A DNA stretch of 64,000 bases from an archaeon (GCA_041653195.1 JBAZFU010000002.1:23639-87638), one strand, 5' to 3'; counted from the stretch's first letter, positions 1 through 64,000 are shown. Translations and numbers: made by a program. The notes: generated by a model from the letters alone, not told the origin.

Positions 1-490
1 GCGCAGTAAACCAAAAATTACACCACAATTCCTGCGTGCCACAATTCCCACAACTCTGCGTAGGAATCGGATTTGCCGCAACATCACACGCACAAATATT
101 CGGATCAGAATTCAAACACGCTACATCTTTTTTTGTGCAAACAAAAACATGCCCCTCACCATCATCATCACAATACACCATTTTTTGACAACGCGTACTA
201 TATTGAGGCGTTCCAAAAGTAGGATTGGGATACCAAATACTGTTAACATATGCAGGCGCATGAAGCGAAATATAATCAGAAAAACCATTTACATTAACTG
301 CGCATTGACTTGAGTACTCAGCCAAACCAAAACTAGTGCAACTCAACCCCGTTCCACTCAAATTCCATCCGTTCGCCACGTAACCATCACTATTCCAAAC
401 CCACGTGCTTCCGGAAACGCGTCCGCAATCATAGGCGCTGACAAGCCCGAATAACAAAATCAAAAAAAACGCTAGAAAACCTTTTTTCAT
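1..490 (-). CDS. Secreted cysteine-rich protein, N-terminal part (gene runs off the window start)
   Basis: Absent from the ORF track because it has no in-window stop. My reverse-complement translation from the ATG at 490 is open to position 1: MKKGFLAFFLILLFGLVSAYDCGRVSGSTWVWNSDGYVANGWNLSGTGLSC...CGNCGTQELWCNFWFTA. It has a signal-peptide-like N-terminus followed by Cys/Trp/Asn-rich sequence. Confidence 0.5.
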   Translation of the reverse strand, partial: MKKGFLAFFLILLFGLVSAYDCGRVSGSTWVWNSDGYVANGWNLSGTGLSCTSFGLAEYSSQCAVNVNGFSDYISLHAPAYVNSIWYPNPTFGTPQYSTRCQKMVYCDDDGEGHVFVCTKKDVACLNSDPNICACDVAANPIPTQSCGNCGTQELWCNFWFTA

Positions 491-572
491 TTCGCAATAA
501 GTATAATTTAACTAGTATAAAATGTTTTGGTGAACACAAAAAAAACAAAAAATTTTTAGAAAAAATAAATTA

Positions 573-655
573 TGCGAAGCCTTTTTGCCAGCTTTTTTTA
601 AAAAGCTGTTTTTCGCCAATTTTTTCGCAAGACTTTTTTCGAAAAAAAGGCTTAG
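573..655 (-). repeat. Composite hairpin element copy E1, directly 3' of the 712..1179 gene
   Basis: The minus strand reads AAGCCTTTTTTTCGAAAAAAGTC-TTGCGAAAAAA-TTGGCGAAAAA-CAGCTTTTTAAAAAAAGCTG-GCAAAAAGGCTTCGCA. That is two T-run/A-run hairpins, each followed by a GCGAAAAA-like tail. The 20-mer tgcgaagcctttttgccagc (573-592) recurs exactly at 8083-8102. Confidence 0.6.
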
Positions 656-711
656 GCAAAGGAGGGAAGGGAACCAAAAAGTTTCCGCTTTCAACGTGTG
701 GGTTGGGAGAA

Positions 712-1179
712 TCAGAGTGTAAAAAACACTTTTTTTCCCGAGCGGATTCTTTTCAATTGCCCTTCTCTCGCAAGCTTATTGAGCCTCTGTGAGGCTGCAT
801 TAGTTCCTTTATATGCCAGGCGCGCCTGTACGTCCTGAGCCGTAACCGTTCCACTCTGCTGAATTAACTGCATAATGTGCTGGTCGGGCTCAGAAAGCAC
901 GGCTATCTCTAACTTTGTGTGGGAGCTAGGAGATTTTATAAGCGATTCCTGAATTTGTTCAAATTTTTTCTCTAGGCTTTTTAATACTCTGTTCGTCTCT
1001 TCCCTTTCCTTGATGAGCTTATATAGAAGAGCCGCCAGAAAAGAAGGATTTGATGATTCTTTCATGACTTCCTGAATATCCATGCTCAAATCGCTGAACT
1101 CCGGAGAAATACGCTTAACCGCGTTCAGGTCAGTTAACAGCTTATCAGCATCATACTCAAAACTGTCATGATTAACCAT
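712..1179 (-). CDS. Hypothetical protein with C-terminal winged-helix DNA-binding domain (MarR/TrmB-like)
   Basis: 155-aa ORF. The C-terminus IMQLIQQSGTVTAQDVQARLAYKGTNAASQRLNKLAREGQLKRIRSGKKVFFTL has a typical helix-turn-helix plus wing pattern. A TATA-like box lies ~26 nt upstream of the ATG. Confidence 0.6.
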   Translation of the reverse strand: MVNHDSFEYDADKLLTDLNAVKRISPEFSDLSMDIQEVMKESSNPSFLAALLYKLIKEREETNRVLKSLEKKFEQIQESLIKSPSSHTKLEIAVLSEPDQHIMQLIQQSGTVTAQDVQARLAYKGTNAASQRLNKLAREGQLKRIRSGKKVFFTL

Positions 1180-1184
1180 ATGCT

Positions 1185-1203
1185 ATCATGATAGTGTCAT
1201 GAT
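1185..1203. promoter_or_regulatory. Inverted repeat ATCATGA-n5-TCATGAT between TATA box and start codon of the wHTH gene (candidate operator)
   Basis: atcatga (1185-1191) and tcatgat (1197-1203) are perfect inverted repeats. The word tgtcatgat also occurs at 1165-1173 inside the first codons. The TATA-like tttatata at 1205-1212 reads TATATAAA on the minus strand. Confidence 0.4.
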
Positions 1204-1321
1204 GTTTATATACTTTTCGTTTTTAGAAAAACAAAACCACCTTTACTCCGAGAATTTGCTTTCTTAACAAAAAACAGGAAAAGAAGGGCGAAAAAGCCCC
1301 CTTTTCATTCAACTAAAATAC

Positions 1322-1684
1322 TCACTTTTTTATTTTTATTTCAATAGCGGAAACCTTTAACGGCCTGCCGTCCATGGTTTGAACTTCCTCAGTTGAAATT
1401 GCTATTGAAGCCAATTTCGAACCTTCAACCGATCTGTTCCTAACTATTTCAGCAACATCAACAGCCGTTGAGATTGCTCTTCCTCTCGCTTTTATTGTCA
1501 CTTCTTTCGCGCCAGCATTGAACTGGGTTACTACTGCGAGAACATAAGCCATTGTTCCTTTCTTTCCAACGAAAACCATGTTATCGGATGCAGACCTTTC
1601 AGGCCTTTCAACCACTTCTGGTTCGTCCATTTCCTGCGGCTCTTTTGATGCCTTTGATGCTTTTGTTTCTTTTTTTGTTGCCAT
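1322..1684 (-). CDS. albA: DNA/RNA-binding protein Alba with Lys/Glu-rich N-terminal extension
   Basis: The core [53 protein letters not shown]...[11 protein letters not shown] matches the Alba/Sac10b fold pattern. I prefer the internal ATG at 1684 ([11 protein letters not shown]...) because GGAGGA lies ~8 nt upstream. The track ORF extends to 1795. Confidence 0.85.
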
Positions 1685-1881
1685 AATTGAATCCTCCGTG
1701 AAGTTATCGCATATCAAAAAATCTGTTGAACAACTGCTGCTAAAAAATCCTTTTAAATGGATTGTTCTGCTTCGGCGAAAAAACAATTTTTTCACAATAA
1801 CAAAAGCTTTCCGGAAGAAAGCGGAGCAATTGTTTTTAACCTATTTTATCAACAATTAAATTAACCTGGTGAAATATTAAC

Positions 1882-2646
1882 ATGGAAACAAAAATAAATT
1901 TCAAAAACTCGAACGGGTTAAGGCTTTCCGGAATATTGTCGGTTCCAAAAGCAAAAAACCCGCCGATTGTTATTCTGTGCCACGGGCTTAGTGCCACAAA
2001 AGACAGCAGAAAAAATCTTGCACTACAAAAAATACTTGAAAGAAACTATATCGCATCTTTTCGTTTCGATTTTTTCGGACACGGCGAAAGCGAAGGAAAC
2101 TTTTCAGAAATCACTGTAAGCGAAGCGGTTGATGATACGCTTAACGCAATTAAATTCGTTAAAACAAAAGGATTCAAAAAAATCGGTTTATGCGGAACGA
2201 GCTTCGGCGGGATAACCACTCTGATGGCGGCTTCAAAAATAAAAAACTTGTTCGCATTAGTTGCGATTTCACCCGTATCAGACTGGCAAGAAAAGGAACA
2301 ATCAAAGCGTACGCCGAGAGGTTTGAAGGAATGGCAGCAAAAAGGATTTATCAATTACAGAAAATGGTCCGGAGAAGACGCTCAATTAAATTACTCGTTA
2401 TACGAAGATTCAAAAAAACACCTTGTGTATGATGTTGCAAAAAAAATTAAGACTCCTACATTAATCATTCACGGCACACAAGACGAAAAAGTTCCAATAG
2501 AGCAAAGCAGAAAAACCGCAAAACTTATTCCTGATTGCGAGCTTAAAGAAATTTCTGGCGGAGACCACGAGTTTTCTAACAAAAATGATTTCAACGAAGT
2601 GATTCGCTTAGCTTCCGATTTTCTAATTCAAAAAGCGCGTAATTAA
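1882..2646 (+). CDS. Alpha/beta-fold hydrolase (dienelactone hydrolase / S9 peptidase-like)
   Basis: Oxyanion-region HG motif ILCHGLSATKDS, nucleophile elbow GTSFGG (GxSxG), and later HGTQDEKVP and GGDHEF (acid and His of the triad). Confidence 0.8.
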   Translation: METKINFKNSNGLRLSGILSVPKAKNPPIVILCHGLSATKDSRKNLALQKILERNYIASFRFDFFGHGESEGNFSEITVSEAVDDTLNAIKFVKTKGFKKIGLCGTSFGGITTLMAASKIKNLFALVAISPVSDWQEKEQSKRTPRGLKEWQQKGFINYRKWSGEDAQLNYSLYEDSKKHLVYDVAKKIKTPTLIIHGTQDEKVPIEQSRKTAKLIPDCELKEISGGDHEFSNKNDFNEVIRLASDFLIQKARN

Positions 2647-2727
2647 TTTTCGCCACCAAGCAAAAGCCAAAGCTTTTGCGGAATGTGATGCCCTGCAGGG
2701 CACCACAGCCTTTTTCGAAAAAGGCTG
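2647..2727 (-). repeat. Composite three-hairpin element copy A, 3' of the 2789..3637 gene in its sense orientation
   Basis: ttttcgcc (2647-2654); hairpin GCAAAAGC-caaa-GCTTTTGC (2660-2679); 14-nt palindrome TGCCCTGCAGGGCA (2689-2702); 22-nt perfect palindrome CAGCCTTTTTCGAAAAAGGCTG (2706-2727). It is collinear with 9023..9112. Confidence 0.75.
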
Positions 2728-2788
2728 AAATAGAAAATCTGAGGAAGAAAATTTCTTCCCCAAAAAAGAGTTATTGTCGCACCTAATT

Positions 2789-3637
2789 CTACTTCAAGTA
2801 TTCAAGAGTATTCCTGAACACACCTGGTGAGAGACCAGGGTCGTAGTTAAAGTAAACAACTTTTCCTGTCGGGAAGCTTTTCTTCTCGATTATTGCAGGG
2901 TAAGCTTTTGGAGTCATTTCGCTCTTTATAAAAGCGATTGTTTTTGCTCCTTCAGCAGCCTGAACAGGATAAACAACTAACGAATATGGCGGCTTATCGC
3001 CGGGAGGACTCATTGGTATTCCCATCATTATAGGGTGGTCAATGTCCTGTCTCCAAATTCTTCCAACAACAGTTTCTCCTTTTCCTTCGGAGCAAGTAGG
3101 AATGCTGTCCTGGTCAAGCGGACAATCAGCAGGAATTATATCCCCGAAAGTCGCTTTCCAACCAACAACATCAACTGCGGTTAATCCCATTAAACCAACA
3201 TCCTGGTAAATTCCGGAGTTTTGAACAACAATAAGTTTTCCGCCTTTCTTAACATAAGTTTCAACCGCTTTTCCAAGCGCAGTAGTAACGCTTTTGCTCG
3301 GAGAAGTTGACTGGTCAAGTATTACTATATCATACTGAGAAAGCTCTTCTTCGGCACCAAAGTAAAAAGTACTCGGGTCTCTTGTAACGTAAGTCAAAAG
3401 GTCGCCGCTGTTATCAAGAGTAACTTTTTCTCCAGCAGAAGGGTTTCCTATAACTAAAACTTGAATGTGCCCTTCGTTCTGAGGCAAGTAAGGCAGTGTA
3501 ACCACCCCAAAATAGTTCAAAGAAAGAATACCTATTACAACTAGAATAATTAACGGAATCAAACCTTCTAAATTGAAATTCATGCCTCTTCTACCTCCAC
3601 CAGCAGGAGCAACATCAGCGCCTTCATCAGGATACAT
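2789..3637 (-). CDS. Membrane-anchored hypothetical protein (single N-terminal TM, extracellular globular domain)
   Basis: 282-aa ORF with TM segment LIPLIILVVIGILSLNYFGVV. It shares its layout with the next gene (YDIVILDQS...KKGGKLIVV versus YKLVIVENA...QNGGRLVWI, and a C-terminal V.Y..Y.P motif). Confidence 0.6.
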   Translation of the reverse strand: MYPDEGADVAPAGGGRRGMNFNLEGLIPLIILVVIGILSLNYFGVVTLPYLPQNEGHIQVLVIGNPSAGEKVTLDNSGDLLTYVTRDPSTFYFGAEEELSQYDIVILDQSTSPSKSVTTALGKAVETYVKKGGKLIVVQNSGIYQDVGLMGLTAVDVVGWKATFGDIIPADCPLDQDSIPTCSEGKGETVVGRIWRQDIDHPIMMGIPMSPPGDKPPYSLVVYPVQAAEGAKTIAFIKSEMTPKAYPAIIEKKSFPTGKVVYFNYDPGLSPGVFRNTLEYLK

Positions 3638-3807
3638 TTTCTATTCACCCATCCCAGTAAATCTGTTAAATACTATTTTGCTTCTGCTCTTTTTAACCCT
3701 TTCGCTAAGAGCGAAACAACCAATAAATCTAATATTCGCCGTTATTAATAAACTTAACTCTTTGCAAAAAATTCGAACACCTAAACACGCGCGCACAAAA
3801 AAATTTT

Positions 3808-4806
3808 TTACTCGCCGAGCATTCCACGAACCATTTGCTTCATTATTAAGTAAGCGTTATTATCTTCAACCAAGTACTCTGGAGGATAAGCATAGTATGC
3901 TACGCGCTCGCCAAAACCAGAAGTAACAATAAAAGGAACATTTTTCCCAACATCAACTTTATCGCCTGTCAAAAGATTTGTCGGAAAATTAAGGCTAGCC
4001 ACTATTCCAGTATTTGAATTCGGAATAATTCTCACAACAGAAAAATCCCTTCCTTCCTTAACCCGCAAAGTTACGCTCGGAGACATCCCGTAAATCAACG
4101 GGTTATTCCCAGTTTTTTCCGGCTGAATAGAACCAACCGTTTTCAAATTTCCCGAACACTTTCCGGCACCCAAAAGACTGCAATAATTCCCAATATACTC
4201 GACGCCCAAAAACTGTCCAAAATCAGTTATATCATAACTATTATCTTTTTCAAGTACCCTTGACCAAGGATCTTTCAGCGCATCCAAAAGCTCTGATTTT
4301 GTTTTTGCAGGAAGATTCATATCTTCGGGATCCGAATCAATTATTCCCTTCAAATCATTATACACTTCTTTTTCCTCGTCAATAGGCTCTGTTCCCGCAT
4401 CACCTATCCAAACCAAACGACCGCCGTTTTGATTCGTGTATTGCATAAACATTTCAAGCTGCTCACGCGACATTTTTTTCGCATTCTCAACAATCACAAG
4501 CTTATAATTTTTCAAATTGGCCAACGCGACCTGATCAATTTGGTAAGTCGCAACATTTTCCACACCCACGATTTCAGGATTCAAAAGCATCATCTGAAGT
4601 TTCATCGGGTCACCGAGTCCTTCGCCACCGTAAATTATTGCAACACGCGGAGAACCCACAACAGTATAATAAAAATCACAAAGATAAGGAAAAGAACCGC
4701 AGCGAACAACACCCGTCCACATAAGCACTAAAAGAAGAATCGCGACAAGGAGAATTACTCCCACCAGCTTCGGAATCAAATCATACAAATCAACATCTTT
4801 AACCAT
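3808..4806 (-). CDS. Membrane-anchored hypothetical protein, paralogue of 2789..3637
   Basis: 332-aa ORF with N-terminal TM LVGVILLVAILLLVLMWTGVV and the same domain order as its neighbour. Confidence 0.6.
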   Translation of the reverse strand: MVKDVDLYDLIPKLVGVILLVAILLLVLMWTGVVRCGSFPYLCDFYYTVVGSPRVAIIYGGEGLGDPMKLQMMLLNPEIVGVENVATYQIDQVALANLKNYKLVIVENAKKMSREQLEMFMQYTNQNGGRLVWIGDAGTEPIDEEKEVYNDLKGIIDSDPEDMNLPAKTKSELLDALKDPWSRVLEKDNSYDITDFGQFLGVEYIGNYCSLLGAGKCSGNLKTVGSIQPEKTGNNPLIYGMSPSVTLRVKEGRDFSVVRIIPNSNTGIVASLNFPTNLLTGDKVDVGKNVPFIVTSGFGERVAYYAYPPEYLVEDNNAYLIMKQMVRGMLGE

Positions 4807-4953
4807 TCAAACCAAATCCCATAGAAAAACGCCGCGAATCCAAAAAGGAACGGCAGCGCATCACTACCTTTTTAAAAACTCCCTTTTACAAAATCCAATT
4901 AATACAAGATATATAATCTTCAGCTATATTTAATATTAGCGTTTTCAAATGAA

Positions 4954-5136
4954 ATGATTTTTATGGTAAAATTCACAAAATCAAGGGCATCCACTCCGGG
5001 ACCGAGTTCCGCAATAGGAATCACAAGGTTTTTTGACGCGGATACCAAGGGCCCAAAACTGAGCCCCTACTTCGTTGTCGGAGCAACATTTGTTCTGATA
5101 ATCGCAATAGTTATTTTGAAATTGTTCACCAGATAA
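4954..5136 (+). CDS. secG: Preprotein translocase subunit Sec61-beta (archaeal SecG)
   Basis: 60 aa. SSAIGITRFFDADTKGPKLSPYFVVGATFVLIIAIVILKLF matches the archaeal Sec61-beta signature (GL.R(Y/F)f....g.k.sP, then a C-terminal TM). AT-rich TATA-like sequence lies ~25-30 nt upstream. Confidence 0.75.
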   Translation: MIFMVKFTKSRASTPGPSSAIGITRFFDADTKGPKLSPYFVVGATFVLIIAIVILKLFTR

Positions 5137-5177
5137 AACGCTTGAGAAAAGAACCGAACAGCCAATAAAAAACAAGC

Positions 5178-8045
5178 TTATTTTTTTAACTGGAACCAGA
5201 ATTCTTTCTCAACAAGTTTTTGAAGCGGCTTTCCAGAAACAGAAATTATTTTCGTTGAAGTTTTTGACTCAATCTGCGCCCCGTATTTTTCCAAAAACTT
5301 TTTATCGCCGCACTCAATCTCAAGCGAAACTTTTTGCCCCGGTTTAAGACCTTCTTTTTTTCTCGCATCCTGAACCTGACGCAATAACTCGCTCAATTCC
5401 CAATTCTCTTTCAAAACGGGAGACGCCTCGATTTTCAAATAAATTTTCCCGCCGCTGAAATCCTTAGAAGCGAACCCCGCACCCGGATTTTTTCCGACAA
5501 AAGCTTCCTCAACATTGCACATTTTCGCAAGAGTTTCAAGAAGCGAAGAAATTTTTTGATCAGAATCCACAACAACTTTTTCCAACTGCCACCTGAGCCT
5601 CAACTTATTTTCCGTGCGGAGGGAAAGAACTGCTTGAGCCGCATTCTGAACCAACTCAAACTCTTTTTCAAGGTTCTCATTCCTCAAACCCGAAACTTTT
5701 TCAAAATCGGAAAGATGAATGCTTTTCTTGCCGCCGAACTCGCGCCAATAATATTCGGAAGCGTGCGGAGCAATAGGCGCAAACAATTTCAACAAAACTT
5801 TCACAATAATGGAAACGGTTTCCTCAACCCGCATCTGCGTTTTAGTACCGATTCTGTTCCTTATTAGCTTCAAATAGGTTCGCGAAAATTCCAAATCAAC
5901 AAATTCCTCAATCGCGGAACCGGCCTTGTAAAACTCGTAGCAATTGTAAGCGCTCAAAACTTTTTCCGAAAGAGCCTCGAGCCTGCTCAATATCCATTTA
6001 TCTTCGGGCAGCAAACTTTTTGCAGACGCTTTTGAAAAACTTTTTTCCGAATCAATTTCAAGATACATTTTCGCATAATTCAGCGAATTTGTAAGCGTGT
6101 TGAAAAAATTTCCAACATCGGCGATTGCTTTCCCGTCAAAATTAAAATCTGTTCCGCGGCTCTGCGAAAGCAAATAATAGCGCAAAAAATCCCTGTTGTA
6201 TTTCTGAATCATTTCCGCAGGAGTAATAATGTTACCTTTGCTCTTCGACATTTTTTGATGCCCCAAATCGCGCACCATTCCGTGAACGGAAACCGCTTTG
6301 TAAGGAAGTTTCCCGAAAGAAATTGTTGAAAGAATGCTTTGGGAATTCCACCATCCGCGCACCTGCTCCGTCATCTCGATATTCAAATCAGCGGGCCAAA
6401 ATTCGTCGAAAAGTTTTTTGTTCTGAGGAAATCCTAAATTCGCCCAACTGCTAACCCCCGAGTCAAACCAAACATCTAGAACGGCTTTCACCCTGCTCAT
6501 TTCACCGCCGCATTTTTTGCATTTTAATTTTACAGCATCAATGTAAGGTCTGTGCAACTCGACATCTTTTTTCAAACCAGCTTCTTTTTTCAGTTCGGCA
6601 ATCGAACCGATTACTTTTCTTTCGCCGCAATCACAAACCCAAATAGGCAAAGGAGTTCCCCAGTAACGCTCGCGCGAAACCGGCCAATCATTAATATTCT
6701 CGAGCCAGTTCTTCATTCTGTCATTCATCCATTCCGGAACCCAATTTACTTTCGAATTATCACGGAGCATCTGTTCCCTTATTTTTGTTACGCGTAAAAA
6801 CCATTGCGGAGTAGAAATCATTAACAGCGGGGAGTCGCAGCGCCAACACAAAGGATAATCATGCGAGTAAGAATGTTTGTAAGGAATAAGCCCGCGCGCT
6901 TCGAGTTCTGAAATTATTTGAGGATTAGCGTCGCGCGCCTGCATCCCAACATACTTCTCAACCTCAGGAGCAAAAGTCCCGTCAATATTAACAGGGCTCA
7001 ACGCCGGAAGGCCGGCTTTTGTTCCCGCATCGTAATCTTCTTTTCCGTGACCAGGCGCAGTATGCACGAGCCCCGAACCCTCATCAAGGTTCACATAACG
7101 GTCGCTCAAAATTACGCGCCACGCCTTCTCTTTTAATTTCGCATCTTTCAAAACGTTCGGATAAAGCGGCAAATATTTTTTTCCATCCAATTCTTTTCCC
7201 TTAACGACTTTTTCAATAGTGTAACCGACTTCAAAATCATTCATCAATTCTTCAACTTTTTCTTTCGCCATTATCCAGGTTTCGCCGTTGCTCATTTTCA
7301 CATAAGCATATTCGTAAGCAGGGTGAACCATCACGCCGGTGTTAGCTGGAAGCGTCCATGGAGTGGTTGTCCACACTAACAAATAAATGTTCGGCTCGCC
7401 AACGAGTTTCAATTTTACAAAAATCGCGGTGTCGCTAAGTTTTTCATAAATTATTTCGTTGAAAGCTACCGCAGTGGCGCAGTGCGGACAAACATGCACA
7501 GGATATTTCCCCAAATAAAGCAAGTCCTGCTCATCGGCTTTTTTGAAAGTGTGCCAAATCGCTTCAATGTATTCATTTGTAAGAGTAAGGTAAGGATCGT
7601 CGTAGGGCATCCAGTCTCCGAGATTCTGAAACTCTTCACCCATGGTTCCGACAAACTCGGTTGCAAAAGATTTACATTCCTCAACAAAATTTTCTATCCC
7701 GAAAGCCTCAATATCTTTTTTCGTTTTGAAACCGAGTTTTTTCTCAACTTTGTTTTCAATCGGCAAACCGTGCGTATCAAAGCCTGGCCTGTCAAAAATT
7801 TTTTTTCCCTGCATTCTTTGCGAACGAATTGCACAGTCCTTCATTATTTTGTTGAGCGCGGTGCCCATGTGAATATGCCCGGTCGCGTAAGGCGGACCGT
7901 CCATAAAATAAAAAGTTTTTTTGCCCTTCAACTGCTTCGCTCGAACTTTTTTTATCACGCCTTCCTTCTTCCAATAAGCACGAACATTTTCCTCTTCAAC
8001 CAAATTATAGGGCTTAACAGTTCCAACCATTTTTGAATCACACAA
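5178..8045 (-). CDS. ileS: Isoleucyl-tRNA synthetase
   Basis: 955 aa. Class I HIGH-type motif PPYATGHIHMGTALNKIMKD, KMSKS motif (HQKMSKSKGN), editing-domain TTTPWTLPAN and WPVSRERYWGTPLPIW, all typical of IleRS. Confidence 0.9.
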   Translation of the reverse strand: MCDSKMVGTVKPYNLVEEENVRAYWKKEGVIKKVRAKQLKGKKTFYFMDGPPYATGHIHMGTALNKIMKDCAIRSQRMQGKKIFDRPGFDTHGLPIENKVEKKLGFKTKKDIEAFGIENFVEECKSFATEFVGTMGEEFQNLGDWMPYDDPYLTLTNEYIEAIWHTFKKADEQDLLYLGKYPVHVCPHCATAVAFNEIIYEKLSDTAIFVKLKLVGEPNIYLLVWTTTPWTLPANTGVMVHPAYEYAYVKMSNGETWIMAKEKVEELMNDFEVGYTIEKVVKGKELDGKKYLPLYPNVLKDAKLKEKAWRVILSDRYVNLDEGSGLVHTAPGHGKEDYDAGTKAGLPALSPVNIDGTFAPEVEKYVGMQARDANPQIISELEARGLIPYKHSYSHDYPLCWRCDSPLLMISTPQWFLRVTKIREQMLRDNSKVNWVPEWMNDRMKNWLENINDWPVSRERYWGTPLPIWVCDCGERKVIGSIAELKKEAGLKKDVELHRPYIDAVKLKCKKCGGEMSRVKAVLDVWFDSGVSSWANLGFPQNKKLFDEFWPADLNIEMTEQVRGWWNSQSILSTISFGKLPYKAVSVHGMVRDLGHQKMSKSKGNIITPAEMIQKYNRDFLRYYLLSQSRGTDFNFDGKAIADVGNFFNTLTNSLNYAKMYLEIDSEKSFSKASAKSLLPEDKWILSRLEALSEKVLSAYNCYEFYKAGSAIEEFVDLEFSRTYLKLIRNRIGTKTQMRVEETVSIIVKVLLKLFAPIAPHASEYYWREFGGKKSIHLSDFEKVSGLRNENLEKEFELVQNAAQAVLSLRTENKLRLRWQLEKVVVDSDQKISSLLETLAKMCNVEEAFVGKNPGAGFASKDFSGGKIYLKIEASPVLKENWELSELLRQVQDARKKEGLKPGQKVSLEIECGDKKFLEKYGAQIESKTSTKIISVSGKPLQKLVEKEFWFQLKK

Positions 8046-8082
8046 ATAATTTATTTAACAAAATTTTTTCCGTAACATTTTT

Positions 8083-8155
8083 TGCGAAGCCTTTTTGCCA
8101 GCCTTTTTATTAAAAAACCAACTCGTTTTTCGCCGGCCTTTTATAAAAAGGCCGA
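8083..8155 (-). repeat. Composite hairpin element copy T1, abutting the 3' end of tRNA-Ile(UAU)
   Basis: The minus strand directly after the tRNA discriminator reads TCGGCCTTTTTATAAAAGGCCG-GCGAAAAAC...AAAAAGGCTG-GCAAAAAGGCTTCGCA. The hairpin is at 8134-8154. The 20-mer 8083-8102 is identical to 573-592. Confidence 0.7.
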
Positions 8156-8229
8156 TGGGCACGGGCGGATTCGAACCGCCGACGCTTAGTGTATAAGACT
8201 AATGCTCTACCAGGCTGAGCTACGCGCCC
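8156..8229 (-). tRNA. tRNA-Ile, anticodon UAU
   Basis: Hand-folded 74-nt cloverleaf: GGGCGCG-TA-GCTC-AGCCTGGTA-GAGC-A-TTAGT-CTTATAC-ACTAA-GCGTC-GGCGG-TTCGAAT-CCGCC-CGTGCCC-A. Anticodon loop is CTTATAC. CCA is not encoded. Confidence 0.85.
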
Positions 8230-8365
8230 AGCTGTCACGTCAGCTGGCAACGTGCCGGCTTGCGCTCTGCTTAGCCGGCTTGCCTCGCTTTGCTCGGCAA
8301 ATCTTAACAAAATTTAGCAAAAAGAGATTTTAAAAGGTTGTTTCTTTGAAAAATCGGGCAGAACT

Positions 8366-8938
8366 TCAATTATTTAGTTCGTCAGAAATCAATTGCTTGG
8401 TTTCAAAAACCGCGCGCGCCAAATCATCATTAACTACTGCATGGTCAAACTCGTCCGCGCGAGAAAGTTCTTCACTTGCAATGCTCAGACGCTGCTCGAT
8501 TGTTTGCTTACCGTCCTTGCTTCGCTTCTCCAATCTTTCCCTAAGCGATTCAAGGCTCGGAGGTTTCACAAAAATAGTGATGGCTTCCGGAAACTTTTGT
8601 TTAATTGTTTTTGCACCCTGAACATCAACGAGCATCAAAATGCTTTTGCCGGAATTTATCACGTTTTGAACATCCTTTGCAAGGCTTCCGTAATAGTTTC
8701 CATAAACGGTCGCGTGCTCAAGAAACTCGCCCTTTGAAACAAGCTCCTCAAATTTTTCCTTGGAAAAAAAATTGTAATCGACACCGTTCTGCTCGCCTTC
8801 GCGCGGAGCGCGCGTCGTGCATGTAACTATTCTCTGAAAAAAAGGAAGTTCCGAAAGGACCGCATCTGCGATTGTTGTTTTTCCGACGCCAGAGGAGCCC
8901 GTAATAACAAAAAGTTTTCCTTTTTTTGTTTCAGGCAT
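8366..8938 (-). CDS. gmk: Guanylate kinase
   Basis: P-loop GSSGVGKTT, TTRAPREGEQNGVDYNF, and the conserved YGNYYG and LE.RL pattern of guanylate kinases. Confidence 0.9.
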   Translation of the reverse strand: MPETKKGKLFVITGSSGVGKTTIADAVLSELPFFQRIVTCTTRAPREGEQNGVDYNFFSKEKFEELVSKGEFLEHATVYGNYYGSLAKDVQNVINSGKSILMLVDVQGAKTIKQKFPEAITIFVKPPSLESLRERLEKRSKDGKQTIEQRLSIASEELSRADEFDHAVVNDDLARAVFETKQLISDELNN

Positions 8939-9022
8939 GCAGAAAAGAAAATAGAAAAAGAATAAAAACAGGCTGGAAAAAACCCAACTTAAAAATCAGG
9001 TTTTTGTCAGTTTTGTTAAAAA

Positions 9023-9112
9023 ATGCCGAGGGCATTTTCGCCGCTAAGCAAAAGCTCGTGCTTTTGCGAAGCATGACACCCTGCAGGGTGCCATGGCCTT
9101 TTTTAAAAGGCC
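9023..9112 (-). repeat. Composite three-hairpin element copy B, immediately 3' of the thermosome gene
   Basis: Hairpin ATGCC-gag-GGCAT (9023-9035); ttttcgcc (9035-9042); GCAAAAGC-tcgt-GCTTTTGC (9048-9067); palindrome CACCCTGCAGGGTG (9077-9090); GGCC-T6A4-GGCC (9095-9112). It is collinear with copy A and differs from it by paired substitutions in the stems. Confidence 0.75.
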
Positions 9113-9121
9113 GAGGCTGAA

Positions 9122-10750
9122 CTACATCATATCTTCGCCGCCCATTCCGCCCGGAGGCATCATGGAACCTTTCTTCGAAGAACCGAGAATGATATCATCA
9201 ATTCGCAAAATCATTTCAACAACTTCTTCAGCCGCATTGATTGCCTGTGTTTTTACCGCAAGAGGCTCCAAAACTTTCGCGCCTTTCATATCCTCGACTT
9301 TTCCTGCATAAACATTTATTCCGAAAGTTGCGCCGCCTTTCTGCGCGTGCTTGCTTCTCAATGAAACAAGAGCATCAATCGGATCCATTCCAGCGGTTTC
9401 TGCAAGAGTTCTTGGAATTATTTCAAGCGCTTCGGCAAATGCTTCTATTGCGAGCTGTTCCCTTCCGCCGATTGTTTTTGCGAAGTTTCTCAATTTCACA
9501 GCCACATCCATTTCGCAGCTTCCCGCACCCGTTAAAATTTTTCCCTGTCTTACGGCCGCAGAAATTGCGCCGATTGCATCAATCATTGCGCGCTCAGCTT
9601 CATCAATCACATGATCGGTTCCGCCCCTTATCAAAACAGAAACGCTTTTTGGATTCTTACAGCCTTCAATGAAAACCATTGCATCGCCTGCAACTTTTTT
9701 CTCATAAATTTTTCCAGCGTGCCCCAAATCACTTGAGGAAAGTTCCTTCATGCTGGTGACAACGGAAGCGCCGGTAGCTCGAGCAAGAGCATCCATATCG
9801 GATTTCTTAACTCTGCGAACCGCGACTATTTTTTCCTTCGCCAAATAATGCTGCGCAACATCGTCAATTCCCTTCTGAGTAAAGACTGCGTTTGCACCGC
9901 TCTTCTTTATCATTGCAACCATATCTTTCAGCATCTTTTCTTCCTGGTCAAGGAAAGCCTGTAACTGTTCAGGAGAATTAATTTCAATCTTTGTGTCATT
10001 CTCGGGTTCTTTCACCTCAAGCGCAACATCAAGCAAAGCAATTTTTGCATTCGAAATATTTTTCGGCATAGCCGCGTGAACAATCTCCTTATCAATAACG
10101 ATTCCGCTTATCAACACAGTATCGTTCAAAGAAGCGCCGGTCTTTTTCTCCAGCTTTATGTTATCGTGATCAATAACTGTTTTTGTCCCGTCTGTTTCCG
10201 CAACGCTTGAAACGGCTTCAACAACAATTTTGGAAAGCTTGTCTGCGGCTTCAGCGGCCTTTCCGGTCATCGAAGTCATCGCAATGGTTTCCAAAGTTTT
10301 TTTGTCCTTAAATGTTACGGGCTCCGCAATATCCTCATAATATTTTTTCGCTTTCTCAGAAGCGAGCCTATAACCGTTAATTATAACGCTCGGATGAATA
10401 CTATCATCCAACAATTTCTCTGCTTTTTCTAACAGCGTTCCGGCAAGAACAACAACAGTAGTGGTTCCGTCGCCGACTTCCTCGTCCTGAGTTTTTGCAA
10501 CATCAACCAACATTTTCCCAACAGGGTGTTCAATGGCCATTTCGCTCAGAATAGTTGCGCCGTCATTCGAAATTGTGACGTCACCCAAATCATCAACAAT
10601 CATTTTGTCCATTCCCTTCGGACCCAAAGTACTTTTTACCGCCTGTGCAACCGCACGCGCAATAAGAATGTTTACACGCTGGGCATCCCGTCCCCTTGTT
10701 CTCTTACTTCCTTCGTTCATAAACGCGTTATTTTGTTCCTGTTCAGCCAT
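9122..10750 (-). CDS. ths: Thermosome subunit (group II chaperonin)
   Basis: 542 aa with [25 protein letters not shown] and the C-terminal GGMGGEDMM tail typical of thermosomes. Confidence 0.95.
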
Positions 10751-10951
10751 AAAAAATCCTCCAAAAAACCAAACCTTTCTAAACCCTCAAACTCCGCCAA
10801 ACCCCATAAAACTGATTCAGCATCCAAAAATAGGTTCTTTCTGATTTATTGTCCATAAATAATGCATATAAATCTTATTGTACAGCCTTGCCGACGCCAA
10901 AAATCGATTGACGGGTTTTGAAATATATAAACCTTTCCAGCCAACAACTTT

Positions 10952-11554
10952 TTGAGCGCTATGCAAAACCCAAGAAACACAAAAATCAGAAAAATTTCAC
11001 TGATAGGGAAAGGTTGGAGCTCATATATTTGGCTCGCGGAGGCGAAAACCGGCGCAAAAAAAATCAGGTGTGTTGTGAAAGAAGTGAGAGAAAAGAGCCC
11101 GCGCAAGAACTTGGCGGAAAGGGAAGGAAAATTTTTGAAACTGGCAAATTCTGCTAGCGTGGGGCCGAAAATAATTCTTGCCGATGAAAAAAACAATTTT
11201 GTCGCAATGGAATTCATCAAAGGAAAAAGCCTGCTTAACTGGATTCTGGAAAGCGGAGAAAAAAATTCACAAAAAATTTCAAAAAAACAGCTTTACTATT
11301 TCATAAAAGAACTTTACAAGCAATTGCTTGCACTCGATTCTGTTCATTTGAGCCACAACCAGTTACAGGTCGGAAAAAACATTCTGGTGCAGAAGAATGG
11401 AAGAAACTACTTTCCTGCAATAATTGATTTTGAAAAAGCAACGCTGAAAGAAAAAACCAAAAACATCGGCCAGATAGAAAGTTTTTTGTTTTACAACCCG
11501 AACGGCGCGGTCGCAAAAAAAGTGCGCGAAATTTTGAACGTCAGGCTTTGTTAA
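10952..11554 (+). CDS. Small protein-kinase-fold protein (Bud32/RIO-like), catalytic Asp apparently missing
   Basis: Gly-loop-like IGKGWSSYIW, VVKEV (VAIK-like Lys), hinge MEFIKG and IIDFEKA (DFG-like). The catalytic-loop position reads LSHNQLQVGKNILV instead of HGDL...N. Confidence 0.5.
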   Translation: MSAMQNPRNTKIRKISLIGKGWSSYIWLAEAKTGAKKIRCVVKEVREKSPRKNLAEREGKFLKLANSASVGPKIILADEKNNFVAMEFIKGKSLLNWILESGEKNSQKISKKQLYYFIKELYKQLLALDSVHLSHNQLQVGKNILVQKNGRNYFPAIIDFEKATLKEKTKNIGQIESFLFYNPNGAVAKKVREILNVRLC

Positions 11555-12101
11555 ATTCGCTCAAAACTTTTTCAAAAAGCACTTTTGCAGTTTTTGATTT
11601 TATTTTTTTTGAGGCACTGCGAAAAAAATCGGACAAATCTTTTTTCGTGCGATTATTCTTTTTATAGTAAAGTGCTTGAAGGCACATATCCACCAAATCC
11701 ATGTCGCGAACAAATTTTGATTCCAAAGTTTTTTGCGCAAAATATTCTTTTGCAATCTTTGAAATAATTAATTTTTTATTTTCAGGCGCAATTGAAAGAA
11801 GTTTTTCAAGGGCTGAAAGCTCCTTCTCTTCTTTTTCGACATTAGTCATTTCCTGCTCGTGCTCGAACTCGCGCGAACAGATATCTCCGGAAATGCTTTC
11901 GTGCAAATCGTGGACGAGAGCAAGGGAAACACATTTTTCGGCATCAAGGTTTTCGTCATTTGCGAAGAGTCGACACAGAAGCGCAACAGAAAACGAGTGA
12001 TCGGCGACGCTTTCCGGCTTAGAAACTTTTCTAATTTTCCAGCCCGTTCGCTCAACATCCTTAAGCGAAAGAATTTTTGATTCAAATTCCAAAAAGCCCA
12101 T
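11541..12101 (-). CDS. HD-domain phosphohydrolase (YfbR-like 5'-nucleotidase family)
   Basis: VERTGW, ESVADHSFSVALL and LALVHDLHESISGDI contain the H...HD...D metal-binding motif set. Confidence 0.8.
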   Translation of the reverse strand: MGFLEFESKILSLKDVERTGWKIRKVSKPESVADHSFSVALLCRLFANDENLDAEKCVSLALVHDLHESISGDICSREFEHEQEMTNVEKEEKELSALEKLLSIAPENKKLIISKIAKEYFAQKTLESKFVRDMDLVDMCLQALYYKKNNRTKKDLSDFFRSASKKIKSKTAKVLFEKVLSEFNKA

Positions 12102-12127
12102 AAAAAAAATTATTTAGAAAAAAAAGT

Positions 12128-12856
12128 TTAAATACGAAACCTTCTGTCGATTTCCATCACAAGAAGATTGCAAACCGTTTTCATTGATTCCATCTGCTGA
12201 ATAATTCTTTCCTTTTCAAGCTCAATCTCGCCGACAGCCTCATAAGTTTCAACGGATTCCTTAAACATACTCCTGTCAATGTACGCGTAAGGATAGGAAT
12301 CCATTTTTTTTGCAACGCGAGAAACTACTTTCCCGAGCCACAAATTCAAACCTTTTTTCACAGGCCCTTTAATGGTTTTGCCCGAATCAAGATGCGGGCG
12401 CAACTTGTTGGTTATTGTTGCTTTAGGAAAAGGCAGCTCCTCAGAGTCAAGAGGCAAGGAGATGGATTTCGCACCGTGATACTCATCAACTTTAGTTATT
12501 ATAGAATCGCATTCATCATGAATACTTTTTAATTTTTTTATTAGAGCTTCGCGTTCCGCATTAATATTCTGAATATTTTCATAGGGCGCAATCGCCTCTT
12601 TCAGCATATCGTAATTAACAAAAGTGTAAGGCTGGGAATTCATTTTGCGCGCTATTCTCTCAATCATCTTCGCGACCCAAAGATTCATCTCATCTTTCAC
12701 AGTGCCTTTGAGCTGCTTGCCCTTCGAAACATTTTTTCGAACAATATTAGTAATGGTTGCGCGCGGAAAAGGAAGTTTTCTTTCATCCATCAGTTTTTCT
12801 TCAGCTTCTTCAACAATTACGGGAGCAACTTCCAAATCTTTTTTTTCTTCAACCAT
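12128..12856 (-). CDS. Tandem (doublet) histone-fold-like protein with coiled-coil linkers
   Basis: Two internal repeats: LPFPRATITNIVRKNVSKGKQLKGTVKDEMNLWVAKMIERIARKMNSQPYTFVNYDMLKEAI and LPFPKATITNKLRPHLDSGKTIKGPVKKGLNLWLGKVVSRVAKKMDSYPYAYIDRSMFKESV. Both align position for position with the archaeal histone pattern LPIAP..RI.K...(long a2 helix)...RKTI...D...A. Each repeat is followed by a heptad-like segment. Confidence 0.55.
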   Translation of the reverse strand: MVEEKKDLEVAPVIVEEAEEKLMDERKLPFPRATITNIVRKNVSKGKQLKGTVKDEMNLWVAKMIERIARKMNSQPYTFVNYDMLKEAIAPYENIQNINAEREALIKKLKSIHDECDSIITKVDEYHGAKSISLPLDSEELPFPKATITNKLRPHLDSGKTIKGPVKKGLNLWLGKVVSRVAKKMDSYPYAYIDRSMFKESVETYEAVGEIELEKERIIQQMESMKTVCNLLVMEIDRRFRI

Positions 12857-12987
12857 TTAAGCACCTTTTCAAAACAAAAAGAATTATTAAAAAATTTTAT
12901 CCAGCCAATCCTTTAAGAACTTATTTATGGCGCAAAAAAATTCGGCGGGTTTTTAAAGACGCGTGAAACCGGAAAAAAATTTTCGCC

Positions 12988-13638
12988 TTAACTTATTATA
13001 GAAGCAAAAATCAGGGCAAGACTCGCCAACATTAGAACCGCTATCATCATCATCTGGGCACTGTCAAGGGCGTAAAAATTCATGTACAAAAGAGCGGCGC
13101 TGGAAAAAAGAGTTACCGCCCCCAAAATCATCAATATATAAGAAATTAATTTGCCGCCGCGCCTATACTTGTGTATCTTAACCTGCTCCAAATCTATTTC
13201 AAGCTGGGAAAGCCTGTTCTGAATCGAATCAATCGCCATCTTAACCATATTAACGGTTTTCTCCGAAGAACCAATGGTTTTGTCAACACGCCCCTCAAAC
13301 TCCTTTGTTTTATCAATTATGCCTTTCTCAACGTCCCTCAACTCAAATCTCGCAACTTCCGCAACTTTTTCCTTCTCATCCATCTCCGCCTTCGCAATAT
13401 CTCCGTGAATAATCTCCTCAAAATCCTTTCTCTGGGACGCCATCTCATCCTTTACAAGAGAATTTATTTCTTTTTTTAGCAGAGTAAAAGTATCCGCTTC
13501 CGCTATGAGAAGAAGCCTCTTAGCCTGCTCCTCGCTCACACCCAAATCAATGAGTGTTTGAACTATTTTATCCCGCGGCTCGCCGTCACGCACCATCTTC
13601 TGAATAATTTCTATTATCGAATCCTGTTTAGGAGCCAT
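12988..13638 (-). CDS. Coiled-coil protein with two C-terminal transmembrane helices
   Basis: 216 aa. Charged heptad-rich middle region, and a C-terminus LISYILMILGAVTLFSSAALLY...MMMIAVLMLASLALIFASIIS. Confidence 0.55.
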   Translation of the reverse strand: MAPKQDSIIEIIQKMVRDGEPRDKIVQTLIDLGVSEEQAKRLLLIAEADTFTLLKKEINSLVKDEMASQRKDFEEIIHGDIAKAEMDEKEKVAEVARFELRDVEKGIIDKTKEFEGRVDKTIGSSEKTVNMVKMAIDSIQNRLSQLEIDLEQVKIHKYRRGGKLISYILMILGAVTLFSSAALLYMNFYALDSAQMMMIAVLMLASLALIFASIIS

Positions 13639-13783
13639 AAAAAATCACAACCAAAAAACAACCATCATTTTTTCAAAAAACTAAAATAATATTTACCGCT
13701 ATTGCTTTATTTGTTTCCATCCCCTCCAAAAAACTCCCAAACCCCAATAATCCGCGCATTTGCTTTTTCTGTCCGAGTTTAAA

Positions 13784-14509
13784 TTAATTTTCCGGAACGA
13801 TTTTTATCTGCTTACTGGTAGATTTTTCGAAATCTCCAACCTTAACATTAAAATTAATCGTAACGAACCCGGAACTAGTTGGCGTGAGAGTAGTAGTTAT
13901 GGGCTTGCATTCTTTCGGAGAGAGGGAAAAAACATTCGGAAACAACGCTTCCTTAAAATAATTCCCGCTAACCGATTCGGTCCACTCGATTGAAGGCAGT
14001 GCTTCCTCAGAACGATTGCAAATATTTTTCGTCAGCAAATATTCTTGACCAACTACCATCTGCCACTCCGTATTCGCCTGACCGGAAAGAGAAACCTCCG
14101 CCTTAAGAGGATCAACCACCTCAGATTTCAAAGTAAACTCTTCAATTGAAATCGTTTTATTGAAGGGCGCACGCACCTCAACAAAATAAGTCAAATCCGA
14201 AGGAATATCAAGAATCTGCGAAAAATATGCTACCTGTCCCGCATTCAAATCCTCCACGGGAAAAGACTGCGAATTGCCGCTGGTCATAACCACAACAGTT
14301 ATTCCTCTGACAAAATGTTTCGAATAATTTAAAATTTCCATTTTCAATTCGGCTTTGGTTCCCTTAACGCCCATTTCAGGATTTTTTACGCTCAACGCTT
14401 CCTGAAAACTTGCCCAATACACCATTACAAAAAAAATCAGGGCAAAGGCCACGAGAAAAAAAGAATAAACGGTTTTTCTGCTCACCGTCGGCGCCTTCTC
14501 GGATTCCAT
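13784..14509 (-). CDS. Membrane-anchored beta-rich hypothetical protein
   Basis: 241 aa. N-terminal TM VYSFFLVAFALIFFVMVYWASF followed by alternating-pattern beta-sandwich-like sequence. Confidence 0.55.
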   Translation of the reverse strand: MESEKAPTVSRKTVYSFFLVAFALIFFVMVYWASFQEALSVKNPEMGVKGTKAELKMEILNYSKHFVRGITVVVMTSGNSQSFPVEDLNAGQVAYFSQILDIPSDLTYFVEVRAPFNKTISIEEFTLKSEVVDPLKAEVSLSGQANTEWQMVVGQEYLLTKNICNRSEEALPSIEWTESVSGNYFKEALFPNVFSLSPKECKPITTTLTPTSSGFVTINFNVKVGDFEKSTSKQIKIVPEN

Positions 14510-14581
14510 GCCAATAATAACTGCTTTTCAATATTTAATATTTAGCTCGGACAAAAAAAGCAGAAACGCGCGAAAAAACAC

Positions 14582-15262
14582 TTATTCTATTTCAACAGAG
14601 TAATCGAAAAACTGGGAAATTTTTGAAACAATATAATTACTTCCGAAAAAATAATACGCGTTCACGGAATTTTTTCGCAAAATTTTGGTAATTGAATGAA
14701 TGAACTTGAAAATATTTTCGTCGGAATGGAAAAGCCGAAGAATATCAAGAGAATCGAAAACAAACACTGCTTTGGAATAGGCTTCCACAAGCTCGATAAT
14801 TTTGATTTCAAGCCCCGGCAAATCCGCCAGGGAATCGGCGAAAAAAATATTCTCCTTATCTTTTTCACAAAAAATATTTTTAGTAACGCAGTCAACCAAA
14901 ACAACTTTTTTTGTTTCAATGCCCGCGTTTTCAAGTTCCTGAATCATCACCCTGTAGTTGCGCGCAGTGAGAACCATTACTGGAATTTTTCCGGAAGAAA
15001 TAATTTTTTTTGCAGTAACAATCAGCGTGTCACCCAAAAGTTCCGGACGAGTCTTTATAACCGCCTGAAAACGCGAAGCTTTCCCCGGAAGCTGCTTGTC
15101 AATTTCAAGCGAAATTTTGGACTGGCCCGAAAGCTCGCTCTGAAGCTTTTCAAACTGTTTAAGTTGGGCATCAATTTCCACCGAAATGTTTTTCTGATCA
15201 GATAAAAGCTTCTGAAGCTTTTCAAACTGTTTCGGACCGGCGGAATAATCAACTTCAGGCAT
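14582..15262 (-). CDS. KaiC/RecA-fold-like protein lacking a P-loop, with N-terminal 24-aa tandem repeat
   Basis: Walker-B-like hydrophobic strand ending in Asp (KAVFVFDSLDIL), but I find no GxxxxGK[ST]. The layout parallels 29305..29907. The exact 22-nt repeat tctgaagcttttcaaactgttt occurs at 15139-15160 and 15211-15232 (72-nt period), encoding KQFEKLQ twice. Confidence 0.45.
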   Translation of the reverse strand: MPEVDYSAGPKQFEKLQKLLSDQKNISVEIDAQLKQFEKLQSELSGQSKISLEIDKQLPGKASRFQAVIKTRPELLGDTLIVTAKKIISSGKIPVMVLTARNYRVMIQELENAGIETKKVVLVDCVTKNIFCEKDKENIFFADSLADLPGLEIKIIELVEAYSKAVFVFDSLDILRLFHSDENIFKFIHSITKILRKNSVNAYYFFGSNYIVSKISQFFDYSVEIE

Positions 15263-15391
15263 AGCCGAATAAGACAGAAAAATGTTTTAAAACAACCGCG
15301 AAGCGGCACCCCTTAAATTTATTAAATAGAAAGAACTAATTATAGCGAATGCGAATCCGACAAACAACTAGGAGCATAATTTAAAAAAACC

Positions 15392-17806
15392 GTGATTAAA
15401 ATGGCTTTATTCCCTGAAAAAAAAAGCGCAAATTCAAGCTCTCTTGACGAACTAAAAAAACTCGCGATGGGAGAAAAAGTCCCATCAAATCTCAAACCGG
15501 TTTCTCCAAAAGAAAATGAAAATCCTTCAGTTGAAAAAACAGCCGGGCCAAGCGCACTCGACAAACTAAAAAAATTTGCAAACCCAGGAAACGATGCGCC
15601 TGAAGAACCCCAAAAATTAATCGAATCAAAAAAATCCGATAATTACAACATAAGCACAAAAACTGATTCGTTTCTCGGCATGGAAGGAAGAAAGGGGCTC
15701 ATCTCACAAGAACCTGAGGACATAAGCTGGCTAAAAGAAAAAAAAGCCGAACAAAATGCCGCTGAAAATATTTCAGAAAGCGACCCTGAATGGATAATAA
15801 AAAGCGACCCGATAGAAGCGCCCCTGGCAACCGACTTTGAAGGATGGGAAGAACAGGCTGAAAACTCCGCGAAAGAAGCTGAAACAATTGAAGAACAAAA
15901 AAATACGGACTCTGCGGACAAACTTTTAAGAAACAAAACTTTCGGCGGTTCCGCAAAAATTGTTTCGGAAAGCGAAGAAAAAAAAACCGAAGAAGAGGCA
16001 AATCTTGACCTCACCGGAGAGAATCCAAGCAACGAAAAAGAACTCCGAGAAAAAATAGAAAAAATAACTACTCCCATTGACACCATGTTCGAATTGCTTA
16101 CCGCATACAAAGAGGTTGATGCTGGAAACCTCGTTGATTATATAGGATTGTCACTCGACAAAATAGAAGAAATTGCGAGGCTATTTGAAAACGACGGAAT
16201 AATAGAAATCAGTTACCCTCCGGGAATACAAAAAAAACCCAGAATAAAATTAAAAAAAGAAATAAATTCAAGACTAAAAGAACTTCCAAAAGGAAAATTA
16301 GTCGAATCTTACGACCTTGTAGTAGATTACATCCCCGCAAAAATTTCAATAATAGCGGAGCCGGGAGAAGTCAGACCAAAATACTGCCTCGAACTGCCCG
16401 CAATCGGAAAATACACAAAACAATTCCTTGAATACGTGAAAGGAGAAGTCGCCGAAAGCACGCCGATAGAACTGGAAGACATACTTGACCAGGCGAAAGC
16501 AAAAGATTTGAAGAAAAAATACTTCACGCAAGTAAATAAGCATCTACTAAAATATTTTCCAAACACTCCCGAAGAAATGCTGCGCCCGCTTGGGGGAGTT
16601 GTGCTTCATGAAATGTACGGACTCGGCGACCTCGATATTCTAATGGGAGATCCGATGCTTGAAGAATTGGCAATCAACTCTTCAAAGACCCCTGTAACAA
16701 TTTACCACATAGTGCACGGCTGGCTAAAAACAAATATTCAAATACAATCCGAAGAAGAAGTCGTGAATTATTCCGCGCAAATCGGAAGAAAAATCGGAAG
16801 AGAAATAAGCATACTAAACCCAATACTTGATGCGCACCTTACCTCGGGAGACCGTGTAAACGCAACACTCTTCCCCGTTTCAGCAGAAGGAAACACCCTC
16901 ACAATAAGAAGATTTGCGAGAAGACCGTGGACAATGGTTGATTTCATCGGGAAAAGCCATTCGATGAACACGGAGATGGCGGCATTGCTGTGGCTCGCAA
17001 TACAATACGAAATGAACGTGCTGGTGGCGGGAGGAACCGCAAGCGGAAAAACTTCCACGCTAAACGGACTGCTCGCACTAACCCCCGCTTATCACAGATT
17101 AATTTCAATTGAAGATGTAAGAGAACTAATACTTCCGAGTTATTTGAAATGGAACTGGGTTCCGCTTGTGACAAGACCACAGAACCCAGAAGGACTTGGA
17201 GAAGTAAAAATGCTCGACCTAATGGTAACAAGTTTGAGAATGCGACCGGATCGAATAATCGTCGGAGAAATAAGAAGGCATGAAGAGGCGGAAGTGCTCA
17301 TGGAAGCAATCGAAACCGGCCACAGCATTTACTCCACAATGCACGCAAACTCGGCATACCAGGTGCTAAGAAGATTAGCCGAACCGCCGGTAAGTATTCC
17401 GGCAGTACAAATAGAACTCATAGATTTGATACTTGTACAATACAGGGACAGAAAAACAAACAAGAGAAGAACCTACGAGATAGCGGAAATAGAACCTGCT
17501 GCAACCGGAGAAGGACTGCAGGTAAACACGATTTACAAATGGATTCCGAGAATGGACGAATGGGAACAACTAAACAAACCGGTAAAACTTTTAACACTGC
17601 TAAATCTTCACACCGGAATGACAGAAGGCGAAATTTACGAAGAACTTGAAAACAGAAAAATAATTCTCGAATGGATGAGGAATAACAAAATTGATTCAGT
17701 TGAATCAATAGGAAAAGTAATGAAATTATTTTATTCGGACCCTGAAAGGGTTAAAAAACTGGCGAAAAAAAACGCGACCATAGAAGAAGCATACAAAGTC
17801 GAATAA
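15392..17806 (+). CDS. Type IV filament assembly ATPase (ArlI/FlaI/PilB, T2SS-E family) with ~270-aa acidic N-terminal extension
   Basis: Walker A VLVAGGTASGKTSTLNGLL, Walker B/Asp box RPDRIIVGEIRRHEEAEVL and His box ETGHSIYSTMHANSA. The N-terminal third is Glu/Lys/Ser-rich low complexity, followed by a wHTH-like segment (LVDYIGLSLDKIEEIARLFENDGIIEISYP). GTG at 15392, first ATG at 15401. Confidence 0.9.
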   Translation: MIKMALFPEKKSANSSSLDELKKLAMGEKVPSNLKPVSPKENENPSVEKTAGPSALDKLKKFANPGNDAPEEPQKLIESKKSDNYNISTKTDSFLGMEGRKGLISQEPEDISWLKEKKAEQNAAENISESDPEWIIKSDPIEAPLATDFEGWEEQAENSAKEAETIEEQKNTDSADKLLRNKTFGGSAKIVSESEEKKTEEEANLDLTGENPSNEKELREKIEKITTPIDTMFELLTAYKEVDAGNLVDYIGLSLDKIEEIARLFENDGIIEISYPPGIQKKPRIKLKKEINSRLKELPKGKLVESYDLVVDYIPAKISIIAEPGEVRPKYCLELPAIGKYTKQFLEYVKGEVAESTPIELEDILDQAKAKDLKKKYFTQVNKHLLKYFPNTPEEMLRPLGGVVLHEMYGLGDLDILMGDPMLEELAINSSKTPVTIYHIVHGWLKTNIQIQSEEEVVNYSAQIGRKIGREISILNPILDAHLTSGDRVNATLFPVSAEGNTLTIRRFARRPWTMVDFIGKSHSMNTEMAALLWLAIQYEMNVLVAGGTASGKTSTLNGLLALTPAYHRLISIEDVRELILPSYLKWNWVPLVTRPQNPEGLGEVKMLDLMVTSLRMRPDRIIVGEIRRHEEAEVLMEAIETGHSIYSTMHANSAYQVLRRLAEPPVSIPAVQIELIDLILVQYRDRKTNKRRTYEIAEIEPAATGEGLQVNTIYKWIPRMDEWEQLNKPVKLLTLLNLHTGMTEGEIYEELENRKIILEWMRNNKIDSVESIGKVMKLFYSDPERVKKLAKKNATIEEAYKVE

Positions 17807-17850
17807 AAAAATAATCGAAACTTAATTGAAAAAACTGAAGGTGAAAAAAA

Positions 17851-18744
17851 ATGGAAACTAAGATACCAATGATGCTTTTTTCACCGGAAAAAATAAATTC
17901 ATTCAAAAGCAATTATCTTTGGGTCGGAAACCTGCTATCAAAATTAATTTTTTCTTTGAAATACGATTTGGAAAAAGCAGAAATCGGGATAGATATTGAA
18001 AGATATAGTCTTGCCGCATTCCTATCCGCAATATTTTACGCAGTAGTTTTTTTCTTCGTCGGATCGGCATTCGGATTAATACTAAGCAAACAATTCGGGC
18101 CAACGGTTTATTCAACAATGACAATATTCGGAATATTCGGATTCGCAGGATTCTTCCTTTACTTTATGCTGTACCCAAAAATGAGGGCAACACAACTAGC
18201 GAGCGCAATCGACAGCGAATTGGTTTTCGCGATAAGAAGCATGCTCATTCAGTTAAGTTCGGGAGTAAGTTTGTTTGAAACGGTAAAAAGCATTTCACGG
18301 GCAAATTACGGAGTAGTTTCAAACGAATTCAAATACGTTGTTTCGGACATAAGCTCGGGCCAAAGAGAAACCGAAGCGTTGGAAAGACTCGCATTCAAAA
18401 CACAATCAGAGGTTTTGAGGAGGACTGTTTGGCAATTAATAACAACAATAAAAAGCGGCGGCTCACTCGTATCATCACTAGGCGTTCAGGTCGACTCGCT
18501 AATAGCAAGCCAAATGGAATCAATAAAAAATTACGCCGCGGAACTGAATCTCTGGATACTACTGTATCTCATAGTGGCCGCAGCACTTCCCTCACTCGGA
18601 GTGGCTTTTCTAGTAGTAATTTCCTCGCTTAGCGGCGGAGGAGTCGGAAAAGAAATAATAATTTCAATAGTACTGCTTTCGGTTTCAGTACAAATAGGAA
18701 TGATAATGTTTGTTAGGACAAGAACTCCTAAAATAGTGAGATAA
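17851..18744 (+). CDS. Type IV filament platform protein, T2SS-F domain (TadB/ArlJ N-half-like)
   Basis: 297 aa, polytopic. ELVFAIRSMLIQLSSGVSLFETVKSISRANYGVVSNEFKYVVSDISSGQRETEALERLA fits the T2SS-F domain pattern. Confidence 0.8.
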   Translation: METKIPMMLFSPEKINSFKSNYLWVGNLLSKLIFSLKYDLEKAEIGIDIERYSLAAFLSAIFYAVVFFFVGSAFGLILSKQFGPTVYSTMTIFGIFGFAGFFLYFMLYPKMRATQLASAIDSELVFAIRSMLIQLSSGVSLFETVKSISRANYGVVSNEFKYVVSDISSGQRETEALERLAFKTQSEVLRRTVWQLITTIKSGGSLVSSLGVQVDSLIASQMESIKNYAAELNLWILLYLIVAAALPSLGVAFLVVISSLSGGGVGKEIIISIVLLSVSVQIGMIMFVRTRTPKIVR

Positions 18745-18765
18745 AAAAATAAAAACGGTGAAAAA

Positions 18766-19809
18766 ATGATTAGAGACCCTGCATTGATATTTTCCTCGTT
18801 CATTCCGAAAAGTTTTCTTGAAAACTATGTAAAAAAATGGCTTAATTATGCGGGCTCGAAAGCCGATGCGAGAGAATGGGCCGGCGCGAGACTAATACTT
18901 TCCATATTACTCGGATTAATAGGATTTCTTCTGCCAAGCACAATACTCCCTGCCATAGATGTGTTGTACAACTCACACTTCGCGTTCGCAACCCCTAACC
19001 TCTTAATACAAATCGGGCTATTCTTCGTATTTTTCGCAGCAGTTTGGATCGCTTCAATACTTCACATAGCCTACACCATCGACGGACGAAAAAAAATGGT
19101 TGAAGCAGTGCTCCCCGATTTCCTTTTGCTGGTTTCAAGCAATTTGAAAAGCGGAATGACGCCCTTCTCCGCGTTTAGAGCCGCGGTAAGACCAGAGTTT
19201 GGACCGCTCAGCGAAGAAATAAAATTTGCGACACAAAAAAGCCTCGGAATAGAATCATTTTCAAAAGCGCTTCAACACATCGCAGACAGAATCGATTCAA
19301 ACGTGCTGAGAGAAACCTCAAAATTCTTTGCACAGGCGCTCGTTTCCGGCGGCCACCTATCAGAATTAATTGAGTCAAGTGCAAAAGACATCAAGCAAAC
19401 CGAAAGACTGAAAAAAGAACTGGTTTCATCCACAAGAATGTACATAATATTCATTATTTTTGTCGTCCTAATAGCTTCGCCCATGCTTCTCGCAGTAAGC
19501 GTCCAATTCCTCAACATCATGTCCTCAATACAAACACAAAACGGAGGACTGTCACAGGTGAGCGGAGCCGCTGCGGCACAAATAGGATTTGCGGGCGGCG
19601 GTGTAACAATTGAGCCCGATTTCATGAAAACTATCGCCTTCGCACTTCTCATATGCGACTCCATACTCGCAAGCATGTTCATCGGAATAGTCGGCGGAGA
19701 CAAAATAATAACCGGACTTAAATACTCGCCACTGCTTCTCATCGGAAGTATAGGCGTGTTCCTGGTAATGGTCAACATAATCGGTTCTGTGCTAGGCGCA
19801 TTTGTTTAA
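18766..19809 (+). CDS. Type IV filament platform protein, T2SS-F domain (TadC/ArlJ C-half-like)
   Basis: 347 aa, polytopic. LPDFLLLVSSNLKSGMTPFSAFRAAVRPEFGPLSEEIKFATQKSLGIESFSKALQHIA fits the T2SS-F domain pattern. Confidence 0.8.
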   Translation: MIRDPALIFSSFIPKSFLENYVKKWLNYAGSKADAREWAGARLILSILLGLIGFLLPSTILPAIDVLYNSHFAFATPNLLIQIGLFFVFFAAVWIASILHIAYTIDGRKKMVEAVLPDFLLLVSSNLKSGMTPFSAFRAAVRPEFGPLSEEIKFATQKSLGIESFSKALQHIADRIDSNVLRETSKFFAQALVSGGHLSELIESSAKDIKQTERLKKELVSSTRMYIIFIIFVVLIASPMLLAVSVQFLNIMSSIQTQNGGLSQVSGAAAAQIGFAGGGVTIEPDFMKTIAFALLICDSILASMFIGIVGGDKIITGLKYSPLLLIGSIGVFLVMVNIIGSVLGAFV

Positions 19810-19928
19810 TACACAAAAATAAGCAAAAAACTTTGAAAAAACCAACTTACAAAGCTTTAAATATTAGAAAAAGATATACTTAGCAATAAAGTGTTGCTTT
19901 ACAAAGTGAACTTTTAAAATTAGTTAAA

Positions 19929-20417
19929 GTGATGGTTTTGATTCAAGAAAAGAATGCACAAGGCACAATAGAATACCTGATAGTTCTCGCAATAATCGTA
20001 GTAATAGGCCTGATAGTAGTAACACTTTTACTTCAATTTACAGATGCCGGAAGGGGACTACGACAAAACGACTCGGAAATAAAATGGAGAAGCGCGACAC
20101 CTTTTGCAATAGTTAACCATGTTCAAAGCGACCGCAATCTGACAGTGGTTCTGAAAAACAATACCGCCTCGTCAATAAACTTCGTGAAACTCTGCGTCGG
20201 CGGAAACAATGTTGACTGCAACTCGGAAGCACGCCTGAACGTGGCACCAAACGCGACAATAAACGTAATAGTGCGCGACCTCAATTATACCGCTGCATGT
20301 ACCGGCGGCGCATCATACAGTTTCGCAAAAGCCGGAATATTCATAGACTACAATAATTCTGACATAGCATCACACACTCAGCCCGGAGCGGCAGACCTAA
20401 TAGGAACCTGCACATAA
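19929..20417 (+). CDS. Archaeal type IV pilin (class III signal peptide); candidate major pilin
   Basis: N-terminus MMVLIQEKNA|QGTIEYLIVLAIIVVIGLIVVTLLLQF: short basic leader, A|Q junction, Glu at +5, then ~20 hydrophobic residues. The 162-aa size fits a structural pilin. GTG at 19929, ATG at 19932. Confidence 0.8.
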   Translation: MMVLIQEKNAQGTIEYLIVLAIIVVIGLIVVTLLLQFTDAGRGLRQNDSEIKWRSATPFAIVNHVQSDRNLTVVLKNNTASSINFVKLCVGGNNVDCNSEARLNVAPNATINVIVRDLNYTAACTGGASYSFAKAGIFIDYNNSDIASHTQPGAADLIGTCT

Positions 20418-20477
20418 AAAAACTAAACTATTTTGCTAATTAATTCTGCCGAAGTTTCAAAAACAAGTCTGATTCCA

Positions 20478-21335
20478 TTAGCCGGAAATTTTTATTAAAC
20501 TGTTTGAATCAAATCCGTTTCCGGAATAAGCCAAAATAGAATCAAAAAAAATTGGAAGATTATTTGGATAAGAAGACGGGGAATAGGAAGCGAAAATCGA
20601 ATAATTAAAACTGCGAAGCGAATTCGCATTAATATCTACTGAAGAATTAACTCCTCCGATTTGCCCAACAATAATGTACGCGTTTTCATCTCCCTGATAA
20701 ACTATTGCAAGTTTGTTAAGAACACTTGAATTAACCGAAGTTGAAACGGAAAAAGAATTCACATCATCCGTATAATTTATTCTAACAGGAATTGTTCCTG
20801 AAGGGCCAGAAACGGGATTCACCCACTCAAATCGGTTAAGGTCCGAAGCAGAGGCATCAATATTAATATCCAAAGAATTTAGCGACGCCCCGTTCTTCGG
20901 ATAAATTATCGCACTACTATTCGAATAATCAAAGTCATAACTCAAAATGCTTCCCACTGAAAGTTCGGCCTTACCATCTGCCAGCGAAGAAAGGTCTATT
21001 GACTTTACCCCCGAAGTTCTTTCAAAAAAAGTCCGATAAAGGAAAGAATTGTAATCCACAATAGCGGTAGAAACGCCAAAGCCGCGCGGAACCACGCCCG
21101 AAACAAGCAAATTCAAATCCGAATTATAATCCGTCCTAATTGCAAACCCTAAAATTTTTTGCAAATCCGTTCCGATATCGTCGTTCAAAAAAGGCTGATT
21201 GATGAGCTTTGAAGAAAAAATTATTCCCTGCTCGCGAAAAGAATTATTATTCACATATTGCTGCGAATAAAAAACAAGGGTTGAAACAAAAAGAATTACA
21301 GAAATTGTAAACAAATAACCGCGCGAAGACATCAC
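20478..21335 (-). CDS. Pilin-like protein (minor-pilin candidate, no +5 Glu)
   Basis: N-terminus MMSSRG|YLFTISVILFVSTLVFYSQ, followed by Asn/Ser-rich beta-type sequence. It is the last gene of the pilin operon and overlaps the upstream gene by 4 nt. Confidence 0.6.
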   Translation of the reverse strand: MMSSRGYLFTISVILFVSTLVFYSQQYVNNNSFREQGIIFSSKLINQPFLNDDIGTDLQKILGFAIRTDYNSDLNLLVSGVVPRGFGVSTAIVDYNSFLYRTFFERTSGVKSIDLSSLADGKAELSVGSILSYDFDYSNSSAIIYPKNGASLNSLDINIDASASDLNRFEWVNPVSGPSGTIPVRINYTDDVNSFSVSTSVNSSVLNKLAIVYQGDENAYIIVGQIGGVNSSVDINANSLRSFNYSIFASYSPSSYPNNLPIFFDSILAYSGNGFDSNSLIKISG

Positions 21336-21757
21336 TTAGTCCACCCCGAAACCCTTGCAATCAAAAAGTTTGCATCAGCACCATCAACCAGCACAAAAGA
21401 TCTTTCCACGACAACCAGGTTTGAAAAATTTTTTTGACAACCCGCTTTAAGCGCATGAACCAGCGGAACATCAAGATTTTCATCATTAAAAACAGCAACG
21501 TCAAAACAATACGCGAAAGGAGAATTATTAAGCGAAGAAAGAATCAAATCGGATGAGCGCTGCTTAACCGAATTTTCAAGAGCGCCGGATTTTTCAAGAA
21601 CAATCGCTTCATCCATTGAGAGCTGCTTAAGGTCAACAGAATTCCAAGCCGCTACAGAAATTTGTGAAAGATAAAAAAAAGCCATCAAAATCAAAAGCAT
21701 TGAAAGCGTAAGACTCAGGAATGCATCAAGCGAAATCAAAAAGCCGTCACTTCGCAT
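21332..21757 (-). CDS. Pilin-like protein (minor-pilin candidate)
   Basis: N-terminus MRSDG|FLISLDAFLSLTLSMLLILMAFFYLSQ (Gly junction, Asp at +6). It overlaps both neighbouring genes (11 nt and 4 nt). Confidence 0.6.
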   Translation of the reverse strand: MRSDGFLISLDAFLSLTLSMLLILMAFFYLSQISVAAWNSVDLKQLSMDEAIVLEKSGALENSVKQRSSDLILSSLNNSPFAYCFDVAVFNDENLDVPLVHALKAGCQKNFSNLVVVERSFVLVDGADANFLIARVSGWTK

Positions 21758-22295
21758 AAGAAAACACGCCCCTCAAAACAGATTGCCTGCCACCGTAATA
21801 CACCACGCGTTCATAAATCAAAGTATAATCCGCATTTTCATTAATAAAACCGGCTTCGTTAAAATAATCTCCGTTCGAATCAACCATGCTTAACTGAAAA
21901 TCATACCTTGCAATTCCAAGCTTTTCCTTTGCCAAAGAATAATCGGGACCATTCAAATATCCCGCCAACTTTTCAAACTTTCGCGAATCAACAACCCCCT
22001 TAGAAGAAACAATCCCAAAAATATTTACATCAGTTATGCTTCCGTATTCCCAATTCGAAGGTTCGCCCGATGAACCGAGCAAAACACTCATTACAGGATG
22101 CGCAAACTCTTCCACATTTTTTTTAACATCCAAATCGGCAGTTTGAAAAAAAATTTGCTGCGAAGCCGCGAAAAAAAATACCAACCCCATAATAAAAACG
22201 GCAGAAGCAAGCATCAAGTCCGGAAAAAAAAACTGGCCGCGCTCATTCGAAAAGAAACTCTTTGAAAAAAACTTTTTTCGCAAAAACTTTTTCAT
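21747..22295 (-). CDS. Pilin-like protein (minor-pilin candidate)
   Basis: N-terminus ...SNERG|QFFFPDLMLASAVFIMGLVFFFAAS: RG|Q junction, acidic residue at +6, hydrophobic helix. Confidence 0.6.
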   Translation of the reverse strand: MKKFLRKKFFSKSFFSNERGQFFFPDLMLASAVFIMGLVFFFAASQQIFFQTADLDVKKNVEEFAHPVMSVLLGSSGEPSNWEYGSITDVNIFGIVSSKGVVDSRKFEKLAGYLNGPDYSLAKEKLGIARYDFQLSMVDSNGDYFNEAGFINENADYTLIYERVVYYGGRQSVLRGVFSYAK

Positions 22296-22336
22296 AACAA
22301 TGCCTCAAAAAAATAAACAAAAAATTCAAAATATTA

Positions 22337-24430
22337 TCAGCCTGACTGATCCACCTTCCACATAAACATATCATAGCTTCCGGCAGAGGCAAGACTTGCC
22401 GCATCAAAAGCAACTGTTGACGAGAAGGTTCCGCAAATATAAGATTCGTTTTGCGAATCAATTGCTATCCCCATTCCAAAATCAAATCCTGCCCCCCCGG
22501 TGTTCTCGACACGAAGCCAGTTTCCATTAGGGTCAATGCTTGCAAGGAAAGCATCACGAACACTGCTTACTACAAAACTTGTTGTCCCAAAATAAGCCGT
22601 TCCAAGAACATACCCCGTCAAATACGCATTGCCATCTGTTCCAATCGCAATATCACTCGCACCCTCAAAATTAGAACCATTAACCGTATCGCTGCCCGCC
22701 TGCTTCGCCCACAACCAACTTCCGAGCGAATCAAGCTTCACGACAAATATTTCGCTGTTCCCAGAAACATTCAAATCAATGTTACCAAAAAAAGCGTCGC
22801 CGTCAAAACGACCCGCAACATAAACATTATGCGAAGAATCAGCAGCTACGCCATAACCATAAGTATGAACTTCCTGATCCGGTACGCCAGCATTCTTCGC
22901 CCACAACCAGTTCCCATCAGAACCAATTTTAGCAACAAACATATCAAAATAATTTCCAATAGCATTTCTATCAAGAACAGTGCTTCCAAATGTTGCAGTC
23001 GCACTTCTAAAATAACCGGTTACAAAAATGTTTCCATTAGATTCAACAAAAATATCTTTTCCATAATCATAGCTTGTACCGCCGGCTTTGTTAACCCAAA
23101 CCCAATTCCCGTCAGGATTAATTTTGCCGACAAAAATTTCATCCACTCCAGAAGTTGTCAAAGCAATCGCATCAAAAGAAATTGTTGTCCTGTAATAACC
23201 TGTAACATAAGCATTATCATCGGAACCAACAGTTATTCCATACCCTGAATCAATTGAAGTGCTTCCGACCATAACCGCCCAAAGCCAATTTCCATCAGTA
23301 TCAAGTTTTGCAACAAAAATATCCGGACCGGCGCTTATTGAATTCAAATTAAAATTTCCAAAAGAAGCGTTGCCCTGAAACTGTCCTGTAATGTAAACAT
23401 TCCCTTCAGAATCAACCGCAACACTTTGCCCAGCGTCATAATATGACGTAACTGCAGAATCGCTTCCTGCCCTCTTCGCCCACAACCAGTTCCCGTCCGG
23501 ACCGGCTTTTGCAACAACAATATCCGCATAACCGTTACACTCAAGCGAAATGCTTCCAAAATTTGCGTTACCCAAAATGTAACCCGTTACATAAGAATTG
23601 CCCGCAGAATCAACCGCAACGCCCGTTGAATAATCTGCGGCTGTGCCCCCCGCTTTGTTAGCGAAATAAACCGGAAGCGAATAAGTCAAAGTTCTCGGAG
23701 AACCGCTTGAACCCTCATTGCCGTACTCGTCCGTGCAATTAACATCCCACACATAGGTTCCGGCGGAAGTGAACGAATAATTCGCAAATTCAGCGAAAGG
23801 CGCGGAATCCGCAGAAACCTTCGAAACCGCGTTAATTATTAATTCACAACTTTCAATAGAAGAATCATCCGTAACAGTATAAGAAAAATCTACAACCCCG
23901 TCCGAATCGGTTGTACCGTTTTCCGGCAAACCAAGGTATATTACCGGCGGAGTCGTATCTTCTTCAGGCGGAACGGGCTCTTCCTCTTCCGGAACTTCTG
24001 AAGAATAATTTACAACAACTTTATCCCCGCTTTTTGTGAAAAAAATTTCGCCGTTCAAATCCCCGACAAAAAAATCAACATTCTTCGGAATTATCGGCGC
24101 GTCAACAAAACTATTCGCATTAAACCAAACAATCACACTGCCCGAACCGCTTTCAACATAGTAACCCTGCGCGGCGTAATAAAAAGAATCACTGAAAGAA
24201 ATATTTCCATCAGACAAATAAACCGCGTTTATATTGCGGGCGAGCCTGAAAGCGGTTTCCTGCGCCCCGCCTTGCGCAGCATAATCAGTGTTTATCTGCG
24301 ACCTGCTCTGAAAAATCATTAATCCGAAAAGAAAAACCAGCGAAATTATTACGGCAGACATTATGAACTCAATACTTATTTGCCCCGCACTTGAAAAAAA
24401 ATATTTTCGAAAAAATTTTTTCAACACCAT
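22337..24430 (-). CDS. Large pilin-like adhesin: class III signal peptide + pilin core + Ig-like segment + ~7-blade SBBP-type beta-propeller
   Basis: N-terminus ...FFSSAG|QISIEFIMSAVIISLVFLFGLMIF. The C-terminal two thirds contain ~7 repeats of the pattern DGNWLWAK.AG(G/S)....G..(V/I)A.D..GN.Y(V/I)TG.F......FG (for example PDGNWLWAKRAGSDS, TDGNWLWAVMVGSTS, PDGNWVWVNKAGGTS, SDGNWLWAKNAGVPD, SLGSWLWAKQAGSDT, PNGNWLRVENTGGAG). Confidence 0.8.
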   Translation of the reverse strand: MVLKKFFRKYFFSSAGQISIEFIMSAVIISLVFLFGLMIFQSRSQINTDYAAQGGAQETAFRLARNINAVYLSDGNISFSDSFYYAAQGYYVESGSGSVIVWFNANSFVDAPIIPKNVDFFVGDLNGEIFFTKSGDKVVVNYSSEVPEEEEPVPPEEDTTPPVIYLGLPENGTTDSDGVVDFSYTVTDDSSIESCELIINAVSKVSADSAPFAEFANYSFTSAGTYVWDVNCTDEYGNEGSSGSPRTLTYSLPVYFANKAGGTAADYSTGVAVDSAGNSYVTGYILGNANFGSISLECNGYADIVVAKAGPDGNWLWAKRAGSDSAVTSYYDAGQSVAVDSEGNVYITGQFQGNASFGNFNLNSISAGPDIFVAKLDTDGNWLWAVMVGSTSIDSGYGITVGSDDNAYVTGYYRTTISFDAIALTTSGVDEIFVGKINPDGNWVWVNKAGGTSYDYGKDIFVESNGNIFVTGYFRSATATFGSTVLDRNAIGNYFDMFVAKIGSDGNWLWAKNAGVPDQEVHTYGYGVAADSSHNVYVAGRFDGDAFFGNIDLNVSGNSEIFVVKLDSLGSWLWAKQAGSDTVNGSNFEGASDIAIGTDGNAYLTGYVLGTAYFGTTSFVVSSVRDAFLASIDPNGNWLRVENTGGAGFDFGMGIAIDSQNESYICGTFSSTVAFDAASLASAGSYDMFMWKVDQSG

Positions 24431-25488
24431 CAGCTAACCACCATCGATAAATTAGCCCTCGCAGTAAAACCTGAAGAACTCACTACAAGAAACCCCGAAT
24501 ATGCGCCCGGTGGAATAGAAGGATTTATTCTCAATAAAAGCTCTTCACAGGAACCGGAAGCTATTACGCCGGAAAATGTGACTGCCGAATAAGCTGCTAT
24601 GTTTCCGGAAACAATTGAATCCGAAGAAGAAAAATTCGTTGAAGAATTATTGCACACCAAAAATGATTCGCCTGAAGAAGTCGATTCAATTAGTTTCACA
24701 CTGGGGGAAATTACAAGTTCCTGCCCGGAAGAAACGCAAACCAAATCAATTGGCAGGCTCGTGTTCTCATCGCCTGAAAAAATAAGTTCTCCGGAATAGG
24801 CGCCGCTCGCATTCGAATCACATGAAAGCGAAATAGTAAAATCTGCTGATTCATCAATATCAAAAATCTTTTCTCCCGAAGGCGAAACTATTGCCGACGC
24901 ATCAGGATGCAAAAACTCCGTCGAAATCACATAAGGCACTTGAGCGCCGGAAATATTCTCTGCAGAAATAACCACTTCTTTTGAGGAACTTGAGGAAACT
25001 ATTTCTGCAATCCTATGCTGGGACAAAGAAAGCTTTGACGGAGAAATTGAAACGAAACCATCATAAACAGTTATAACAAACTGGTGAAGCCCCGTGTCAT
25101 CCGGCCATGAACCCCTGACCTCGACATTTGTTGTCCCGATAATATCGGAACCCGCAACATTTAACACAATCGTTTTACCGATGAACTCCGATTTGTTAAA
25201 GTCATAAGATTCCGGCAATTGCAAAATAAGTTTTTTTACAGTACCGGGACCGAGAAAATACGCATCATCAATTTCCCGCGAAAGAGATTCAATAAGATTT
25301 TTTCCTGATTGCTGCTGCAACAAAATTTGCGAACCCGAATAGGAATCCCAAATAAGAGCTGTAAAAATAAGCAAACCTGCCATTGCAGCCGCCAGAATCA
25401 TCATTGATTCAATGGAAGCCTGCGCACCCGAACCGCGACAACGCTTATTTCCCAAAAAATTTTTTCTGCAAACCAAAAAACACACCAA
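24430..25488 (-). CDS. Pilin-like protein: class III signal peptide + pilin core + beta-sandwich repeats
   Basis: N-terminus ...CRGSGA|QASIESMMILAAAMAGLLIFTALIW. The pilin core is alignable with those of the 697- and 1211-aa proteins (..IGKTIVLNVAGSDIIGTTNVEVRGSW versus ISGRTVLLKLAGGDALGTADVNILGSW). It shares a one-nucleotide overlap with the downstream gene. Confidence 0.75.
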   Translation of the reverse strand: MVCFLVCRKNFLGNKRCRGSGAQASIESMMILAAAMAGLLIFTALIWDSYSGSQILLQQQSGKNLIESLSREIDDAYFLGPGTVKKLILQLPESYDFNKSEFIGKTIVLNVAGSDIIGTTNVEVRGSWPDDTGLHQFVITVYDGFVSISPSKLSLSQHRIAEIVSSSSSKEVVISAENISGAQVPYVISTEFLHPDASAIVSPSGEKIFDIDESADFTISLSCDSNASGAYSGELIFSGDENTSLPIDLVCVSSGQELVISPSVKLIESTSSGESFLVCNNSSTNFSSSDSIVSGNIAAYSAVTFSGVIASGSCEELLLRINPSIPPGAYSGFLVVSSSGFTARANLSMVVS

Positions 25489-25563
25489 ATCAAGAAAACG
25501 ACAACCAAAATATAAGGGTTTTCCGGTTTAAAATTGTTTTCAGAAGAAAAACTGCAAAAAAAA

Positions 25564-28500
25564 TTAAGAAGAAACGACCGAAACATTAACATCTTTTAGA
25601 AACGCCCCTATCCAAAAAGTGCCCGCAGTATAACCTTCAAAAGTCGATAGCGGTCTGAAAAAAACGTCAAAGCCAAGATAGCGGGAATTACTTAATGAAC
25701 TAATATCAATACTCGAATTATTTTCTGCACCCGAAATATACTGATTACTTGTCTTCGTGCTACAAGCAGAATCGCTGCAGGAATAAACATTCAAATCCAA
25801 GCGAGAAGCGCCTTGACGGTACAAATCCATAACCTGCCGCTGATTCATGGCATAATTTGCCGCAAACATATTCTCAATTTTTCCGTCAAATTTCGCAGTA
25901 CCATTCTGCCCATAAAGCGTACGCTCTTCAGTCCTCTTGCCGATATAAGTTCCAATGCCCACATCATAATATATCAAGCCCGTGCCAACTGCACCTGTCC
26001 CGACAAGAAGCCCGTTAGAATAAATATTCACAGTCCCCTGATTCCTCACAACAACCACCTGTGTCCACTTATTTACATCAACAGCACCGGGCGCAGATGT
26101 CTTAACCACATTATCCATTATTCCTCCCGCGCCGAAAGTAATTATTCCTGCCGGAGTAATCCAAATCGCATAACCACCGTCCGTGCCCGCAATTTCATAT
26201 TTGTTATCAATAAGGCCATGCTCGCGCGCAGAAGTCGGATAAACCCACGCGCCAATCGTCAAATCTTTTCTAAAATTTATTCCCTGATTTAATTCAACAT
26301 GATCCCTGTTTTCAGCATCAAAACTATACGCTTGCGTACCCCATAGCCCGGTTGTTAACATAGCACCGCCCGCGCTACCATCATTGCCACCAACAGCACT
26401 ATCTTCCGCGTCTCCGTTGAAATGCCAAACAGAAACCAAATCCGGTTCATTTCCAACCAATTCTGCACCCTCACCAAAATTGTATCTTTCAGAAACTTCC
26501 GCCGCCGACAAAGCTTTGCCCCAAACCGCAACCTCTTCCAAAACACCGTTAAAATCCGCCTGTCCCCCTTGAGAGTAATCGGCACGCGCAGTCTTCCTGT
26601 GCCCGATGAATCTTCCTGAATCAAGCAATCTGGCCACAGTATCATAGTATAGAGTTCCCGCGCCAACAACTGCACTTGAATTTAAAACTCCGTTCACATA
26701 AAAATTAACATCCTTGCCGCCCCGCACAACCGCAATGTGAGACCACTCATTCAAATTAAAAGAATTCGAAGGAGAAGAAACAACCACATTGCTTAATATT
26801 CCGCCCGCGCCGAAAGTAATATTATTATCTGCAGAAAGCCAAACCGCGTAACCCCCGTCAGTTCCTTCTATCTCATAATAATTATCAAAAATTGAGTGTG
26901 TCCTCGCACTAATCGGATAAATCCAAGCCTCAATCGTCAGGTTATTTACATCAAGAGTATTGTTTACAGGAGCACTTAATTCCAAATATGAATTTATATC
27001 AGCACCAGCGTTAAAACTCGCGGCATTGGTGCTCCACAAACCAGTTTCATACGTTGTTGTACCAACCCAACTGCAATCATTGACTCCGTTCAAACTTGAA
27101 TCATTAACATCATTATTCATGCGCCAAAGAGCCACAGGATTCCCGCCCCAAGCAGCACTATCCCGCTTCAATTCATCCCCAAAATTGTAATCAAAATCTT
27201 TATTGATTTTTATCGCATTCCAATCAACATCCGCACCGGCATCAATAATATTTTCACTCACAAAATTTGAATTGACCCACTGATTATAATCTGCCAACAC
27301 TTCGGACGCGGACAATGCACGATCCCAAATTTTCACTTCATCAATATCCCCGCTAAAAAAATAAAGATTTCCCGCTGTCCACAATTGCTTACCCATGGTA
27401 AGCGGCTGGGCAGACTGGTCAAAACTGTTCACGACACCGGCATTCGTATCTGCAACATCACTCCTAACCCCGTTCACATAAATTGCCATTCCCGAACTCT
27501 TGAAAGTTCCATCCCACACCGCAACAACATGATTCCACTTTCCGGCGCTAATCGGGTTTACAGCAGTTTTTCTTGAAATATATACGCTTGTGGAACTGTC
27601 AAATAAATAAAATTGCAAAGTAGTGTCCGTAAAAAATCTGAAAAAAAATCCGTCTCTGTTAGCGGTTGTTGCGTTATTGCCGTCAAGGTTCGAAATTATT
27701 ACATCGCCCGTTGTTAGAGAATCCATGTTTACCCAAGCGCTTACTGTGAAACCGCCCGCCATGTTGTCATCAATAGTATTATTCAACTGAACAAAATCAG
27801 CTGTCCCGTTGAAACTATAAGAATTCGCGTCCCACAAACCCTGCGCAACAATTGGACTACTTACTGCTCCGCTGTTGCCCCTGCCGGAAAAATCAAAAGC
27901 ATCGCCATTAAACTTGTAATATGCAACAAGATTCGCATCACGCCATCTGTTTGAATCAGCAACTGAATTCAAATTCCAGTCCAACTCGCCCGTAGTGGCA
28001 ATCGATTTATCCGCAAACTTCTGAACCCAATTGGCAAAGTCATAATCCTGATTCAAATCAGAGAGATAAAAAGTAAGAGGCGTTTCCGAAACTGGCGGCT
28101 CGCTCTCACTAACCTCAATCGAAATCGATGCGGCCCCTGAATTTTTATCAGAATAAAGCGCAATAAAATTAGCGTCGTAGGTGCCTGCAGAAACTTCCGA
28201 CGGAACAGTCACCGAAACACTCACATCTAAACATTCAAAAGGACCAATGTTACTTATCGCAGTAAGCGAAAGCCAGGGCGCGGCATTCGCATCCGCACTG
28301 CCATCAACAGCCCAAGAAATTCCGCTTATCTCCGAACCATTATTGCTGCACAAAGCATACTGCGAAGAAACCGCGCTTCCGCCCGATTCCGCCGAAACGC
28401 TTTTTGCAGGCGGAAGAAGCGACAAAGAACTTGAGCTGGAAAAAATCTCTGCGGAAACAAAAACTTGTTTTGAAAAATTTTGGTCGGAAATTTCGCCAAC

Positions 28501-29199
28501 CACATCAACGATTCCTGAATAGTTTCCGAAAGCACTCTGTTCAATATCAAAATTCATCGAAACTTCTTTCATTCCTTGCGCAGGAACCGAAAAAAAGTCG
28601 TCGCCAGCATCAAGAGAAAGAGCAACCCCTGAACGATAAAAATTCGGAATGACCCAAAAAGTCGCTTCAGAATCAGAATTATTTCTCACAACAAATTTTT
28701 TTGAAATCGTGCGCCCTGCAGGAGAAGAAAAATAAATCGATTCGCTACTAATTTCAAAATCCCTGTAACTCAGCCGAACTGCATTCCCGTCATAATACAA
28801 GTAAGCATAATAAACATAGGAACCCTGCTTCCACGAACCCAAAATATTAACATCCGCAGTACCGAGCGCGTCACCGCCCGCAAGTTTCAACAAAACCGTG
28901 CGCCCGCTTATATTGCTATCAAGAAGATTTGCAGAAACAGGCACCTCTATCAAAATTTTTGTTTCCGAACCGATGCCCGAAGAATAAACCTCGTTGGCAG
29001 CATTCACAATTCTTTGAACAGTAGAATTTGCAGTATACACGTCCCTGAAATTTGTTGCCGAATTTATTTGAGAAGCATAAAAAACATAAATAAGCACAAT
29101 AACAATTGCGGCCGCACTCAAAACCATTGACAACTCGATAACCGCCTGCGCCCTATTCTCGTTCAACAAAGCCAAAAACCCGCCATTCAACGAATACAT
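25564..29199 (-). CDS. Giant pilin-like adhesin: class III signal peptide + pilin core + beta-sandwich repeats + three LamG/concanavalin-like lectin modules
   Basis: N-terminus ...LLNENRA|QAVIELSMVLSAAAIVIVLIYVFYASQ. There are three modules with the LamG_3-type pattern (L(V/A).(Y/W).(F/M)NGDA.D.S..GN.G...GLW...A..F......(V/L).L....TI.AW(V/I)...W.H(V/I)(A/V)VV......(I/F)YVNG...(L/I)(D/E)EV.(I/V)W..ALSA.EV). Modules 2 and 3 are close internal duplicates. Confidence 0.8.
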   Translation of the reverse strand: MYSLNGGFLALLNENRAQAVIELSMVLSAAAIVIVLIYVFYASQINSATNFRDVYTANSTVQRIVNAANEVYSSGIGSETKILIEVPVSANLLDSNISGRTVLLKLAGGDALGTADVNILGSWKQGSYVYYAYLYYDGNAVRLSYRDFEISSESIYFSSPAGRTISKKFVVRNNSDSEATFWVIPNFYRSGVALSLDAGDDFFSVPAQGMKEVSMNFDIEQSAFGNYSGIVDVVGEISDQNFSKQVFVSAEIFSSSSSLSLLPPAKSVSAESGGSAVSSQYALCSNNGSEISGISWAVDGSADANAAPWLSLTAISNIGPFECLDVSVSVTVPSEVSAGTYDANFIALYSDKNSGAASISIEVSESEPPVSETPLTFYLSDLNQDYDFANWVQKFADKSIATTGELDWNLNSVADSNRWRDANLVAYYKFNGDAFDFSGRGNSGAVSSPIVAQGLWDANSYSFNGTADFVQLNNTIDDNMAGGFTVSAWVNMDSLTTGDVIISNLDGNNATTANRDGFFFRFFTDTTLQFYLFDSSTSVYISRKTAVNPISAGKWNHVVAVWDGTFKSSGMAIYVNGVRSDVADTNAGVVNSFDQSAQPLTMGKQLWTAGNLYFFSGDIDEVKIWDRALSASEVLADYNQWVNSNFVSENIIDAGADVDWNAIKINKDFDYNFGDELKRDSAAWGGNPVALWRMNNDVNDSSLNGVNDCSWVGTTTYETGLWSTNAASFNAGADINSYLELSAPVNNTLDVNNLTIEAWIYPISARTHSIFDNYYEIEGTDGGYAVWLSADNNITFGAGGILSNVVVSSPSNSFNLNEWSHIAVVRGGKDVNFYVNGVLNSSAVVGAGTLYYDTVARLLDSGRFIGHRKTARADYSQGGQADFNGVLEEVAVWGKALSAAEVSERYNFGEGAELVGNEPDLVSVWHFNGDAEDSAVGGNDGSAGGAMLTTGLWGTQAYSFDAENRDHVELNQGINFRKDLTIGAWVYPTSAREHGLIDNKYEIAGTDGGYAIWITPAGIITFGAGGIMDNVVKTSAPGAVDVNKWTQVVVVRNQGTVNIYSNGLLVGTGAVGTGLIYYDVGIGTYIGKRTEERTLYGQNGTAKFDGKIENMFAANYAMNQRQVMDLYRQGASRLDLNVYSCSDSACSTKTSNQYISGAENNSSIDISSLSNSRYLGFDVFFRPLSTFEGYTAGTFWIGAFLKDVNVSVVSS

Positions 29200-29304
29200 A
29201 AAAGACGAACTAGTAATTAAAATTAATCAATTGAGTTTTTCTTCAAAAAAATGCTTTGAAAACCCGCGAAAAAGGTTTTTATTAACAAAACACGTTCCTT
29301 CTGA

Positions 29305-29907
29305 ATGCAAAATCTCGCTTTCCTAAAACCAATGCTGGCAGAAGCCGAGGAAAGAACAGCACTGGTAGAATTAAACAAAGACCAGTTAAAAGACGCCATG
29401 AAAACAATAGTAACACATTATGAAAAGAACCGAAGAAAAAAAGGAATAATAATTTCACTAAGCGCACCGATAGAACAAATTACCGAAGAAGACGATTTTT
29501 CAATGCTCGACAAGGAACAACTCATACTAATCGACATGTGCTCCGGAAAAAAAGGAAAAGCAACTGTAAACGGATTCAAAACATTCTTTATAGAAACGCC
29601 ATCAGACTTGACAAGTTTGAGAATAATACTCGAAAATCTCCTGCAAAAAAACGAAAACGAAAAAAATGAAAAAAAATTTGTTTTATTCGACTCTATAAGC
29701 GCGCTTTCAACATACGTCGAAAGAAAGGTTCTCGACAAGTTCATGTATTACTTAAACAACAAAATAAGTTTCGAAGGCGATACCGGAATATTTCTTTCAA
29801 TAAAAAATCCGAAAGTAGACGAAGATATTGAAATAATAAAACAATTCTGCTCCAAATTTTACGACTTTTCGGGCGTTGTTACAATGGAAGTAGAAAAAGC
29901 CGAATAA
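29305..29907 (+). CDS. KaiC/RecA-fold-like protein lacking a P-loop (paralogue of 14582..15262)
   Basis: 200 aa. The Walker-B-like strand KKFVLFDSISALSTYV and the overall strand/helix order resemble the core of the neighbouring KaiC-like ATPase. I find no GxxxxGK[ST] motif. Confidence 0.45.
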   Translation: MQNLAFLKPMLAEAEERTALVELNKDQLKDAMKTIVTHYEKNRRKKGIIISLSAPIEQITEEDDFSMLDKEQLILIDMCSGKKGKATVNGFKTFFIETPSDLTSLRIILENLLQKNENEKNEKKFVLFDSISALSTYVERKVLDKFMYYLNNKISFEGDTGIFLSIKNPKVDEDIEIIKQFCSKFYDFSGVVTMEVEKAE

Positions 29908-29920
29908 AACATTCACAAAT

Positions 29921-31012
29921 CTAAAAAATCTCTACGTCAGGATAAACCCTTATCCCGTTCTTCTCAAAATTTATTGCGCAAATCTTGTTAGTGTGGCGGG
30001 TTCCGCGCATTTTTAACACCTCAAGTGCATGAATCCTAATTCCCTTTTCCTCATCATGTTTATAGTAAAGAGAAATTATCGCATCAACAATAAAACCTAT
30101 GCCTCCTTCCTCGCCCTCAAGCTTTTCCGGCGACTCTTCCGAAATTATTAGGGAAGTAACATCCCACTTTTTCAAAGAATTAAAAAACTCAAGAGTTTTG
30201 TCGCGCTTCTCGTATTCGTCCTTAAACAGCAAACCGTAAACCGTTATCGAATCAACAACAACACGCTTCGCTCCGAGCTCGACAAGCGCGTCTCTTATGC
30301 CCGCACCACCCTCTTCCAAAATTTTTGTCATTTGATGCGGCTTGAAAAGCAAAAGGCGAAACTTTCCTTCCTTTTCGAGTTTCGCAAAATCCCACCCGAA
30401 TTGAAGCGCATGAGTGTAAAGCGACTCCCTGTCCTCGCTGAAAGAAATAAACATTCCGGGCTCATCATATTTCATTATCCCTTCATAAATAAACTGCAGA
30501 CCGAACAAAGTTTTTCCAGTGCCTGCCGAGCCGACAACAACCACTGTAGAATTTTTTTCAAATCCTCCTTCAATCAACTCGTCAAAACCGGTAATGCCCG
30601 TTCTTACCCTCTCAAAAGTTTCATGCCCCTCTTCATTTTTTCGCTCTCCGCTAAAAGAAGGTTTTTCCGAATCAAAATTATCCAATCTCACAGGGCGAAC
30701 AGAAAAATTTTCACGTTTCTTCGAATCAACATTCAAAGCACTATCAAAATTTCCGCTTTCTTTAATACTTTCAAACATTTTTATCTTATCATCAAAGCTC
30801 CCACTACTCGAATACGCGGATTTTGGGCTTTCTTTGAAAGAAACCTTCGATTTTTTTAGTTCCTGAATAGCATTATCAAGCGATCCCTTTGATGCTTCCA
30901 TTCTCGAAGTTCGAATATCAGTCCCTGTTCCCCTTAATTGCGCCATCTTTTCCTCAAGGAGCCTTTCCGCTTCGGACTTTTCTTCGTTCTCTTCATCAGC
31001 CATAAAAACCAT
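29921..31012 (-). CDS. KaiC/RadA-like ATPase (ArlH/FlaH-like) with ~130-aa disordered N-terminal extension
   Basis: RVRTGITGFDELIEGGFEKNSTVVVVGSAGTGKTLFGLQFIYEG (Walker A), KRVVVDSITVYG (Walker B) and ALEVLKMRGTRH, the typical KaiC-family single-domain pattern. Confidence 0.85.
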   Translation of the reverse strand: MVFMADEENEEKSEAERLLEEKMAQLRGTGTDIRTSRMEASKGSLDNAIQELKKSKVSFKESPKSAYSSSGSFDDKIKMFESIKESGNFDSALNVDSKKRENFSVRPVRLDNFDSEKPSFSGERKNEEGHETFERVRTGITGFDELIEGGFEKNSTVVVVGSAGTGKTLFGLQFIYEGIMKYDEPGMFISFSEDRESLYTHALQFGWDFAKLEKEGKFRLLLFKPHQMTKILEEGGAGIRDALVELGAKRVVVDSITVYGLLFKDEYEKRDKTLEFFNSLKKWDVTSLIISEESPEKLEGEEGGIGFIVDAIISLYYKHDEEKGIRIHALEVLKMRGTRHTNKICAINFEKNGIRVYPDVEIF

Positions 31013-31234
31013 TTCGGCGCTTTTGCAGAAATAAGGATTTGAAAGTATTTAAAGTTCTCTTTTGTAATTCAAAGTTATTTTTTGTGCCTCAGTACGCCCA
31101 TCACTCATCATGAATCAGTGAAATGCAGTCATCACAGGCAACTAATTCAGGAATAAAAGTATTAAAAACCAAACAATCAGAACCACTCAAATATGCTGTT
31201 TTCGGGGCTTAGAACGCGTTTTCGAACCAAACCG

Positions 31235-31242
31235 TTTATATA
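31235..31242 (+). promoter_or_regulatory. TATA-like box upstream of the 31299 mini histone-fold gene
   Basis: tttatata lies ~60 nt upstream of the start codon. GGAGGT (Shine-Dalgarno-like) lies ~8 nt before the ATG. Confidence 0.3.
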
Positions 31243-31298
31243 TCCTTTCGATTTCAAAATTAATCGCAAAATGCTTTAAACGGCATTTAACGGAGGTT

Positions 31299-31481
31299 TT
31301 GAACATGGCAGAAGTATTAGTTGTTGGATCAAAAGTTAAGGACGCAATAAAAAAAGAAGATTGCAATACTGCTGGAGACGTAATGGACGCTCTTAGCGAC
31401 AAAGTTGCAAAAATGATAAAAGAAGCTGCGGCAAGGGCAAAAGCCAACGGAAGAAAAACCGTTAGAGGCGTAGACTTCTAA
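31299..31481 (+). CDS. Small histone-fold-like protein (DUF1931-like)
   Basis: 60 aa. NTAGDVMDALSDKVAKMIKEAAARAKANGRKTVRGVDF aligns with the a2-L2-a3 region of archaeal histones (..ASEAIKLARHAGRKTIKAEDI). The likely start is MAEVLVV at 31305. Confidence 0.55.
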   Translation: MNMAEVLVVGSKVKDAIKKEDCNTAGDVMDALSDKVAKMIKEAAARAKANGRKTVRGVDF

Positions 31482-31590
31482 AATCAACCTTAAACAAATT
31501 TTTTTGCGAGAAAGTGTTCCAGAAATGGAATGCTTTCCAGCAACTTATTCTAAAACAAATAAATTTTGTAAAAAATTTTTGTGAACAACT

Positions 31591-32016
31591 ATGAAACCAA
31601 AAAAACTCATCGCAATAGTTCTCATAAAAAATCGAAGCGTGTTGGCTGAAGTAAGAAAGGCGAATGATGATTTCGGAGCCGGCGCAATCTGGATTCCTGG
31701 CGGGCATGTTGAAGAAGGCGAAACGGAAGAACAGGCATTCATAAGGGAGGCAGATGAAGAAATGAGAATAAAACCCGTTGAATATTCACTGCTCTGTATT
31801 TTACCATGGGAAAAGGATGGAAAAAATTATACAATTTATTACTACCTCTGCACAAAATGGAAAGGAAAAATCAAAAACAAGGAAGCAAGCAAATTAATTT
31901 GGATAAAAGAAAACGAGGCATCAAAGCTTGACGCCGATACAAAAACCGGTAAACTGGATGAAGATGTGGACAGAACCGCATTCAAAAGGGCTCTTGAAAA
32001 AATCGACGAAAAATAA
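31591..32016 (+). CDS. NUDIX hydrolase
   Basis: Nudix box GGHVEEGETEEQAFIREADEEMRI (Gx5Ex7REx2EE). Confidence 0.8.
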   Translation: MKPKKLIAIVLIKNRSVLAEVRKANDDFGAGAIWIPGGHVEEGETEEQAFIREADEEMRIKPVEYSLLCILPWEKDGKNYTIYYYLCTKWKGKIKNKEASKLIWIKENEASKLDADTKTGKLDEDVDRTAFKRALEKIDEK

Positions 32017-32052
32017 AAATAACTTCCAAGAAAATTAAAGTTTTTAGAAAAA

Positions 32053-32592
32053 TTACAAAACAGACCTGTCAAGCAAATAATAATTCACAGCGTCTTCCGA
32101 ATCGACAACCGCCTGCAAAACTTTCGCATGAATATTTCCGGCAAGGCGAGTCATCCTGCTCAGCTGATGCATCGAAAGCCTTTCAGATTCGGGAACAACA
32201 TTAATCACGTACTGTGTGTGCGCGGAACCCATCTTCTGCCCCTTCGGATAAACCCTGAAATCAAAACCGAATTTGAGACCGGTTTTTACGCAATAACCTT
32301 TCTCGCGCAGATTCGCGTAAACCACAAACTTCGAATAAAACTTTTTATCCTTTTTCAAGCCGAGGTCAAAAATCTTTTTTTCCGAAAGTTTTTTTCCGCG
32401 CGTATCGCAAACGCAGAGCTTTTCGCGAGAAAAAAGAAAAAGCGCTTCAACCAAATCGAGGACAAGAAGTTTGCCTTTGCTTTCTCCGAAACCCTTTTCA
32501 ACAAGCATTCCTTTCAAAGTGGAATCTGAAACGATTACTTTATTTTCCGCAAGAGTTGTTTCAGAGCCTTTTTTTATTTTAGCCATTTTCAA
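32053..32592 (-). CDS. endA: tRNA-splicing endonuclease (179 aa, homotetramer-size subunit)
   Basis: VYANLREKGYCVKTGLKFGFDFRVYPKG...SAHTQYVINVV fits the EndA catalytic C-terminal domain pattern (Tyr/His/Lys triad region). Confidence 0.85.
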   Translation of the reverse strand: MKMAKIKKGSETTLAENKVIVSDSTLKGMLVEKGFGESKGKLLVLDLVEALFLFSREKLCVCDTRGKKLSEKKIFDLGLKKDKKFYSKFVVYANLREKGYCVKTGLKFGFDFRVYPKGQKMGSAHTQYVINVVPESERLSMHQLSRMTRLAGNIHAKVLQAVVDSEDAVNYYLLDRSVL

Positions 32593-32621
32593 TCACTGCA
32601 TTATTTATTCCGATTTTTAAT

Positions 32622-33041
32622 TCACTTGTTTTTTAAATCGTTTTTCTTTTCCTCTTCCGTTTTTTCCTTCACATCAACAAGCTCAACCTTTATTTTTTTC
32701 TCGCGCAATTCGTCCAAAATATCCTGAAAAAATTGATTCCGCTGCTTAACAAAAACAACCTTATCCACCTGCTTCAAAAGCGCGAGCGAAGTTATTTTCT
32801 GAATAGTTGCGCCCCATTCGGTGGCCTCTTCACACTTCTTTTTTTTCGCGCCAACAGCTTTCTTCACTCGCTCCATTAAAATGTGATAGTGCATTACTTC
32901 GCTCATGGCGGCACTCGTTTTTCTCATGAACTCTTTATCAATGACCGCGAGCAAAATAACATGGTCAATTCCCGAAGTTATGGCCGCAATATATTCTGGA
33001 CAATCTTCCTTTCCGGAGAGAAGTGGCGCAAGAACTTTCAT
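32622..33041 (-). CDS. Hypothetical protein (possibly USP/adenine-nucleotide alpha-hydrolase-like)
   Basis: Start preferred at MKVLAPLLSG (33041); the track ORF extends to 33077. The alternating strand/helix pattern and VILLAVID and KVVFVK strands give only a weak similarity call. Confidence 0.4.
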   Translation of the reverse strand: MKVLAPLLSGKEDCPEYIAAITSGIDHVILLAVIDKEFMRKTSAAMSEVMHYHILMERVKKAVGAKKKKCEEATEWGATIQKITSLALLKQVDKVVFVKQRNQFFQDILDELREKKIKVELVDVKEKTEEEKKNDLKNK

Positions 33042-33181
33042 AAACTTCACACAATAAACTAAACAATTACAAAACAATTATTGGTTTAAAGACTTTAAAA
33101 ACCCTTACAATTTTGGGAGAAGCCCCCCAAAAAGTGAATTCATCGCACACTAATGTGAACGGGCCATGTCACTTAAGCACA

Positions 33182-33246
33182 GAAGCCAACAGGCTTCATT
33201 CCTCCTGCTGAAGGAGGATTTTCGCCAGCCTTTTGCCAAAAGGCCG
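33182..33246 (-). repeat. Composite hairpin element copy C in a divergent intergenic region
   Basis: The minus strand reads TCGGCCTTTTGGCAAAAGGCTG-GCGAAAA-TCCTCC-ttcagca-GGAGGA-at-GAAGCC-tgtt-GGCTTC. The first stem closes with a G.U pair on the minus-strand RNA only (an A.C mismatch on the plus strand). Confidence 0.6.
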
Positions 33247-33321
33247 ATAAATTAAGCAAGTATTAAATACTCAAAAGACCAAATCAGTTTCAAAAGGCCG
33301 CGTAAAAAGAAAGGCGAAAAA

Positions 33322-33966
33322 ATGGATGCATTCATAGAATTCTTTCTCCAGACATTCATTTCGATATTCGTAATAGTGGATTCGGTCGGCGCAACCGCGC
33401 TTTACCTGCCGCTTATTTCCAAATTCAGCGACAAACAGAAAAAAAACATGATAATCACAAGCATAATAGTCGCGGCAGGAACACTGCTTGTAATGAGCTT
33501 TGCAGGAATTTACATACTAAACTATTTAGGAATACAAATGTACTCATTAAAAATTGCAGGGGGAATACTTCTCTTTGTAGTGGCAATGGAAATGCTCCTC
33601 GGGTTTGATACAAGAACAAAACACAGCAAAAACGAACACGAAAGCGCGATGCAGGCAAAAGAAATAGCAATAACGCCGCTCGCAATACCTTTCCTAACCG
33701 GCCCCGGCGCCATAACCGCAGGAATACTTCTTTTTAACAGAGCGACATCAATAAACGAAATAAGCGCATTCACACTCGGAATAATCGCAGTGTTCGCAAT
33801 AAGCTATTTTGTCCTAATAGAATCGCAGAGAGTCTACAAAAAACTCGGAATGACGGGCGTAAAAGTTGTTACAAGAATAATGGGACTGCTAATCGCTGCA
33901 CTCGCAGTCCAATTTATTTCAAACGGAATATCTGAATTGGCGGTCGCAATTATTTCAATGCTTTAA
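33322..33966 (+). CDS. MarC-family integral membrane protein (UPF0056)
   Basis: 214 aa with six predicted TM segments. The N-terminus FLQTFISIFVIVDSVGATALYLPL is typical of the MarC family. Confidence 0.75.
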   Translation: MDAFIEFFLQTFISIFVIVDSVGATALYLPLISKFSDKQKKNMIITSIIVAAGTLLVMSFAGIYILNYLGIQMYSLKIAGGILLFVVAMEMLLGFDTRTKHSKNEHESAMQAKEIAITPLAIPFLTGPGAITAGILLFNRATSINEISAFTLGIIAVFAISYFVLIESQRVYKKLGMTGVKVVTRIMGLLIAALAVQFISNGISELAVAIISML

Positions 33967-34016
33967 ATTTTTTTGAGTGCGAAGAATTAAATACAAAAAA
34001 AGCATTACTCTATTGA

Positions 34017-34574
34017 ATGATAAAAACGATTTCTTACGACCTCGGAGAAGTGCTTCGACTTTTCAAAGAAGGAAACACGCGAGAAATGAGAGGGCTAAGC
34101 AACAGACTGATAAAAGAAGCGTCAATGGAAAATAACCTTGCAAAAGCCGAGCTTGGAGTAATGGCCTATGCATTACACAAAATAGAAACAAAAGACCACA
34201 TAATAAACCACGAAAAATGGCCAAAATTAAAAAATGAAATAACCTTGCATTTGGAACAAGCAATGAACGCAATTGAAAACGGAAACAACAAACAATTCAT
34301 GCAAAAACTCAAAGAAGCGATTCAGCACATCGAAGAAGTCGACAGAGAAATGGGACGCTTTGTGCAAAGCATTTATGAAAAAGCAAAAGTAAAACAAGCA
34401 TCGCTCGCCTACAGCTACGGATTAAGCATTTCACAGTCGGCGGAACTGACTGGCGCGAACAAAAAAGAGCTTCAAAGTTACATAGGTTTTACAACAATGC
34501 ACGACGAAGAAACAGAAACAAAAACAATAGCTGAAAGAGTAAAAGAACTTCAAGAACTTTTAGAGGCGAGTTAA
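34017..34574 (+). CDS. Hypothetical helical protein with C-terminal HTH-like segment
   Basis: 185 aa. LAYSYGLSISQSAELTGANKKELQSYIG resembles a helix-turn-helix. The stop lies 2 nt before the next start. Confidence 0.5.
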   Translation: MIKTISYDLGEVLRLFKEGNTREMRGLSNRLIKEASMENNLAKAELGVMAYALHKIETKDHIINHEKWPKLKNEITLHLEQAMNAIENGNNKQFMQKLKEAIQHIEEVDREMGRFVQSIYEKAKVKQASLAYSYGLSISQSAELTGANKKELQSYIGFTTMHDEETETKTIAERVKELQELLEAS

Positions 34575-34576
34575 AA

Positions 34577-35245
34577 ATGAAAGCAGTAATCGATACAGGA
34601 ACAATGATAACGTTTTCAAGCACTTGCCTCATGAACGTTTTCAGAGAATTCATGCGCGCAAATAAAATAGAATTATTGATTTCAAAAAAAGTTGCGGACG
34701 AAAGCGTGTGGAAACCGCTTGAAAATAAGCGGTTTGAGCTTAACGCTGCGAGAATAAAAAAAACAATGAACGAAGGAACAGTAAAAGTTATTCCAATGAC
34801 GGACCAGCTCGAAAAAGAAACAAATGAAATAATCGGATTGGCGAACAGCATTTTCAACAGCGAAGGAGAAGCAATAACACTGCTTCAATACGGCGAATCG
34901 GAGGCTTTGGCAATAGCGAGAATCCGCGGAGCAAAAGCGGTTTTCGTGGATGAAAGAACCACAAGGTCGCTGATAGAAAACCCTTCAAGGCTGAAACAGG
35001 TGCTCGAAAGGAGACAAAACAGAAGAATCAACGTCAATTATACAAATCTCGAAGAATTCAGAAAAATGTTCGAAGGAATAAAAATTTTCAGGAGTGTGGA
35101 CATAATCGCACTGGCCTACAACCAGAATCTTTTCGACGGAGAATTAGAACACGGAAAATTAGAACTGGAAGCCGCGCTCTACGCCACAAAATACGCAGGA
35201 TGCGCCGTAAGCGAAAGGGAAATAGCAGAATACCTCAAAAAATAA
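34577..35245 (+). CDS. PIN-domain-like protein
   Basis: N-terminal AVIDTGTMI (first acidic residue), GESEALAIA and AVFVDERTTR fit the PIN acidic quartet pattern. Confidence 0.5.
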   Translation: MKAVIDTGTMITFSSTCLMNVFREFMRANKIELLISKKVADESVWKPLENKRFELNAARIKKTMNEGTVKVIPMTDQLEKETNEIIGLANSIFNSEGEAITLLQYGESEALAIARIRGAKAVFVDERTTRSLIENPSRLKQVLERRQNRRINVNYTNLEEFRKMFEGIKIFRSVDIIALAYNQNLFDGELEHGKLELEAALYATKYAGCAVSEREIAEYLKK

Positions 35246-35270
35246 AAAAAATAACCCAAAGTGAGCTTAT

Positions 35271-35705
35271 TTGAACATAAGAAAAGCTTCGCAGGAAGAC
35301 GTTCCAATAATAGATGAAATAGTAAAAAGAGAGTTTCCTTACACAAAAATTCCCCAGGAAAGAATCGCCCAAAAAATTTCTGAAAAAAATTTTCTAATAC
35401 TTGTTGCATGCCAGGCAAATATTTTCACAGGATTCGCTGAAACGGAACTGCTTGAAAACGAGGCGAGACTCAACGGGATTTTTGTGGAAGACGCGTGGAG
35501 GGACCAAAAAATAGCCACTAATATCATAAAAAAAACTTTTGAGGAACTAAAAAAACAAAAAATTTTCAGAATATTCCTGCTGGTCAAAGAAAGCAATGAC
35601 GGTGCGAAAAAACTTTACGAAAAAAACGGATTCAAGTTTGAAAAAATCCACGATAAAGAAATCGAAGGAGAAAAAATCGAAATTTGGTCGCAACAACTCA
35701 ATTGA
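35271..35705 (+). CDS. GNAT-family N-acetyltransferase
   Basis: GIFVEDAWRDQKIATNIIKKTFEELKK...AKKLYEKNGFK matches GNAT motif A/B. TTG start. Confidence 0.75.
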   Translation: MNIRKASQEDVPIIDEIVKREFPYTKIPQERIAQKISEKNFLILVACQANIFTGFAETELLENEARLNGIFVEDAWRDQKIATNIIKKTFEELKKQKIFRIFLLVKESNDGAKKLYEKNGFKFEKIHDKEIEGEKIEIWSQQLN

Positions 35706-35730
35706 AAAAATTTAACAAAAAATTCAACGC

Positions 35731-37176
35731 TTAATACTCTTTCGCGACGTAAACAACTTCTTTTGCAGGCTTGCCGCAAACTACGCACTTTCCGCTCGCC
35801 TTTTCTTTAACATCAATCCTTGTTCCCCTTATTCTCCCACCAGTCTCTTTCTCCACAATTTCCGCGCACTTCGCGCCATCTGAATCAACCGAACAAAACC
35901 CGCACCTTGCAATGCCTTTCCCAACAACTTTCTTCGCCTCTTCAAGATTTTTCACATCAACAACCGCTTTATCAAGCAGGGACTTCGCAATTTTTTTCAG
36001 ATTCTCGCTCAAAGCTTTTCCTTCCTTCTCAATTTCATTCAAAAGCCCTGCTTCTGACACAGATTTTTTTTCACCGGTATCGCGCCTATAAAGCATTACC
36101 TTCTTTTCGCTCAAATCGCGCGGACCGACCTCAATCCTTAACGGAACGCCTTTCATTTCCCAAAAATAAAACTTTTCTCCAGGACGCCTATTATCGGAAT
36201 CATCCAACTCGACCCTGTAACCCGCTTCGGAAATTTTTTCCGCAAGCTCCTTTGCTTTCTTCAAAACTTTCGGCTCTTTGTCCGCAAGCACCGGAATAAT
36301 CACAACTTGTTTCGGCGCGATTTCAAAAGGGAAACGCAAACCGTTATTATCGCCATGCGTTAAAACAACTGATGCAAAAATCCTCGAAACACACGGACCA
36401 TAACAAGTAAGGTAACAATATTTTTCTTTTTCGTCCTTGTCAACGAATTTCACATTAAAAGGCTTTGAAAAATTCTGGCCAAGCATGTGCGTACTCGGCA
36501 GTTGAACCGTTTTCCCGTCAGGAGTAATTGCATCCGCGCCGAAAGTATCTACTGCGCCGGCAAACTTGTCCCAGCTCGGGCGCTTGAAAACAATTGTTGG
36601 AATTCCAAAAACACCGAAAACAACGCGCTTAGTGGTTTCCATATCATCAAGAACATTTTTGAAAGCTTCCTCCGCAGTCGCAAAAGCGTTGTGCGTTTCA
36701 ATCCAATAAAATTCTCTGCTGCGCAAAAAAGGGCGCGTCGCCTTAGTTTCATAACGAAAAACATTTGCGCGCTGATAGGTTCTAAAAGGCAAATCTTTGT
36801 AGGAGCGAAGCCACAAAGAAAACATCGAATAAAAAGCGGTTTCGGAAGTCGGGCGAAGCGCAAGACGCTCTTCAAGTTTCGTTTCACCGCCCTTTTCAAC
36901 CCAAAAAACTTCGGGCGAAAATCCTTCAACATGCTCTTTTTCCAAATAAAAATTTTTTTCCGGAATTAGAGTAGGGTACCAATATTTTTTGTGACCGCGC
37001 TTCTGCAAATCTTCTTCCAAATATTTGTACATTAATTCCATCGAATCAACGGACCAAGGCTGATAAACCAGACACCCCTTTACGCCGTAACGCTGGTCGG
37101 CGAGCTCTGCCTCCTGAATAATCCAAGTAAACCACTCGCTCGAATTCTTTTCCTTATCGAATTTTTGCTGTGCCAT
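35731..37176 (-). CDS. proS: Prolyl-tRNA synthetase, archaeal/eukaryotic type
   Basis: 481 aa. N-terminal FSEWFTWIIQEAELADQRYGVKGCLVYQPW, class II motifs (FRYETKATRPFLRSREFYWIETH; GRIRGT near the C-terminus) and the C-terminal Zn-binding-type extension CVVCGKPA. Confidence 0.9.
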   Translation of the reverse strand: MAQQKFDKEKNSSEWFTWIIQEAELADQRYGVKGCLVYQPWSVDSMELMYKYLEEDLQKRGHKKYWYPTLIPEKNFYLEKEHVEGFSPEVFWVEKGGETKLEERLALRPTSETAFYSMFSLWLRSYKDLPFRTYQRANVFRYETKATRPFLRSREFYWIETHNAFATAEEAFKNVLDDMETTKRVVFGVFGIPTIVFKRPSWDKFAGAVDTFGADAITPDGKTVQLPSTHMLGQNFSKPFNVKFVDKDEKEKYCYLTCYGPCVSRIFASVVLTHGDNNGLRFPFEIAPKQVVIIPVLADKEPKVLKKAKELAEKISEAGYRVELDDSDNRRPGEKFYFWEMKGVPLRIEVGPRDLSEKKVMLYRRDTGEKKSVSEAGLLNEIEKEGKALSENLKKIAKSLLDKAVVDVKNLEEAKKVVGKGIARCGFCSVDSDGAKCAEIVEKETGGRIRGTRIDVKEKASGKCVVCGKPAKEVVYVAKEY

Positions 37177-37238
37177 CGAACCACTTTCTTTGAAATATGA
37201 GAGTTAAAGATTATTTAAAGGTTTTCAGTCGGGAAAAA

Positions 37239-37988
37239 TCATTTCGAAGGAACAAAAGTGCCCCGCGCCTTTCCGCTTGAAAAACCTTTAAAAGAACCGG
37301 GCCCGGAAACGAAAACATCGCACTTGGAAGAAACCGCCGTTTTGATTGAGGCGAGCTTCGAATTTATTCCGCCGCGGCCGTCCCGCGAGCTTCTCCCCAT
37401 ATCGCAAACCGAATTGAAATCATTCAATTCTGAAATGATTTCGCCGCTGCGCGCGACCAAACCGCTCTTCGAAGTAAGCATTACCAAAAGGTCTGCGCCG
37501 ATTTGCTTTGCGAGAAGCGCCGCAAGCGCATCATTATCACTAAACATTCCATCTTTTCGCAACTCCTCAATCGCAACAACGTCATTTTCATTCACGACAG
37601 GAACAACTTTATGCGAGAAAAGAAAATCGAGCGTGTTCTCCAAATTATTGAGACATGCTTTGTTGAGGAGGTCGTGTTGAGAAACAAGGATTTGCGCGGC
37701 TTCAATTCCTTCAAGTTCGAAACGCGTAACATACTCATCCATCAAAGCGACTTGGCCGATGGCGGCGAGCCCCTGCTGCTCCACAATACTCTTCGGCACC
37801 AAATTCAACTTTCTTTTTCCGAGACCGATTGCGCCGCTCGAAACAATCACTACTTTCTTTCCTTCTTTTATGAGCTTAACCACTTCTGAAATGAGCACGG
37901 AAAAAAAATCCTTTTTCAGCCCCGAATCACCCATTATTGTGTTCGTCCCGACTTTCACAATAATCAAAGAATACTTTTCAGGATTCAT
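37239..37988 (-). CDS. proB: Glutamate 5-kinase (no PUA domain)
   Basis: IVKVGTNTIM, VVIVSSGAIGLGKRKL, QQGLAAIGQVALMDEY, VPVVNENDVVA and FSDNDALAALLA are the diagnostic ProB blocks of the amino-acid-kinase family. Confidence 0.85.
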   Translation of the reverse strand: MNPEKYSLIIVKVGTNTIMGDSGLKKDFFSVLISEVVKLIKEGKKVVIVSSGAIGLGKRKLNLVPKSIVEQQGLAAIGQVALMDEYVTRFELEGIEAAQILVSQHDLLNKACLNNLENTLDFLFSHKVVPVVNENDVVAIEELRKDGMFSDNDALAALLAKQIGADLLVMLTSKSGLVARSGEIISELNDFNSVCDMGRSSRDGRGGINSKLASIKTAVSSKCDVFVSGPGSFKGFSSGKARGTFVPSK

Positions 37989-38069
37989 TTCAACACAATT
38001 AACTTGCGCAAGATTTTGTTTTTAAAAAGGAGGGTGGGGGAAATTTCCCCCGTCCAAAAAAATTCTTAT

Positions 38070-38879
38070 TTACTGAATCTCGAAAACAGCCGAAACGGAT
38101 GCGGTAACATCAACGTCTCCGGCAGTTATAGGAGTTTCAGCCATCGCACTATCCCCCGCAGCCTTCGAATACATTACATTCGTTACATTAGGCGCGTAGT
38201 AATAAGTGTTCTCGCTCGCCGAAACCAATTGCCCGACTTTAACGCCAAGACCATCAGCCATTGTGCTCGCTTTCAATTTTGCTTCTGCAGCAGCGTCCTT
38301 CAAAGCCAAAAGCTTTGTTTCAGCCTGCTTCGCAGTTGAAAGAGTGAAAACAATGCTACTAACACTGTTCGCTCCGCCCTGAACCGCAGCATCAACAACT
38401 TTTCCGGCCATTGAAGTGTCACTCAAAGTAATCATAATCGAGTTAACGGTTTTGTAACCCTTGAACTCTGATTTCCTTGAGAGGTCATTCCACTCGTAAT
38501 CCGCATAAACTGAATACGAAACGGTTTTGACATCTTTATCTGCAATACCCGCTCCTTTCAAAGCATCCCTAACTCTGGTTGAAAGAGCCGCATTATCCGA
38601 CTGGCTTTTCGAAGCCAGCGTCGCAAGCGTCTCGACACTCAAAGTAATGTCAACTTCATCAGGCGTCACTTTCTTAGTGACTGTTGAGGAAACTGAAAGT
38701 GTTCTTTGCTGTTCGCAATCCGAAGAGCTCGTTCCGCTGTCCGCCGCCGCAAGTTTTGCAGTTTCGGAAACGTAAGAATTCTTTGAATCAGGAACAGCTA
38801 CATTGAAAACCATTGCAATCAGCAAAACAGCAACAATTCCCACTGCTGCGGAAAGCAAATAATTTCTCGCATTCTCCAT
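38070..38879 (-). CDS. SIMPL/DUF541-domain protein with N-terminal membrane anchor
   Basis: N-terminal TM LLSAAVGIVAVLLIAMVF. VSYSVYADYEWN, KGYKTVNSIMITL, GGANSVSSIVFTLS and ALKDAAAEAKLKASTMADGLGVKVGQLV fit the SIMPL pattern. Confidence 0.65.
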   Translation of the reverse strand: MENARNYLLSAAVGIVAVLLIAMVFNVAVPDSKNSYVSETAKLAAADSGTSSSDCEQQRTLSVSSTVTKKVTPDEVDITLSVETLATLASKSQSDNAALSTRVRDALKGAGIADKDVKTVSYSVYADYEWNDLSRKSEFKGYKTVNSIMITLSDTSMAGKVVDAAVQGGANSVSSIVFTLSTAKQAETKLLALKDAAAEAKLKASTMADGLGVKVGQLVSASENTYYYAPNVTNVMYSKAAGDSAMAETPITAGDVDVTASVSAVFEIQ

Positions 38880-38998
38880 AAAATTAACCTCCGTTAAATT
38901 TTAACACGACTAAAATAGAAAAGAGTAATTTTATTTAAAAACAGTTGTTTTTAGTTAGGGAAAAACCAAAACGAGTTTTTGAATTAAAAAAATAAAAA

Positions 38999-39069
38999 TG
39001 AGGCTGGAGAGAATCGAACTCCCGTCAGAAGCTCCCAAAGCTCCGATCATACCACTAGACCACAGCCCC
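38999..39069 (-). tRNA. tRNA-Pro, anticodon UGG
   Basis: Hand-folded 71 nt: GGGGCTG-TG-GTCT-AGTGGTA-TGAT-C-GGAGC-TTTGGGA-GCTTC-TGAC-GGGAG-TTCGATT-CTCTC-CAGCCTC-A. The D stem has one U.U mismatch and the variable loop is 4 nt. It is followed by T-runs. Confidence 0.8.
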
Positions 39070-39172
39070 TAACCATTTTCAAAAAAGATTCGGGAAAATT
39101 GCCTCACTTCGTTCGGCAGAAAAACTGTAAGCGGATAGATTTAAAAGGGATTTCGCGGAGCAAAAAAAGGCT

Positions 39173-39616
39173 TCACTTTTTTTCTTCTTTTTTGCTCTTG
39201 CGCTTCTCGTGCATTCTTCTCTCCGCAATCGCGTAAGCGAAAAACAAAAACAAAACCATGAAAATCAGACCTATGACGCCGTCAAGCATCGAAAATATCA
39301 TTAAAAATATCATGACACTTATAACGACTTTAAGCCATTCATTGAAATCAACCTCTGTATAATGCTTGTAGGAAATAAAATAAGCCGCGAGAACAACAAA
39401 GCCCACAATAATGGAATTTTGTATGAAAAGCGGAAGGAAAAAAGCAATTATCAGCGGGGGTAAAAGAATTTGGAGCGAAAACTCATCCGCTTTTTTATCA
39501 GTACCCCTCATCGCAATGTAAGTGTAAATCCAGAAATACAGGAAAAGAAGTATTGCGCTAAAAAGCCCGCCTGAAAAAATATCATAAAAAGCGAAAAACT
39601 CCACGCCAGTTGCCAT
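39173..39616 (-). CDS. Integral membrane protein, hypothetical
   Basis: 147 aa with four hydrophobic segments and a Lys-rich C-terminal tail. Confidence 0.55.
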   Translation of the reverse strand: MATGVEFFAFYDIFSGGLFSAILLFLYFWIYTYIAMRGTDKKADEFSLQILLPPLIIAFFLPLFIQNSIIVGFVVLAAYFISYKHYTEVDFNEWLKVVISVMIFLMIFSMLDGVIGLIFMVLFLFFAYAIAERRMHEKRKSKKEEKK

Positions 39617-39666
39617 GCAATAAATAGCGCTGATTTGGTATAAAAAGGTTTTCTGGGCTTATATTA

Positions 39667-41610
39667 TTGAAAGAATTCCAGAAGGCGAAAACAATGATTT
39701 TTAGAGAAGCGGCTGAAGGATTCGGAAAAATAGAGGCGGCATCATCGCGCCTCGTAATGACCGATCACTTAGCCGAATTGCTAAAAAAAATTCCCTCAAA
39801 CGAGGTAAAAAAACTGGTTTACCTCATGCAGGGAAAAATAGCTCCGAATTTTGAGGGAAAAGAAATAGGATTCGGAGAAAAACTGGTGATAGAAGCAATT
39901 GTAAAAGCGACGGGCTTTACGAGAAAAGAAGTTGACGACTTGTTCAACAAAACGGGCGACATGGGCACAGTTGCGGAAAAACTCGTTGAAAAAAAACAGC
40001 AATCCGCGCTGTTCAAGCAAGAACTCACAATAGAAAAAGTTTTTTCAAACCTGAAAAAAATGTCGGAAACCGAGGGCACGGGAAGCCAAGAACTCAAAAA
40101 AAAGCTACTTGCCGAATTATTCAATTCATCAATTCCGATTGAAGCGAGGTACATTGCAAGAATCCCGCTGGGAAACATCAGGCTTGGAATGGGCGACCCC
40201 ACGGTAATGGACGCTTTCGCAATAATGTTCGCGGAACAAGAACTAAAAAAGAAAAAATTCATGAAAGAAGTCGAAGAAAAAATAGCGGAAAAGCGAGATA
40301 AAAAAAGCGATGAAAACAAAAGCAAAAAAGGAAACGGCAAAAAAAATGAAATAAAAAATGAAGAACTAAAACAAAGGGCAAAAATGATTTTACGGGAAAA
40401 AATCGAAGCGGCTTACAATGTTTACTCTGATTTGGGAGAAATTGCGGAAATACTAAAAAAAGAAGGGATTGAAGGAATAGAAAAAGTAAAAATAAGGCCG
40501 GGAACGCCGATAAGGCCGACAGCCGCGGAAAGGCTTCCGAGCGGAAAAGAAATAATCGAAAAATTGGGAAAGTGCGCGGTTGAAGCAAAATACGACGGCT
40601 TCAGACTGCAAGTTTCGAAAAACGGAAACGAAATAAAAATATTTTCAAGGCAAAGCGAAGATGTTACGGAAATGTTCCCTGAAATAATTGAGGCGGCGCG
40701 AAAACAATTGAAGCCGAAAACCTGTTTTGTTGAAGGAGAAGCGCTCGCATTCAACGAATTAACACAAGAGTATTATCCTTTTCAAGTAACTATCCAAAGA
40801 AAAAGAAAATATGAGGTCGAGAAAAAGGCGAAGGAATATCCGCTGAATTTGTTTCTTTTTGATATAATGTTTTCTGACGGAAAAAATTTGATGAACGAGC
40901 CTTTCATCGAAAGAAGAAAAGCGCTTGAGAGAATTCTGGAAAAAGGAAATGTGATTAGGCTGAGTGAAATGAAAATTGTTGACAAGGCGAAGGATTTGGA
41001 AGACTTTTTCGAAGAAAAAATTTCGCAGGGCCTTGAAGGAGTAATGGCAAAAGATTTGAGCGCGCCTTACATTGCGGGAGCGAGAAAATTCGCGTGGATA
41101 AAACTGAAGAGATCTTACAAAGGTTTGCTGCAGGATACTGTTGATTTGGTAATAATCGGTTACGATGCCGGAAAGGGAAAAAGAACAAAGTTCGGTTTGG
41201 GCGCACTGCTCGTCGCCGCGTACAACAAAGAGAAGGATTTATTTGAAAGTGCCGCAAAAATCGGAACGGGGATGAGCGAAGACATGTTGCAACAACTCGA
41301 AGAAATGCTTTCAAAAATTTCTTCCAAAAAAAAGCCCACGCGCGTCATCTCCGAAGTCGAACCCGATTCATGGGTTGAACCCAAACATGTTATTGAGGTG
41401 CGGGCGGACGAAATAACGAAGAGCCCGATGCACAGCTGCTGCAAAAAAGAAGGAAAAGGATTCGCACTCAGGTTCCCGAGAATGATTTCAATTAGAGTAG
41501 ATAAAAAAGCGGAAGACGCGACAACAAATAAAGAAATCGAACAAATGTTTGCGAACCAGAAAAGAGTTGCGCTGGAAAACCCCTATTCGAAGGAAAGCGG
41601 CGGGCAATAA
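39667..41610 (+). CDS. lig: ATP-dependent DNA ligase
   Basis: Adenylation motif VEAKYDGFRLQV (KxDG), EGVMAK, and the WIKLK and LVIIGY blocks. There is a Lys/Glu-rich insertion around aa 195-240. TTG at 39667; the likelier ATG at 39694 gives MIFREAAEGF. Confidence 0.9.
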   Translation: MKEFQKAKTMIFREAAEGFGKIEAASSRLVMTDHLAELLKKIPSNEVKKLVYLMQGKIAPNFEGKEIGFGEKLVIEAIVKATGFTRKEVDDLFNKTGDMGTVAEKLVEKKQQSALFKQELTIEKVFSNLKKMSETEGTGSQELKKKLLAELFNSSIPIEARYIARIPLGNIRLGMGDPTVMDAFAIMFAEQELKKKKFMKEVEEKIAEKRDKKSDENKSKKGNGKKNEIKNEELKQRAKMILREKIEAAYNVYSDLGEIAEILKKEGIEGIEKVKIRPGTPIRPTAAERLPSGKEIIEKLGKCAVEAKYDGFRLQVSKNGNEIKIFSRQSEDVTEMFPEIIEAARKQLKPKTCFVEGEALAFNELTQEYYPFQVTIQRKRKYEVEKKAKEYPLNLFLFDIMFSDGKNLMNEPFIERRKALERILEKGNVIRLSEMKIVDKAKDLEDFFEEKISQGLEGVMAKDLSAPYIAGARKFAWIKLKRSYKGLLQDTVDLVIIGYDAGKGKRTKFGLGALLVAAYNKEKDLFESAAKIGTGMSEDMLQQLEEMLSKISSKKKPTRVISEVEPDSWVEPKHVIEVRADEITKSPMHSCCKKEGKGFALRFPRMISIRVDKKAEDATTNKEIEQMFANQKRVALENPYSKESGGQ

Positions 41611-41641
41611 AATTTAAGTACTACTTTACTGTTGTTTTGTC

Positions 41642-41863
41642 ATGGGCGCTTATAGATGGATTCTCATAATCGCTACCAGTGCGATTGCTATATGGTTAAC
41701 ATTCCTCTTCTACGTCTGGTCGAACGAATTCAAAGAAAGATTCTTTTACAGCAACGATTGGGTTAGCCTTGCAGTAATCTTCATATTCATATTCGCAATC
41801 GGCGGAATATTCAGGTGGTTCGTGACCGAAGAAATCAGAATCACAAAACCAAAAAAAAAGTGA
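41642..41863 (+). CDS. Small two-TM membrane protein, hypothetical
   Basis: 73 aa with two hydrophobic helices. It is tightly followed by the next gene. Confidence 0.45.
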   Translation: MGAYRWILIIATSAIAIWLTFLFYVWSNEFKERFFYSNDWVSLAVIFIFIFAIGGIFRWFVTEEIRITKPKKK

Positions 41864-41869
41864 TATTGG

Positions 41870-42823
41870 ATGAGGCCTTTTGAAATACTTGCTTATTCGA
41901 TAGCCGCACTTGCAATTCTTTTTGTCTTTTACAGCCTTTACCAATACTATTTTCCGCCTCAAAATGTACAAAAAGAAATAAGTGACGCGCTTGACCTTGC
42001 CCAATCACCGCTCTATCTTGGAAAAACCGTCCAGATAGGAAGCAGAACAATGAACGAAGGCTCGGGAATATACAAAAGCGCATTCGAAAAAGAAAAAAGA
42101 TTGGTGGCAATTGAATGCAACTCCGAGCAAGTGTGCTGTTCCCTTGGAGAAAAGTGCTCAGGAAAAATAAATTGGAGCTATGAAACAATAGAATTCAAAA
42201 ACAGCGAAACGATTAACATAAGTGCGAGATGCATAACCCAAGAAAAACTTCCCGTATGCAGAATTTATTTTGGCGAATCACCGCTGCAGGCAAAAATAAA
42301 AAAAATATTGCTTGTTGAAAACGTTGAAGGAAAAGCAAAAATAAATGTAACAGTTAGAAACGAAAACGCCAACCCGATGGGATTCGGAGTAAATACAATC
42401 AAATTGTACAAGCTGGTCGGAACAAACTGGCTAGAAACGGACAAGACGTTTGAAGCGAAAGAAATCGAAATTTTGGAACCAAAAAGCGATTACAACTTCG
42501 AATGGGAAATAAACATTACGATGCCGGGAAGCTACAAAGCAGTTTTTAGATTCGAATCAATGAACGCAGGCTATGATGAAAACTCAATAAATTTCGAGGT
42601 TGAAACCGGGGCGAACTGCAAAGCTGACGAAAGTGCGATTGCGGAAACAACATTAATCTTGGATTCCGATCCTGCGCAATACAAAGAAACACATTATTGC
42701 ACAGGATGCATACAAGCTTATGAATGCGCTTCCGCATGGGAAGAAAAAATCGGAAAAGGATTCGAACCGCTAAGCCCTGAACAAACCTATTGCATAAAAG
42801 ATTCTTACGAAGGCCAGTGCTGA
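41870..42823 (+). CDS. Membrane-anchored Cys-containing extracellular protein, hypothetical
   Basis: 317 aa. N-terminal anchor ILAYSIAALAILFVFYSLY and several paired cysteines (CNSEQVCCSLGEKCSG, HYCTGCIQAYECA). Confidence 0.55.
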   Translation: MRPFEILAYSIAALAILFVFYSLYQYYFPPQNVQKEISDALDLAQSPLYLGKTVQIGSRTMNEGSGIYKSAFEKEKRLVAIECNSEQVCCSLGEKCSGKINWSYETIEFKNSETINISARCITQEKLPVCRIYFGESPLQAKIKKILLVENVEGKAKINVTVRNENANPMGFGVNTIKLYKLVGTNWLETDKTFEAKEIEILEPKSDYNFEWEINITMPGSYKAVFRFESMNAGYDENSINFEVETGANCKADESAIAETTLILDSDPAQYKETHYCTGCIQAYECASAWEEKIGKGFEPLSPEQTYCIKDSYEGQC

Positions 42824-42851
42824 AAAAAAAATTCAAAATAATTTATTTTAT

Positions 42852-44762
42852 TCAATATTCTTTTTTCAACGCGACCAAAAACAAAACCACTATTACCAGC
42901 AACAACAACACCAATATTTCTATAACCGAGTCAGATAAATGCGCGCCCTTAACAATAACAGAAACCAAAAGATTGTTCGCAGCAGTCAGAGGCATCACAC
43001 GGCTTATTGATTGCATAAACGGTTTCATGAACTCCAACGGAAGAATAGCGCCACTGAGGAAAAGCATCGGAACAATTACCAAAAGCGAAGCAAGAATAGC
43101 AGTTGACTGCGTTTTTGCAAAAAAAGCGATGAGCATACCGAAAGAAATAAATGCAAGCGAAACCAAAGTAACTGCTGCAAAAAGTTCGGGCAACGAAACA
43201 TTTGAAACCAAGCCAAAACCAATATGAGAGACTCCGAAAATTTCAAACGGAAGCGGAATTTTCGCAAATGCCACCACAAGAATTATCGCGGTTTCAATCC
43301 ACGCAAGAACAAGCTGACCGATTATTTTTCCCAACAGCAAATACGCTTTGCTTGTTGAACTAAGACGGAACCTCATGGAAACATTCTGAGTTCTCTCGAG
43401 AATTATTAAAATAGATGTCAAAAGCATGCAGGTCATAACAAGAACTATTGCAATTACATTCGAAGCAAGAATTCCGAACGGATCAACATCATAAATTCTA
43501 TTTTCAAAAAAAATTGCGGGCTGGGCAAGGGTCGAAGGATCCATTTTTCTGAAATCTCCTAACTGCGAAGAAAAAGACGAAAGCATTCCTTCTGAGGAAG
43601 CGAGTTTTGTGCTTATTTCCTGCTTTGATTTTTTCGCCTCGGAAATCAAACCCTTAACTTCGTCAACAGATTCTTTGAAAAGCGCAAGTTTTGAATGCAC
43701 ATTCCCTATCGCAGTAGAAGACGAAGTCAATTGGGAATCAACCTTACTCATAGTAGAATCTACTCTTGCAAAAATAACATCCGCTTTTTTCATCGACTCC
43801 TCTATTTTTGCAAAATCGGCTTCAGCCTGTGCAATGGAAGCAAGAGCCTGATTTATATTTGATTGATAATCCGCCAAAGTTTGCCGCGTGGTTCGAAGCT
43901 GCGCCAAAGCAGAATCAATTGCCTCAGGACTGGAATCTCTCACAGCCTCGAGACTTGAAATAATCTCGTCCAAAGAAGCTGCCGAATCATTCAATTGAGA
44001 AGACGCCGCTTGAAGAGACGCCTTGTAGGAAGAAATTGCAGGCTTTAATGCGAGGACCTCGGCCTCCATCGAGTTGAAAGAAGATTTGAATTCGGCAAAA
44101 TCTTTTCTAAACTGATTTGAATCGGATTTCAAATCGGAAATCGCGGTTCCCTGTTCGTCCAAAGTGCCTTCAATTTCCGAAAAATCAAGCGCATTCAAAT
44201 CAGTTTCAAGCTTTCCAAGAGAAACTTCGGAAGCGTCAAGCTTCGCCTGAAAATCGCGCACATTTTCCAATTCCGAACTAATATTGCTGCTCAAATTTGA
44301 AATCGTCAGCCAAATAGACGAAAGCTTTTGCTGAGATGCCGTTGTAGTAATGTTTCTTACCATCGCTTGTGCGATCTGCAAAAAAAACTGGGATGCCAAA
44401 AGATTAGAATTATCATAATAAAGATCGACTTTTACTTTGGAATAGGCTGATTCGGAAGAAAGTTTCATTCCAACCATGACTTCTTTTTTCTTAACCGCCG
44501 AAACCATTTGATTTGTGTCGCTAAAAGTAATAATTGAAAGTTCTTTCAGAGAACTTACCTGAGAAAGCATGTTAGAATCTGCGCTCAATTCATTAACCAG
44601 CCCGACAGTCACTTTATCAGGCGCATTAATCCCCGCAAACGAAGTTCCAAGGAGCGCGATTGCAATAAACGGATAAATGAAAATAAGAAGAAGCGCCACT
44701 TTCTGACTCTTCACGAGAGAAATCTCCTTCCAAACAATATCAAAAAGTTTCACAAACACCAC
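42852..44762 (-). CDS. ABC-2-type transporter permease with ~300-aa coiled-coil ectodomain (YhgE/Pip-like)
   Basis: N-terminal TM, a long Ser/Ala/Leu/Asp-rich heptad region, then a C-terminal bundle of ~5 TM helices. It is co-oriented with the ATPase gene 12 nt upstream. Confidence 0.7.
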   Translation of the reverse strand: MVFVKLFDIVWKEISLVKSQKVALLLIFIYPFIAIALLGTSFAGINAPDKVTVGLVNELSADSNMLSQVSSLKELSIITFSDTNQMVSAVKKKEVMVGMKLSSESAYSKVKVDLYYDNSNLLASQFFLQIAQAMVRNITTTASQQKLSSIWLTISNLSSNISSELENVRDFQAKLDASEVSLGKLETDLNALDFSEIEGTLDEQGTAISDLKSDSNQFRKDFAEFKSSFNSMEAEVLALKPAISSYKASLQAASSQLNDSAASLDEIISSLEAVRDSSPEAIDSALAQLRTTRQTLADYQSNINQALASIAQAEADFAKIEESMKKADVIFARVDSTMSKVDSQLTSSSTAIGNVHSKLALFKESVDEVKGLISEAKKSKQEISTKLASSEGMLSSFSSQLGDFRKMDPSTLAQPAIFFENRIYDVDPFGILASNVIAIVLVMTCMLLTSILIILERTQNVSMRFRLSSTSKAYLLLGKIIGQLVLAWIETAIILVVAFAKIPLPFEIFGVSHIGFGLVSNVSLPELFAAVTLVSLAFISFGMLIAFFAKTQSTAILASLLVIVPMLFLSGAILPLEFMKPFMQSISRVMPLTAANNLLVSVIVKGAHLSDSVIEILVLLLLVIVVLFLVALKKEY

Positions 44763-44774
44763 CGAAAAAAATTA

Positions 44775-45713
44775 CTATCCTGTAACCATTTTCTCCCCTG
44801 TTAAATTGAGGAAAACATCTTCCAAATCAGGCTCTTTTGTAACTGCTGAAAGAATATTATAACCCTTATCAATAAGCCACTGGGTAATGGCTGAAATTTT
44901 TTCAACACTGTGAGATTGCTCAAGCGGAATTATAAGCAAATCACCGCGCTCAATAATGCTTTCCTGCTTCAATGCTTTCTTTATGCCGTCAATGTGCTCA
45001 GGCAAAACACTTTTTTCCATTTTGAAAATTATTATTTTTATCCCCCCGTATTTCTTTATCAATTCCTCAGGAGTGCCTATACACAAAACCTTTCCCTTCT
45101 TGAGCAACGCTATTCGCGTGCAAAGCGCCTCAGCTTCATCCATGTAATGCGTCGTTATCACAATAGTTTTTCCGCCTTTCTTAAGCTCCCTTATTTTCTG
45201 CCAAAACATCTGCCTCATTTTAGGATCAAGGCCCGCAGTAGGCTCGTCCATCAAAATAAGTTGGGGGTCATGGAGCAACGAAAGCGCTATATTCAAAAGA
45301 CGCTGATAACCGCCGCTCAAAAAATCGGCTTTCAATTTTCTAAATTCATCGAGCCCAAGCCACTTCAACAAAAAATCGACACGCGCATTTCTAATTTTCC
45401 CATTCAAACCGCTTATGCTTCCGAAAAAATTCATATTCTTTTCAACAGAAAAATCGTTATAAAAAGAAGATTCCTGCGGAACAAGCGCAATTTTTTCCGC
45501 AACCCTTCGCACACCAGTCGCGCCAAAAAGAGAAATCTCTCCCGAATCAGGATTCTGAAGGCCGAGAATTATGCTTGTAAGAGTGCTTTTTCCGGCGCCG
45601 TTGCTTCCGAGCAAACCGAAAATTTCCCCTTCCTCAATTTCAAGCGAAACTCCATCAAGAACTTTTTTGCCATCAAAAGACTTTGAAACATTTTTAACAG
45701 AAAGAAGAGCCAT
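44775..45713 (-). CDS. ABC transporter ATP-binding protein (ABC-2/DrrA-like)
   Basis: Walker A GSNGAGKST, signature LSGGYQRLLNIA, Walker B LILMDEPTAGLD and H-loop TTHYMDEAE. Confidence 0.9.
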   Translation of the reverse strand: MALLSVKNVSKSFDGKKVLDGVSLEIEEGEIFGLLGSNGAGKSTLTSIILGLQNPDSGEISLFGATGVRRVAEKIALVPQESSFYNDFSVEKNMNFFGSISGLNGKIRNARVDFLLKWLGLDEFRKLKADFLSGGYQRLLNIALSLLHDPQLILMDEPTAGLDPKMRQMFWQKIRELKKGGKTIVITTHYMDEAEALCTRIALLKKGKVLCIGTPEELIKKYGGIKIIIFKMEKSVLPEHIDGIKKALKQESIIERGDLLIIPLEQSHSVEKISAITQWLIDKGYNILSAVTKEPDLEDVFLNLTGEKMVTG

Positions 45714-45785
45714 TATTTCACTTCACAAAAATCAAATTCAGAAAACTTTACAGAAAATTATGCTAGAATAATGAAAAAAGAAGTA

Positions 45786-45816
45786 TATAAAAGTGCGCAA
45801 AAAGCGCACTTTTATA
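45786..45816. terminator. 13-bp perfect inverted repeat between two co-oriented genes (terminator, overlapping the promoter region of the ABC operon)
   Basis: tataaaagtgcgc (45786-45798), aaaaa, gcgcacttttata (45804-45816). The stem includes T- and A-runs on both strands. Confidence 0.5.
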
Positions 45817-45826
45817 CAAAAATTGT

Positions 45827-47308
45827 TTAGTCTGTGGAGTCGTCCGAAGCGCTGTTCGAATCAAAAACCCAATTCTTTACGTGATAGCCCTGTTCCATTG
45901 TCAGGGAAAAGTTTTTGTCTACACCGCCATTCCTGAAGGTTAAAATATACTCTACCTGAGCCGACTCATCAATATTAGCTTCGCTTGAAAAGTACCCCCA
46001 AACATCCCATGGATTTTGCGATAGCACATACGGAGGATCCGGGTTATAGCACCCTGTATTTTCCCCCTGATAATAAATGCACTCGCCAACTATTGGAACA
46101 TCTGCCGGTTCGAGAAGCACACCATTCGCACTCAAAAGACTAATCAAAAACCTATACCCAAGAAGAGCCTTTGCCTGAACTACCGAGTTCACATCAGACA
46201 CTTCCGCGTAAGTGTTTTGAATATTTAGAGGCGACTGATTCGCATCAATAGAATCCGCCGAGCCGTAAATACTGTAATTTCCGTACAAAATATTTTCGAA
46301 ATATGCCGAGGAATTTGATACAATTGATTCCCCACAAACATAAGGGTGAGAATTCTGGCAGGCCATTAACTTTGTGCCTTCCATTCTTTCAACATCCTCA
46401 ATTGAAGTTCCTTTTCCCGGAACGATATTTACTGTCAAGTTTCCTCTTTCAGTAGGAGCGTTTTTCTCCAAATAAAAAGAGTTCTCAGAGTATTTGCTTC
46501 CGGTCCAAACGTATTGTTCCTGGCCAATGTAGCCGTCTCTTTCAACAACCGCTTTGTACCAATAATTTCTACTTTCGAAATCATATGGCGTGTAGAGGAA
46601 GAACAATGCGTTCATTTCTTCGCTGTCTGAAAAGTCGCGCTGGTCGTAAAGCCACTCGTTGTGAGTGCACTCGCCGTATTCACAGCGGTCTTCTTCGTAA
46701 TACAATTTTATTGAACCGTTGCCTGTTAAAGGCGAACCGCTTTCATACTCGTAAGCCTTTATCCTTACTGCAGGATTGCTCGGAACAATATCCAAATAAA
46801 CATTGTATTCCTTGTCTTCTGAAATAACTACTTTTTCAGAAACTGCCCTGTATGCATAATCTTCCGAGCGAGCTTCGAAATAATAATCTCCGGGTTCGGT
46901 AACGTTCATTGAAACCATTCTGCTGTCACCAATCGGAAGTTCTCCGCCCTTCGAATCATCGAAATTTATATACAAATTTTTTGATTGTTCCCCGAACCAG
47001 TGTTCGCCGATTCTTGAAACGAGATTATTGTATGCGGAAAAGCTCACGTTCTTGCTGTGATACCAGTGCATGTATAAGCTGCCTTCAGCATCCCAAGCAC
47101 CAGAAACATAAACATTAACTTTCGCATTGACCGCTTGTGCGCAGTCGGTTGGACAAGTGTTTTCTTCACCTGTTGAACAAATGCTGTCCCCACAAATTGT
47201 CGGCTGCGTGCAGCCAAACAAAAGCGCGAAGAGCAAAACAACTAATACAGAAAATAAAACTTTCTTCATGAGCCCACCTCCAAAGGGGCAACAATTAGGG
47301 AAATTCAC
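45827..47308 (-). CDS. Secreted lipoprotein-like hypothetical protein
   Basis: Signal and lipobox-like VLLFALLFGCTQ, then the CGDSICSTGEENTCPTDC motif, followed by Tyr/Asn/Glu-rich beta-type sequence. Confidence 0.6.
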   Translation of the reverse strand: MNFPNCCPFGGGLMKKVLFSVLVVLLFALLFGCTQPTICGDSICSTGEENTCPTDCAQAVNAKVNVYVSGAWDAEGSLYMHWYHSKNVSFSAYNNLVSRIGEHWFGEQSKNLYINFDDSKGGELPIGDSRMVSMNVTEPGDYYFEARSEDYAYRAVSEKVVISEDKEYNVYLDIVPSNPAVRIKAYEYESGSPLTGNGSIKLYYEEDRCEYGECTHNEWLYDQRDFSDSEEMNALFFLYTPYDFESRNYWYKAVVERDGYIGQEQYVWTGSKYSENSFYLEKNAPTERGNLTVNIVPGKGTSIEDVERMEGTKLMACQNSHPYVCGESIVSNSSAYFENILYGNYSIYGSADSIDANQSPLNIQNTYAEVSDVNSVVQAKALLGYRFLISLLSANGVLLEPADVPIVGECIYYQGENTGCYNPDPPYVLSQNPWDVWGYFSSEANIDESAQVEYILTFRNGGVDKNFSLTMEQGYHVKNWVFDSNSASDDSTD

Positions 47309-47410
47309 GCTTGAAGCAGTATATATATATTTCTTTATTCATAGAACATCTGTAATAATAAGTAAACAAGAATTCGAACAAAATAATTTACAAATACGGG
47401 TGAAAAATAT

Positions 47411-48724
47411 TTGAAACTCTCACAATTCCTAAAAAAAAATTCTGCAAAAGAGGGCTCGCTCGTAACATTCAACATTGACGGGCAGATTACCGGCGGAACA
47501 ATAATCCCGTCAAGAGATGAAACGCTTATGCTCAAACTTAAATCAGGGTATAACGCAGGTTTCGATACTTCGAAAATAAAAAAACTCAAAGTTCTCGGAA
47601 CCGCAAAAAGTGTCGGAAAACCGAAAGCGATTACGGTGCCGAAAAAAGAAGGGCTGCCAAAAATTTCAATCCTTCACACCGGAGGAACAATTGCATCACG
47701 CGTGAACTATTCGACCGGCGGGGTTTATGCTTCTTTCAATGTTGAAGACTTGGTAACAATGTTTCCGGAACTATTTGAAATTGCAAACATCGAATCAGTT
47801 TTTGTCAGCAACATGATGTCCGAAGACATAACAATTAAGGATTACCAAAAAATAGCAAAAGCGGTTGAGGGTGAAATAAAAAAAGGAGTAAAAGGAATAA
47901 TTATCGGACACGGAACGGACACGCTCGGATACAGCGCGGCCGCACTAGCTTTCATGCTTGAAAATTGCCCGATTCCGGTGCTGCTTGTGGGCGCGCAAAG
48001 AAGCAGCGACAGGGGAAGCAGCGATGCAGGAATGAATCTTGTTTGTGCCGCGCACTTCATTACGAAAGAAAATTTCAAAGGAGTGGCGGTTTGCATGCAC
48101 AATTCGACCAACGATAATAACTGCGCGATTCTTCCGGCTACAAAAACGAGAAAAATGCACACTTCAAGGAGAGATGCATTCAAAGCAATAAACGACACGC
48201 CGATAGCGCTTGTGGATTACAACACAAAAGAAATCAAGTGGATGAAAGACAAAAAAAATTTTACCTCCGAGAAAGGAAAATTCAAATTAGCAGACAAATT
48301 CGAGGAAAAAGTAGGGATTGTAAAAATGCATCCGGGAATTTCAACAAAAGTGATTGATTTTTATCGAAAAGAAAAATATAAAGGGGTTATAATTGAAAGC
48401 ACCGGGTTGGGGCACACTCCTATCGGAAAAAATGATTCGTTTGTAAAAGAATTAAAGAAGCTCGTTGATTCAGGATGTGTTGTTGGATTAACTTCACAAT
48501 GCATAAATGGAAGGGTGCACACGAGCGTTTACACTAACATTAGAAAAGTGGCTTCAGCAGGAGTAATTTACTGCGAGGACATGCTGACGGAAACCGCTTA
48601 CATCAAACTTTCATGGCTCCTTGGAAACTACTCAAAAAAAGAAGCGGAGCAGATGCTCAACAAAAACCTTCGCGGAGAAATTGCCGAATTCAGCAGGGTT
48701 GACACCTACAAACCAGAAATGTGA
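47411..48724 (+). CDS. gatD: Glutamyl-tRNA(Gln) amidotransferase subunit D
   Basis: Asparaginase-type motifs ILHTGGTIAS and GIIIGHGTDTLGYSAAAL. The 437-aa size and N-terminal extension are typical of GatD. TTG start. Confidence 0.9.
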   Translation: MKLSQFLKKNSAKEGSLVTFNIDGQITGGTIIPSRDETLMLKLKSGYNAGFDTSKIKKLKVLGTAKSVGKPKAITVPKKEGLPKISILHTGGTIASRVNYSTGGVYASFNVEDLVTMFPELFEIANIESVFVSNMMSEDITIKDYQKIAKAVEGEIKKGVKGIIIGHGTDTLGYSAAALAFMLENCPIPVLLVGAQRSSDRGSSDAGMNLVCAAHFITKENFKGVAVCMHNSTNDNNCAILPATKTRKMHTSRRDAFKAINDTPIALVDYNTKEIKWMKDKKNFTSEKGKFKLADKFEEKVGIVKMHPGISTKVIDFYRKEKYKGVIIESTGLGHTPIGKNDSFVKELKKLVDSGCVVGLTSQCINGRVHTSVYTNIRKVASAGVIYCEDMLTETAYIKLSWLLGNYSKKEAEQMLNKNLRGEIAEFSRVDTYKPEM

Positions 48725-48864
48725 AAATTTCCAAAAGTGCCAATAAGCAGCTTAAAATGCCAACGAAAGGCAAAATGGATAAAAGAGACTAATTAGTTAA
48801 CTTATTACGGTTAACAAAAGGTTTATATATTTGTGTGGATGAATGTAAGTATTAGGTGAGCAAA

Positions 48865-49215
48865 ATGAAGATGAAAATACTTGGAATAATTTTGGTACTT
48901 GCGCTGATGATTAGCGGAGCATACGCATACCAAGGATACAGCGGATACAACACATACTATTACACGAACAACTACAAATCAAATTATTATTCAACGCCTG
49001 CACAAGCTTACGTTTACAATCATTACGCTTACCCTTACTACGGGACTTACGGTTACAATTACTACTATCCAGCGGTGCCGGCGTATTATGGATATTACCC
49101 CGTTTACGGATACTACGGCGGCGGTTCATACAACAGCCTCTCAATCTACGGAAACGGATACGCCCTAACTTACACGCGCGGATACGGCTGCGGATACTAC
49201 GGATACTACTGCTAA
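48865..49215 (+). CDS. Secreted, extremely Tyr/Gly/Asn-rich small protein
   Basis: Signal peptide MKMKILGIILVLALMISGAYA, then YQGYSGYNTYYYTNNYKSNYYS...GYGCGYYGYYC. By hand count more than one third of mature residues are Tyr. AGGTGA lies ahead of the ATG at 48865; the track start GTG is at 48856. Confidence 0.6.
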   Translation: MKMKILGIILVLALMISGAYAYQGYSGYNTYYYTNNYKSNYYSTPAQAYVYNHYAYPYYGTYGYNYYYPAVPAYYGYYPVYGYYGGGSYNSLSIYGNGYALTYTRGYGCGYYGYYC

Positions 49216-49244
49216 AGCACACAAAAAATTAGAAAGCCGGAAAA

Positions 49245-50513
49245 TTAGGAAAAATCTTCTATCCTAATAACAACCGCTTCTTCTTTAACAACGCCGAGTT
49301 TATTGCAGAGCGCAACAGCCTTCGCCATCTGCTCCTCAAAAGCCATATGCGTCAACAAAACAATCGGAACAATTTCTTTGTTAACTTCCTTTTGAGAAAA
49401 AGCTGCAATTGAAATGGAAGCATCGCCAAAAATTTTTGTTATTTCAGCAAGAACGCCCGGCTTGTCAATCACACCGAATCTTACAAAGTAGCGCGACTGC
49501 ATCTGCGACAACGGCTTCATTTTCACTTTCTCAAAATTTCTTTGGGTTATCCTGCCGCGCGAACCCATCTCAATAATATCAGTGACAACTACCGTCGCTG
49601 TCGGAAACTTGCCCGCGCCTTTTCCCGAAAGAAAAATTTCGCCGGTGTTCTTTCCCGACAAAAGAACTGCATTTAATTCGTTATTCACGTTCGCAAAAAT
49701 GTGATTTAAAGGAATCATCGCGGGATGCACCTTCAACTCAACGGCATCGCCGTCTTTTCTTGCAACTGCCAACAACTTAATCGCATAACCGAGTTCCCTC
49801 GCATATTCAATATCTTTTTTGGAAATATTCGTTATACCGAGAGTAAAGGGCTCACCTTCAATCTTTGCATCAAAAGCAAGCGAAGCCAAAATGGAAATCT
49901 TTTGCGCAGCATCTTTTCCTTCAACATCAAAGGAAGGGTTCGCTTCGGCAAAGCCAAGTTCCTGCGCTTTTTTCAAAGCATCGGAATAATCCATCCCTTC
50001 GCCCATGCGCGTAAGAATATAATTTGTCGTGCCATTCAGGATCCCATAAATCGCCTGAATCTTATCAGACGAATAACTTTCTTCAATTGTCTTTATCACC
50101 GGAATGCAACCACCTACCGATGCTTCAAACAAAACGTTCACTTTCTTTTCCTGCGCCGCTGCAAAAATTTCGTAACCGAACTTTGCGAGAACTGCTTTAT
50201 TCGCGGTAACGACATGCTTGCCCGCGGAAATAGAATCCATTATAATCGTGCGGGCGGGCTCGTAACCGCCGACCAACTCAACAACCACCGAAACTTCTTT
50301 GTTCCCAATCACTTCTGCGTAATTCGAAGTAAAAATTTTCTTGTCAATGCCCAACTGCCCAGCTTTCTCAGGAGATTTGTCGCAAACAGCTTTCAAAACA
50401 ATTTTAACACCGGTGCGCTTCTCAATAAGCGCGGCATTTTTCGAAATTATTTCTGCCACACCGGACCCGATGGTCCCCAAACCGATTATTCCGATTCCAA
50501 CTTCCGTCACCAT
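49245..50513 (-). CDS. hom: Homoserine dehydrogenase with C-terminal ACT domain
   Basis: GIGIIGLGTIGSGV (NAD-binding), GILNGTTNYILT and the EANPSFDVEGKDAAQK block. Start preferred at MVTEVGIG (50513); the track ORF extends to 50561. Confidence 0.9.
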   Translation of the reverse strand: MVTEVGIGIIGLGTIGSGVAEIISKNAALIEKRTGVKIVLKAVCDKSPEKAGQLGIDKKIFTSNYAEVIGNKEVSVVVELVGGYEPARTIIMDSISAGKHVVTANKAVLAKFGYEIFAAAQEKKVNVLFEASVGGCIPVIKTIEESYSSDKIQAIYGILNGTTNYILTRMGEGMDYSDALKKAQELGFAEANPSFDVEGKDAAQKISILASLAFDAKIEGEPFTLGITNISKKDIEYARELGYAIKLLAVARKDGDAVELKVHPAMIPLNHIFANVNNELNAVLLSGKNTGEIFLSGKGAGKFPTATVVVTDIIEMGSRGRITQRNFEKVKMKPLSQMQSRYFVRFGVIDKPGVLAEITKIFGDASISIAAFSQKEVNKEIVPIVLLTHMAFEEQMAKAVALCNKLGVVKEEAVVIRIEDFS

Positions 50514-50611
50514 ATAAACACTACAAACAATTCCAAGAAAGGAATAAATAACGTGCGTCAAAAAGAGGCGAGCGCATGCTTATTTTAATTCCTTTCTGCC
50601 CTAAGTTTTTC

Positions 50612-52495
50612 ATGCAATTCGATTACGCGAAACTCGGGCTCAAATGCGGGCTGGAAGTTCACCAACAGCTGGACACCGGAAAACTCTTTATCAGAACGCC
50701 GAGCAAACTCACGGACGAAATAAATTTCTCAGTAGAAAGAAAACTAAGACCTGTAGCATCGGAACTCGGAGAATACGACCGCGCGGCGCTGGACGCATTC
50801 AGGCGCGGAGAAAAATTCTGCTACACTGGAAACGCGGAAAATATTTCACTTGTTGAAATAGATGAGGAGCCGCCACAACCTCTGAACAAAGAAGCGCTAA
50901 AAACCGCGCTCGAAATAGCACTGCTTTCAAACAGCAAACCTGTGGACAAAGCAATCGTAATGAGAAAAACAGTTATTGACGGAAGCAACACCTCCGCATT
51001 CCAAAGAACAATGCTCGTTTCGCTCGGCGGAGAAATCGAAGCCGCGGGAAAAAAAATAGGCGTAGAACAAATAGTACTGGAAGAAGACGCGGCACGACCG
51101 ATAAAAAAAGAACACGGAATCGTTTACTACAATTTAGACAGACTCGGAATTCCGCTCGTTGAATTTACCACTGCCCCGGAAATAAAAAGTCCACAAGAAG
51201 CGATTGAAGTCGCGAGAAAAATCGGCGAAATAATGAGGCTTACAGGAAAAACGAAAAGAGGAAAAGGAACGATAAGACAGGATGTAAATATTTCAATCGC
51301 AGAGGGAGCGAGGTGTGAAATCAAAGGATGCCAGGAATTAGAAATGATTGGAACGGTTCTGGAAAAGGAAGTCGAACGGCAAATTGATTTGTTAGAATTG
51401 AAAAGAAAGCTGAACCAAATTTTCGCGGCACAAAAAACAAAACAACCGAACACCCAAAACATTTTCGGCGCACCGAAAGAAATTTCGGAAGCATTCGCAA
51501 ACACCGAAGCAAAATTCATAAAAGGAAGAAAAGCGTTCGGAATGAAACTCGGCGAAATGAAAGGAATTTTAGGAACAAAAATAGGCGCAAAAAGATTCGG
51601 AACGGAACTCAGCAACTACGCAAAAGCGGTCGGAGTTTCGGGATTGCTTCACAGGGACGAACTGCCCGCATACGGAATCTCGGAAAGCGAAGTCGAAACG
51701 GTTCTGAATGAGCTGGAATGCAACAAAAATGATTCATTTGTAATAATTGTTTCGGAAAAAGAAAAAGCGGAAAAAGCATTCGAAGAAATCAAAAAAAGAA
51801 TTTTAATCGCTTTTGAAAAAGTGCCTGAAGAAACAAGGGGGGCGCTGGAAGACGGCTCTTCAGAATACCAAAGGCCGCTTTCGGGCGAAGCAAGAATGTA
51901 CCCCGAAACAGACCTCCATGAAGAAGAAATTTCGGAAAAAATGCTCAAAAAAATTTCAAAGGAGCTGCCGAAAAGCGCGGAGCAAAGGAAAAAAAATTAT
52001 TTGAAATTGGGCTTAAGCGAACAACTCGCAGAAAAAATGAAGCTAAACAATTATGCGCGCTTCTTCGAAGAAGCGGTCAAAAGCGGGGCGAATGCTAAAA
52101 CGGCCGCCGCATTGCTGCTGGAACTTCTTGTCGAACTCAAAAGAGAAGGAATTGAAATTGATGAAATTGATTTAACGGAAGTAAAAGAAATTCTTGTCGC
52201 CGAAGCGAAAGGAAAAATCGGAAAAAGCCATTTGAGGCAGGCTGTAATCGAAATAAGCAGAGGAAGGGGCACGCAGAAAATAATTTCCGAACAGAAAAAA
52301 TTTGGCGAAAGCGAACTTGGAAAAAAAGTTAAAGAAATTGTTGAAAAAAACGCTGCACTCGTAAAAGCAAGGGGAATGGATGCAATAAAACCATTAATGG
52401 GAGATTTGATGAGAGATTCTGCGCTACGAGGAACCGACGGAAAAGTTTTGAGCGAACTGCTGAAAAAAGAAATTGAAAGAATCGAAAAAACCTAA
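50612..52495 (+). CDS. gatE: Glutamyl-tRNA(Gln) amidotransferase subunit E
   Basis: MQFDYAKLGLKCGLEVHQQLDT and the later GatB/E-type blocks (RQDVNISI, YPETDL). Start preferred at the ATG at 50612; the track ORF begins at 50576. Confidence 0.9.
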   Translation: MQFDYAKLGLKCGLEVHQQLDTGKLFIRTPSKLTDEINFSVERKLRPVASELGEYDRAALDAFRRGEKFCYTGNAENISLVEIDEEPPQPLNKEALKTALEIALLSNSKPVDKAIVMRKTVIDGSNTSAFQRTMLVSLGGEIEAAGKKIGVEQIVLEEDAARPIKKEHGIVYYNLDRLGIPLVEFTTAPEIKSPQEAIEVARKIGEIMRLTGKTKRGKGTIRQDVNISIAEGARCEIKGCQELEMIGTVLEKEVERQIDLLELKRKLNQIFAAQKTKQPNTQNIFGAPKEISEAFANTEAKFIKGRKAFGMKLGEMKGILGTKIGAKRFGTELSNYAKAVGVSGLLHRDELPAYGISESEVETVLNELECNKNDSFVIIVSEKEKAEKAFEEIKKRILIAFEKVPEETRGALEDGSSEYQRPLSGEARMYPETDLHEEEISEKMLKKISKELPKSAEQRKKNYLKLGLSEQLAEKMKLNNYARFFEEAVKSGANAKTAAALLLELLVELKREGIEIDEIDLTEVKEILVAEAKGKIGKSHLRQAVIEISRGRGTQKIISEQKKFGESELGKKVKEIVEKNAALVKARGMDAIKPLMGDLMRDSALRGTDGKVLSELLKKEIERIEKT

Positions 52496-52510
52496 AAATT
52501 AATAAAAAAG

Positions 52511-53335
52511 TTATAATTTTGAAAATTGCTCTGCCAACATTTTGCTTCTGTTTATCAAAACCTCAACTTTCACCTTCTTTTCAAAAATACGCGGATAAAA
52601 CTCTGTGAGGTTTATGCTTGAAATTTCCCTGTGGCGCAAAAAAGTTTCCTTTATTTTTTTCATCACATTCTTCGGATAAAAAATTTGAATAACATAATCG
52701 CCAAAAATTATCAAATCGGATTCATGGCGATGCTTGAAACCGGTTTTAACTTTGAAACCGAAGCCGGAATAATATTTCGCGCACCACTTGTCAATGACAG
52801 TATCTCCTCTGCAAAAAATCTCCAAATCTATTTTCTCGCCGATTTGTTTTATGGACAAATATTCTTTGAAGGAATAAAAAAGCGGCCACCACAAGTGTTC
52901 CAAAAACATTTTTGAGGAAACTTTTTTCTCGCTCCTCGGGTAGCTTTCAAGTTTCGAAAAAATAAACTTATCAACATCGGCAATTGTTTGGAATTCAAGC
53001 GAAAGGTTTCCATTCTCTCCAATTACCGGAAGACCTGCACCGTTGCAATAATTTAATTCGAGGTCGGCGGCAAAAGATTTTAGACCATTAATCCACTTTC
53101 GACTAAGAGAATAATCTTTCCCGCTCTTTTCAATAACGCCGTTTTCAACAAGATAAGAAATGGCCTTGAAAGTCGCCTGCAAACTGGAATCGGCGCCGTA
53201 TTTTCTTACCACGAGATGATGAACTTGCTTAAGAGAAAGAGGAAATTCAGTACTCAGAATTAGAACAACCAAATCCTTTACCGAATGCTCTTTGCTATGC
53301 GGGCCTATCTCAGGCACAAAAAGGTTCAGCGCCAT
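52511..53335 (-). CDS. Hypothetical protein with N-terminal winged-helix domain
   Basis: DLVVLILSTEFPLSLKQVHHLVVRKYGADSSLQATFKAISYLVENGVIEKSGKDYSLSRKW is wHTH-like. Start preferred at MALNLF (53335). Confidence 0.5.
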   Translation of the reverse strand: MALNLFVPEIGPHSKEHSVKDLVVLILSTEFPLSLKQVHHLVVRKYGADSSLQATFKAISYLVENGVIEKSGKDYSLSRKWINGLKSFAADLELNYCNGAGLPVIGENGNLSLEFQTIADVDKFIFSKLESYPRSEKKVSSKMFLEHLWWPLFYSFKEYLSIKQIGEKIDLEIFCRGDTVIDKWCAKYYSGFGFKVKTGFKHRHESDLIIFGDYVIQIFYPKNVMKKIKETFLRHREISSINLTEFYPRIFEKKVKVEVLINRSKMLAEQFSKL

Positions 53336-53426
53336 GAAATAACTCCGAAAAGAAAGGAATTTAACCTTTTGGTTTAAAACAACCAAACGGTTTAAAACGG
53401 CTAACTCGAAAAAAAGCATTCAAAAA

Positions 53427-53555
53427 TTAAACCATTTTCATTGCGCCCTTTCTCATTTTTCTCAAACATTTCTTGTGCCAGTACTGACCGGCCCAATTTT
53501 TATCACTGGGGGCTTTCCCGCAAAGGGAGCAGGGCTCGTTGTATTTTCCTTCCAT
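53427..53555 (-). CDS. Possible 42-aa zinc-finger-like micro-protein
   Basis: Below the track threshold. My translation is MEGKYNEPCSLCGKAPSDKNWAGQYWHKKCLRKMRKGAMKMV, with a CxxC...HxxC arrangement and a basic tail. It fills an otherwise empty 150-nt gap. Confidence 0.3.
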   Translation of the reverse strand: MEGKYNEPCSLCGKAPSDKNWAGQYWHKKCLRKMRKGAMKMV

Positions 53556-53575
53556 AATAACCATATCTCAACAAT

Positions 53576-54856
53576 TCAGTTGCTTAAAGATTTAAATTCT
53601 GAACCCTTGAAATCAAATGTTGCAAAATAATCCGCAGGGCTTTCCGCGCGCCGGATAAGTTTTACTTTTCCGTTTTCCTGAAGCAGAAGCTCCGTGGAGC
53701 GAAGCTTGCCGTTGTAATTGAATCCCATCGCATAACCATGACCACCCGCATTATGAATTGCAACAATATCTCCAATTTCGATTTTCGGAAACATCCTGTC
53801 AACAGCAAATTTATCATTGTTCTCGCACAACGAACCAACCACATCATACTTATTTGTAAGCTCGGCATTCCCCTTTCCAAGAACGGTAATATGATGATAG
53901 GCGCCGTAAAGCGCAGGCCTCATCAAATTAGCCATGCACGCATCCAAACCGATATACTCTTTGTAAATGTGCTTTTCATGAATTACCGTTGAAACCAGAT
54001 AACCAAAAGGCGCAGTCATCATTCTCCCGTTTTCCATAAATATTTTCAACGGAGCCAAACCATTTTTCACAATTATTTCATCATACTCGTGGCGAACGCC
54101 ATCAGAAACAACATTCAAATCAACTTCCTTCTGCTCAGGCCTGTAAGGAACGCCAATTCCTCCGCCCAAATTCACAAACTCAAATTTAATACCAACTTTC
54201 TTAGAAATCTCAGCAACAAGTTCGAAAAGCATCCGCGCGGTTTCAATAAATGCAGAAGCATCAAGCTCGTTAGAAGCAATCATCGTGTGAATGCCGAACC
54301 TTTTCACCCCTTTTTCCTTCATTGTTTTATAAGCTTCGAAAAGTTGCCCTCTAGTTAGACCATATTTTGCGTTCTCAGGATTCCCTATAACATTGCCCGC
54401 TTTTGTCTGCCTCAAAGGCCCAGGGTTATACCTGAAACAAATAATTTCAGGAATGCCTGCGCTTTTTTCAAGAAAAGAAATGTGCGTAATATCATCAAGA
54501 TTTATTATTGCACCGAGCTCTTTCGCTTTTTTAAATTCCCCCACAGGAGTGTCATTCGAAGTAAACATTATGCCTTCGCCAATGATTCCGACCTTTTCCG
54601 CAAGCAAAAGTTCAGGAAGAGAACTGCAATCGGCACCACAACCTTCCTCTTTCAAAATTTCCATAATGTAAGGGTTCGGGCACGCCTTAACGGCAAAATA
54701 TTCTTTGAAGCCCTTGCACCAGGAAAAAGCTTTGTAAAGCTTTCTCGCATTTTCTCTGATGCCTTTCTCATCATAAATGTGAAACGGCGTCGAATATTTT
54801 TTTGTTATTTCAATCATCTGTTTTTTTGTAAAAGGCAAATCAGAGTCCTTGTTCAT
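53576..54856 (-). CDS. lysA: Diaminopimelate decarboxylase (PLP-dependent Orn/DAP/Arg decarboxylase family)
   Basis: YFAVKACPNP (PLP Lys), NLGGGIGVPY, GSLCENNDKF and the HNAGGHGYAMGFNYNG blocks. It is the last gene of the dap operon. Confidence 0.8.
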   Translation of the reverse strand: MNKDSDLPFTKKQMIEITKKYSTPFHIYDEKGIRENARKLYKAFSWCKGFKEYFAVKACPNPYIMEILKEEGCGADCSSLPELLLAEKVGIIGEGIMFTSNDTPVGEFKKAKELGAIINLDDITHISFLEKSAGIPEIICFRYNPGPLRQTKAGNVIGNPENAKYGLTRGQLFEAYKTMKEKGVKRFGIHTMIASNELDASAFIETARMLFELVAEISKKVGIKFEFVNLGGGIGVPYRPEQKEVDLNVVSDGVRHEYDEIIVKNGLAPLKIFMENGRMMTAPFGYLVSTVIHEKHIYKEYIGLDACMANLMRPALYGAYHHITVLGKGNAELTNKYDVVGSLCENNDKFAVDRMFPKIEIGDIVAIHNAGGHGYAMGFNYNGKLRSTELLLQENGKVKLIRRAESPADYFATFDFKGSEFKSLSN

Positions 54857-54897
54857 AAAAAACACCAAAAAATTTAATTTCCACCATCAAAAAAGTT

Positions 54898-56121
54898 TTA
54901 AACTTTCAAATTATTTTTCACGCTCTCAACGGCTTTCAAAATGTTTTCCCTGTGACCAAAAGCGCTCACCCTAAAATAGCCTTCGCCGCTCGGACCAAAG
55001 CCGGAACCCGGAGTTACAACAACATGCGCTTCCGAAAGAATCTTATCGAAAAAATCCCACGACTTCATCCCGCCGGGAGTTTTTACCCACAAATAAGGCG
55101 CATTAATACCGCCGAAAACCTTCAAACCTTTTTCTTCAAGGCCTTTTTTTATTATGCCTGCATTTTCAAGATAATAATCAACAATTTTTTTGTTTTCAGC
55201 CAAACCTTCCGCGCTTAAAGACGCTATCCCCCCTTCCTGCGCAATATTCGAAGCGCCATTGAACATGGTACACTGCCTCCTGTTCCACAAAGAATTTATT
55301 TTTCCGGGAGAAGCGCCCTCCGCTACGAGAGATTTCGGAACAATCGACCACCCGAGCCTCACGCCCGTAAAGCCCGCACTCTTCGAAAAACTGTTTATTT
55401 CAATTGCACATTCTTTTGCGCCGTCAATTTCATAAATACTTTTCGGAAGGCTTTCATCAGTTATAAAAATCGCGTAAGCCGCATCAAAAATTATAATCGC
55501 CTTATTTTTCATCGCGTAATCGACAAATTTTTTGAGCTGCATTTTTGTTGCAACCGCCCCAGTCGGATTATTCGGAGAACACAAATAAATCAAATCAACT
55601 TTCTTTTCAGGAACGCTTGGAAAAAAACCGTTTTTTTCATTACAAGGCATGTAAACGAAACCCCTGTAAGTCCCATTAATTGATTCGCCGCTTCGCCCCG
55701 CAATAACATTACTATCAACATAAACCGGATACGCAGGATCCTGAACCGCAATCACCGAATCCTCGCTGAAAATCGACTGAATATTTGCGGAATCGGGTTT
55801 TGCGCCATCACTCACAAAAACTTCGTCCGCCTCAATCGAAACACCTCTGCCCGAATAAAAATTTGCAATCGCTTTCCTCAACCTCGCATCGCCTTGCTCA
55901 TCACCATAACCAGTATAAGTTTCAGTTTTACCAAGCTTTTCGACTCCAAACTGAAGAGCCTTAAGTATGCTCGACGCAAGGGGCTCCGTAGTGTTGCCTA
56001 TACCGAGGCGCATAACCTGAACACCCGGATTTTTTTCCTGAAAAAGCTTTGTACGCTTGGCGATTTCCGGAAACAAATACCCCGCAGCGAGCTTATCATA
56101 ATTCGAGTTCGTTTTAACCAT
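54898..56121 (-). CDS. dapL: LL-diaminopimelate aminotransferase
   Basis: N-terminal NYDKLAAGYLFPEIAKR, CSPNNPTG and NSFSKSAGFTGVRLGW (PLP Lys) match the DapL signature. Confidence 0.85.
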   Translation of the reverse strand: MVKTNSNYDKLAAGYLFPEIAKRTKLFQEKNPGVQVMRLGIGNTTEPLASSILKALQFGVEKLGKTETYTGYGDEQGDARLRKAIANFYSGRGVSIEADEVFVSDGAKPDSANIQSIFSEDSVIAVQDPAYPVYVDSNVIAGRSGESINGTYRGFVYMPCNEKNGFFPSVPEKKVDLIYLCSPNNPTGAVATKMQLKKFVDYAMKNKAIIIFDAAYAIFITDESLPKSIYEIDGAKECAIEINSFSKSAGFTGVRLGWSIVPKSLVAEGASPGKINSLWNRRQCTMFNGASNIAQEGGIASLSAEGLAENKKIVDYYLENAGIIKKGLEEKGLKVFGGINAPYLWVKTPGGMKSWDFFDKILSEAHVVVTPGSGFGPSGEGYFRVSAFGHRENILKAVESVKNNLKV

Positions 56122-56170
56122 TTACGCGCCCCTCAAAAATAATTTTTTTAAAATTCCTCCCAGAAAAAAA

Positions 56171-57064
56171 TCACTTCAAAATTTTTAGTTCCTTCATCAC
56201 CTGCAAAACCTTTTCCTTATGCTCCGCACTCATCTCGCACATCGGAAGCCTGTAAACTTCCTCGCACTTCCCCATTTGCGAAACCATGAACTTAATCGGA
56301 ATCGGATTCGTTTCAATAAACTCGGCGGAAAAAAGCGGAGCAAGTTCCTTGTTAACAATTTCCGCTTCACCAAATTTTCCTTCGAGCGCGAGGTTGACCA
56401 GCTTAACCATTCTGTCCGGAATGGCATTGCTTGCTACACTTATGACACCATTGCCTCCCGATTTAATCAATTCAAGCGCAATATTATCATCGCCGCTCAA
56501 AACGCTAAAACCATTCGGTCGCTGCGCAATAACATTCCTTATCTGGTTCATGTCACCCGAAGCTTCTTTTACTCCGACAACATTTTTACATTCAGCAACA
56601 ATTCTCATCAAAGTAGGAGTTTCAACATTAACCGCCGTTCGACCCTTGATATTGTAAACAATAACGGGAATTTTTACAGAATCAGCTATTGCTTTGAAGT
56701 GCCTGTAAAGCCCTTCCTGCGTCGGTTTGTTATAATAAGGATTAACTATGAGAAGCGCATCAGCACCGTCTGCCTCTGCGTGCTGCGAAAGCGAAATAGC
56801 CTCCTTCGTACTGTTACTGCCAGTGCCTGCAATAACCAAACATCTTCCCTTCACTTTCTTTATTGTAAATTTTATTACCTTCGCGTGCTCCTTATGGTCA
56901 AGCGTAGGGCTTTCTCCCGTAGTGCCGCATGGAACGATACCTGCCACACCTTTTTTTATCTGAAAATTAATTAATTTGCCCAAAGCTTGGTAATCAACAC
57001 CCTCATCCTTCTTGAAAGGAGTAATTATCGCGGTAAAAACACCCTCAAATTTTTTTTCAACCAT
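56171..57064 (-). CDS. dapA: 4-hydroxy-tetrahydrodipicolinate synthase
   Basis: TAIITPF, GIVPCGTTGESPTL, YNKPTQEGLY and VGVKEASGD (catalytic Lys). Confidence 0.9.
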   Translation of the reverse strand: MVEKKFEGVFTAIITPFKKDEGVDYQALGKLINFQIKKGVAGIVPCGTTGESPTLDHKEHAKVIKFTIKKVKGRCLVIAGTGSNSTKEAISLSQHAEADGADALLIVNPYYNKPTQEGLYRHFKAIADSVKIPVIVYNIKGRTAVNVETPTLMRIVAECKNVVGVKEASGDMNQIRNVIAQRPNGFSVLSGDDNIALELIKSGGNGVISVASNAIPDRMVKLVNLALEGKFGEAEIVNKELAPLFSAEFIETNPIPIKFMVSQMGKCEEVYRLPMCEMSAEHKEKVLQVMKELKILK

Positions 57065-57126
57065 TAAAACGCCTCCAAAAAAATTATTTAAATTATTTAT
57101 CTTTCAAATTGTTCATTCCCCTAAAA

Positions 57127-57885
57127 TTATTTTTCCTCACCGATTATTCCATTCATCAAATCATCAATACTAAAAAACCCTTTTTTGCCATTTACAAACT
57201 CGGCGGCGAGAACAGCACCGAAAGCAAAGCCCTCGCGCCCTCGCGCAATATGCTTCAACTCAATCGTATCCACGGGACAATCGAACAAAACCGCATGGGT
57301 TCCGGGAATCGAGCCGCACCGCACGCTTGCAACATGAAGTTCGTCCGCTTCAGGCTTTCTGTCAGTAAAACGATCGGCAACAATTTTTTTCTTGCGCGGC
57401 ATATTTTCAAGAATTATTTTTCCGATTATCTGGGCGCTGCCGCCAGGAGAATCCTTTTTCTGATTGTGATGAATCTCATAAACCGCCGCATCATACTCTG
57501 GCAGTTTATCGGCCATTTTCGAAACCGATTTAACTGCGCGAAAAAAAACATTCATTCCGATGCTGAAGTTCCCGCTCCACAAACAGCCGATTCCTTCGAC
57601 TGCCTTTTTCATTTCATCAGTTTTTCCGTACCATCCAGTTGTCCCTATAACAAGATTCTTTTTCAAACTAGAAACTTTTTTCGCATTTTCCAAAACTGAA
57701 TTCGCATTCGTAAAATCAACACAAACATCAACGCCCGAGAGGCTTTGAGAATTTATTTCCCTAAAATCCGCGCTATCCGCGAAAGAATCGATTTTCACAA
57801 CCGAGTGATTTCTTTCAAGAGCGGCTTTTTCCACCGCTTTGCCCATTTTACCGTAACCAATCAGCGCGATTTTCAAGGAACCCAC
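57127..57885 (-). CDS. dapB: 4-hydroxy-tetrahydrodipicolinate reductase
   Basis: IALIGYGKMGKAV (NAD(P)-binding), VIGTTGW, SGNFSIGMN and EIHHNQKKDSPGGSA (E.HH..K.D.PSGTA-type motif). Confidence 0.9.
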   Translation of the reverse strand: MGSLKIALIGYGKMGKAVEKAALERNHSVVKIDSFADSADFREINSQSLSGVDVCVDFTNANSVLENAKKVSSLKKNLVIGTTGWYGKTDEMKKAVEGIGCLWSGNFSIGMNVFFRAVKSVSKMADKLPEYDAAVYEIHHNQKKDSPGGSAQIIGKIILENMPRKKKIVADRFTDRKPEADELHVASVRCGSIPGTHAVLFDCPVDTIELKHIARGREGFAFGAVLAAEFVNGKKGFFSIDDLMNGIIGEEK

Positions 57886-57925
57886 ACCGCAAAATTACTG
57901 CCGCAAAAAGATTATAAAACAACAA

Positions 57926-58366
57926 TTACGCTTCCAAACCGAGAAGATTAATTGCCTTTTTCAAAGAATCCTTGTTGTCCTTGTGAGTGAGCCTTGCAAC
58001 CGCTTCCTCCGGAAAAAACCATTTGAAAGAATCGTGCTCTATTTCTTTTTCGCCGTTCTCAAGAATTGCCTGATGCTCGAAACTTATTTTGGAATTGCTT
58101 GAAACACGAACCAAATAATTCGTTATCCGCGAAGGAACCTTCCGCACCCTGTCAAAAAATTCCGCCTCGTTCACCTTCGAAACCAGCTCAAATTTTTTTA
58201 TTCCGGTTTCCTCAAACAATTCCCTTCCGACCGCGCTTTGAGAATCCTCTCCATCGTTAAGACCGCCCTTCGGATACTCCCAGCCGCGCCAGTTCAGGAT
58301 TCGGTGAAGAAGCAAAAATCTTTCCCCGTCAAAAACAATCAGCCCGACAAGTTCTCTTCTGTTCAT
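57926..58366 (-). CDS. NUDIX hydrolase
   Basis: Canonical Nudix box GGLNDGEDSQSAVGRELFEETGI. Confidence 0.85.
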   Translation of the reverse strand: MNRRELVGLIVFDGERFLLLHRILNWRGWEYPKGGLNDGEDSQSAVGRELFEETGIKKFELVSKVNEAEFFDRVRKVPSRITNYLVRVSSNSKISFEHQAILENGEKEIEHDSFKWFFPEEAVARLTHKDNKDSLKKAINLLGLEA

Positions 58367-58422
58367 GCAATCAAAAAAGATTCTTCAATATAAATAAAAA
58401 GGCGAGCATAAGGGATTGCTTT

Positions 58423-59451
58423 ATGCCGAAAGTTTATCTAAAAAAAATAGATTCTTATTCAAAAACAAAAGAAATCAGCTCCTCTGCGGCGGAACTTCTT
58501 GAAAAAGTTGCACAAGAAAACGGAATAAAATTCAGAGGCGAAATACCGATAAAAGTGCACTTCGGCGAGAGAGGAAACGCGACTTTCATTGGAGCGGAAA
58601 ATTTTAAGGCCCTTGCGGAGCAAGTGAAAAAAAGCGGGGCAATCCCGTTTTTCACCGACACGAATGTACTTTACAAGGGAGAGAGAATCAAAGAGGAAAC
58701 ACACATTGCGCTTGCAAAAAAACACAACTTCGATTATTTGCCGATAAAAATTGCGGACGGGAAAACCGGCGACGATTTCAAAGAAGTTGAAATAAACAAA
58801 AAACATTTCAAAAAATGCAGAATCGGAAAAAAAATTGCAGACGCAAATCAAATGATAGTGCTCGCGCACTTCAAGGGGCATATGCTCGCAGGATTCGGCG
58901 GCGCACTCAAACAATTAGGAATGGGGTGCGCATCAAGAGCGGGAAAACTCGCGATGCACTCAAACTCGAAGCCCGCACTCAACCCACTCAAATGCAAAAA
59001 ATGCAAACTCTGCGTTCAGAGTTGCCCTTCCGACGCGATAATAATAGACATTATTCCGAGAATTGACTCTAATAAATGCACCGGCTGTGCAAAGTGCATC
59101 GCAGTTTGCCCGAACGGCGCGATGAATATTAATTGGTTATCCATTCTGCCAAACACATTCACAGAAAAACTGGCGGAATACGCTTACGCCGCACAAAAAG
59201 ACAAAGAAGTTATTTACATAAACTTTGTTTTGAATATTACAAAGGACTGCGACTGCATGGGACACAAAATGAAACCTATTTACAAGGACTTGGGCGTTCT
59301 GGCATCCACGGATGCGGTCGCGTTGGACAAAGCGTGCTTTGATTTGCTGAGCGAACAGGAAGGGAAAAAAGTTTTCGGCGGAGAACACGTATTCGATTAC
59401 GCCGAAGAAAACGGGCTCGGAAAAAAAGAATACACACTAATAAAAATTTAA
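58423..59451 (+). CDS. DUF362-domain protein with inserted 2x[4Fe-4S] ferredoxin domain
   Basis: Two CxxCxxCxxxCP motifs (CKKCKLCVQSCP and CTGCAKCIAVCP). The N-terminal part PIKVHFGERGN...FFTDTNVLY is DUF362-like. Confidence 0.65.
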   Translation: MPKVYLKKIDSYSKTKEISSSAAELLEKVAQENGIKFRGEIPIKVHFGERGNATFIGAENFKALAEQVKKSGAIPFFTDTNVLYKGERIKEETHIALAKKHNFDYLPIKIADGKTGDDFKEVEINKKHFKKCRIGKKIADANQMIVLAHFKGHMLAGFGGALKQLGMGCASRAGKLAMHSNSKPALNPLKCKKCKLCVQSCPSDAIIIDIIPRIDSNKCTGCAKCIAVCPNGAMNINWLSILPNTFTEKLAEYAYAAQKDKEVIYINFVLNITKDCDCMGHKMKPIYKDLGVLASTDAVALDKACFDLLSEQEGKKVFGGEHVFDYAEENGLGKKEYTLIKI

Positions 59452-59478
59452 AAAAACTCTTGAAAAAATAACAAAAAT

Positions 59479-60333
59479 TCATTTTACCCTTTGGACTAAC
59501 AAACACCCTGCGTGCAAAGCATATTCATTTCTTTCATATGGCGCCTTATAATAAAACTTTGCTCTGAAACCGCGCTTTTCAAAAGCCCTTTCTATTCCAT
59601 CCATCTCCTGCCTCAAAGATATTCTTTTGCCGCGCTTTGGAGTTTCAAGCAAAGTAGCCGCTTGTTTTAAACCATGAAGATTTTTTTTTACGCCCGCATC
59701 GAAAATTATTGCCATAATCCCGCCACGATTTAAAGCAGATGCAAATTTTAACAGATGCGCCTTTTGAATTGAGTTCATAGAGTAAGTTATTGACCCGTTA
59801 TAAGACACAATCCAATCAACAGGAGACTTTGGAAAATAGAGCTCCGCCGGACCCGTTACAATTCGATCTATTTTTCCAACAGTTCTTAACTCCTTTAAAG
59901 ATTCGTTTTCTTTGACCGCCAATGCAGTTGTTTTGCACGGAATTCCGTTAATTGCAAGCAACTCCTTAAGCGTTGCCAAAAAATATCCTTGCCCAGCACC
60001 GTCTTCAACAATCGCAAGCGGTCGATTTCCCTTTCTAGGAATTATTTTTGCAACATCCACCCATTGGGATTCCAACTGACGCTGCCATAGAAACTCACTG
60101 TTACTCACCACTTGGGGGCGAGTACGATTATGCACATTTATCCCAAAAAAATCAGCAAAGCGCGACTCAAAAGCAAACCCATAATTAAAAAATCGTCGCT
60201 CATCTTTCCAGAAATATTTACTTTCTTGCTGGCCATACCTCTTCAAAGTGCGCGCTCTTTTTATGAACTTTTCGCGATTGGCACGAATTTTTTGCCTCAT
60301 TACTTTACGCGACCGAACCATTCTTGAATCCAT
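59479..60333 (-). CDS. SAM-dependent methyltransferase (class I fold), substrate unknown
   Basis: Motif I-like LAIVEDGAGQGYF and a later acidic loop. Basic N-terminal region. Confidence 0.5.
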   Translation of the reverse strand: MDSRMVRSRKVMRQKIRANREKFIKRARTLKRYGQQESKYFWKDERRFFNYGFAFESRFADFFGINVHNRTRPQVVSNSEFLWQRQLESQWVDVAKIIPRKGNRPLAIVEDGAGQGYFLATLKELLAINGIPCKTTALAVKENESLKELRTVGKIDRIVTGPAELYFPKSPVDWIVSYNGSITYSMNSIQKAHLLKFASALNRGGIMAIIFDAGVKKNLHGLKQAATLLETPKRGKRISLRQEMDGIERAFEKRGFRAKFYYKAPYERNEYALHAGCLLVQRVK

Positions 60334-60390
60334 AATAAGTATTTCGCAATCTGCAATTTATATTCTTTTCCTTAAAAATTCTAATGTAAT

Positions 60391-61110
60391 ATGGCAACTG
60401 CAAACGAAACAAAAAAAGAACTTCAAAAACTTTCAAATCCGGCGCAGGCGAAAACCCTCCAAAGGTTTTTCAAAACAGGAAAGGGCGAATACGGCGAAGG
60501 AGACATTTTTCTCGGAATAAAGGTTCCGAAACAGCGCGAAGTTGCAAAAAAATTTTTGGAAATGCCCCTTGAAGAAACACGCAAATTGTTGGACAGTGAA
60601 GTGCATGAACACCGCATGGTTGGTTTGTTCATACTTGTCGCAAATTATGAAAGAGCGAAAAAGAAAAACGACGAAAACGAAATGAAACGAATCTTCGAAT
60701 TTTATTTGAAACATGCGAAAAGAATCAATAATTGGGATTTGGTGGATTTGTCCGCGCCGAACATTTCAGGAAATTATTTGCTCGGCAAAAACAAAAAAAC
60801 CCTTTACTCGCTTGCAAAATCAAAAAATTTGTGGAAAAAAAGAATTTCAATACTTTCAACATACGCTTTCATAAAGCAAAACCAATTTTCCGACACCCTG
60901 CAAATTTCAGAAATTCTGCTGATGGATAAACATGACTTGATTCACAAAGCAGTCGGGTGGATGCTCCGCGAAGTCGGCAAAAAAAATCTCGCGGCGGAAG
61001 AAAAATTTCTGAAAAAACATTACAAAAAAATGCCACGCACCATGCTCAGATACGCGATAGAAAAATTTCCGGAAAAAAAGAGACTAACTTATCTTCATGC
61101 CACGAAATAA
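60391..61110 (+). CDS. DNA alkylation repair protein (AlkD-like HEAT-repeat family)
   Basis: N-terminal LQKLSNPAQAKTLQRFFKTGKGEYGEGDIFLGIKVPKQREVAK and the later NNWDLVD and AVGWMLRE blocks. Confidence 0.75.
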   Translation: MATANETKKELQKLSNPAQAKTLQRFFKTGKGEYGEGDIFLGIKVPKQREVAKKFLEMPLEETRKLLDSEVHEHRMVGLFILVANYERAKKKNDENEMKRIFEFYLKHAKRINNWDLVDLSAPNISGNYLLGKNKKTLYSLAKSKNLWKKRISILSTYAFIKQNQFSDTLQISEILLMDKHDLIHKAVGWMLREVGKKNLAAEEKFLKKHYKKMPRTMLRYAIEKFPEKKRLTYLHATK

Positions 61111-62168
61111 AAAGCCACAATCAGGATAAGGTAAATAGCAAGCAACTGTACACCTTCGAGCCAATTGCACTTTCCGTCGGCAGAAAGATAATTAATAATC
61201 ATAACGGCCATTATCACAGCAACTATATCAAAAATCGGAAAAACGAGCGAAAAACTATAATTCAAAAGATGCCCCGCGAGCATCAATATAGGAACAACAA
61301 AAAGCGAAATCTGTATTCCGCTGCTCAATCCGATTTCTAAAGCAACATCCAAATGATTCTTCAAAGAAAAGTAAATCGCATTCGCTTTCTCAGCAATGTT
61401 TGTAATTATTGCAATTATTACAATTCCGATAAAAGTCTGTGTGAGGCCTATTGTTTCAGAAACAGCTTGCACCTGCGAAACCAAAACTTCGGAAGTAACA
61501 GCCGCAAATACTGTCGCAATTAAAACAATTAGAAGTGCGCGCCTCAAACCCATAGTAGGCTTCTCTTTCACCGCCCTTATTTCATCACTAGAATCAAACA
61601 AATCCTTATGAGTAAAAAGCGAAAACACTAACCCTGCAATATAAGTGAATGCAAGGATTATCGCAACTGCATTACTCACCGCCTGAACATCCGGTGAGGA
61701 TTCGGCTGCACCCGTAGTAATCGCGTACGCCGTAGGAACCAAAAGCCCTGCAACCGCAATTATTAACATCGTGGCAGAGATTCCCACCGCAGTTTTGTTA
61801 AATTTCTGCTCCTTATACCTCAACCCGCCGAATAAAACACTTAATCCTATCAATAGCAAAATGTTTCCGATAATACTTCCAATAATTGAAGCTTGAACGA
61901 CGCGCACAAGCCCCGCCTGCAAAGCTAGAATCGCAATAATCAATTCAATCATATTCCCGAAAGTCGCGTTAACCAGCCCGCTTATTGTGGGATTTGTCTG
62001 CAAAACAATTTCATTCGTCGCATAACCGATTACGCGCGCAAGAGCCGCTATGGCAAAAATAGACGTAATAAAAGTGACAATCGGATTTGCAGTAAAAAAA
62101 CCAAAGTAAAAAGTTATGGGCACAAAAACAAGGAACAATAAAAAAATTCGCTCAAGTTTTCTAATCAT
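61095..62168 (-). CDS. Ca2+/cation:proton antiporter (CaCA/CAX family)
   Basis: 357 aa with ~11 TM segments and two alpha-repeat regions, ATFGNMIELIIAILAL and IAIITNIAEKANAIYFSL. Confidence 0.7.
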   Translation of the reverse strand: MIRKLERIFLLFLVFVPITFYFGFFTANPIVTFITSIFAIAALARVIGYATNEIVLQTNPTISGLVNATFGNMIELIIAILALQAGLVRVVQASIIGSIIGNILLLIGLSVLFGGLRYKEQKFNKTAVGISATMLIIAVAGLLVPTAYAITTGAAESSPDVQAVSNAVAIILAFTYIAGLVFSLFTHKDLFDSSDEIRAVKEKPTMGLRRALLIVLIATVFAAVTSEVLVSQVQAVSETIGLTQTFIGIVIIAIITNIAEKANAIYFSLKNHLDVALEIGLSSGIQISLFVVPILMLAGHLLNYSFSLVFPIFDIVAVIMAVMIINYLSADGKCNWLEGVQLLAIYLILIVAFYFVA

Positions 62169-62203
62169 TTTTTCGCCCCAAAAAAATTTCTAATTCTTAC
62201 AAC

Positions 62204-62524
62204 TCAAATTGCAATGCTTTTTTTCTGCAAAGAAGAAAGCCCCATTATGATAATAACTGCAATAATTGTGACAAAAAAAGCCGTCAAAAGCTCATATGCC
62301 CATGCCCCGCTTTCAATCGGAATAAAAACTTTTATAGTGTCAGTTATTGCCGACTGCCAAAAAAGCGCCGCGACAACACCCAACGCAGTTGTAAGAAGCG
62401 TTATCAACCTGTTTTGAAATTCGATTTCAAATTCTTTCCGCACCTTACGCGCCAGCATAACTCTTTCAAGAATCCGCGCTCTTCTTTCAACATCTTCTTC
62501 CTCACTCAAAACCTTTCGAACCAA
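62204..62524 (-). CDS. Small two-TM membrane protein, hypothetical
   Basis: 106 aa with a charged N-terminus, then LITLLTTALGVVAALFW and LLTAFFVTIIAVIIIMGL. Confidence 0.5.
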   Translation of the reverse strand: MVRKVLSEEEDVERRARILERVMLARKVRKEFEIEFQNRLITLLTTALGVVAALFWQSAITDTIKVFIPIESGAWAYELLTAFFVTIIAVIIIMGLSSLQKKSIAI

Positions 62525-62735
62525 AAAGATCCCCTTCTAACAAAACGTGTCAGAAATAATGCATCATCTTAACTTATATAAATTACGCCAATGAATGAAA
62601 AGACCTTGCACAGCAACATCGCGCCCCGACAATCAAAATTGCTCCGAGCACAATTTCATCACCAAAAAATAAAACTCAAACAATAGTTTACAAATAATAA
62701 CCTTTTGTTCCAAAAAATTGGCGAGAGGTGATTGA

Positions 62736-63449
62736 TTGAAAAAAGCTATATGCTTTGCAACAATTCTTTTAGTAACAGTTTTTCTGCTGCTTGGATGCAC
62801 CCAGGAAAACCAAACAACAAACAACACAACAAATAACAACACGCCCGGCACAACAATAAACGACGGGACAAACACTAATCCTGAAGGAGATTCTTCAACA
62901 CAACCTTCGGAGAACGCTACTGACTCAGCGTACAACGAATTCAAATCAAAAATAACTGGCTTACCAACATACTACGTTGCTTACGACATGGTAACGCCGC
63001 AAATGACTGCAAAATTAAAACAATGGCTCAAAACGGACAGGATGCGACAAGACACAATAGCACAAGGAACGGAAACAAGCGTTTTCGTAGTCGACGGAAC
63101 AATAACTATTTGCACAAACGCTGCCGGCCAAACAATGTGCTTTCCTTCATCCGAAGAGCAGGGCGCAACCGACACAGGCTCGGATGTAAAAAACAATGTG
63201 GATTCTTTGGCAGGAAAAGTAACAAAACTTGCGGACAAAACTATCGCAGGAACTGCTACGAGCTGCTACAAAATAAATGACCCGCAGTACGACTACTCAT
63301 TCTGCTATTCTGCGGACGGAGTGCCATTATACATTGAAGTCACGGCAAACGGCACAACCACAACTATGACCTCATACGAATACAGCAAAACAGTTGATGA
63401 TTCGGTGTTCACAATACCTGAGCATCAAACAATACAATTGCCGAGCTGA
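62736..63449 (+). CDS. Secreted lipoprotein-like hypothetical protein
   Basis: MKKAICFATILLVTVFLLLGCTQ (lipobox-like), a Thr/Asn-rich linker, then a globular part. TTG start. Confidence 0.6.
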   Translation: MKKAICFATILLVTVFLLLGCTQENQTTNNTTNNNTPGTTINDGTNTNPEGDSSTQPSENATDSAYNEFKSKITGLPTYYVAYDMVTPQMTAKLKQWLKTDRMRQDTIAQGTETSVFVVDGTITICTNAAGQTMCFPSSEEQGATDTGSDVKNNVDSLAGKVTKLADKTIAGTATSCYKINDPQYDYSFCYSADGVPLYIEVTANGTTTTMTSYEYSKTVDDSVFTIPEHQTIQLPS

Positions 63450-63466
63450 TTCAAACAAAATTTGAA

Positions 63467-63497
63467 GGGCCGCAAAACCGGCCCGCTTTCTTTTTTT
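63467..63497 (+). terminator. Hairpin plus T-run terminator after the 62736..63449 gene
   Basis: GGGCCG-caaaac-CGGCCC (63467-63484), followed by gctttcttttttt. Confidence 0.55.
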
Positions 63498-63522
63498 ATT
63501 TTAAAAAACGCGTTAAAAAAAA

Positions 63523-63596
63523 TAGCCCCGCCCAGATTCGGAACGCCCAGTCCCTTGGGCAACGGGCGCGATTGCTCCGCAATCCCGCGAAAGCAT
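63523..63596 (-). other. tRNA-sized GC-rich segment carrying a copy of the tRNA-Gln 3' end (degenerate tRNA or att-like remnant)
   Basis: tagccccgcccagatt (63523-63538) is identical to 63597-63612, the 3' acceptor and T-arm of tRNA-Gln. The 74-nt segment lacks a matching 5' acceptor strand and its T-stem cannot pair (GGGCG versus CTGGG). Confidence 0.4.
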
Positions 63597-63669
63597 TAGC
63601 CCCGCCCAGATTTGAACTGGGGTCTCAGGCTTCAAAGGCCTGCATCCTTGGCCACTAGACGACGGGGCT
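63597..63669 (-). tRNA. tRNA-Gln, anticodon UUG
   Basis: Hand-folded 73 nt: AGCCCCG-TC-GTCT-AGTGGCCAA-GGAT-G-CAGGC-CTTTGAA-GCCTG-AGAC-CCCAG-TTCAAAT-CTGGG-CGGGGCT-A. It has the A1-U72 pair typical of archaeal tRNA-Gln. Confidence 0.85.
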
Positions 63670-63766
63670 CAACTGCTCGCCCAGTTGACATGCGGGCAGC
63701 ATCTTCGCTTTCAGCTCGATGCAGCATGCTTCGCATGCGAGCTAATTGGAATATTGGGAAAGATAA

Positions 63767-63774
63767 TTTATAAA
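63767..63774. promoter_or_regulatory. Palindromic TATA box TTTATAAA between divergent tRNA-Gln and tRNA-Ile(GAU)
   Basis: It ends 28 nt upstream of tRNA-Ile(GAU) position +1. In the opposite direction it would start a ~70-nt leader ahead of tRNA-Gln. Confidence 0.4.
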
Positions 63775-63801
63775 ATCTCTCACACCAATATTTTTGCCCA
63801 T

Positions 63802-63873
63802 GGGAGGGTAGCTCAGTGGTGGAGCACACGACTGATAATCGTGAGGTCGGGAGTTCGAGCCTCCCCCTTCCCA
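63802..63873 (+). tRNA. tRNA-Ile, anticodon GAU
   Basis: Hand-folded 72 nt: GGGAGGG-TA-GCTC-AGTGGTG-GAGC-A-CACGA-CTGATAA-TCGTG-AGGTC-GGGAG-TTCGAGC-CTCCC-CCTTCCC-A. Confidence 0.85.
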
Positions 63874-63874
63874 T

Positions 63875-63954
63875 CAGCCTTTTTGCGAAAAAGGCTGGCG
63901 AAAAAATGTTGACGAAAAACGAATGCCTTTTTGCGAAAAAGGCTGGCGAAAAAA
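63875..63954 (+). repeat. Composite hairpin element copy T2 (two tandem units), abutting the 3' end of tRNA-Ile(GAU)
   Basis: CAGCCTTTTTGCGAAAAAGGCTG-GCGAAAAAA starts one nt after the discriminator. The 30-mer gcctttttgcgaaaaaggctggcgaaaaaa occurs at 63877-63906 and again at 63925-63954. Confidence 0.7.
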
Positions 63955-64000
63955 CGAAACGAAAAATAATTTTAATGAGTGAAAAAAATGAAAACTACAA

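What the first reader, a model, noticed from the sequence alone, without database searches (positions are those of the whole stretch)
25564..29199. 1211-aa pilin fused to three LamG lectin modules, two of them a recent internal duplication
After the prepilin signal, pilin core and beta-sandwich repeats, the protein has three ~210-aa modules with the LamG/concanavalin-like pattern. Each starts at (A/P)NLVAYYKFNGDAFDFSGRGNSG, NPVALWRMNNDVNDSSLNGVNDC or PDLVSVWHFNGDAEDSAVGGNDG. Each ends at DEVKIWDRALSASEV, EEVAVWGKALSAAEV or a degenerate equivalent. Modules 2 and 3 are near-collinear copies (IEAWIYPISARTHSIFDNYYEIEGTDGGYAVWLS versus IGAWVYPTSAREHGLIDNKYEIAGTDGGYAIWIT). The similarity is also visible at DNA level with an offset of roughly 670 nt (around 26100 and 26770). 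A pilin subunit of this size with carbohydrate-binding-type domains is unusual. The module duplication suggests ongoing diversification of binding specificity.
Basis: partly seen in the sequence, partly recalled or inferred. Interest (0 to 1): 0.7.

Follow-up and report, generated by a model that had tools for sequence, protein, structure and literature searches.

The report
Archaeal pilin carrying three LamG modules
This gene encodes a large pilus subunit from an uncultivated DPANN-type archaeon that carries three lectin-like (LamG) modules, probably to stick the cell to a surface or host; this design is already known in bacteria, but this archaeal family is undescribed and swaps its sticky modules between neighbouring pilin genes.

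Summary
A 1211-aa ORF lies on the minus strand at 25564-29199. It has three Laminin_G_3 modules (Pfam E=1.5e-65). Modules 2 and 3 are each other's closest relatives, with a 161-nt DNA echo at a 678-nt offset. The duplication is lineage-specific but old, not recent: 44% aa identity, 55% nt identity, dS about 1.4.

The protein is an archaeal modular type IV pilin-like protein:
- a class III signal, RA|QAVIE, with Q+1 and E+5
- a 67-residue N-terminal helix and a beta-sheet
- two Ig-like sandwiches
- LamG, a conserved linker, two more LamG, and an unclassified ~80-aa C-terminal cap

It heads a six-gene operon of class-III-signal proteins. Beside it lie a small pilin, a split FlaJ/TadC platform and a FlaI/VirB11-type ATPase. 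The ProRS gene places the organism near Diapherotrites/Iainarchaeota.

In relatives the [LamG]n-cap cassette has 1-7 LamG copies. It sits on pilin A, on paralogous pilin B, or on both. The scaffold family has 515 representatives with varied cargo.

The most likely role is a pilus-presented adhesin. The ligand and a tip location are inferred, not shown. Bacterial modular pilins with PF13385 are common, so this is a new member of a known kind.

The parts
25564..29199 (-). Gene A: 1211-aa modular pilin-like protein (NCBI MFA5357517.1, annotated only as 'LamG domain-containing protein')
   Evidence: ORF. Exact match in the public collection.
29080..29199 (-). Class III signal: leader ending in RA, then Q(+1)AVIE(+5) and a hydrophobic stretch (aa 1-40)
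   Evidence: Q18 and E22 are invariant in orthologues. The motif [KR][GA]Q[TAS][ST][IV]E is present in 132 of 150 family representatives. The Pfam Class_IIIsignal model itself does not hit it.
28744..29199 (-). Pilin module: long N-terminal helix (aa 8-74) plus beta-sheet (aa 79-150)
   Evidence: AF2 model, mean pLDDT 76.5, with blocks of 85-95 in this region.
28441..28740 (-). Ig-like beta-sandwich 1 (aa 154-253)
   Evidence: AF2. Foldseek hits to ASH/PapD-like Ig tandems such as hydin-type, CEP192 SPD-2 and FimC.
28108..28425 (-). Ig-like beta-sandwich 2 (aa 259-364), with conserved Cys284 and Cys323
27937..28107 (-). Low-confidence spacer containing the conserved GELDW motif (aa 365-421)
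   Evidence: pLDDT below 50. The motif is conserved in cargo-bearing homologues.
27280..27936 (-). LamG module 1 (aa 422-640)
   Evidence: Pfam Laminin_G_3 best stretch 464-634. Custom HMM.
27142..27279 (-). Conserved linker motif (aa 641-686, ...DWNAIKINKDFDYNFGDE...). It occurs once per family protein and directly abuts the C-terminal cap in the shortest family members.
26476..27141 (-). LamG module 2 (aa 687-908)
25813..26445 (-). LamG module 3 (aa 919-1129), paralogue of module 2
25567..25812 (-). C-terminal cap (aa 1130-1211; RLDLNVYSCSDSAC...). Found only in this pilin family. No Pfam or PDB relative.
26782..26939 (-). DNA-level repeat copy in module 2 (72% over 161 nt to 26104-26261)
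26104..26261 (-). DNA-level repeat copy in module 3
24430..25488 (-). Gene B: 352-aa paralogous pilin scaffold (GA|QASIE). It has no cargo here but carries the LamG cassette in relatives.
22337..24430 (-). Gene C: pilin-like (AG|QISIE) fused to an SBBP beta-propeller. Orthologues are 134-150 aa with no cargo.
20478..22295 (-). Genes D, E, F (21747-22295, 21332-21757, 20478-21335): small pilin-like proteins with conserved G|Q/F/Y N-termini that lack Glu+5
19929..20417 (+). 162-aa small pilin (NA|QGTIE), candidate major subunit
   Evidence: Pfam Class_IIIsignal 17-20 bits, below the 23.7 cut-off. Orthologue in L001.
17851..19809 (+). Split platform protein: two FlaJ/TadC-like genes (17851-18744, 18766-19809)
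   Evidence: Orthologues carry PF00482 T2SSF. Weak ArlJ/FlaJ hits. Five TM segments each.
15392..17806 (+). Secretion/assembly ATPase of the FlaI/VirB11/TadA superfamily
   Evidence: NCBIfam FlaI E=8.5e-77, below the equivalog cut-off. Orthologue carries PF00437 T2SSE.
29305..31012 (.). KaiC-family ATPase (29921-31012, minus strand) and a small KaiC-like/DUF7504-like protein (29305-29907, plus strand). Both are conserved next to the operon.
   Evidence: KaiC association with archaeal T4P is described in PMC4858521.

Best explanation
Gene A encodes an archaeal modular type IV pilin-like protein. A class III signal peptidase, not encoded in this window, is inferred to cut after Arg-Ala. That would leave Gln+1 and Glu+5 at the head of a long hydrophobic helix. 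The helix would insert the protein into a filament, or a short pseudopilus, built by the adjacent ATPase and split platform from the small pilin. The rest of the protein projects outward. It consists of two Ig-like spacers, three LamG (concanavalin-A-like) modules and a family-specific C-terminal cap. It most likely acts as an adhesin for a glycan-rich surface, such as a host or partner cell envelope, a polysaccharide or a biofilm matrix. It probably works within a minor-pilin complex with the five other pilin-like proteins B-F of the operon.

Shown here:
- the domain architecture
- conservation of the signal motif
- the operon and its synteny
- the module 2/3 duplication
- variation in cassette copy number, and exchange of the cassette between the A and B scaffolds

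Inferred, not shown:
- processing by a peptidase
- incorporation into a filament, and a tip location
- glycan binding
For: Domains and signal:
- Laminin_G_3 in three stretches, E=1.5e-65. LamG fold hits to laminin LG4-5 and neurexin.
- The N-terminal motif is invariant in orthologues and present in 132 of 150 family representatives.
- AF2 gives a helix at aa 8-74, a beta-sheet, then two beta-sandwiches, pLDDT 76.5.

Locus:
- Six consecutive class-III-signal genes lie next to a small pilin, two T2SSF-type platform genes and a T2SSE-type ATPase.
- The locus is syntenic in at least four other archaeal MAGs.

Diversification:
- The cassette [LamG]n-linker-LamG(1-2)-cap sits on A (window, L003, L009), on B (L001 with 7 LamG, L004 with 5), or on both (L003).
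- Among representatives n ranges from 1 to 7.
- Caps on A- and B-borne cassettes are up to 62-70% identical, whereas the A and B cores are about 23% identical.
- The scaffold family has 515 representatives at E<=1e-3. Other cargoes include Ig domains, MG2, beta-propellers, RTX and FG-GAP.

Precedents:
- S. sanguinis PilC is a pilin plus Ig plus ConA-like lectin. It binds glycans and is modelled at the pilus tip (PMC9934059).
- PF13385-bearing modular pilins are frequent in bacteria (PMC8179133).
- Haloarchaeal TafC is a tip subunit with a LamG domain (PMC11821415).
Against: - The Pfam Class_IIIsignal model does not score the N-termini of A, B or C.
- No class III signal peptidase gene was found in the 64-kb window.
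- The AF2 model of the LamG2-LamG3-cap half is weak, pLDDT 60.8.
- Foldseek found Ig-type matches for the N-terminal model but no solved pilin.
- Laminin_G_3 is a broad fold family. Many members bind proteins or have no known ligand, so glycan binding is unproven.
- No expression, filament or localisation data exist for this uncultivated organism.
Confidence: 0.7

Rival explanations
1. It is a cell-surface-anchored adhesin or binding protein, not a filament subunit. The class III signal serves only for processing and for membrane or pseudopilus anchoring. This resembles the Sulfolobus bindosome proteins, or the 'functionalised TFF' binding proteins proposed for archaea.
For: Many archaeal class-III-signal proteins are substrate-binding proteins rather than fibre subunits (bioRxiv 10.64898/2026.04.22.720090). 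The 120-kDa extracellular part is very bulky for a repeating subunit. No filament data exist.
Against: The gene heads a conserved six-gene set of pilin-like proteins next to a small pilin and a dedicated ATPase and platform. That layout matches minor-pilin operons. No ABC transporter is linked to it in the operon.
Confidence: 0.2
2. The LamG array is mainly a spacer or stalk, or a protein-binding array as in neurexin and laminin LG domains. The specific ligand-binding element is the family-specific linker plus C-terminal cap.
For: The cap and linker are the only cargo elements present in every cassette. In the shortest forms (P0038, P0042, P0044, P0132) the cassette has one LamG and the linker directly abuts the cap. 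LamG number varies freely from 1 to 7. The cap is better conserved than the LamG modules: up to 62% identity with other cassettes for the window's cap (up to 70% between other caps), against about 30-40% for LamG modules between proteins.
Against: High conservation of the cap fits a structural or assembly role better than a variable ligand-binding role. The fast-diverging LamG modules look more like specificity determinants. The cap has no recognisable fold relative.
Confidence: 0.25
3. It is not a pilin at all. It would be an ordinary Sec-dependent, N-terminally anchored surface protein whose hydrophobic N-terminus resembles a class III signal by chance.
For: The Pfam Class_IIIsignal model gives no hit. 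No peptidase gene is nearby.
Against: The [KR][GA]Q..[IV]E motif is near-invariant across 132 of 150 diverse representatives. The same motif occurs in B, C and the small pilin of the same locus. Five of 57 scaffold relatives do hit PF04021. There is tight synteny with TFF machinery.
Confidence: 0.05

Closest known systems
Streptococcus sanguinis PilC (modular minor type IV pilin with Ig-like and ConA-like lectin modules; PMC9934059)
   Same: Order of parts: class III signal and pilin module, then an Ig-like fold, then a ConA/LamG-superfamily module. It is encoded in a pilus operon with other minor pilins, is modelled at the pilus tip, and has an adhesive role.
   Different: PilC is bacterial and monoderm, has a G|F-type signal and one lectin module, and is 53 kDa. 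Here the signal is archaeal Q+1/E+5. There are two Ig domains, three LamG of the PF13385 type, and an extra linker and cap. The protein is about 130 kDa. No sequence homology was detected outside the LamG fold.
Bacterial modular pilins carrying PF13385 (Laminin_G_3), frequent in CPR/Patescibacteria (survey in PMC8179133)
   Same: The same extra-module family is grafted on a pilin. They occur in ultra-small, probably host-associated organisms.
   Different: Those were found through the bacterial IPR012902 N-methylation motif. Archaea were not covered by that survey. The scaffold here (A/B core) has no Pfam or PDB relative.
Archaeal Epd-like / 'System 1' type IV filament loci, and their DUF2341/PilY-like adhesins (PMC4858521; bioRxiv 10.64898/2026.04.22.720090)
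   Same: Split platform gene, a FlaI-like ATPase, many pilin-like genes, associated KaiC ATPases, and large ConA-clan adhesins predicted at the tip. The QxSxE-type signal is shared.
   Different: No DUF2341 hit here. The adhesin module is fused directly to a pilin scaffold. No EppA-type peptidase is in the locus. The lineage is Diapherotrites-like DPANN rather than methanogens.
Haloarchaeal Tat-fimbria subunit TafC (PMC11821415)
   Same: An archaeal filament subunit with a C-terminal laminin-G-like domain, modelled at the filament end and proposed to be adhesive. NCBIfam TafC hits LamG module 1 at E=3.6e-13.
   Different: The score of 49 bits is far below the 410-bit cut-off. Tafi are Tat-secreted donor-strand fibres, not type IV filaments. 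Only the LamG part aligns.

Membership tests
Laminin_G_3 / concanavalin-A-like (Pfam PF13385) | Profile score above the Pfam gathering threshold | tested here: met
   220.4 bits against 27.6, E=1.5e-65, three stretches.
Laminin_G_3 / concanavalin-A-like (Pfam PF13385) | LamG-type beta-sandwich fold | tested here: met
   Foldseek top hits are laminin alpha2 LG4-5, neurexin LNS and neurotoxin HcN, E about 1e-12. The model is of low confidence, pLDDT 60.8.
Laminin_G_3 / concanavalin-A-like (Pfam PF13385) | Carbohydrate (lectin) binding | not testable with these tools
   No binding data exist. The fold family includes non-lectin members.
Archaeal type IV pilin (class III signal peptide protein) | Short charged leader ending in [KR][GA], followed by Q/A at +1 and a hydrophobic helix of about 20 aa (QxSxExxxL-like) | tested here: met
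   NENRA|QAVIELSMVLSAAAIVIV. Q18 and E22 are invariant in orthologues. The consensus holds over 132 of 150 representatives.
Archaeal type IV pilin (class III signal peptide protein) | Match to the Pfam Class_IIIsignal model (PF04021) | tested here: not met
   No hit for the N-termini of A, B or C even at E<=10. The small pilin scores 19.8 bits, below the 23.7 cut-off. Five of 57 scaffold relatives do hit.
Archaeal type IV pilin (class III signal peptide protein) | Pilin fold: extended N-terminal alpha-helix packed on a beta-sheet | tested here: met
   AF2 gives helix 8-74 and strands 79-150 with pLDDT 85-95. No solved pilin was retrieved by Foldseek, which was dominated by the Ig domains.
Archaeal type IV pilin (class III signal peptide protein) | Genomic linkage to a TFF ATPase and platform protein | tested here: met
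   ATPase at 15392-17806 and split platform at 17851-19809. Synteny in L001, L003, L004 and L009.
Archaeal type IV pilin (class III signal peptide protein) | Cleavage by a class III signal peptidase and assembly into a filament | not testable with these tools
   No peptidase gene was seen in the window. This needs experiment.
Modular pilins (sensu Raynaud et al. 2021) | N-terminal pilin module joined to one or more extra functional modules not specific to pilus biology | tested here: met
   Pilin module, then two Ig, three LamG and a cap. A core-only form of 363 aa exists in L001, showing that the cargo is separable.
TafC family fimbrial protein (NCBIfam NF052521) | Score above the equivalog cut-off over the whole protein | tested here: not met
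   49.4 bits against 410. Only aa 459-640 align to the LamG part of the profile.
PilY1-like / DUF2341 archaeal T4P adhesins (PF10102) | DUF2341 domain | tested here: not met
   Not among the Pfam hits at E<=1. It is present only in distant bacterial-type LamG hits P0006 and P0012.
Epd-like / System 1 archaeal TFF | Platform protein split into two genes, plus a dedicated ATPase and multiple pilins | tested here: met
   Definition taken from bioRxiv 10.64898/2026.04.22.720090.
Epd-like / System 1 archaeal TFF | Dedicated EppA/EpdA-type signal peptidase in the locus, and phylogenetic placement of the ATPase | not tested
   No peptidase was found in the window. No ATPase phylogeny was made.

The most novel reading that the evidence does not exclude
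The A-F operon may encode an archaeal counterpart of the bacterial minor-pilin tip complex. Its adhesive 'warhead' would be an exchangeable cassette, [LamG]n inserted into a split linker-plus-cap domain. The cassette would be shuffled by recombination between two paralogous pilin scaffolds (A and B) and replaced outright between close relatives. That would give DPANN archaea a rapidly evolving host- or surface-recognition device, analogous to phage tail-fibre or bacterial adhesin cassette switching. The Glu+5-less subunits D, E and F would cap or prime the filament, as GspK/PilX-type minor pilins do.
Probability: 0.3. Interest if true: 0.65.

Novelty: new member of a known kind. Interest (0 to 1): 0.45.

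Why it matters
How DPANN archaea recognise and hold on to hosts or surfaces is largely unknown, and none of the relatives of this organism found here comes from a cultivated strain: all are metagenome assemblies. This locus gives a concrete, testable candidate: a pilus-presented multi-LamG adhesin.

The scaffold family is uncharacterised, with 515 representative clusters and no Pfam or PDB relative. Its cargo varies widely and is exchanged between neighbouring pilin genes.

It extends the 'modular pilin' principle, established in bacteria, to archaea. It also provides natural variants for binding and structural studies: 1-7 LamG copies, cargo-less cores, and alternative cargoes.

Tried and rejected
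- Self-BLASTP of the whole protein returned only the identity hit. Modules had to be cut out and compared pairwise.
- The word-indexed homologue search with the A-core profile found only four extra proteins. The exhaustive HMM search was needed to see the 515-member family.
- Foldseek of the N-terminal model was dominated by Ig/ASH tandem proteins and gave no pilin match, so it neither supports nor refutes the pilin fold.
- AF2 of aa 630-1211 had pLDDT 60.8 and no coordinates were available. The idea that the linker and cap fold together could therefore not be tested.
- The metagenome scan for close relatives found nothing. dN/dS between close orthologues and fine dating of the duplication were not possible.
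- The closest genome's contigs end inside gene A.
- N-glycosylation sequons are not enriched: 18 observed against 16.6 +/- 3.5 expected.
- No class III signal peptidase was found among the multi-TM ORFs of the window.
- A glucanase or enzyme reading of the ConA-like fold was rejected. Only non-catalytic LamG, pentraxin and sialidase-N-terminal lectin models hit.
- A bacterial origin was rejected. The context is archaeal: thermosome, tRNA-intron endonuclease, KaiC, and ProRS nearest to Diapherotrites.
Full report
**1. The observation**

The window contains one long ORF at 25564-29199. It lies on the minus strand, starts with ATG and encodes 1211 aa.

Pfam finds Laminin_G_3 (PF13385) in three stretches. 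The score is 220 bits against a cut-off of 27.6, E=1.5e-65. Weaker overlapping hits go to related ConA-clan models: Laminin_G_2, the Sialidase N-terminal lectin and Pentaxin.

I place the three modules at aa 422-640, 687-908 and 919-1129.
- Modules 2 and 3 share 42% identity over 219 aa (E=4e-53).
- Module 1 shares 28% identity with module 2 and 23% with module 3.

At DNA level only one segment is still recognisable. It is 161 nt at 72% identity, window 26782-26939 vs 26104-26261, an offset of 678 nt.

**2. Age of the duplication**

I extracted 32 LamG modules from this protein and eight relatives. Window modules 2 and 3 are reciprocal best hits by a wide margin: 159 bits, against 69 bits or less to any other module. 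The duplication therefore postdates the split from every sampled relative.

It is not recent. Over 210 aligned codons the two modules share 43.8% aa and 54.6% nt identity. Third-position identity is 43%, against 31% expected by chance. The NG86 estimates are dN=0.57 and dS=1.40, which is close to saturation.

A conserved linker of about 45 aa (aa 641-686, DWNAIKINKDFDYNFGDE) occurs exactly once in each family protein. It is followed by one LamG in most relatives and by two here. The unit that duplicated is therefore the post-linker, terminal LamG.

**3. What the protein is**

*Signal.* The N-terminus reads NENRA|QAVIELSMVLSAAAIVIV. In orthologues Q18 and E22 are invariant. Among the 150 best representatives of the wider family, 132 carry [KR][GA]-Q-[TAS]-[ST]-[IV]-E followed by a hydrophobic run. 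From established knowledge, this is the archaeal class III (prepilin-type) signal with Gln+1 and Glu+5, like the QxSxExxxL motif of EppA substrates.

*N-terminal fold.* An AF2 model of aa 1-421 was built from an 8-sequence alignment and has mean pLDDT 76.5. It shows:
- a 67-residue helix (aa 8-74) packed against a beta-sheet (aa 79-150), which is the pilin 'lollipop'
- two beta-sandwiches (aa 154-253 and 259-364)
- a disordered spacer

Foldseek matches the sandwiches to ASH/PapD-like Ig tandems.

*C-terminal half.* The model of this half is weak (pLDDT 60.8). Its best PDB matches are still laminin LG4-5 pairs, neurexin LNS domains and clostridial neurotoxin receptor-binding domains.

*Cap.* The last 80 or so residues (RLDLNVYSCSDSAC...) form a cap found only in this family. 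Together with the linker it has no Pfam or PDB relative.

*Caveats.* The Pfam Class_IIIsignal model does not score A, B or C. No signal peptidase gene is in the window.

**4. Genomic context**

A is the first of six tightly packed minus-strand genes, A to F, spanning 29199 down to 20478. Each begins with a pilin-like N-terminus.
- B has GA|QASIE and C has AG|QISIE.
- D, E and F have conserved G|QFF.PD, G|F(L/I)I..D and G|(Y/F)LFTIS heads that lack Glu+5.

Convergent with the operon, on the plus strand, are:
- a 162-aa small pilin (NA|QGTIE), which scores sub-threshold on Class_IIIsignal
- two FlaJ/TadC-type platform genes
- a FlaI/VirB11-type ATPase

KaiC-family ATPases flank the locus. Such ATPases are known to accompany archaeal T4P systems (PMC4858521).

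The split platform and many pilins match the 'System 1'/Epd-like layout reported for methanogens and DPANN (bioRxiv 10.64898/2026.04.22.720090).

The organism is an uncultivated archaeon. The gene is NCBI MFA5357517.1, named 'LamG domain-containing protein [archaeon]', on a 152,933-bp contig. Its ProRS is 88% identical to one from a 'Candidatus Diapherotrites archaeon'. It is 64-70% identical to those of Ca. Iainarchaeum. The lineage assignment is an inference from these names.

**5. Comparative picture**

The same locus is found in L001/L006 (a 788-kb contig), L003/L007, L004 and L009, and in part in L005, L008 and L010. HMMs built from each part give the following layout.

| Locus | Pilin A | Pilin B | Pilin C |
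|---|---|---|---|
| Window | core + 3 LamG + cap | core only | core + SBBP beta-propeller |
| L001 | core only (363 aa) | core + 7 LamG + cap (2092 aa) | core only |
| L003 | core + 3 LamG + cap | core + 5 LamG + cap | core only |
| L004 | core only | core + 5 LamG + cap | core only |
| L009 | core + 2 LamG + cap | core only | core only |

The A and B cores are distant paralogues, about 23% identical. Caps from A-borne and B-borne cassettes intermingle. The window's cap is closest to P0113 (B type, 62%) and P0003 (B type, 59%). The cassette has therefore moved between scaffolds.

In four short proteins the linker directly abuts the cap, with the single LamG lying upstream of the linker. This suggests, as an inference, that in the other forms LamG modules are inserted into a linker-plus-cap unit.

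An exhaustive profile search with the A core found 515 representative clusters at E<=1e-3 and 222 at E<=1e-10.
- Many are core-only, at about 340-370 aa.
- 28 of the top 150 carry the C-terminal cap; 27 of these also have 1-7 recognisable LamG modules.
- Others carry Ig domains, MG2, WD40/PQQ/SBBP propellers, RTX, FG-GAP or unrecognised cargo.

In the closest genome (ProRS 88% identical) gene A is only 57% identical over aa 9-253. After that point it switches to a different, Cys/Asp-rich cargo before the contig ends. The pilin therefore evolves much faster than housekeeping genes, and its cargo is replaced even between close relatives.

**6. Mechanism**

The best-supported reading has four steps.
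- The protein is processed by a class III signal peptidase.
- Its N-terminal helix docks it into a filament or pseudopilus assembled by the adjacent machinery.
- It probably joins B-F as a minor-pilin complex.
- The Ig, LamG and cap array is then displayed as an adhesin.

Three precedents support this by analogy. S. sanguinis PilC is a pilin plus Ig plus ConA-like lectin that binds glycans and is modelled at the tip (PMC9934059). PF13385-bearing modular pilins are abundant in bacteria (PMC8179133). Haloarchaeal TafC is a tip subunit with a LamG domain (PMC11821415).

Architecture, signal conservation, synteny and cassette dynamics are shown here. Processing, filament incorporation, tip location and glycan binding are inferred.

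The rival readings are:
- a bindosome-like surface anchor rather than a fibre subunit
- a LamG array that acts as a spacer, with the cap as the binding element
- a chance resemblance of a Sec anchor, which is unlikely

**7. Novelty and verdict**

[quoted passage not shown] ConA-clan adhesins in archaeal T4P loci were predicted in 2016 (PMC4858521). My library searches found no paper linking archaeal class III pilins with LamG. The public record calls this protein only a 'LamG domain-containing protein'.

I rate it a new member of a known kind. The added points of interest are:
- an uncharacterised scaffold family and cap
- 1-7-fold LamG arrays
- exchange of the cassette between adjacent paralogous pilins

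Interest: 0.45.

Noticed in passing
window 22337-24430 (minus strand): The third pilin-like gene (C) is fused to an SBBP beta-propeller (Pfam E=1e-22; 697 aa). Its positional orthologues in all four syntenic relatives are bare 134-150-aa pilins. It is a second, lineage-specific cargo in the same operon.
   Followed up: partly
window 20478-22295 (minus strand); L001 16790-18694; L003 19880-21815: Pilin-like proteins D, E and F have conserved N-termini (G|QFF.PD, G|F[LI]I..D, G|[YF]LFTIS) without Glu at +5. Bacterial tip minor pilins such as GspK are similar. This is a possible hint of a priming or tip complex.
   Followed up: partly
L005, L008, L010, L011, L012 and the 2.5-kb contig of P0001: At least six independent assemblies break inside gene A. 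This may reflect repeats or strain-level heterogeneity in this gene.
   Followed up: no
L011 18804-19712: In the closest relative (ProRS 88% identical) gene A diverges after about aa 250 into a Cys/Asp-rich sequence (CYDGVDNDCDGLTDC...) instead of Ig2 plus LamG. The contig ends there, so the cargo is unknown.
   Followed up: partly
window 12128-15262 (minus strand) and 29305-31012: Four small genes upstream of the ATPase are conserved next to the pilus locus in relatives (L003 836-4081). They are 242, 216, 241 and 226 aa; one is weakly CARDB-like and one DUF7504/KaiC-like. Two KaiC-family genes are also conserved there. They are possible regulators or accessory parts.
   Followed up: partly
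window 8154-8230, 38999-39069, 63597-63669, 63801-63875: Four tRNA genes: Ile-TAT, Pro-TGG, Gln-TTG and Ile-GAT. No rRNA or other Rfam family is present in the window.
   Followed up: yes
window 29200-29260 and 25489-25563: There are AT-rich TATA-like stretches upstream of A (ttaattttaatta) and of B (ttatatttt). A T-run follows the stop codon of A. A may therefore be transcribed separately from B-F.
   Followed up: no
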